A stretch of DNA of 26,524 nucleotides. Origin: an uncultured bacterium (GTDB lineage Bacteria; Verrucomicrobiota; Verrucomicrobiia; Verrucomicrobiales; DEV007). Numbering within the stretch: the stretch's first letter is position 1; each line of letters starts with the position of its first letter. A model generated the notes under the pieces. The model made no database searches, was not told where the DNA came from, and saw only the letters and a list, made by a program, of their open reading frames with translations. The position numbers and the translations under genes were made by a program. The stretch spans positions 1 to 26,524 of the forward strand of contig CAXBMO010000043.1 of NCBI GenBank assembly GCA_963977015.1. Reading direction: 5' to 3'. Below are positions 1-26,524 of this stretch, piece by piece.

Positions 1-54
1 TAGGGTAGCGCAGAACTTCAGTTTTCAAGTGTCCATTTTTCGGGAAACAGGTCA
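1..54 (-). mobile_element. End of an IS3-family-like insertion sequence; element continues beyond the left edge
   Basis: Exact reverse complement of 26471..26524. Read from its tip it is TGACCTGTTTCCCGAAAAATGGACACTT..., with the 5'-TG end and TGGACAC core typical of IS3-family inverted repeats. No transposase is visible. Confidence 0.75.
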
Positions 55-276
55 GTGATCGATCCGTTGATGGCGCAGTTTGAGGAGGAGAATCCCGAGT
101 TTTTTCTGGGGTATCGCAATGCCCGCAGGATCGGCAAAACGCCGGCAAATCCCCGTTCCTCCGATCCTTCTGTCAATGTGAGCGGGGGCGGTAGAGTGAC
201 GCCGGAGATGGCCAATCTTGGTGATGAAGAGGAGGCCTTTGAAGGCGAGGGTGTGATTCTGGATTCGGGCGAATAA
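55..276 (+). pseudogene. 3' fragment of a hypothetical gene truncated by the IS end
   Basis: The ORF begins exactly at the IS junction with no room for a promoter or RBS. It reads IDPLMAQFEEENPEFFLGYRNARRI then an acidic low-complexity tail, consistent with a protein C-terminus. Confidence 0.6.
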
Positions 277-449
277 GTGGCCAAATCCCCTTGTTGGGGT
301 GGCTACGGCCGAGTTGAAAAAGACTGGCCCCGCCCGAAGTGGAAAGCCGGCGGGTGGGCGCGTTGTTGGGATCGATTTCGACAAGTTCCAGATTGAGAAC
401 GCTCGACAGAATGCGATTGAAACAGGAGTGCTTAAGCTGAAAACGCCTC

Positions 450-911
450 ATGGATATGCAACTTAGCCGGTCAACGGAAATTCTGGCGTCGCCCAAGGCG
501 GTGTGGGCCGTGGTGGCGGACATTGAGAATGCGGTCGCGGTGGTCTCGGGAATCAAGGCGGTGGAGATTCTTGAAGCGGCTTCGGGGCCGTCAATTGCCG
601 GATTGAAGTGGCGGGAAACCCGCGAATGGATGGGGCAGGATGCGGTGGAAGTTATGTGGGTCACGGATGCATGCGAAGCATCTTACTATGAGACCCGTGC
701 CGAGAGCCATGGCTCCATTTATACCTCCCGCCTGGAACTTGAGGCGACTCCAACGGGGACACGCCTGACGATGAGGTTCAGCAGTCAACCCGTCTCCTTG
801 GGGGCCAAGGTGCTCTGGGTACTCACGGGTTGGATGGCGAAGAAGTCCCTTTGCAAGGTCATCGACCAAGATCTACAGGATATCAAAAGCGCGGTCGAGA
901 AGGTGACCTGA
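450..911 (+). CDS. SRPBCC (START/polyketide cyclase-like) family protein
   Basis: 153 aa with N-terminal 'STEILASPKAVWAVVADIE', 'GLKWRETR' and C-terminal helix 'IDQDLQDIKSAVE'. Confidence 0.88.
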   Translation: MDMQLSRSTEILASPKAVWAVVADIENAVAVVSGIKAVEILEAASGPSIAGLKWRETREWMGQDAVEVMWVTDACEASYYETRAESHGSIYTSRLELEATPTGTRLTMRFSSQPVSLGAKVLWVLTGWMAKKSLCKVIDQDLQDIKSAVEKVT

Positions 912-981
912 CTGGAACCCGTTGCCAACGCAGATTCCGCGTTGGATCGCCCGGTAACTTCCAAAAACCCTCCGCGGGGCA

Positions 982-1743
982 CTAACCCTTCTCAATCGGA
1001 GCACTCAACCAAGCCGTCGTAATTCCATCGCCGCTGGCGATTCCGAGACGCATTTTCATTTGTCCTGACAAAACACCGGCCGTGGTCAGTCCGATGCCGA
1101 AATACTCGCTTCCTTTGGTAGAGTAGAACGGCTTGTAGATTTCGGGAAGACGCTCTTCCTTGATCGTCGGGCCGTTGTTGCGAATCACGATGTCGACGCG
1201 CTCTTCGGATTCGGGAGAGAGGACCCCGGAGGCCAGAACGTCGAGCTGAACGTGGCCGGCGGATTCGCTTGCCGCAGCCTCGGCGCCATTCTTGATGAGT
1301 TCCACCAGCACTTCCTTGAGGCGGGAGGTGTCGGCCGTGATCGGCGACAACCCTTCTGCCACGTTGAGCGTGAAACCCACTTCATGGCCTTCGCAGATGG
1401 AGCGGAGATTGCCGTCCATCAACGGGAAAAAGTCTGCCAGGTTAAGGCTTTGCGGGCTGATGCGGGCACAACCGCCTGCCGTCAGAATGCGTTCGCTCAA
1501 GGAAGACGAATGTTGCGATGAACTCCGCATCTGCTCGATGTTCTCCCGGGTGTTGTCGTCCAGATCATTCATCAGGATGAGGCTGGAAAAGCCCTGCACC
1601 ACGGCGAGAACGTTGTTGTTCTTGTGAGCCAGGCCGCGAAGGAGCTCTTTATAGAAGTCGCGAGTTGGTGATTCATCGAGAACCAGATGGTCCGCGAAGA
1701 GAAATTGACTCCGGAGTTTAGTAATGTCGTTGGATACCAACAT
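982..1743 (-). CDS. Sensor-less histidine kinase-like protein (HisKA + HATPase_c) with atypical motifs
   Basis: H-box GLAHKNNNVLAVVQG, N-box ELIKNGAEA, G1-like IRNNGPTI, F-box IYKPFYSTK, G2 FGIGL. No TM or PAS input domain. Confidence 0.85.
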   Translation of the reverse strand: MLVSNDITKLRSQFLFADHLVLDESPTRDFYKELLRGLAHKNNNVLAVVQGFSSLILMNDLDDNTRENIEQMRSSSQHSSSLSERILTAGGCARISPQSLNLADFFPLMDGNLRSICEGHEVGFTLNVAEGLSPITADTSRLKEVLVELIKNGAEAAASESAGHVQLDVLASGVLSPESEERVDIVIRNNGPTIKEERLPEIYKPFYSTKGSEYFGIGLTTAGVLSGQMKMRLGIASGDGITTAWLSAPIEKG

Positions 1744-1750
1744 GGTAGGA

Positions 1751-1770
1751 TAGTTAGACTTCCCTAACTA
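1751..1770. promoter_or_regulatory. Operator-like inverted repeat upstream of the kinase-like gene
   Basis: TAGTTAG-ACTTCC-CTAACTA, perfect 7-bp arms, 7 bp from the ATG at 1743, in an AT-rich intergenic region. Confidence 0.4.
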
Positions 1771-1879
1771 CTAAATCAAGTCAAAATTATTGATGTTATC
1801 GCATTTGTTTTTCAGAACGGGGTAAAAGTTATGAAGGTTACGAAAAATACGAACCGAGGCGGCCGCAAGTTCGGGTGAG

Positions 1880-2704
1880 CTAGGCGATGCGAACGTCTTC
1901 CGCATTCAGAATCGCCGTTACGGGTTCGTCAGGATGTTTCTGCACCAACATCTCCCCATTTGCCCCAATTCCGACCATGGTGGCGTGGTTCCAGCCTTCG
2001 GTCGTGCGAAACCGAATCTTCTGATGCAGCAGAAAACTGCGCTGCTCCAATTCCGCAATCAGGGTATCAAAGGCCTGGGTGCCCTGTTCATAAAACCGGC
2101 TTAGCTCGGCGAGAATCGATCCGCAAATCTCGTTGCGACTGGCAGACGGTGTTCCCGTCAAACCCGCGACCGACGTCAGGGTGTGCGCCAGTTCCGGAGG
2201 AAAGTCCGCCGGTTGCGAGTTCACGTTCAATCCGATGCCGAGCACGACGAAAGCGCCGGTTGATGATGAGCGCGTTTCCACGAGGATGCCTGCCAGCTTC
2301 TTTGCGTCTGCGTAAACGTCGTTAGGCCATTTCAATTGGAGGTCGATTCCGCTGAGCCACGGTTCCACGCCATTGACGACGGCGAGTCCGGCAACGTGGC
2401 TCAATCGCGGCCACAGTTCCATGGGGAAGGTGGGACGGAGCAGAACGGAGAACGTTAGGTTGTGGGAGGGTGGGGCAATCCAGGCAGCACCTTTTCTTCC
2501 GCGACCGGCCGATTGCTTTTCGGCGACCAAAACGAGTCCATCGCTGGCTCCGGCAAGGGCGCGTTCGGCGATGGCGTCGTTCGTGGATCCGATTTCGTCG
2601 AGCACGACGATTTCACATCCTATTTGGGAAGGGGCGATGTTTCCCGAACGCAATCCGATTTCCAGGGCCCGGCGAATCCGGGGCTCATCCAGGGGGTCGT
2701 TCAT
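1880..2704 (-). CDS. birA: Biotin--[acetyl-CoA carboxylase] ligase, group I (no N-terminal HTH)
   Basis: Motifs STN, QSAGRGRKG, KWPND, KKLAGILVE and GIGLNVN. ATGA overlap with the upstream TPR gene. Confidence 0.95.
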   Translation of the reverse strand: MNDPLDEPRIRRALEIGLRSGNIAPSQIGCEIVVLDEIGSTNDAIAERALAGASDGLVLVAEKQSAGRGRKGAAWIAPPSHNLTFSVLLRPTFPMELWPRLSHVAGLAVVNGVEPWLSGIDLQLKWPNDVYADAKKLAGILVETRSSSTGAFVVLGIGLNVNSQPADFPPELAHTLTSVAGLTGTPSASRNEICGSILAELSRFYEQGTQAFDTLIAELEQRSFLLHQKIRFRTTEGWNHATMVGIGANGEMLVQKHPDEPVTAILNAEDVRIA

Positions 2705-5235
2705 TCGCTGTTTTTGAGTTCCAGAAGCAGTTCGTGGGCTTCGCGGAAGCGCGGTGCATCCACCAGGGCGTCGAGGACGTGCCGCTTGGCTTTTTCGGGT
2801 TCTTCGGGACCGAACAGTTGCGCGAGTCGAAAGTTGACATCAGCGGGACTGGCCGGACCGAGCTTGAGCAGTTTCTTGAAGGAGTCGATCGCGACGGGTT
2901 TTTCGCCGAGGGCCTGGGCCGCACAGGCGCGACAGTGGTGTGCGGTTTTGATGAAGGGGTTGACCGCCATCTGGCGATCGGCATTGGCGAGGAGCGGTTC
3001 CCAGTTCTCCGATTCGAGATCAATTTCGAGCAAACGCAAAAACGCGGGGGTGGCATCGGCTTTGCGCGTGGCGAGTTCGCGTAACGCCGCTGCCTCAGCC
3101 TCGGTATCTCCGGCACCACGATGTGCGCTCGCCAACAACAGGTAACCATTGTTCCCTTCAGCATACGCGGGGAAGAGATCGATCAACTCCTGAGCCGCCA
3201 CGGCCGCGCTCGACCAATCCTTGCCGTTGAGGAGGGCCTGCACCTTCATTTGCAGCGCTTGAAAATTGTTGGGATGCTCCTTGAGGAAATCCAGCAGCGA
3301 GTTCGGGTTCTGCGTCTCAATGCCTTCGGGCGTCGACCAATCCACGCCCGGTCCATAGGCGTTGGCGAGTGTTTCAATGAATGAGCTGAACTTTTTCTCC
3401 ACCGCCGACAGGGTTTCGGTGTGGTTGGCGATGGCCGAGTTGATGGGCGTACCATCGGCAAGGGAACCCAGGATCGCGTTGAAGGACTGTTGGCCATACT
3501 GATCGAGAAGGAATTCGACCACAATTGCGGATTGATAGTAGGCGAACATGAGGTCCTCGCCGGATTCCGCATTGAGGAACGCGCTGCTTAGGCTGCCGAT
3601 TGGCGTTACCTTGTTTTCTTCCAGAATTCGTGAACGATAGCGGGGGGTCATGTGCTGGCCCCAGACCGGGTTCCGCACCTTCTCTTCGTAAACGGAGATT
3701 CCTTCGCTGAGCCAACGCGGCATCCGGTTATGGGTGGCCGTTAGGGTGACCACGTGGCAGAACTCATGCCAGAGCGTCGCCTCCCAGTTGCTGAAGCCGG
3801 ATGCGGAACCCCCCGGGCTGTTCATCGTGATGACGGGCCCGAAACACACGCCGAGGTAGCCCGCTCCGCCCAAGGCGCCAAAGGTGCGGATCGCAAAGTC
3901 CTGCTGTTCGGCGAAGAATTCGACCAACGTGGGTTCTTCCAGCTCGAGGTCATACTTGTCGCAAAGCACCCGGTGCGCCTCGTTGAGAATCACCAACGCC
4001 CGGTCTCCATAAATCTCGGCTTCGTCCGGATGCATCCGGATGATGAAGTCTTCCGTTTCGATCGTTTGGTACTTTGCGAGTTGGTCGCGCAATACCGTGA
4101 AGTTGAACGCGAGCACATTGTAAGGATCGCTGTCGGCGATTTCCTGAGCGAGTTGCCAGGCTTCCTCCTCCTGGCCGAGTTTCATCAGATCGCTGGAGAG
4201 TTGCATCTTCGCCGCGGTGAAGCCGGGATCCAGCTCCAGCGCCTCGCGTTGCAGTGCCGCGCCTTCCTTGAAGCGATATCGTCGAGAATAAACGCGCCCC
4301 ATGAGATGCGAGACTTCCGCGCGCTTGGCAGAGTTGGTCAGTGCCCGCTGACGAGCATCCTCAGCCGCATTTGGATCGTTGTCGCGCAACGTGGCGATGA
4401 CGGATTTCAAGGCCCAGGCGGCCGGCTGGTTCTGATTGAAGAGAAGCGCGGTGTCGAGCAATTCCTCGGCTTCCCAACGCTCCGAATTGATCAGGTGCTC
4501 CGCCTTCATCACCAGTGCCCCGGTGTGGTTGGCTTGATAGTTGAGAACGCGGTCCAGGTTCGCCATTGCCTGCTCCCGGTCACTTGGGTAAAACGCTTTG
4601 GCGAGCCCGAAGCGCAAATCCGGGTCCTGTGCCGATTGTTTGAGACCGAGGCGGAATTCCTGGGAGGCCCGCGCATAATCATATTTGGCGAGCGCCAGGT
4701 TTCCCGCCGCCAAATAGCTGTCGACCAACTCCGGTTTCTTCTTTTTGGCCGCCGCGTAAAACTCGTCCAGCACCTTGTTGGGATCGGCCCCGAGCAGGAA
4801 TGCGCCCGTCCCTAACGCAACCAACTCCTCCGCGGTTCGGTCCTTCAGCGGCTTCTTCAGCGCCGCTGCGTTGAATCGCTTCAAGATCCCGGCGGCTGCC
4901 TCCGTTTCGCCTAGCTCAAGATGAAACTCATGCATCGCGATGAGGAACGGGAGATCGTCGGCATACATCTCCGTGAGTTTGGCGAACTCCGGTTGGGCGT
5001 CTGACAGCTTTCCCTGCGCTTTCAGCATGCGAAGCCGGACCACCTGCCATTGCGGATTCTTCTGCCCCCGGCGAAAGGCGGCGTCACAGGCGAGGCCGAC
5101 CGTTCGGTATTCGCCACGTTTCAGCAGTTCGACCGTCCTCGGCAGGTAGTGCTCGTCAAAGAGCCGCTCGTAGTCCTGCTGGGCAAACACCGGAAGCGCT
5201 AACCCGATGCTCAAAAGGAAAAGGCGAAAGTGCAT
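2701..5235 (-). CDS. Secreted TPR-repeat protein with a gluzincin (peptidase MA-like) domain
   Basis: Signal peptide MHFRLFLLSIGLALPVFA-Q, TPR-like helical repeats on both sides, zinc motif LWHEFCH followed by PRWLSEGISVYEE. Confidence 0.88.
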   Translation of the reverse strand: MHFRLFLLSIGLALPVFAQQDYERLFDEHYLPRTVELLKRGEYRTVGLACDAAFRRGQKNPQWQVVRLRMLKAQGKLSDAQPEFAKLTEMYADDLPFLIAMHEFHLELGETEAAAGILKRFNAAALKKPLKDRTAEELVALGTGAFLLGADPNKVLDEFYAAAKKKKPELVDSYLAAGNLALAKYDYARASQEFRLGLKQSAQDPDLRFGLAKAFYPSDREQAMANLDRVLNYQANHTGALVMKAEHLINSERWEAEELLDTALLFNQNQPAAWALKSVIATLRDNDPNAAEDARQRALTNSAKRAEVSHLMGRVYSRRYRFKEGAALQREALELDPGFTAAKMQLSSDLMKLGQEEEAWQLAQEIADSDPYNVLAFNFTVLRDQLAKYQTIETEDFIIRMHPDEAEIYGDRALVILNEAHRVLCDKYDLELEEPTLVEFFAEQQDFAIRTFGALGGAGYLGVCFGPVITMNSPGGSASGFSNWEATLWHEFCHVVTLTATHNRMPRWLSEGISVYEEKVRNPVWGQHMTPRYRSRILEENKVTPIGSLSSAFLNAESGEDLMFAYYQSAIVVEFLLDQYGQQSFNAILGSLADGTPINSAIANHTETLSAVEKKFSSFIETLANAYGPGVDWSTPEGIETQNPNSLLDFLKEHPNNFQALQMKVQALLNGKDWSSAAVAAQELIDLFPAYAEGNNGYLLLASAHRGAGDTEAEAAALRELATRKADATPAFLRLLEIDLESENWEPLLANADRQMAVNPFIKTAHHCRACAAQALGEKPVAIDSFKKLLKLGPASPADVNFRLAQLFGPEEPEKAKRHVLDALVDAPRFREAHELLLELKNSE

Positions 5236-5304
5236 GCCACAGTCTTAAAGGGAAAGACGGCGCTGACAACTGCAATCCGGAACCGGAAATGAGGCGGGAA
5301 GTTG

Positions 5305-5997
5305 CTATTTGCGAGAGCCGAAGATCGCGCTGCCGACGCGAACCACCGTCGAGCCTTCTTCGATCGCGATTTCAAAGTCGTGACTCATCCCCATCGACAG
5401 ACCGTTCAACGGAACGCCGCTTTTTTCAGCCAGTTCGTCGCGAAATTGACGGAGATTGGCGAAGTGAGGGCGCACATTCTCGGGTTCCGGATCAAAGGGC
5501 GGAATGATCATGAGGCCCTGAAGTTCAAGGCGGTCGAGATCAAGGATCGCGTCAAGGTCGCGTCGCAAATTGTCAGGACTGAAACCGTGTTTGCTGGCTT
5601 CGCCGGCCAGATTCACCTGCAGATAAACGCTGGGGTGAAGGCCGAGTTCCTCGGCAATGCGGTTCATTTGCTGAGCTAAATCGAGGCTGTCGATACCGTG
5701 ATAGGTGTCGATTACAGCGAGAGATTTGCGGACCTTGTTCTTCTGCAAATTACCGATGAGGTGCCACGTAATACGTTCGGGGAGGAGCGGGACTTTGGCG
5801 ATGGCTTCCTGGACCTTGTTCTCGCCAAACGCGGTAATTCCGGCGTCAACGGCTTGAAAAATTGTCTCTGCGGGCCACGTCTTGGAAACCGCCAATAACT
5901 CCACCTCATCGCGCGGTCGGCCTGCCTTTTCGCAAGCCCCTGCGATTCTTGCTTCAACCTTTTCAAGGTTTTGGGCAATGGAGTCGGAAGTTGGCAT
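5305..5997 (-). CDS. yggS: YggS/PLPBP pyridoxal phosphate homeostasis protein
   Basis: LLAVSKT (PLP lysine), FGENKVQE, WHLIGNLQKNK, LSMGMSHDFEIAIEEGSTVVRVGSAIFG. Confidence 0.97.
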   Translation of the reverse strand: MPTSDSIAQNLEKVEARIAGACEKAGRPRDEVELLAVSKTWPAETIFQAVDAGITAFGENKVQEAIAKVPLLPERITWHLIGNLQKNKVRKSLAVIDTYHGIDSLDLAQQMNRIAEELGLHPSVYLQVNLAGEASKHGFSPDNLRRDLDAILDLDRLELQGLMIIPPFDPEPENVRPHFANLRQFRDELAEKSGVPLNGLSMGMSHDFEIAIEEGSTVVRVGSAIFGSRK

Positions 5998-6038
5998 ATT
6001 TGTAACAACAGAGTATCCTCCGCCCCTTTTCCATGCAA
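5991..6038. promoter_or_regulatory. Overlapping bidirectional sigma70-type promoters for the LysR gene (+) and yggS (-)
   Basis: Plus strand TTGGCA(5991-5996)-N17-TATCCT(6014-6019). Minus strand TTGCAT(6038-6033)-N17-TACTCT(6015-6010). Confidence 0.6.
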
Positions 6039-6929
6039 ATTGAAACCCTGCGGCTATTTTGTGACCTTGTTGAGGCAGGCAGCTTTTCCATAGCCGCCGA
6101 GAAGCATCATATTAGCCAGAGCGCCGTGAGTCAGCGAATCGCCGCGCTGGAGAAGGAACTCGGCGTAACGCTTTTGGTGCGCGGACGAAGCACCGAGGCG
6201 ACCCCGGAAGGGAATTTGCTCCTGCGAACGGCTCACGAAATGCTCGAAACGTTCGATGATTTTCGGGCGCGGTTGCGCTCGCCGGACAAGGCGATTGCAG
6301 GGAGATTGCGCGTGGCGACGGTCTACTCGATCGGCCTTCACGAGTTGCCTCCCTACCTGAAGTGGTTTCGCGACCATTACCCAGAAGTCGAGGTTCGGGT
6401 CGAATACCGGCGTGCCAATCAAGTGTACGAAGATGTGGAATTGGGCAGGGCGGATTTGGGGCTGGTCGCGTATCCGGAATCCCGATCGGGTCTAAAGGCC
6501 GAGACGTTTTGGCAGGATGAACTGGTGTTGATCTGCACGCCGGGTCACGCCTTCGCGAAAATGGATTCGGTTTCGCTGCGCGACTTGGAGAAGTCCAAAT
6601 TTGTCTCGTTTGAGCCGGACTTGCCGACTCGAATTGCGATCGATGCGATGTTTGCCCAGGCAGGTGTGTCCGTCGATGAGGTGATGGAACTGGACAACGT
6701 GGAATTGGTAAAACGGGCCGTCGAGCTGGAGAACGCCGTTTCGATCGTGCCGCAGCGGGCTGCCTATGCCGAGGTGGAAGGCGGGCGGCTTGCTCAGGCG
6801 ACATTGAGCGATGCCGCCATCGATACGAGTCGGCCACTCGGGGTGATCTGGAAGCCGAATGGCTCCGAAGCGGAGAACCCGGCGTTGCTGGAATTCGTCG
6901 AATTACTGGAAACCAAGCGGCTGTTTTAA
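6033..6929 (+). CDS. LysR-family transcriptional regulator
   Basis: N-terminal wHTH GSFSIAAEKHHISQSAVSQRIAALEKELG followed by a LysR substrate-binding domain; 298 aa. Confidence 0.96.
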   Translation: MQIETLRLFCDLVEAGSFSIAAEKHHISQSAVSQRIAALEKELGVTLLVRGRSTEATPEGNLLLRTAHEMLETFDDFRARLRSPDKAIAGRLRVATVYSIGLHELPPYLKWFRDHYPEVEVRVEYRRANQVYEDVELGRADLGLVAYPESRSGLKAETFWQDELVLICTPGHAFAKMDSVSLRDLEKSKFVSFEPDLPTRIAIDAMFAQAGVSVDEVMELDNVELVKRAVELENAVSIVPQRAAYAEVEGGRLAQATLSDAAIDTSRPLGVIWKPNGSEAENPALLEFVELLETKRLF

Positions 6930-6936
6930 ACGCAGT

Positions 6937-7836
6937 CTAGAGCCGGATCACGTCGACCTCGACGCTCAACAGTTGGTGACCAACGCCGACGAAAATTCCC
7001 CGGACAGGTTGAACATCGAAGTAGTCGCGACCGGTAGCGAGCACGATGTGATCGGCGCCGGGGCAAACATCATTGGTGGGGTCGAACGGAACCCAGCCGA
7101 AATCGGGAATGTAGACTTCGACCCAGGCGTGCGAGGCATCCGCGCCCTGAAGCTTGGGTTGGCCGGGAGGCGGTTGAGTTTCGAGGTAGCCACTGACGTA
7201 GCGCGCCGCAAACCCAAGGCTGCGAAGGCAGGAAATCATCAAATGCGCGAAATCCTGGCAAACGCCCCGTCTCCCCTTCAGCACGTCGAGCACCGGCGTC
7301 GAAACATCGGTTGCGCCGGGAACGTAGGTGAAGTCCGTGAAGATTCGGTGCATCAAATGGGTGGTTGATGCGATCAAATTCGAATCGGTGGCAAACGAGG
7401 GGAGGGAGTAGTCGCGCAGTTCCGGGTGCCAGGGCGCGGCCCGTGACGGAAACACGAAATCCCCCACCTCGATGACGTCGTCGCCGCTTAGGGATTCTAG
7501 AAATGTCAGGACGCTTTCGCGGGTCGGGTCGACAAACGTTGCCTTGGTCCAGGGGCGAGGTTTGGTCGAAACCAGGACGCGGCTTTCGCCGGTCACCACC
7601 AACTCGTCATGCGAGTGTTCAATCGAGAAGAAGTGCGTCCGGTTTCCGAAACAGTCGATCCGTTCGTTCACGGATTCGGACGAAGGCTCAACCACGATCT
7701 TAAAGGACTTTAGGGTTTGGAAATCCGAGTCAATTGGGCAGAGCCGTGCTTCGTTGTGGCACAAATCAATCCGGCCGCCGTAATCGTAGCGCGTGCGGTG
7801 TTTGATCTGATACTGGCGCTGGGATTTGGCTTGCAT
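6937..7836 (-). CDS. Transglutaminase-like protein (bacterial transglutaminase N-terminal domain + core)
   Basis: N-terminal YQIKHRTRYDY; catalytic triad in GVCQDFAH, SHAWVE and FDPTN. Confidence 0.95.
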   Translation of the reverse strand: MQAKSQRQYQIKHRTRYDYGGRIDLCHNEARLCPIDSDFQTLKSFKIVVEPSSESVNERIDCFGNRTHFFSIEHSHDELVVTGESRVLVSTKPRPWTKATFVDPTRESVLTFLESLSGDDVIEVGDFVFPSRAAPWHPELRDYSLPSFATDSNLIASTTHLMHRIFTDFTYVPGATDVSTPVLDVLKGRRGVCQDFAHLMISCLRSLGFAARYVSGYLETQPPPGQPKLQGADASHAWVEVYIPDFGWVPFDPTNDVCPGADHIVLATGRDYFDVQPVRGIFVGVGHQLLSVEVDVIRL

Positions 7837-7839
7837 GGC

Positions 7840-10341
7840 TTAGCGTTCCCGGGACGTATGAGTGAAATAGGTGACCGTGAGTTCGTCGGAGAGCTCAAGC
7901 AGGGTTTTGCGAATTTGGCCGAGGAACTTCGTGAGGTCAGTTCGAATTCCGGTTTTCGGATCCGGCTCGACCAAGACCTTCAGGTCAGCGTCGTGGACCT
8001 TGGTTTTCACCGTCTCAACCATGTTCAGAATGCGGGCCTTGGGCGTTTTGCGGGTCGCCTTTCCTGGCAGATCGTTCAAAATCATGGAAAGCCGCGTCAG
8101 TTGATAGGCGAGCGATCGGGGATTGTTGTCGATCTTCAGCATCAGATCGAGAATGCGGTCGGGACGAAGTTCGCGCCGGTATTGGCGGCGAAAGGTTCCC
8201 AGGCTATCCGAGATGGTAAGAACGGATTCGTAGACGAGGGACTCCAGTTCACCGGGGATCTGCTTGGCGATTCCGTCCTCAAGAATTCCGGTCAAAAGGA
8301 CCGCGCGTTCGATTCTTCTGCCGGCATCGAGTAGGCACCAACCAGCATCACGGGTCATGCTTTCCAGGTTGAGTCCCAGAAACGCGGTCAGGTCGAGCAG
8401 GAGGCGTTCGAGCGGCGCGTAGTAGTCAAAAACGGAGTTGGCTTTTCCCCTCGCTTCCTTCCAGCCACTGACACACGCCTCAATGGCTCGAAGGCTGATT
8501 CCTGACCAGATGTCACGAATTTCGTGGGAGGCGTAGTGCAAACCAGCAAGCTCAGCCGGAATGCTGCCGCGTCGCTGGGGATTCTCCAGCAGGGAGATCA
8601 ACTCGCGATCGACATCCAGGTTGTCTTTGGTCGTAAGCGGGGGGATCTCGAACAAATCGAGGAGAATGGTGAGAAGAAATTTCTCATGTTTATTCTCGAT
8701 ATCCGGAGGCTGATCGAATCCATCAATCCGGGAGGAGAGCAACCGTCCCAGGTATCGCGCCTTGGCGTCGGCCCGCTCGGCGTAGCGGCCTGTCCAAAAC
8801 AGGTTTTCTCCCGTTCGGCTCGGGAGCTGAAACGGATTGTTTGCGTCCGTCGTCTGATCTTCGGCCCAGATTGATTTGTGCTGCGCCAGTTCGGTTTCCG
8901 ACCGAATCCAGACATCTTTGGAAACGCCGCCTTCGTGGGTGGAAACGATGGGTTGCCCATCCCTGGCCGTCCGGGCCAAGCCACCGGAAAGGACGCGGAT
9001 GTGGCCTCGGCGCGTCCGCATCGCAAACGTTCTCAGCACCGCAGTGCGAGGCTGAAGTTTCCCATCAACCAGCGAGGGGACGGTCGAGAAATGAACCTGT
9101 TCCTGCCCGGCGAACATCGAGGGATCGGCCAAAATCCGGTCTCGCAGTTTGTTGAGCCCGGCTTGCGTCAAATTACAGCCGTATTGCGTTTTGAAGGTGC
9201 AGCGAATATTGACGCTTTTGATGACCATCTGCGACAGGTTCTGCAGCACATAGTCCAGCGCGGCGGGCTGTCCACACCACCAGGTCGCCACATTGGGGAG
9301 AATGAGATCCTGATCGAGCAGCAGTTTGGAGATCGCCGGCAAGAATGGAAACCATCCAGGACTTTCCAACACCCCAATCCCGGGATGATCATAGACCATC
9401 ACGTTGCCGGCGCGCATCGCCTCGAACAATCCGGGAATTCCGCCCGTATCATGGCTTTCGCATTCGAGGGGATCGAGCCCCCGGCCGGGCATCGCCCGCC
9501 ATATCACGTGAACGCGCTCGAGACCGCCGAGCGAGCGCAGCCAAACCTGGCGATTCCGAACCGACAGATCGCCGGGTCGAACCAGGGTGTAGCCAAGGTA
9601 GTTCGCCAAAAGAAAGCTCTCGAAGTTGCTGCCCTCCGTTCCATCCGTCAAAATGACGACGCGTGGTTCCCGGCCGGGCCAGGCGCGGCCTTCCAATTCC
9701 TGACGCCAGGAGCGGAAAAATCCGGCCAAGCGGCGAACCTTGCATGCCTGAAAGGTGGATGGCATGACGCGGCCGACGATGCTGCGATTTTCCAGCGCGA
9801 ATCCCAGTCCGACCTGGGAGTCGGCGCGTTGATTGAGCACCCACATTTGCCCCTTGGGGCCGCGCGCGAGGTCAAAGGCGGCCATGCCGACCGAGGGGGA
9901 GATGGGTCCTTTGGAATCACGTTCACAGAAAGCGCGCAAAAATCCCTGATGACGCAAAACGATCTCCGCCGGGATGACGCGCTCTTTGAGCAAACGACCG
10001 GGGCCGTAGAGATCATCGAGAACGGCGGCGGCCAACTCGACGCGCTGCTTTACACCTTCCTCGATGCCATCCCACTCCTTTTCGGAGATAATCCAGGGAA
10101 CTGGATCGAGCGCCCAGCGATCGGTCGCATTGTCGGCGTCCTTTTCGTTGGAATAGACCGCCCCGAATTCATGGACAAACCGCTTCGTGGCCCGATCCCA
10201 GGTCTGGAAGACCTTGGGGCTGTTGTTACTGCACCAATGCATCCATTCTTTCCAAGCTGGATTCAGCGTTCCGTCGGAGCGGACTGCTTCATCCCATTGC
10301 TTGGGAAGGGGTTGGTAGGGTATTTCGTTTGAGTCGGACAC
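7840..10341 (-). CDS. Circularly permuted type 2 ATP-grasp fused to an alpha-E (DUF403) domain
   Basis: WALDPVPWII, GLGFALENR, LPNVATWWCG, GGVSKDVW, then alpha-E motifs ENLFWTGRYAERA and ESMTRDAGWCLLDAGRRIERA, NPRSLAYQL. GTG start. Confidence 0.93.
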   Translation of the reverse strand: MSDSNEIPYQPLPKQWDEAVRSDGTLNPAWKEWMHWCSNNSPKVFQTWDRATKRFVHEFGAVYSNEKDADNATDRWALDPVPWIISEKEWDGIEEGVKQRVELAAAVLDDLYGPGRLLKERVIPAEIVLRHQGFLRAFCERDSKGPISPSVGMAAFDLARGPKGQMWVLNQRADSQVGLGFALENRSIVGRVMPSTFQACKVRRLAGFFRSWRQELEGRAWPGREPRVVILTDGTEGSNFESFLLANYLGYTLVRPGDLSVRNRQVWLRSLGGLERVHVIWRAMPGRGLDPLECESHDTGGIPGLFEAMRAGNVMVYDHPGIGVLESPGWFPFLPAISKLLLDQDLILPNVATWWCGQPAALDYVLQNLSQMVIKSVNIRCTFKTQYGCNLTQAGLNKLRDRILADPSMFAGQEQVHFSTVPSLVDGKLQPRTAVLRTFAMRTRRGHIRVLSGGLARTARDGQPIVSTHEGGVSKDVWIRSETELAQHKSIWAEDQTTDANNPFQLPSRTGENLFWTGRYAERADAKARYLGRLLSSRIDGFDQPPDIENKHEKFLLTILLDLFEIPPLTTKDNLDVDRELISLLENPQRRGSIPAELAGLHYASHEIRDIWSGISLRAIEACVSGWKEARGKANSVFDYYAPLERLLLDLTAFLGLNLESMTRDAGWCLLDAGRRIERAVLLTGILEDGIAKQIPGELESLVYESVLTISDSLGTFRRQYRRELRPDRILDLMLKIDNNPRSLAYQLTRLSMILNDLPGKATRKTPKARILNMVETVKTKVHDADLKVLVEPDPKTGIRTDLTKFLGQIRKTLLELSDELTVTYFTHTSRER

Positions 10342-10449
10342 TACGGCGCTATTTGGGAAGCCAATCGATCAAAGAGGAAGCGTCGGCAAGTGCCAAATTA
10401 CTCGAGAGACGCGGCCCCTGTTAGGAGGTGTGTGGAGCGCCTTTCGGTC

Positions 10450-10581
10450 TCAGCAGGTTGCTGAAACTGCAGCAACGATGGTGGAGTAATTCCTTGGAAC
10501 CCGGCGAATTAGCCTGCTTTGAGCTTCCCGGGAGGGGGTGGGCTCGGAGGCATTGTCGAGGTTAAAGAAAACTGCGGTCAT
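10450..10581 (-). pseudogene. 43-codon small ORF, possibly a decayed HAD-hydrolase 5' remnant
   Basis: Translates to MTAVFFNLDNASEPTPSREAQSRLIRRVPRNYSTIVAAVSATC. The start resembles HAD motif I (AVFFDLDxT). It lies 7 nt after TTGCGC-N17-TAGGCT (10617-10589). Confidence 0.3.
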
Positions 10582-10619
10582 GGCCGCAAGCCTAGCGCCG
10601 CATTCCGCAACGCGCAAGG

Positions 10620-13600
10620 TCAGGCCAGTTTTCGGACTCCGGTCGAGAGCGATTCCGGGGAATTTCTCAAATCCAGAGTTACTGGGAATTCTGGAATCGG
10701 CTCTTCCGCTGGAACGTAGAGGATTTCACCTCCCGGCGTTTCCTCAAAGAAACGGCCCGAAACGTTGGATTTCGCAGAGCGGGTTTCGACAATTCCTGGA
10801 GTGTGCCCATGATCCCAGAATCGATTCACGCGGCGGGATTCGGCTTCCATCGCATTGACGGGAAAGGACTCGTAGGACAGTCCGCCCGGATGGCTGACGT
10901 GGTAAACGCAGCCTCCCAAGGCTTTCCGATTGCGGGTATCCACCAAATCGAAGCGCAGCGGAGTCTGCACGCCAATGGTGGGATGCAGCGCGGAATGAGG
11001 GGCCCACGCCTTATAGCGCACGCCGCCAACACCTTCGCCCTGAACTCCGGTCGGGAAGAGAGGAACCCGTCTGCCGTTGCACAGAACGACGTGGCGGCCT
11101 TCGGTGAGCCCGCGAGCGCGAACCTGGAGCCGTTCGACCGAGGAATCGACATAGCGGGATGTGCCCTGCGAGGTGACTTCCTCACCGAGAACGTGCCATG
11201 GCTCGAGCGCGAATCGCAGTTCGATTTCGACACCGTGGTAATTGACCCGGCCATAAACCGGGAAACGGAATTCGTGAAACGCGCGGAGCCATTCGAGTTC
11301 GAACGGGATTCCGGATTCCCGCAGTTCCAGAACCACGTCACGCACGTCATCCCAAACGAATTGGGGAAGCATGAATTGATCGTGCAGCGAAGTTCCCCAC
11401 CGCACCAGTTTGTGGCGATACGGCTTGTCCCAGAAGAGGGAGATGAGACTGCGGACCAGCAGCGATTGCACCAGGCTCATACGAGCATGCGGAGGCATTT
11501 CGAACGCGCGCAATTCGAGCAATCCGAGGCGACCGCTGGAGCTGTCGGGTGAATAGAGCTTGTCGATGGAGAACTCCGAACGGTGCGTGTTGCCGCTCAG
11601 GTCGGTCAGCAGGTTTCGCAGCACGCGATCCAGCACCCACGGCGTTTCGGAGTTTTCAGGAAGCTGCTGAAAGGCAATATCCAACTCGAACAGGCGGTCG
11701 TCGACGCCTTCATCAACGCGGGGGGCCTGGCTGGTTGGCCCGATGAACATCCCCGAAAACAGGTAGGAGAGTCCAGGATGATGCTGCCAATAGGTAATCA
11801 GACTGCGCAGCAAGCCGGGACGACGAAGGAATGGACTTTGCGAAGGTGTTTCGGCTCCGACCACAACGTGGTTGCCGCCGCCGGTGCCGGTGTGGCGTCC
11901 ATCGAGCATGAACTTCTCCGCACAAAGGCGGGCAAGTCTGGCTTCCTGATAAAGGATTTCGGTGCGCTCGGAGAGTTCCTTCCAGTTGGAGGACGGGTGC
12001 ATGTTCACCTCAATCACGCCGGGATCAGGTGTGACTTTGAGGCGCTCAATCCGGGGATCGTGTGGTGGCTCGTAGCCTTCGATCACGACCGGGATTTCAA
12101 AATCAATCGCGGTTTCCTCGACCACTTTTAGCAGGAGGGCGTAGCGCTCCAACGTGTCGATCGGTGGGAAGAAAATGTGAAGGCGGCCTTCCCGGATTTC
12201 AAAGCAGAGAGCCGTGCGCGGCATCCATTGTTGGTGAAGGTGGGACCAGGATCCCGGCCCGGTATGGGGGGCCGTCGCGCTGCTTTCATCGGTAACGGGA
12301 GATTTGCTGCCTTTTCCTTGTTTCTTCCCCTTCGATTTGCTGGACGACTGATGGCGCAGATAATACTGGCGAAAGTCCTCAGGAGTCGGTGGTTTCTCGG
12401 GAATCGAAGTCAGGGGATTGACCAGAAGCGGTTCTCTGGCTTCCAACGGGCAAGCTTGTTCGACGAAGTCGTGCGGACGACTCTCGGTGAGTGAATTCAA
12501 TGGCAGGCGGAATCCCATCGGTGACGACCCTGGAATCAGATAGAGATTCTCTCGGCGAAACTGCCAACGACCTCCGCAAAATCCGCCGTAAGCCTCATCG
12601 TAGTAGATGGGCAGCACATAGCCTGAGGGAACTTCCACGCCGCGCCGGATCAGTTTTGCCAGCATTCGGCGCTCCAGGGAAGCGGAGTTTTCCGCCTCGC
12701 TTGGAATTTCGTCGGTTGGGAGAGTCGACTCTTTCCAGCGATAGTAGTCCACATCTTCCAACGCCGGGTGGATGAAGGTTTCGTCGATACGAAGGCGGTT
12801 CGCAAAGGCATGCGCGAAATCGTGGGCTCGATCGATGTTCAAGGTGCCCGGTTGATCCAGGTCGGCCAGGAGTTCTTCGTTCTCCCACAACGGAACCCCG
12901 TCTTTTCGCCAAAAACATCCATACGCCCAGCGCGGCACAGGCTCGCTCGGATACCATTTTCCTTCGCCATACCAACGCAGGCCGCCCGGGGCAAAGGCAC
13001 GCTGCAGGCGCACCAGCAAATCCATTCCCCGTTCCCGCTTGAACGGGCTGTCCGCGCCGGTATTCCATTCGTCGCCATCCATGTCGTCGATGGAGACAAA
13101 CGTGGGCTCGCCTCCCATGGTTAGGCGCACATCCTGGCTGTCCAGCCGGCTGTCCACTAAATCACCGACTGAGGAAATCGCCTGCCATTCTTCGTCCGAA
13201 TAAGGCTTCGTGACCCGGGGATCCTCATGAACGCGGGTGACCTTGTTTTCATAGGAAAACTCGATTTCGCATTTCTCCAAGGCTCCCGTTACCGGAGCGG
13301 CGCTTCCAGGATCTGGAGTGCAGGCCAGGGGGATGTGTCCTTCCCCGACAAACAGCCCGGACGTGGGATCCAAACCAACCCAGCCAGCGCCGGGGAGAAA
13401 AACTTCGGCCCAGGCGTGGAGATCGGTAAAATCCTCGCTGGCACCGGCGGGGCCCTCAAGCGGCTTCTCGTCTGGAGTCAATTGAACGAGGTAACCGGAT
13501 ACAAAGCGGGACGCCAAGCCATAGTGACGGAGAAGCTGTACCAACAGGTATCCTGAATCACGACAGGAGCCCGAGCCCTTCGTCAACGTTTCCTTGCACG

Positions 13601-14105
13601 ACTGCACCCCCGGCTCCATCCGGATGTTGTAGTCGATCATCCGTTCCAGCTCCTGGTTGATGCTGACCAGAAAGTCGTTGGTTCGCATCGGTTCGACCGG
13701 GCGAAGGTCCTCCACCAACTCCTTGAGTTTCTTTCCTCGTTCCTTGATTTCGAGGTATGGCTTCAGCTCGGTCCGCAGTTCGTCACTATACGTGAACGGG
13801 AACTCTTCAACTTCCTCCTCCAAGAAGAAGTCGAACGGATTGATCGTCGTCAGGTCCGCGACAAGATCGACAACGATGTTGAGCCGCCGCGTCTTTTTGG
13901 GGAAAACAAGCCGGAAGGCGTAGTTTCCAAACGGATCCTGAACCAGATTACAGAAATGATCTTCCGGCTCAACCTTTAGCGAATAGGAGAGGATTGGAGT
14001 CCGGCTATGGGGCGCGGGCCGCAGGCGAACAACATGAGGACTCAGGGTAACTGGTCGATCGAAATCGTACGTAGTACGATGGGTAAGAGCAACGTGGATT
14101 GACAT
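10620..14105 (-). CDS. Transglutaminase + DUF2126 putative amidoligase (COOH-NH2 ligase-like) protein
   Basis: Transglutaminase triad GSCRDS, LHAWAE, LDPTS. DUF2126 hallmarks LTMGGEPTF, VTPDPGVIEVN, GTGGGNH, PTSQAPR, NTHRSEFSIDK, LLELRAFEMPPH. Confidence 0.95.
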   Translation of the reverse strand: MSIHVALTHRTTYDFDRPVTLSPHVVRLRPAPHSRTPILSYSLKVEPEDHFCNLVQDPFGNYAFRLVFPKKTRRLNIVVDLVADLTTINPFDFFLEEEVEEFPFTYSDELRTELKPYLEIKERGKKLKELVEDLRPVEPMRTNDFLVSINQELERMIDYNIRMEPGVQSCKETLTKGSGSCRDSGYLLVQLLRHYGLASRFVSGYLVQLTPDEKPLEGPAGASEDFTDLHAWAEVFLPGAGWVGLDPTSGLFVGEGHIPLACTPDPGSAAPVTGALEKCEIEFSYENKVTRVHEDPRVTKPYSDEEWQAISSVGDLVDSRLDSQDVRLTMGGEPTFVSIDDMDGDEWNTGADSPFKRERGMDLLVRLQRAFAPGGLRWYGEGKWYPSEPVPRWAYGCFWRKDGVPLWENEELLADLDQPGTLNIDRAHDFAHAFANRLRIDETFIHPALEDVDYYRWKESTLPTDEIPSEAENSASLERRMLAKLIRRGVEVPSGYVLPIYYDEAYGGFCGGRWQFRRENLYLIPGSSPMGFRLPLNSLTESRPHDFVEQACPLEAREPLLVNPLTSIPEKPPTPEDFRQYYLRHQSSSKSKGKKQGKGSKSPVTDESSATAPHTGPGSWSHLHQQWMPRTALCFEIREGRLHIFFPPIDTLERYALLLKVVEETAIDFEIPVVIEGYEPPHDPRIERLKVTPDPGVIEVNMHPSSNWKELSERTEILYQEARLARLCAEKFMLDGRHTGTGGGNHVVVGAETPSQSPFLRRPGLLRSLITYWQHHPGLSYLFSGMFIGPTSQAPRVDEGVDDRLFELDIAFQQLPENSETPWVLDRVLRNLLTDLSGNTHRSEFSIDKLYSPDSSSGRLGLLELRAFEMPPHARMSLVQSLLVRSLISLFWDKPYRHKLVRWGTSLHDQFMLPQFVWDDVRDVVLELRESGIPFELEWLRAFHEFRFPVYGRVNYHGVEIELRFALEPWHVLGEEVTSQGTSRYVDSSVERLQVRARGLTEGRHVVLCNGRRVPLFPTGVQGEGVGGVRYKAWAPHSALHPTIGVQTPLRFDLVDTRNRKALGGCVYHVSHPGGLSYESFPVNAMEAESRRVNRFWDHGHTPGIVETRSAKSNVSGRFFEETPGGEILYVPAEEPIPEFPVTLDLRNSPESLSTGVRKLA

Positions 14106-14150
14106 TGTCGATGTTTCAAAGGTAACAGGTCGCTCCGGAAACTTGGGAAG

Positions 14151-15152
14151 CTACGCTGATACAGACTTGGTGGATTGCGACTGAGATTGAGATTTGGAAG
14201 TTGTTTCCAAAGGTTCTCTTTCTCTAATATAGAAATATTTTGCGAAGATCTCCAGCCCGATGGCATTCAGATCTATTTGCAAAGAGTCTACATACTGGTG
14301 AAGACCCATTTCTGCAACCTCATTCCTACCCGCAAAGTCAAGCCTCGCCAAGGTGGCGCCGGCCAGCCGTTCCGCTTCGTTGCTATATCGATGAGGCGGA
14401 GTGCTGGAGATACTATGTAAAATGGTGTGAACTTGACGCAGACAGAAGCGCACGGAGCGCGGGAATGTACTGGAAAAGATCAGGATGGCGGAAGCCTTGG
14501 TGTCCGTTACTTCACCGCCAAATCGTGCCCGGTAAACGGATGCGGCACTGCAGGCCCGCACGACGGTAGGCCACGCGGATCCGCGATTGCCTTTCGGCAG
14601 GAAGTGGGGGAAGTCGAGAATTCGGGTCGTTTTGTCCGCCCGCTCAATATATTTGCCAAGCTGAATAAAGGCCCAGGCCTCCTCATGGGGAATCGTGGCA
14701 TCGGTAATTCCATGAAACAGCAATGAGGACTCGATGATCTTAGTACAGAAGTCGGAGGCGGACTTTCTCCATTCCTGGCGGCCGTTATCTCTCAAAAAGA
14801 TATGAAGACCGTTCAGGTTTAACCAAACTTCTTCGGAAATCTGATCGCGAACTGCCCGGGCGTTCTCGCGCGCCGCAGCAATGCAGCTGACAATGCTCTC
14901 CGGGTTCTTTGGAGAGATGCTCATGAAGTCTGCAATCGGTTGTTTGCGCTTCTTGCCCTTGGATTGCTCAGCATAGAGTTCTTCAAGAGCCGTTACTTCG
15001 AGCATCGAACTCCATGACTTTGCGGTATCGTCGCCACTCCAGACCAGATCCATGAGATCTTCCTCGTGAGTGTTGATGAGGCGAGCGAGATTCTCGGCGC
15101 GCTCAATGTAGCGGGCCATCCAATAGAGGTTATTTGCGACTCGGGAAAGCAT
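14151..15152 (-). CDS. Stand-alone alpha-E domain protein (DUF403)
   Basis: MLSRVANNLYWMARYIERAENLAR, ARENARAVRDQIS, LGKYIERADKTTRILD, FPRSVRFCL; SQ-repeat C-terminal tail. Confidence 0.95.
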   Translation of the reverse strand: MLSRVANNLYWMARYIERAENLARLINTHEEDLMDLVWSGDDTAKSWSSMLEVTALEELYAEQSKGKKRKQPIADFMSISPKNPESIVSCIAAARENARAVRDQISEEVWLNLNGLHIFLRDNGRQEWRKSASDFCTKIIESSLLFHGITDATIPHEEAWAFIQLGKYIERADKTTRILDFPHFLPKGNRGSAWPTVVRACSAASVYRARFGGEVTDTKASAILIFSSTFPRSVRFCLRQVHTILHSISSTPPHRYSNEAERLAGATLARLDFAGRNEVAEMGLHQYVDSLQIDLNAIGLEIFAKYFYIREREPLETTSKSQSQSQSTKSVSA

Positions 15153-15157
15153 GGTGA

Positions 15158-16612
15158 CTAGTTTCCATTCATGGAGTGAGTGTTCCGCAATACCCAGGTG
15201 TCTTTACTTCCTCCTCCTTGCGAAGAGTTGACAATGAGTGATCCCTTTTTCAAGGCGACCCGGGTTAAACCGCCTGGAACAACGGTGATTTTGTCGCCAT
15301 AGAGAACAAAGGGACGAAGGTCGACATGCCTTCCCTCCGCGGACGAATCGCAAAGGGTGGGATGGCGCGAGAGGGAGACGACCGGCTGTGCGATGTATTC
15401 CCGAGGGTTGGCGATGATGAGTTTTCGGAATGCGGCAATTTCCTTTTTGGAGGCGGTGGGACCCATTAACATACCGTAGCCCCCGGCTTCGTTGGCTGCT
15501 TTAACGACCAAGTTATCCAAGTTCTCGAGAATGTAGGTGCGATCCTCTTTGTCGAGGCCCAGATAAGTTGGCACGTTCTCAAGGATCGGTTCCTCCGAAA
15601 GGTAGAAGCGAATCATGTCTGGAACGTAGGCGTAAACGACTTTGTCGTCCGCAACACCGGTTCCAATTGCGTTGACCAGGGTCACGTTGCCCTTGCGATA
15701 GGCGTCCACGAGACCGGGGACTCCCAGCAGGGAATCGCGCCGGAAAACTTTGGGATCGAGGAATTGATCGTCGATCCTTCGGTAGATGACATCCACCGCG
15801 ACCGGCCCTTTGGTCGTATGCATATAAACACGATCGCCCTCAACGACGAGATCCTGGCCCTCAACGATCTCGATTCCCATTTGCTGGGCGAGAAACGTGT
15901 GCTCGAAGTAGGCGCTGTTGTACTGGCCCGGTGTCAAAACCACGCAAACGGGATCGGTTCCCCCTTGTGGAGAGACGGATCGGAGCATGTCGCGAAGGGC
16001 TGTCGGGTAATGGGAAACCGGTTCGACCCGCATGCGCTGATACAACTGCGGAAAGGCACGTTTCATCGCCGCGCGGTTCTCCAGCATGTAGGAGACGCCT
16101 GACGGGCAACGGCCGTTGTCCTCCAAAACGCGGTAGGTTCCATCGTCATCGCGAATCAGATCCGATCCGCAGATGTGAATGTAGGCATTGTGGGGAAGAT
16201 CGATTCCCACAAAATCCGGCTGATAGTGCTTGGCCGACTTGATGACCGATTCGGGAATGATCTTTTCTTTAACGATGCGGGCATCATGATAAAGATCATT
16301 GAGAAACATGTTGAGCGCCGTGATGCGCTGCTTCAGTCCTGACTCCAGGTGTTCCCATTCATGGGACGGGATGACGCGGGGAACAGGGTCGAACGGGAAA
16401 ATGCGCTCCGTGCCCTCGTTGTCCGAGTAAACGGTGAACGTTACACCCTGCTCCAGAAACGAGCGATCCAACTGACGCTGTTTCTCCTCCATGTTCTTGC
16501 TGCTGAGCTTGGAGAATTCGCCGGTGATTTCCTCATACCAGGAAAACGGCCTTGTCGTACCTTTCTCGAACATTTCGTCGAAAAAGGTTTCAGGTTGGTA
16601 ATTTTTGAACAC
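15158..16612 (-). CDS. Circularly permuted type 2 ATP-grasp protein (predicted peptide ligase)
   Basis: [72 protein letters not shown] start. Confidence 0.96.
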
Positions 16613-16644
16613 GAAGACAGGGAAAGGGTGTGGGGTCAGACTGT

Positions 16645-16661
16645 AGCAGAGAGCGTGCCAA
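16645..16661 (-). promoter_or_regulatory. sigma54 (-24/-12) promoter for the ATP-grasp operon
   Basis: Minus strand TTGGCACGCTCTCTGCT, with exact GG-N10-GC spacing, 32 bp upstream of the GTG at 16612. Confidence 0.75.
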
Positions 16662-16751
16662 ATACTCCCTTATTATTGAAATTGTGCTTTGCCTCAAAAT
16701 TAGAAACCGCTGGGACGGGAGATTCGATGCGTCCTGAAAATTGGAGAAAAT

Positions 16752-17930
16752 TCAACGTATTATACCTGTCTGCGATACCGCAGCATAGTAAGCAACATGT
16801 TTTTGGAAGAATTCCAAATTATGATCAACCACGCGATTGATCAGATCGTGCTTCAAAATGTCCCATTCTTCGACGGCGCTCCGCAATTCCGGAAGCAAAT
16901 CCGGGTTCTGCTGCATCAACCAGCGGCGATTCAGAGCGCTCAAGTCGGGTTCCTCGGTCGTAGGGCTCAGGACCGATGGATTGGCCAATTGGAGAAAGCC
17001 GTGATCCTGGTGGATCGCTCTCAGCCAGAGATTCCACGGACGGTAGCTCAAAAAGTGCTGAAAGCTGGATCGGTCCTCCTTTAACCATGCGTTCTGCACC
17101 AGGAAACAAGCGGGATGTTGGGGGAAGAGACTGTTCTTCGGGAGGTCGATTCGATCCCAAACCGGAAGACTTTTCCGATTCGAGGCATCCAAATGATTGG
17201 GGAGAATGAAGGCGTGATCTTTCCAGTTGTCCGGAAGCTGCAGCGGTTCCATCAGGGCGGAACCCACGCTCATGAACATGACGAAGTCGGCAGTTTGGCG
17301 TTTGGCAACCAAATCGAGCCGGGAAAAGAGGTCAAAAAATCCGGAATCGACCGACTCGGTGTGGAGAGACGATAGCCCCTCCGGGATCGGGGGTGTCGGC
17401 CAAGGGCTCACCAGCGTCGCGGAATGAAAACTGGCGAAGTCGACTTTGCTGGACTGCAGCGTGTGCTCCAGATCGATCGCCTTTCCGCTGAGATCGATCA
17501 GGACCAGATCCACGTTGGCCATGGCTGGATCGTTGACCGGTTCCTTCCCTAATTCGAAGGTTTCAAGCGCTTCGTCCCATTGCTCAGCTGCCTCAATCTC
17601 GTCGATTTCCTCGGCAGCATCGTGAACGATTTTCAGCAACTCATCGGCCTGCACTTCCACTTCGGCGGCACTGCGGCGAGTTGCCTTCCAGCGGAGAAAG
17701 CGTTTGGCAATTTCACGGCCCTTGCGGGTTTGGCCTTTGAAAAAGTAGCTGTGGCTTTGGCTTAGCTTCTCCTTGTCATACCAGGGCGCATTTCGGTAGT
17801 CCTCGGTTTCGTTGACCAGTTCATCCAACCACTCTACCAGTTTGCCGACGTCTCGATCCGCTTTTCGCGCGGCCTTAACTTTGGAGCGGAGGTTTTCGAC
17901 CTGTTGCTCAAGTTGCCGGAGTTTGTTCAT
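16752..17930 (-). CDS. Hypothetical protein with N-terminal coiled coil and a possible degenerate glycosyltransferase-like C-terminal domain
   Basis: 392-aa ORF, ATGA-coupled to the upstream glycosyltransferase. Heptad-rich start MNKLRQLEQQVENLRSKVK. The C-terminal alpha/beta region lacks a clear DxD. Confidence 0.7.
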   Translation of the reverse strand: MNKLRQLEQQVENLRSKVKAARKADRDVGKLVEWLDELVNETEDYRNAPWYDKEKLSQSHSYFFKGQTRKGREIAKRFLRWKATRRSAAEVEVQADELLKIVHDAAEEIDEIEAAEQWDEALETFELGKEPVNDPAMANVDLVLIDLSGKAIDLEHTLQSSKVDFASFHSATLVSPWPTPPIPEGLSSLHTESVDSGFFDLFSRLDLVAKRQTADFVMFMSVGSALMEPLQLPDNWKDHAFILPNHLDASNRKSLPVWDRIDLPKNSLFPQHPACFLVQNAWLKEDRSSFQHFLSYRPWNLWLRAIHQDHGFLQLANPSVLSPTTEEPDLSALNRRWLMQQNPDLLPELRSAVEEWDILKHDLINRVVDHNLEFFQKHVAYYAAVSQTGIIR

Positions 17931-20257
17931 TTCCGTTTCGACAATGCTTGGGCAAAGAGATCCATCTCTGACTTGGCGGCGGCGGCAACCGTGTAGTTGG
18001 CCGCCGTATCAATCGCGGCTTTCCGCATTTCAGCATGAGAATCCGGATTGGCGAGAAACTCTTTCGCGGTCTTCAGGATCGCCTCGCGGTCGGAGGTGTC
18101 GACGATGAAGCCGTCTTTGCCGTCGGTTGTGTATTCGCCGGGGCCGCCATTGGCAGGGACGACCGGAACGCAGCCGCAGGCCATGGCTTCAAGGGCGGTT
18201 CGGCCAAACGCCTGATAAGTCGAGAGGTCAAGGAACAGCGTGGATTGACGAAGCACATCTGCCACTTCCTGGCGGGTCAGGACGCCGCGAATTTCGTCAA
18301 TTCCATCCTGGCCGGTCGACTCCCAGAAGGGATCGTCCTTCGCGCAGCCAAAAACGACGACCTTGATCTTGTCTCCCAACTCCTGCTTTAAAGCCTTCAA
18401 AACGTCTGCGGTCAGCTCGGGGGAACGCCTCGGTGTTGCCGGCCGAATCATCGCGGAAACGACGAGCGGGCCTTTCGTGGCTTCATCGGACGGGAAATAC
18501 ACCTCGTGATCGATGCTGGGGGAAACCTTGTGCATCTCCACGCCTTCCTTCTCCTTGAGCGTATCGCAAAGCCATTGGGTCTTGGCGAAGCAAAGCGCGT
18601 TGGGAACGGCCTGATAGGATTTCCGCGCGCGGAGATAAAGAGCATCGCTCTCGTCGTAAAAGAGAGGCTCGTAATCCTGAATATAATAGGCGGGAACGAT
18701 GTTTGGATGAAGCGTGGAAATGTGCTTCAACAAATCAACCGACGTAAACAAGGTGGCGACCACCACATCAAAGGTTTCCGCATACGCCGCCAATTCATAC
18801 TGACTCTGGTAAGGATAAAATCTTCCCTTGGGGTAACCGGGATACTTGGAAGCGTAGAAGTCGGCGTGTTCGTCGCGAATCGCCATTTGGGCGAAAACTC
18901 CCAATTCGCAAAGTCCGTTCGTTTCCTGAACAATGGAGTGGGTGCCGCCTCCGTCGCCTTTGAAGTCGAGCAGAAACAAAACCCGAAACGGCACCTTGTG
19001 CGTCTGAAGGTCCTTGAACTTTTCGCGGATGACCGCCAAATCCGGATGCTCGCGGGTCACGGTGCAGGCATCGCCGAGATTTTGCTCGCCGACCTTGTCC
19101 TTCAATAGCTGGGTCGCGGCTTTGGAGAGCACCTTTCTCCGTTCGTGAGTGAAGCTCTTGCTCTTGGCGTGAAACACATAGGCGTCATCGGCGACGACCA
19201 GCTTGAATCCGGCATCGCGGGCGCGGAGGCAATAGTCGTTCTCCTCACCGTAGCCTTTGGGAAACGTCTCCTCATCCAGGTAGCCGATCGTGTTCATGAC
19301 CGCGCGTTTGATGACAAAACAAAAGCCGTTGATCAACTCCACCTGCGGATAGGCGGGCTGATGGCGAAGCAGGAGAGAACTGCCGACATCATCGACCGTG
19401 ATTCCTTCCGGCAACTCGTTCACCTCCCAGTCCCCGACATCCGCGAAACGTTTCGGGACGGATTGCCAGCTCGCGGCATTGGAGAGCGGTCCCAGTATCC
19501 CGATTTTCTCGTCCGCCTCGCCACAGGCGACCAGCGTTTCGAGCCAAAGATGGGGAACGATCGTGTCGCTGTTCAACAGGACGACGTAGTCGGCGTGCGT
19601 ATGGCGCAATCCCTGGTTCGCGGCGATGGTGTAGCCGCGCGCCTCGACGTTGCGGATGATGTCGGTCGGGACCAGCGCATTCTCGGCAAATTCCTCCAGG
19701 TAGGTGCTGGTTTCATCGTCGGAACCATCATTCACCAGCACGATTCGCTGCAGTTTCGGGGAACGCGCGACGATTGAATCCAGACAAACCTTCACGTCGC
19801 CGAGCGCGTTGTGAACGCAAATCACGATCTCAATGGTCGGCGTGAGAAACGGAACGTGCAGCGCCTCATCCTGATCTTCGGGCCGGTCCAAATCCGAGAC
19901 TTGGAGGATGGTGTCAGGCACATTCGGCTCCCACTCCTTCTCGCTCTTGACGAGAAGTTCCTCGATTTGCGTGACCCGCTTGTTCCCAATCAATCCCGCG
20001 ACACTGGCCTTGAGCCGCTCAACCGATTCGCGAATCTGCCCCATCAGGTTTTTGGCCCGCTGCAGCGCTTTCGTCTGATTCTTCAGGTCACGAACCAGGT
20101 CCTTCTCCCGCTGGTGCGCGAAATAAGCCCGTTGCCGTTGGACGTTGAACAAATGGTAGTTCTGCCAGCGCGATTCCCGGAGCGCAGCACGCAATCGGCG
20201 GATCTCCGTGCTTTCGGGATTGTTGGAAGAATCTTCGTTGGATGAGGAGTCAGACAC
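17927..20257 (-). CDS. Multidomain glycosyltransferase: coiled coil + GT2 + GT4-like domain
   Basis: GT2 motifs IVICVHNA, LVNDGSDD, LLNSDT, GYGEENDYC. GT4-like QAFGRTALEAMACG. Charged helical N-terminus. Confidence 0.92.
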   Translation of the reverse strand: MSDSSSNEDSSNNPESTEIRRLRAALRESRWQNYHLFNVQRQRAYFAHQREKDLVRDLKNQTKALQRAKNLMGQIRESVERLKASVAGLIGNKRVTQIEELLVKSEKEWEPNVPDTILQVSDLDRPEDQDEALHVPFLTPTIEIVICVHNALGDVKVCLDSIVARSPKLQRIVLVNDGSDDETSTYLEEFAENALVPTDIIRNVEARGYTIAANQGLRHTHADYVVLLNSDTIVPHLWLETLVACGEADEKIGILGPLSNAASWQSVPKRFADVGDWEVNELPEGITVDDVGSSLLLRHQPAYPQVELINGFCFVIKRAVMNTIGYLDEETFPKGYGEENDYCLRARDAGFKLVVADDAYVFHAKSKSFTHERRKVLSKAATQLLKDKVGEQNLGDACTVTREHPDLAVIREKFKDLQTHKVPFRVLFLLDFKGDGGGTHSIVQETNGLCELGVFAQMAIRDEHADFYASKYPGYPKGRFYPYQSQYELAAYAETFDVVVATLFTSVDLLKHISTLHPNIVPAYYIQDYEPLFYDESDALYLRARKSYQAVPNALCFAKTQWLCDTLKEKEGVEMHKVSPSIDHEVYFPSDEATKGPLVVSAMIRPATPRRSPELTADVLKALKQELGDKIKVVVFGCAKDDPFWESTGQDGIDEIRGVLTRQEVADVLRQSTLFLDLSTYQAFGRTALEAMACGCVPVVPANGGPGEYTTDGKDGFIVDTSDREAILKTAKEFLANPDSHAEMRKAAIDTAANYTVAAAAKSEMDLFAQALSKRK

Positions 20258-20369
20258 CGTTGGACGATTCGACAGCCAGCAGCGCTTTCAAGTGGAATGT
20301 CGCTCGATCTGGAATTGGATTTTAGGGCATTTGAAGCGGAGGCGTCGCCAATGTTGCGGGGAAACAGCT

Positions 20370-21893
20370 CTAGACGATCACCGTATCAAAATGCTCAGGA
20401 ATATGGAGCGCAAATTGTTCGTCCGCTTCGGGGATGTCCCGCAACGCAGCCGCTTCGCCGACTTTCGCCAATCCATCCGTATTGCTCGCATCGCTCATTT
20501 CGCGCATGGGGACCGCCTTTTTGACGATCGCGGGCGGAAGCCCCAGTTCCTCCAGATACTTCTCTTCCAGCATCGCGTCATAGCGCACGTAGTGCAGCAG
20601 CGCTTGGCCGCCGATCAGGTCCTCATAGCAATCACCGATCTCCGAATCGATTTCCCAGCAGGTCGGCGAAGTCGAGAAGGACTGCATCAGCAACTGGTTC
20701 TGCCAGTTCGCGTCATCCATCAGCATTTGCGGGATCTCCTTCACCAAACGCAAAAGGCCGAATTTCATCACCTCCTTCATCGTAAAGCGAATCCGCGCAT
20801 TGCCCGTTCCCATCGAGACCAGCAACAACTTGTCCGCGCCGGTATCCCAATGAAACGGAAAGCCTTTCAGCACTGCGGCAAGGAAGCACTGGAGCGAGGG
20901 ATTGTTCGACATGCTCACGCCGCCATCCATGAACGCGCCCTTCACCATCTTGCCCTTCTCATCCACATCGCCCGTCGGCAAAACCTGCGGCTCAAAGAAG
21001 GTTGGCGCGGCTGTGCTCGCCCGGATTGAATGGCGGAGATTGAGCGGTGCGTTGTACTCATAGTATTTCCCGCGCGGATGATTGATGAGCGGCCAGGTGC
21101 TCCGCGTATCGGCCCGTTTTGCGACAATGCACAACCCGGTCTGCAATTCCGGACCACCCAGCTTCGCATCGCCAAAGATCGTCCGCAGGTGTTTCTCCAG
21201 TGCCTTTTTGTCGAAGCGCTTGTTCTGCGTCAGCATCCCGAACGTTCCCTTGTCGCCCTTGAATACATCGCCGCCCAGTTTCAAATACATCGCCTTCAGG
21301 TCGGAGGTCTTCATCCCCATCGCCAACGCCCCGGCAATGATCGACCCCGTGCTGGTCCCGCCGATCAAATCAAAATACTGGCAAAGCCGGAAATCGCCCG
21401 GATTCGCGATCTTCCCGGTTTTGTAGAGTCGCTGCGCCAGCTTGTTTTCCAGTCGCTCGACAAATCCCAGCGTCATCACGCCTTTGATGCCGCCGCCGTC
21501 CAGCGCCAGGATCCGCTTTGGATGCGTTCCGTCAAAGTGGCGCATCAAGACCGTGTCGGCCGTCGGCGCATCTGCCGGAGCCGGGGCCGGGGCATGCTCG
21601 GGAGGTTCAATCCGGTATCCCATCGCCAAAATCGCCTTGATCGACTCCATCGCCGTATCGCGATCATACTGCTTCTCGCCATCGCTCAATTGATCATAGG
21701 CCAACAGATCCGGATGCTTCTTCGCATCATCATCGCGCTTTTCGCCATAAGTCCAACCTTCCGCCATCCTTCCGCGAGCCCAGACGTCGTGAGCGTTCTC
21801 CGCAATCTTCTCGGTGAGATCTTCCAGGCCGTGGGGAAGTTTGACGCTCGACGTGTCAATCGGGGTGGGTTGATAATTCGATGAATCTGCCAT
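20370..21893 (-). CDS. RyR-domain / patatin-like phospholipase fusion protein (about 507 aa)
   Basis: Start placed at ATG 21893. RyR repeat YQPTPIDTSSVKL...IAENAHDVWARGRMAEGWTYGEKRDDDAKKHPDLLAYDQLSDGEKQYDR...GYRIE, Pro/Ala linker, then patatin motifs LDGGGIKG, GTSTG, ASTAAPTFF and DGGVS. Confidence 0.92.
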   Translation of the reverse strand: MADSSNYQPTPIDTSSVKLPHGLEDLTEKIAENAHDVWARGRMAEGWTYGEKRDDDAKKHPDLLAYDQLSDGEKQYDRDTAMESIKAILAMGYRIEPPEHAPAPAPADAPTADTVLMRHFDGTHPKRILALDGGGIKGVMTLGFVERLENKLAQRLYKTGKIANPGDFRLCQYFDLIGGTSTGSIIAGALAMGMKTSDLKAMYLKLGGDVFKGDKGTFGMLTQNKRFDKKALEKHLRTIFGDAKLGGPELQTGLCIVAKRADTRSTWPLINHPRGKYYEYNAPLNLRHSIRASTAAPTFFEPQVLPTGDVDEKGKMVKGAFMDGGVSMSNNPSLQCFLAAVLKGFPFHWDTGADKLLLVSMGTGNARIRFTMKEVMKFGLLRLVKEIPQMLMDDANWQNQLLMQSFSTSPTCWEIDSEIGDCYEDLIGGQALLHYVRYDAMLEEKYLEELGLPPAIVKKAVPMREMSDASNTDGLAKVGEAAALRDIPEADEQFALHIPEHFDTVIV

Positions 21894-22005
21894 GTCGGCC
21901 ACATCTAACAACGAACTCTGCGCGGATGTCGAGCGTTGATTGTTCGTGAATTCAGCCCGTTCCCAGTCGTCGTTTCTGCCCGTATCCCCGCTTCGCGCGA
22001 TCCCT

Positions 22006-22110
22006 GAAAAGTGGAAGGGCACCCCGACTGCGTCCCCGGGATGCCCTTCCTTGCCAGGAGGAGGTTGTTGCTGGTTGTCCGGCTCGCAATGAGCGCTGCA
22101 ATCCGGACAC
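22006..22110 (-). ncRNA. Candidate small RNA with a C-rich anti-Shine-Dalgarno loop
   Basis: 5' stem UGUCCGG...CCGGACA, middle CCAG-CAACAACCUCCUC-CUGG, then a 14-bp terminator hairpin. Upstream AT-rich region with CGTTCTAAT just before the 5' stem. Confidence 0.4.
22007..22050 (-). terminator. Rho-independent terminator
   Basis: Minus strand GGAAGGGCATCCCG-N10-CGGGGTGCCCTTCC-ACTTTT: 14-bp stem with one G-U pair and a short U tract. Confidence 0.7.
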
Positions 22111-22192
22111 TTTATTAGAACGCGCCGCGCCGATCTTTAATCAATCGTTTCAGGATTTTTTTGGAAAAATTGCCGACCCGACTCCGCCACCC

Positions 22193-23533
22193 TCACCGCG
22201 CCATCAGCCCCAACGCCAGATTCGCCATCGACTCCACCGTCAACTGCATGGTCGGTTCCGGCTCGGGATAATAGAGCGCGGAATGGAGCGAGGGCAGGGG
22301 AGCCGCGCCGGGTTGCTGAGCAGCCTCCCATTTTTCACGCGCAATCGTTCCCACCCGATACTGCAACCCGGGAACGCCGAGTTTCTTCGCATAACGTGCA
22401 AAGTCTTCCCCGCCCATCGTCGGCGGCAGCTCCACCACATTCTCTGCGCCCCAAAGCTCGCCAAACAACTTCACCGCCGCCTTTGCCAACTCCGGATCAT
22501 TGTAACCCGCCGGCGTGTACTCCTCCTCATCAATCGCCACCAACGGCGGCTTCGGGCAATTCATCGTCTTGCACGTATCCGTCGTAATCTGGCGAATTCC
22601 GTCCAGCAACGTCTTCCGCACCTCATCGGTATAACTCCGCACCGTCAGTTGCAGCTTTACCTCGTCCGGAATGATGTTGTGCTTCGACCCGCCGTGGATC
22701 GAACCGACCGTAATCACCGCTGGATCGATCGGATGCACCCGCCGACTCACGATCGTCTGCAACGCCGTAATCACGTGCGCCGCCGTCACAATCGGATCCA
22801 CCGTTGCCTGCGGCTGAGCACCGTGGCCACCCTTCCCGTAAATCGTGATGTCCACCGAATCCACATTTGCCGTCCCCCAACCGGCCGTGTAACCCAACTG
22901 CCCCACTGGCAGATCATTCTTCACATGCATCGACAGGCAGAAATCCGGCTTCGGGAATCGCTCGAACAATCCGTCCGCAATCATGAATTTCGCCCCGCGC
23001 CCGATCTCCTCCGCCGGTTGACCAATCATCACCACGGTCCCGCTCCACTGCTCCTTCAAATCCGCCAGCAACCGCCCCATCCCCACCACCATCGCTATGT
23101 GCACATCGTGACCACACGCATGCATCGCCCCCGCCTTCGATCCATCCGCCCGCGTAATCTCCACCTTGCTCGCATACGGCAACCCCGTCTCCTCCACCAC
23201 CGGCAACGCATCCATATCCCCGCGGATCAACACCGTCGGTCCCTCGCCGTTTTCCAACACCCCCACCACGCCCGTCTTCCCAACTCCGGTCGTTACTGTA
23301 AACCCCGCCTTCTCCAGCTCGCGCCCAATCATCGCACTCGTCTTGAACTCCTGAAGGGAAAGCTCCGGATTCTGATGCGCCTGCCGATACGTCGCCACCA
23401 GCTTCGGCAAATTGGACTCCACCCAAGTCGCAATCGCCTTTGACCGCGTCGGATCCGCCGCAATCTCGATCTCGGTCGCCGAACTCTGCGCCAAACTCGT
23501 CGCCGCCAACATCAGGAAGAAAAACGCTCTCAT
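22193..23533 (-). CDS. M20 (M20D-like) amidohydrolase with predicted signal peptide
   Basis: NPELSLQE, LIRGDMDALP, MHACGHDVH, QPAEE, GKGGHG, HNIIPD, MGGEDF. Start moved to ATG 23533 (MRAFFFLMLAATSLA-Q), 6 nt after TTGCGT-N18-TATGCT. Confidence 0.93.
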   Translation of the reverse strand: MRAFFFLMLAATSLAQSSATEIEIAADPTRSKAIATWVESNLPKLVATYRQAHQNPELSLQEFKTSAMIGRELEKAGFTVTTGVGKTGVVGVLENGEGPTVLIRGDMDALPVVEETGLPYASKVEITRADGSKAGAMHACGHDVHIAMVVGMGRLLADLKEQWSGTVVMIGQPAEEIGRGAKFMIADGLFERFPKPDFCLSMHVKNDLPVGQLGYTAGWGTANVDSVDITIYGKGGHGAQPQATVDPIVTAAHVITALQTIVSRRVHPIDPAVITVGSIHGGSKHNIIPDEVKLQLTVRSYTDEVRKTLLDGIRQITTDTCKTMNCPKPPLVAIDEEEYTPAGYNDPELAKAAVKLFGELWGAENVVELPPTMGGEDFARYAKKLGVPGLQYRVGTIAREKWEAAQQPGAAPLPSLHSALYYPEPEPTMQLTVESMANLALGLMAR

Positions 23534-23597
23534 GGCACCAGCATAGAACGCGGATTCTGATCCACGCAATGCGTTTCGTGGTCTCGCACCCAACCTC

Positions 23598-23753
23598 GTT
23601 CATCTCCCGCTAAGGCATGGCTATTTGGGGCGATCAGCTCGGCATGGATCTCGGAAGAAGGCATGTCGCCCACTTTGCGAGGAAACTTCGTGCTCATGCC
23701 GATGCGGATCGCCAGCTGTTCGTCGCCCTCTTCGCGGGGGTGTGGCTTAAAAT
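23598..23753 (+). CRISPR. Degenerate orphan type I-C-like CRISPR mini-array (2 clear repeats + 1 weak, 1-2 spacers)
   Basis: 32-nt repeat GTCGCCCTCTTCGCGGGGGTGTGGCTTAAAAT at 23722-23753. Internally deleted copy GTCGCCCACTTTGCGAGG/AAAC at 23665-23686 (15 of first 18 nt identical). 35-nt spacer between them. A weak copy starts 67 nt earlier at 23598. No cas genes in the window. Confidence 0.65.
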
Positions 23754-23805
23754 CGCATGGCGAGGTCGAGCGCAATTCGACGCGGCGTTTCTAACCCTAT
23801 CGCAT

Positions 23806-24747
23806 CTACTGAATCTGCAAACCAATGGGGGGACCTGCTCCAGCCCCAGTTCCTGCTGCAGCTTCCTTACTGATCGCGGGAGTTCCACTTGGCACTGGGG
23901 TTGGAGCTGAATGGGGAGCCGATGGGGCAGGGGATGGAACCAACATCGATGTCCCGCTTCGGGATTGTTGGAGGCTTCGCAACAGTTGCTGCTTCATGGT
24001 AGGATCCAAAAGATCCTGAACCAGCACTTCGGCGCGATCAAATAAGGCAATGGCCTCGGCCGTATTCCCCACCATGGATTCCGACACTCCTGCCCCGGCT
24101 TCTGTCATTGCATTGGTCATGATGATGTACTGGGCATCATCGGAAGGGAATCGATCAAACACCTCCCGGGCTTTTTGGTAGTAGGCCCGTCCACCCTCCA
24201 GGTCCTGGCTGCGAATCAGATAATACCCCAGATTCCGATGCGCTGTCACATCATCATTCGCATTCGTTGCCAGGACGATAGCCTTCTCATAATAGCTTTG
24301 CACCCGGTTATTGATTCCACTCGCGGCCAGTGCGTTGGCAATCATGAGGTACTCGCTGGAGGTGATGACGTTGGGAATACTGTCCATGATCTCCGACGCC
24401 TGAGAGGCGAGTAGCGCGTTTTCTTGGGTCAGCAGCCCGTTGATCGAGGTTTGAAACTGTGGATACTGGGCAAAGTCGGCTGCGTATTCCAGGTTGCGCT
24501 GCGGAATGGCGCTAACTTGCTGGATAAGTTCACGCAGCTCCCGCTTTGCGGCAGCCACCTTGGCGGATTCCTCTTTCAGGTAGGAGACAAGGGTTGTGCC
24601 GAACGAGAAGAGAAGCGCCAAAAAGGCGACAACCGTAGATGGGTTGCGATACCAAGGACCTCGGAGGCGCGTGAATTGCACCTGGAGTCCGTCCACTTCT
24701 TCTTTGAGGGTGGAAACCGCGTTTTCGAGACTGGCGTTGGTAACCAT
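23806..24747 (-). CDS. Hypothetical membrane-anchored helical (TPR-like) protein
   Basis: One TM segment VVAFLALLFSFGTTLVSYL, TPR-like units (QSYYEKAI, RNLGYYL, RAYYQKAR, ALFDRA) and a Pro/Ala-rich tail. Confidence 0.75.
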   Translation of the reverse strand: MVTNASLENAVSTLKEEVDGLQVQFTRLRGPWYRNPSTVVAFLALLFSFGTTLVSYLKEESAKVAAAKRELRELIQQVSAIPQRNLEYAADFAQYPQFQTSINGLLTQENALLASQASEIMDSIPNVITSSEYLMIANALAASGINNRVQSYYEKAIVLATNANDDVTAHRNLGYYLIRSQDLEGGRAYYQKAREVFDRFPSDDAQYIIMTNAMTEAGAGVSESMVGNTAEAIALFDRAEVLVQDLLDPTMKQQLLRSLQQSRSGTSMLVPSPAPSAPHSAPTPVPSGTPAISKEAAAGTGAGAGPPIGLQIQ

Positions 24748-24809
24748 TTTGATCTGCCTTTTTTTGAAATTTTTAAGCTGGACTCAGGGTATGAGGGAAC
24801 GAAAAGCTT

Positions 24810-25394
24810 TTAGCGACTAAAGGGATTGCCGCCCCCTGCTATATATCCGTTCTCGACGATTTGAATGCGGGTAAAACCATCCGGGTGCCGGTGGCTGGGA
24901 AAGAACCCCTCGGTTGCCAACCAGGACTGAACACCTCTGCGGGAAATGTTCATTCTCGCTAACGTATAACCGGCAAAGTAGTCTGCTCGGGCTTCATCGG
25001 ACCAATCCGCTATCATGTTGGGAACGCGTATGCCGGTGAGGATGTGGCCAACCTCATGCGCGAGGATTCCCACAGTGGCCGCCCGTCCATGCCGGGCCAC
25101 GATTCCGTTGAAGAAGTCCGGGTCAAAGACGATGTAACCGGTGCGGTTGAGGACCGGAGGAAACGCAAGGGCGTTGTTGACTCCCCGTTGGGAAAAGACA
25201 GGAATGGGGGCCGCGCCGTGAACGCGGCAAATGGCGACGACTTCCTGAAATGCCGCTCCCCGGTCGGGATGAGCAGGCTCCTGGGCAAAGCCGCCTCCTT
25301 GGGTGAACCCGCACATCGGGCGTTGTGCATGGGCCGTGGTGAAACCGAATGCCAATGCGTATAATGATAGAGCTGCCAATACCTTGAGGTTCAT
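24810..25394 (-). CDS. Secreted M48-like zinc metalloprotease
   Basis: Signal peptide MNLKVLAALSLYALAFGFTTAHA-Q, NNALA, ILAHEVGH, EARADYFAG, HPDGFTR. Start moved to ATG 25394. Confidence 0.82.
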   Translation of the reverse strand: MNLKVLAALSLYALAFGFTTAHAQRPMCGFTQGGGFAQEPAHPDRGAAFQEVVAICRVHGAAPIPVFSQRGVNNALAFPPVLNRTGYIVFDPDFFNGIVARHGRAATVGILAHEVGHILTGIRVPNMIADWSDEARADYFAGYTLARMNISRRGVQSWLATEGFFPSHRHPDGFTRIQIVENGYIAGGGNPFSR

Positions 25395-25559
25395 TGTTAT
25401 GGAATGATTAGTGTTAAGGATGTGGGCACGGGTTCGCGCCGATAGGCGCACCAGTTCCTGCCTGAAGATAACCCCTGCTACTGGTAACGATGCTAGGAAT
25501 TCGGAAATTCGAAGGCAAGCAAAAAACGAAAATAATAAATTGGTGGGGCGGAGTTGGAG

Positions 25560-25885
25560 CGATTTGAGGTTTGGCTGATTGATAGGAGAGGTTGAAGCTG
25601 GAGGCCCGAGTCTACACGTTCACCGAATCCACCGACCGACGGCTCTCCTACTCCTCCAAAGATCAAATCGAGCGTGCCGCCCTGTCCTTCTCCAACAACA
25701 TTGCCGAAGGCTTTGAGCGAGGCACAGCACCCGAGTTGTTGAACTTTCTCTCCATCGCCCGGAGAAGCGCCAGCGAAGTCCGATCCATGATCTACGTCTT
25801 TCCGAAACGGCCGAAGCTCATGGATTCGAAACCGGAAGTTGCCGAATTGTGTAAACTCGCCGCGCCGTTGGCAGAAGGGCTAAAA
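25560..25885 (+). pseudogene. Decayed four-helix-bundle (23S rRNA-IVP / Avd-like) gene
   Basis: Core KDQIERAALSFSNNIAEGFERGT...FLSIARRSASEVRSM is recognisable. The N-terminal D-L-E-V-W motif appears only with a frameshift (gatttgaggtttgg). The last helix and stop are lost, so the frame runs into the convergent gene. Confidence 0.72.
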
Positions 25886-25948
25886 CTCATCCCGCGCGCC
25901 TCGAGTAAGAGCGACGCCATGGACCCATTGCGTGACCTGGATGGGGAC

Positions 25949-26470
25949 TTACCCGGCGCGCTTTCGCGCAAGGTATACCATTCCCGAAATCAGGCCCAGA
26001 ATCGCCAGAAATCCACCGAAGGCGGCAACGGCATCCTCCCGGGAGACAAATCCTACAAAAACGAAGAACAGACCTGCTCCAATGGTAGACGCGATGATAC
26101 ACCCGGGGCCTGCCGCTCCGGGCTCCTTGAAGTTGGGATTGATTATTCCCTGGGATCTTGTGACTTTGTGGCTCTGGCTTGCGTTCCAATGCTCCATCAT
26201 CGCCTCATCACTCCCGTGTTTGGCTCTCTGAGTGTCCAACCAAGTGTTGAAACCCTTGATCTGGTCGTCACGGCTCATCGCCTTGTAGGCGGTGTCAGAA
26301 TTGAGATACGTGCGAAAGAGCGGGTGATTGCGATTGTCCTTAACGGAGCGCTTCTTGAGCACTTTCCGGGCAGGTTTTTTCTTCCTCACCGGTTGTTGTG
26401 CAACCGCCGCTTGGTTGGTGGTTGAATTCACACTGTGCAAAGACTCAGGTTTGGCTTCGGCTGATGGTTG
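25949..26470 (-). pseudogene. 3' fragment of a hypothetical membrane protein truncated by the IS end
   Basis: The frame stays open from the TTG at 26440 up to the IS junction (QPSAEAKPES-LHSVN...). Two C-terminal hydrophobic helices. Confidence 0.6.
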
Positions 26471-26524
26471 TGACCTGTTTCCCGAAAAATGGACACTTGA
26501 AAACTGAAGTTCTGCGCTACCCTA
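26471..26524 (+). mobile_element. End of an IS3-family-like insertion sequence; element continues beyond the right edge
   Basis: TGACCTGTTTCCCGAAAAATGGACACTTGAAAACTGAAGTTCTGCGCTACCCTA, 54/54 identical to the reverse complement of 1..54. Identity stops exactly at the TG tip. Confidence 0.75.

Follow-up and report, generated by a model that had tools for sequence, protein, structure and literature searches.

Background

Nucleotide-gated suicide lipases such as CapV and cyclic ADP-ribose (cADPR) signals made by TIR-domain proteins are both established, and in Thoeris ThsA (SIR2-SLOG) a small-molecule sensor is joined to a toxic enzyme that the TIR product activates. To our knowledge, no host receptor of the ryanodine-receptor (RyR) type has been known before. 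The RyR preprints of 2026, in their accessible text, describe only phage proteins (PMC13232231; 10.64898/2026.06.04.730250), whose RyR domains are reported to bind 2'cADPR, 3'cADPR or cADPR in the nM to uM range through a pocket made up, in RyDEP (DyoEdafos gp78), of H75, W78, H100 and D117. H75 and D117 are given as the catalytic dyad of RyDEP; eight RyDEP homologues were tested beside the DyoEdafos protein, and none cleaved the signal despite high conservation (PMC13232231). According to the same account, the experimentally characterised prokaryote-associated RyR domains all remove the signal, either cleaving or sequestering it (PMC13232231). The solved bacterial (Bacteroides thetaiotaomicron) and phage RyR domains are homodimers (PMC13232231 for phage). 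On the lipase side, F147, K149, D159, E207 and R279 are reported as the residues through which AbCapV contacts cGAMP, and the CapV dimer is described as built on its longest helix (PMC12480259). The protein described here carries an intact domain of each kind, pointing to a lipase of the host under the control of NAD-derived alarm molecules.

The RyR-patatin gene and its surroundings

The gene lies in the window, by which we mean the whole 26.5-kb stretch of DNA analysed, and translates without an internal stop into a protein of 507 amino acids. A GTG at 22022 opens a longer frame, but all nine orthologues begin where the ATG at 21893 lies. The RyR domain begins at residue 7, and inspection of the sequence found no hydrophobic stretch ahead of it. 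The features are:

20370..21893, minus strand: whole coding sequence (507 aa plus stop; orthologues begin alike), comprising RyR domain, linker, patatin core and C-terminal helical region with the predicted dimer contacts
21606..21875, minus strand: RyR / R12-type domain, residues 7-96 (Pfam PF02026, 122 bits)
21789-21791, 21780-21782, 21714-21716 and 21663-21665, minus strand: putative RyR ligand residues H35, W38, H60 and D77, respectively, as aligned to RyDEP
21555..21605, minus strand: Pro/Ala-rich linker, residues 97-113 (pLDDT 59-73; length varies among orthologues)
20898..21509, minus strand: patatin catalytic core, residues 129-332 (PF01734; PADLOC; Foldseek)
Within the core, minus strand: oxyanion loop GGGIKG, residues 133-138; nucleophile motif GTSTG, residues 179-183, with Ser181 at 21351-21353; DGG, residues 323-325, with Asp323 at 20925-20927
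21051..21095, minus strand: motif W267-P268-x2-N271-H272-P273...N281, a set of family-invariant columns at the CapV cGAMP-contact segment and the predicted dimer interface
20373..20897, minus strand: C-terminal region, residues 333-507, with the long helix 380-405 (structure model; conserved across the ~370-aa standalone patatin family)

An earlier note on this DNA had described an N-terminal RyR repeat of about 90 aa at roughly 21875-21606, a proline/alanine linker and an intact patatin with the GGGIKG, GTSTG and DGG motifs, and the profile searches bear out this architecture. PF02026 matches at the same coordinates with E 1.2e-35 and 122 bits against a cut-off of 27.4, covering positions 1-90 of the 91 in the model (the genome scan scored the domain at 125.9 bits), and PF01734 matches residues 129-332 with E 1.2e-26 and 94.5 bits (cut-off 27.7), the motifs lying where they had been placed; the linker is a low-confidence stretch of the structure model. 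The same note had the gene standing alone. This holds in so far as the 26.5-kb window yielded no TIR gene, second RyR gene, CD-NTase or defence gene by PADLOC; however, a GT2+GT4 glycosyltransferase follows 112 nt downstream on the same strand, the gap being 12 nt in a same-genus orthologue. The further suggestion of an RyR-bearing partner finds no support, this being the one RyR match in the 95%-complete genome.

The glycosyltransferase and an M20 amidohydrolase are neighbours with conserved synteny, the GC content of the gene resembles that of its surroundings, and no phage genes were found in the window. No TIR gene, cyclase or other signal-maker was found there, nor within the 20 kb surrounding the orthologue from the same genus in genome G001. 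PADLOC gave no match for five of six neighbouring ORFs and a single weak one (E 0.0077) for the sixth; Rfam returned no matches on the window, and a promoter and terminator scan around the gene gave nothing beyond shuffle expectation on the gene's strand. The locus looks like a resident chromosomal gene in a housekeeping-looking context and not like a defence island.

The fusion is rare and of single origin. It forms nine clusters among 5.8 billion proteins, all in one clade that is sister to the sampled standalone patatins, and it occurs in two of the three other genomes of the genus, in one of them as a fragment. A scan with the whole protein across a sample of 400 genomes from the phylum found no further fusion, and a metagenome scan for other fusion clusters gave only RyR-less patatins among the matches listed. 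One apparent fusion, L121, which matched from residue 30, was discarded as a standalone patatin of 368 aa. Neither an RyR-patatin protein nor host RyR-TIR operons were found described in the literature, where preprint supplements (e.g. Table S1 of 10.64898/2025.12.03.692087) might list some.

The RyR domain

Residues H75, W78, H100 and D117 of DyoEdafos gp78 align directly to H35, W38, H60 and D77, without variation across the six aligned sequences, overall identity to gp78 in the alignment being 31%. Among ten fusions, H35, W38 and D77 are kept in all and H60 in nine. PDB matches include the B. thetaiotaomicron RyR domain (E 1e-32; 54-58% identity and TM 0.79-0.86 to the RyR half), and single repeats of animal RyR2 match at E ~1e-21 each; by fold the domain also matches the animal R12 structure 9ls7, which has an ATP analogue bound. 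The pocket residues are kept across the whole Pfam family, the ATP-analogue-binding animal channels included, and their presence is therefore not specific evidence for cADPR. RyR domains occur widely among bacteria and phages that have no link to animals. The phage matches are short stand-alone ORFs, and other RyR domains are fused to kinases, cyclases, sigma-54 ATPases, C39 peptidases, TrkA_N domains and ABC transporters, so that the domain may be a general regulatory one.

The patatin half

The GGG loop (residues 133-135), Ser181 and Asp323 are invariant in all 50 aligned sequences. The link to CapV made in the earlier note has support in silico: the best PADLOC model for the lipase half is a CBASS phospholipase effector (149.8 bits), the top Foldseek match is the AbCapV filament with cGAMP (8zr9; E 1.1e-17, TM 0.76), and the family profile matches CapV with E 4.2e-31. 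Membership of CBASS itself is rejected, the NCBIfam equivalog CBASS_lipase (NF041079) scoring 117.5 bits against a cut-off of 200. The one CD-NTase model searched, SMODS (PF18144), had no match in the 95%-complete genome or in the ORFs of the window.

The AbCapV cGAMP contacts F147, K149 and D159 align to L269, N271 and N281 and are not conserved, in a mapping that is a profile alignment through a loop region and moderately reliable, with E207 and R279 falling outside what can be mapped. The W-P-x2-N-H-P motif is kept at this same CapV cGAMP site, and the lipase half may therefore sense a ligand without the RyR domain.

Homodimer prediction scored 0.77 (runs at 0.82, 0.77 and 0.77) against 0.00 for the best of three controls, with a mark that 20 of 30 solved homo-pairs and one of 23 single chains reach; the score possibly reflects likeness, because CapV dimers have already been solved. 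The runs share at least 66% of their contacts, with partner pLDDT at least 80. The predicted two-fold contacts in helix 380-405 are 391-391, 395-395 and 402-402, and the interface also takes in residues 259-268 and 276-277. RyR residues, including any RyR-RyR contacts such as a back-to-back pairing through helices alpha1 and alpha4, are absent from the confident interface, residues not named in it being uncertain.

Relatives of both halves and their TIR neighbours

The closest relatives of the lipase half are RyR-less patatins of ~370 aa, with at least 585 confirmed genome matches and about 50% identity; in alignment over residues ~115-507 it is 47-54%, the C-terminal region and the W-P-x2-N-H-P motif included. 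These relatives must work without an RyR domain. The closest non-patatin relatives of the RyR half are RyR+TPR-S+cyclase proteins (62-65% identity), one of whose genes has a ThsB-like TIR gene 117 nt downstream. In small, partly hand-picked samples of related genomes searched with a TIR profile of our own making, 35 of 76 standalone patatin loci had a TIR gene within three genes, with TIR genes accounting for 33 of the 277 neighbours one or two genes away and one of the 189 lying five or more away, and 14 of 27 host RyR loci from the phylum (23 genomes, 398 kb) held a TIR gene, versus none of 16 control regions from the same genomes (293 kb). At seven host RyR loci the gene immediately downstream, in the same orientation, is the TIR gene, and Pfam confirms eight of the partner TIRs. 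The recurrence in hosts of an RyR domain plus an output domain beside a TIR gene resembles sensor-effector logic.

Pfam-confirmed families beside the standalone patatins are TIR+TPR-S, SLATT/DUF4231, SIR2+TIR, TIR+EAD11 and nSTAND1; the TIR+EAD11 neighbour scores 160.9 bits on the ThsB model, and one family member, P0075, has a C-terminal TIR domain of its own. Among the 29 Thoeris types predicted in 10.64898/2025.12.03.692087 are 'phospholipase' effectors, and the standalone family is probably this group; in the main text of that preprint a patatin type is not named among the validated types V-XI. The RyR-patatin gene differs from this family in having an RyR domain and no TIR gene nearby. 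Its own genome holds 34 TIR_2 matches (33 over the cut-off), the single RyR match that is RyR-patatin itself, and one sub-threshold TPR-S match.

How the protein may work

The reading we favour, to which we would give about an even chance, is that RyR-patatin is an orphan effector whose lipase activity an NAD-derived signal would gate; its ligand, the direction of its regulation, the oligomeric switch and its role in defence are all things we infer. It would be a cytoplasmic two-module protein, with a flexible linker between its nucleotide-binding RyR/R12 domain and its CapV-like patatin phospholipase, and would rest as a CapV-like homodimer through helix 380-405 with its lipid pocket occluded. 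The ligand would be an NAD-derived nucleotide, a cADPR isomer or a related ADPR or adenine ligand, and one of the many TIR-domain proteins of the genome would supply it in trans. On its entry into the RyR pocket formed by H35, W38, H60 and D77, the dimer might move to an open or higher-order state, in which the Ser181-Asp323 dyad would cut membrane phospholipids and bring about growth arrest or death in the style of abortive infection.

The best-placed alternative, which we think unlikely but take seriously, is a housekeeping regulatory lipase, whose RyR domain would read ATP, ADP or AMP as a measure of energy state and tune lipid turnover, possibly with the glycosyltransferase and with no part in phage defence. 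It sits well with the syntenic, non-mobile context and the closeness of the glycosyltransferase, with the ATP analogue in animal R12, with the joining of RyR domains to kinases, cyclases, sigma-54 ATPases, TrkA_N and ABC transporters, and with finding neither TIR nor CD-NTase nearby. The lipase family, however, sits among TIR, SLATT, SIR2 and STAND genes, the best models of the lipase half are CBASS effectors, and the patchy distribution (two of three same-genus genomes, one with a fragment, and none of the 400 genomes of the phylum) is unlike that of a core function.

Somewhat less probable again is a self-limiting effector, in which the lipase would be activated through a pocket at its own dimer interface and the fused RyR domain would sponge or cleave the cADPR-type signal, setting a threshold or acting as an off-switch; ring nucleases fused to some CRISPR ancillary effectors offer an analogy. 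The interface motif W267-P268...N271-H272-P273...N281, invariant at the CapV cGAMP position, and the relatives that must function with no RyR domain both agree with such an arrangement, as do retention of the RyDEP dyad as H35/D77 and the signal-removing behaviour of the characterised prokaryote-associated RyR domains (PMC13232231). The failure of all eight tested RyDEP homologues to cleave the signal (PMC13232231) speaks against cleavage, a 1:1 stoichiometric sponge on its own effector gives little buffering, and the host genes with RyR and an output domain beside TIR look like sensor-effectors.

We hold it quite improbable that the RyR domain serves only for dimerisation or as a scaffold, stabilising the lipase dimer with no ligand role. 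The homodimers formed by the solved bacterial and phage RyR domains (PMC13232231 for phage) and the report that CapV-type lipases act as dimers (PMC12480259) would be in keeping with it, but the lipase half makes the predicted dimer alone, with the RyR domain outside the confident interface. Relatives without RyR presumably dimerise too, and a pure scaffold has no need of H35, W38 and D77, which are invariant in ten of ten fusions. Patatin effectors of the ExoU and VipD type exist, but an exported or injected toxin of that manner, its RyR domain mimicking that of a host, seems very improbable: the RyR half is strikingly like animal RyR repeats and VipD does appear in the fold list (E 6.8e-8, TM 0.25), yet far down, the nearest matches by fold and profile being CapV and CapE, while the window showed no secretion genes, no obvious signal sequence was evident on inspection, and RyR domains are common in bacteria and phages without an animal link.

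To return to the favoured reading, RyR-patatin and the operons of the phylum that pair RyR with a TIR gene together suggest that bacteria too employ this fold as the receiver of TIR signals, coupling it to a lipase, a cyclase, RelA/SpoT-like enzymes and others. A bolder and distinctly tentative extension, which we think doubtful as a whole, is that host RyR/R12 domains are an unrecognised class of receptor for TIR-made cADPR; that RyR-patatin is an orphan 'hub' that would hear some of the 34 TIR proteins in trans and kill by lipolysis; that RyDEP and RyR Tad are captured host receptors; and that the pairing of cADPR with R12 foreshadows the modulation of animal RyR by cADPR. Confirmation that bacteria use RyR domains in the receiving role would provide a new sensor domain for Thoeris-like immunity, explain the origin of the phage RyR sponges, and offer a simple soluble bacterial model for the old question of cADPR binding to the animal R12 domain. 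Should the ligand be ATP or ADP, the protein would still be the first functional lead for many bacterial RyR domains.

Comparison with known systems

Comparison with CapV and CapE (8zr9, 9jeh, 9ioq) shows a shared patatin fold and Ser-Asp dyad and a predicted two-fold dimer through the long helix. The last ~120 residues of RyR-patatin, however, have no sequence alignment to CapV, which also lacks a separate sensor domain where RyR-patatin has its N-terminal RyR. With ThsA, RyR-patatin would share the proposed logic of a sensor joined to a toxic enzyme; it differs in having an RyR sensor instead of SLOG, Macro or TPR-S and in having a lipase effector. A Thoeris type calls for an adjacent thsB-like TIR gene, and none was found beside RyR-patatin, either in the window or at the G001 orthologue.

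Among RyR proteins, the B. thetaiotaomicron 'putative ryanodine receptor' (3nrt, 4n05, 6uag) is a stand-alone domain of ~100 aa, and animal RyR Repeat12 is part of tandem repeats within a 5000-aa channel; RyR-patatin resembles neither in arrangement. It shares PF02026 with the anti-Thoeris proteins RyDEP (DyoEdafos gp78) and RyR Tad (Pectobacterium phage CB1 gp68), and keeps all four ligand and catalytic residues of RyDEP. These are, in contrast, small proteins of phages that break down the signal of the host or sequester it, whereas RyR-patatin is encoded on the host chromosome as a 507-aa fusion to an enzyme of the cell-killing type.

The fusion gene and its domains

The RyR-patatin gene translates cleanly into 507 amino acids. 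A longer frame could open at a GTG at 22022, but all nine orthologues examined start at the position of the ATG instead. The fusion of an RyR repeat to an intact patatin described in the earlier note was confirmed by Pfam for both domains, and all three patatin motifs are present at checked coordinates:

20370-21893, minus strand: RyR-patatin open reading frame
21606-21875, minus strand: RyR domain, residues 7-96 (Pfam E 1.2e-35, 122 bits, cut-off 27.4)
Residues 129-332, minus strand: patatin domain (Pfam E 1.2e-26, 94.5 bits, cut-off 27.7)
Residues 133-138: GGGIKG motif
Ser181: within GTSTG
Asp323: within DGG

The RyR domain is complete (positions 1-90 of the 91 in the Pfam model), and sequence searches relate this half to a Bacteroides thetaiotaomicron protein (E 1e-32) and to individual repeats of animal RyR2 (roughly E 1e-21 per repeat). 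The 299-nt intergenic stretch upstream (21894-22192) gave no Rfam match and, in a simple scan, no promoter-like site on the gene strand; no clear Shine-Dalgarno sequence precedes the ATG.

The AlphaFold2 model (50-row alignment) is confident, with a mean pLDDT of 88.8 and a pTM of 0.77, and pLDDT falls to 59-73 only in the Pro/Ala linker (residues 97-113). [quoted passage not shown]

The RyR pocket

According to the available text of PMC13232231, the catalytic dyad of RyDEP, the anti-Thoeris RyR protein gp78 of phage DyoEdafos, consists of H75 and D117, with W78 stacking the adenine and H100 in contact with the phosphates; eight further phage homologues were tested, of which six bind the cADPR-type signals and none cleaves them. 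The accessible part of a preprint (10.64898/2026.06.04.730250) describes a Pectobacterium phage RyR domain that binds 3'cADPR at 43 nM, and 2'cADPR and cADPR below 1 uM, via the equivalent His/Trp/His/Asp residues. In an alignment of gp78 (from the phage collection) with five host RyR domains, the window's among them, H75, W78, H100 and D117 of RyDEP correspond to H35, W38, H60 and D77, invariant in all six sequences; H35, W38 and D77 are found in all ten fusions and H60 in nine. The four residues are conserved throughout the whole Pfam family, and judged by sequence they show a competent pocket, not specificity.

We give an even chance to the best-supported reading, a sensor-effector, by which an NAD-derived or adenine nucleotide in the RyR pocket would regulate a CapV-like dimeric lipase. 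TIR proteins acting in trans would be the most plausible makers of the signal, and the lipase, governed by the occupied pocket, would destroy membrane phospholipid. Narrowing this to a cADPR isomer as ligand and phage defence as role gives a more tentative claim, well below evens. Several points tell against the sensor-effector reading: the gene sits in a non-defence context and lacks a cognate TIR, the lipase has a conserved pocket of its own, and the conserved RyR residues are generic.

Genomic setting

The window is ordinary chromosome of even GC content, carrying around the RyR-patatin gene:

6937-16612, minus strand: duplicated transglutaminase / circularly permuted ATP-grasp / Alpha-E / DUF2126 cluster
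17927-20257, minus strand: GT2+GT4 glycosyltransferase, 776 aa
Beyond the RyR-patatin gene: M20 amidohydrolase, TPR protein, four-helix-bundle protein
Also in the window: histidine-kinase fragment, lipoate/biotin ligase, TPR peptidase, YggS-like protein, LysR regulator

The duplicated cluster holds two consecutive transglutaminase / ATP-grasp / Alpha-E sets, with ATP-grasp and Alpha-E fused in one (833 aa) and separate in the other (484 and 333 aa), and an additional 1161-aa Bact_transglu_N-Transglut_core-DUF2126 protein. Two minus-strand frames, 16752-17930 (392 aa) and 24810-25451 (213 aa), matched nothing in Pfam, NCBIfam or PADLOC. The glycosyltransferase begins with a coiled-coil-looking stretch of about 130 aa and has a weak, sub-threshold 'GT4-conflict' match (E 7e-4).

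The gap between RyR-patatin and the glycosyltransferase is 112 nt, and 12 nt at the orthologue in the same-genus genome G001 (glycosyltransferase at L016 12260-14527), where the order M20, RyR-patatin, glycosyltransferase is the same; given so short a gap, the two genes may be co-transcribed. A housekeeping lipase under ATP, ADP or AMP control, perhaps acting with the glycosyltransferase, has this setting on its side and the CBASS-effector matches of the lipase half to account for, and we consider it unlikely.

Neither a TIR nor a second RyR gene was found in the window or in the 20 kb around the G001 orthologue. The earlier note's proposed survey of other RyR proteins in the genome found none besides RyR-patatin, whose RyR domain is the only one there, along with 34 TIR_2 matches (33 above cut-off) and 12 ThsB_TIR matches. 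A TIR-rich island at a contig end (L201, G000:C25:74000-91504) encodes a 1717-aa Lipase_3-TIR-SLOG(cluster2)-CHAT protein, a 452-aa TIR protein, a 923-aa nSTAND1 protein, a SLOG cluster2 protein, an unassigned ORF of 1154 aa and a further two short TIR proteins, of which one is ThsB-like.

The lipase half and its predicted dimer

The best PADLOC model for the lipase half is the CBASS 'Effector Phospholipase' (PDLC00758, 149.8 bits), and its profile alignment with AbCapV has an E of 4.2e-31. Identity with CapV itself was rejected: the lipase half reaches 117.5 bits on the NCBIfam CBASS_lipase equivalog, whose cut-off is 200, SMODS/CD-NTase has no match in the gene's own genome (95% complete), and in the profile alignment F147, K149 and D159, three of the five AbCapV cGAMP-contact residues named in the available text of PMC12480259, become L269, N271 and N281. 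All three positions fall in W267-P268-x2-N271-H272-P273 ... N281, a motif that all 50 aligned relatives share without change and that borders the predicted dimer interface. Since this motif is both invariant and placed at the CapV contact positions, the lipase half seems to retain a pocket there for a ligand other than CapV's. The lipase might then be activated through this pocket of its own and held in check by the RyR domain as an inbuilt sponge or glycosidase; the conserved motif favours such an arrangement, the noncleaving phage homologues count against its glycosidase form, and we regard it as rather improbable.

Prediction of a homodimer from two copies of residues 8-507 gave an ipSAE of 0.77 (runs 0.82, 0.77 and 0.77; best of three controls 0.00), passing a mark attained by 20 of 30 solved homo-pairs versus 1 of 23 solved single chains, a pass that may mirror likeness to CapV because CapV dimers are solved. 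The runs share at least 66% of contacts, with partner pLDDT of at least 80. The confident interface lies entirely within residues 259-432, with the long helix 380-405 at its centre (contacts 391-391, 395-395 and 402-402), and AbCapV dimerises in the same manner (PMC12480259, available text). No RyR residue belongs to the confident interface, outside which the tool passes no verdict on contacts. It is quite improbable that the RyR domain is a mere dimeriser. That RyR-patatin is an exported toxin is scarcely credible.

Rarity and origin of the fusion

A search of 5.8 billion proteins scored 8000 candidates, 6171 of them at E <=0.001. Among the 120 matches listed are at least nine RyR + patatin clusters (P0002-P0010, 94-55% identity) and a fragment cut at the N-terminus (P0011); nearly all other listed matches lack RyR and consist of a patatin of about 370 aa with 47-52% identity across residues ~115-507, though a few are longer (P0015, P0049, P0075, P0088). 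One source labels one member a Verrucomicrobiales MAG. The ten fusion-type sequences form one clade with support of 1.0 (FastTree, lipase region, 50 sequences, midpoint root), which fits a single fusion event within that sample. Among 40 relatives' genomes the full fusion occurs in G001 only (80% identity); of its same-genus companions, G003 has a contig-end fragment, and the fusion was not found in G002 (92% complete). The 400 sampled genomes of the phylum gave no full-length match.

RyR-less relatives and their TIR neighbours

A family-profile scan of the genome collection confirmed at least 585 of 600 pattern matches, those listed being mostly from Bacteroidota and also from Acidobacteriota, Gemmatimonadota and Planctomycetota. 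Eighty loci went forward; a simple gene caller dropped the patatin ORF of four (L039, L068, L074 and L085), which left 76. Three genes on each side of the patatin were clustered, and representatives checked with Pfam and PADLOC.

Neighbour families of RyR-less patatins
TIR + TPR-S: 25 loci
SLATT/DUF4231: 10 loci
nSTAND1: 9 loci
TIR + EAD11 (PADLOC ThsB model, 160.9 bits): 7 loci
Other TIR: 7 loci
Nuc_deoxyri_tr2: 7 loci
SIR2_2 + TIR: 7 loci
TIR + WD40: 5 loci

By a TIR profile made from the patatin-neighbour sequences, 15 of the 76 loci have a TIR gene no more than one gene away from the patatin, a count that rises to 27 for up to two genes and to 35 for up to three; TIR genes make up 33 of 277 genes at offsets 1-2 versus 1 of 189 at offsets of 5 or more, counts that are not independent events because many loci come from related Bacteroidota. 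The available text of a December 2025 preprint (10.64898/2025.12.03.692087) predicts 29 Thoeris types with 'phospholipases' among the effectors, to which the present patatin family may belong, and shows SLATT effectors and CMP-hydrolase/TPR effectors responding to canonical cADPR.

Other fusions in the family add a C-terminal TIR (P0075), a PGDYG domain or an N-terminal domain of ~190 aa (P0015 and P0049, 566 aa). The last has Gly-rich motifs and no Pfam or PADLOC match, and our impression is that it may be a SLOG-like sensor. A similar motif pattern, followed by predicted hydrophobic segments, occurs in L121 (1378-2481, plus strand), in a gene that overlaps a standalone patatin at the latter's end.

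Host RyR genes beside TIR genes

Of 401 genomes sampled from the phylum, 20 carry RyR. We took 27 host RyR places from 23 genomes, with up to ~10 kb on each side, leaving out G018 (2.5-kb contig), G020:C89, G033 and the sub-threshold G225; as controls, an arbitrary coordinate was taken in the same genomes, which gave 16 regions of the 20 intended, four contigs being too short. The TIR profile recovered all 17 TIR loci of the window's own genome, which had supplied part of its training sequences. TIR was present in 14 of the 27 RyR loci (398 kb) versus none of the 16 controls (293 kb). The sample is small and confined to one phylum, includes paralogous families and some contigs that are short, and contains one locus (G198) picked because a patatin is nearby. 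A looser filter adds L238 as a weak fifteenth. Directly downstream on the same strand in seven loci is a TIR gene, at gaps of 0, 12, 16, 103, 117, 130 and 978 nt; such pairs look like undescribed two-gene TIR systems. The partners, eight of them Pfam-confirmed, include TIR-NB-ARC-TPR, TIR-WD40, TIR-TPR and short ThsB-like TIRs.

Host RyR architectures (Pfam)
RelA_SpoT-LSDAT(SLOG)-RyR: ~890 aa
AAA-RyR: ~900-950 aa
TrkA_N-RyR: ~630 aa
ABC transporter-RyR
RyR-TPR-S-cyclase (adenylate/guanylate cyclase)
Stand-alone RyR

These recur across L238-L253 and L229-L233 (genomes G286, G117, G198, G134, G067, G039, G021 and others). The RyR domains nearest the window's (62-65% identity) come from RyR-TPR-S-cyclase proteins, one of which (L250) has a ThsB-like TIR 117 nt downstream. 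A 13-kb island of G198 (L229, G198:C1:3669000-3688900) combines two RyR genes, RelA_SpoT-RyR (885 aa) and TrkA_N-RyR (615 aa), with a 351-aa TIR protein and a patatin that shares 36% identity with the lipase half of RyR-patatin; it also encodes a trypsin-like protein (1006 aa) and three unassigned ORFs of ~225-351 aa. A tight same-strand run in L232 (G169:C35, 2620-7963, minus strand) starts with a stand-alone RyR gene (94 aa), then, 6 nt downstream, a 717-aa ORF without Pfam match, a ThsB-like TIR (309 aa) and a TPR protein (634 aa).

Comparison with known systems

The earlier note knew of no characterised protein combining RyR and patatin, and the openly accessible full-text literature searched likewise describes neither such a protein nor host RyR-TIR operons. 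The 2026 RyR preprints, in their available text, deal with phage proteins only, and that of PMC13232231 contains neither 'fused' nor 'host-encoded'. It is the pattern of RyR beside TIR that lends interest beyond the single RyR-patatin gene. Nucleotide-signal-gated suicide lipases are already known as a kind; what is new here is that an orphan-encoded patatin of the Thoeris-neighbourhood type carries a putative RyR sensor domain.
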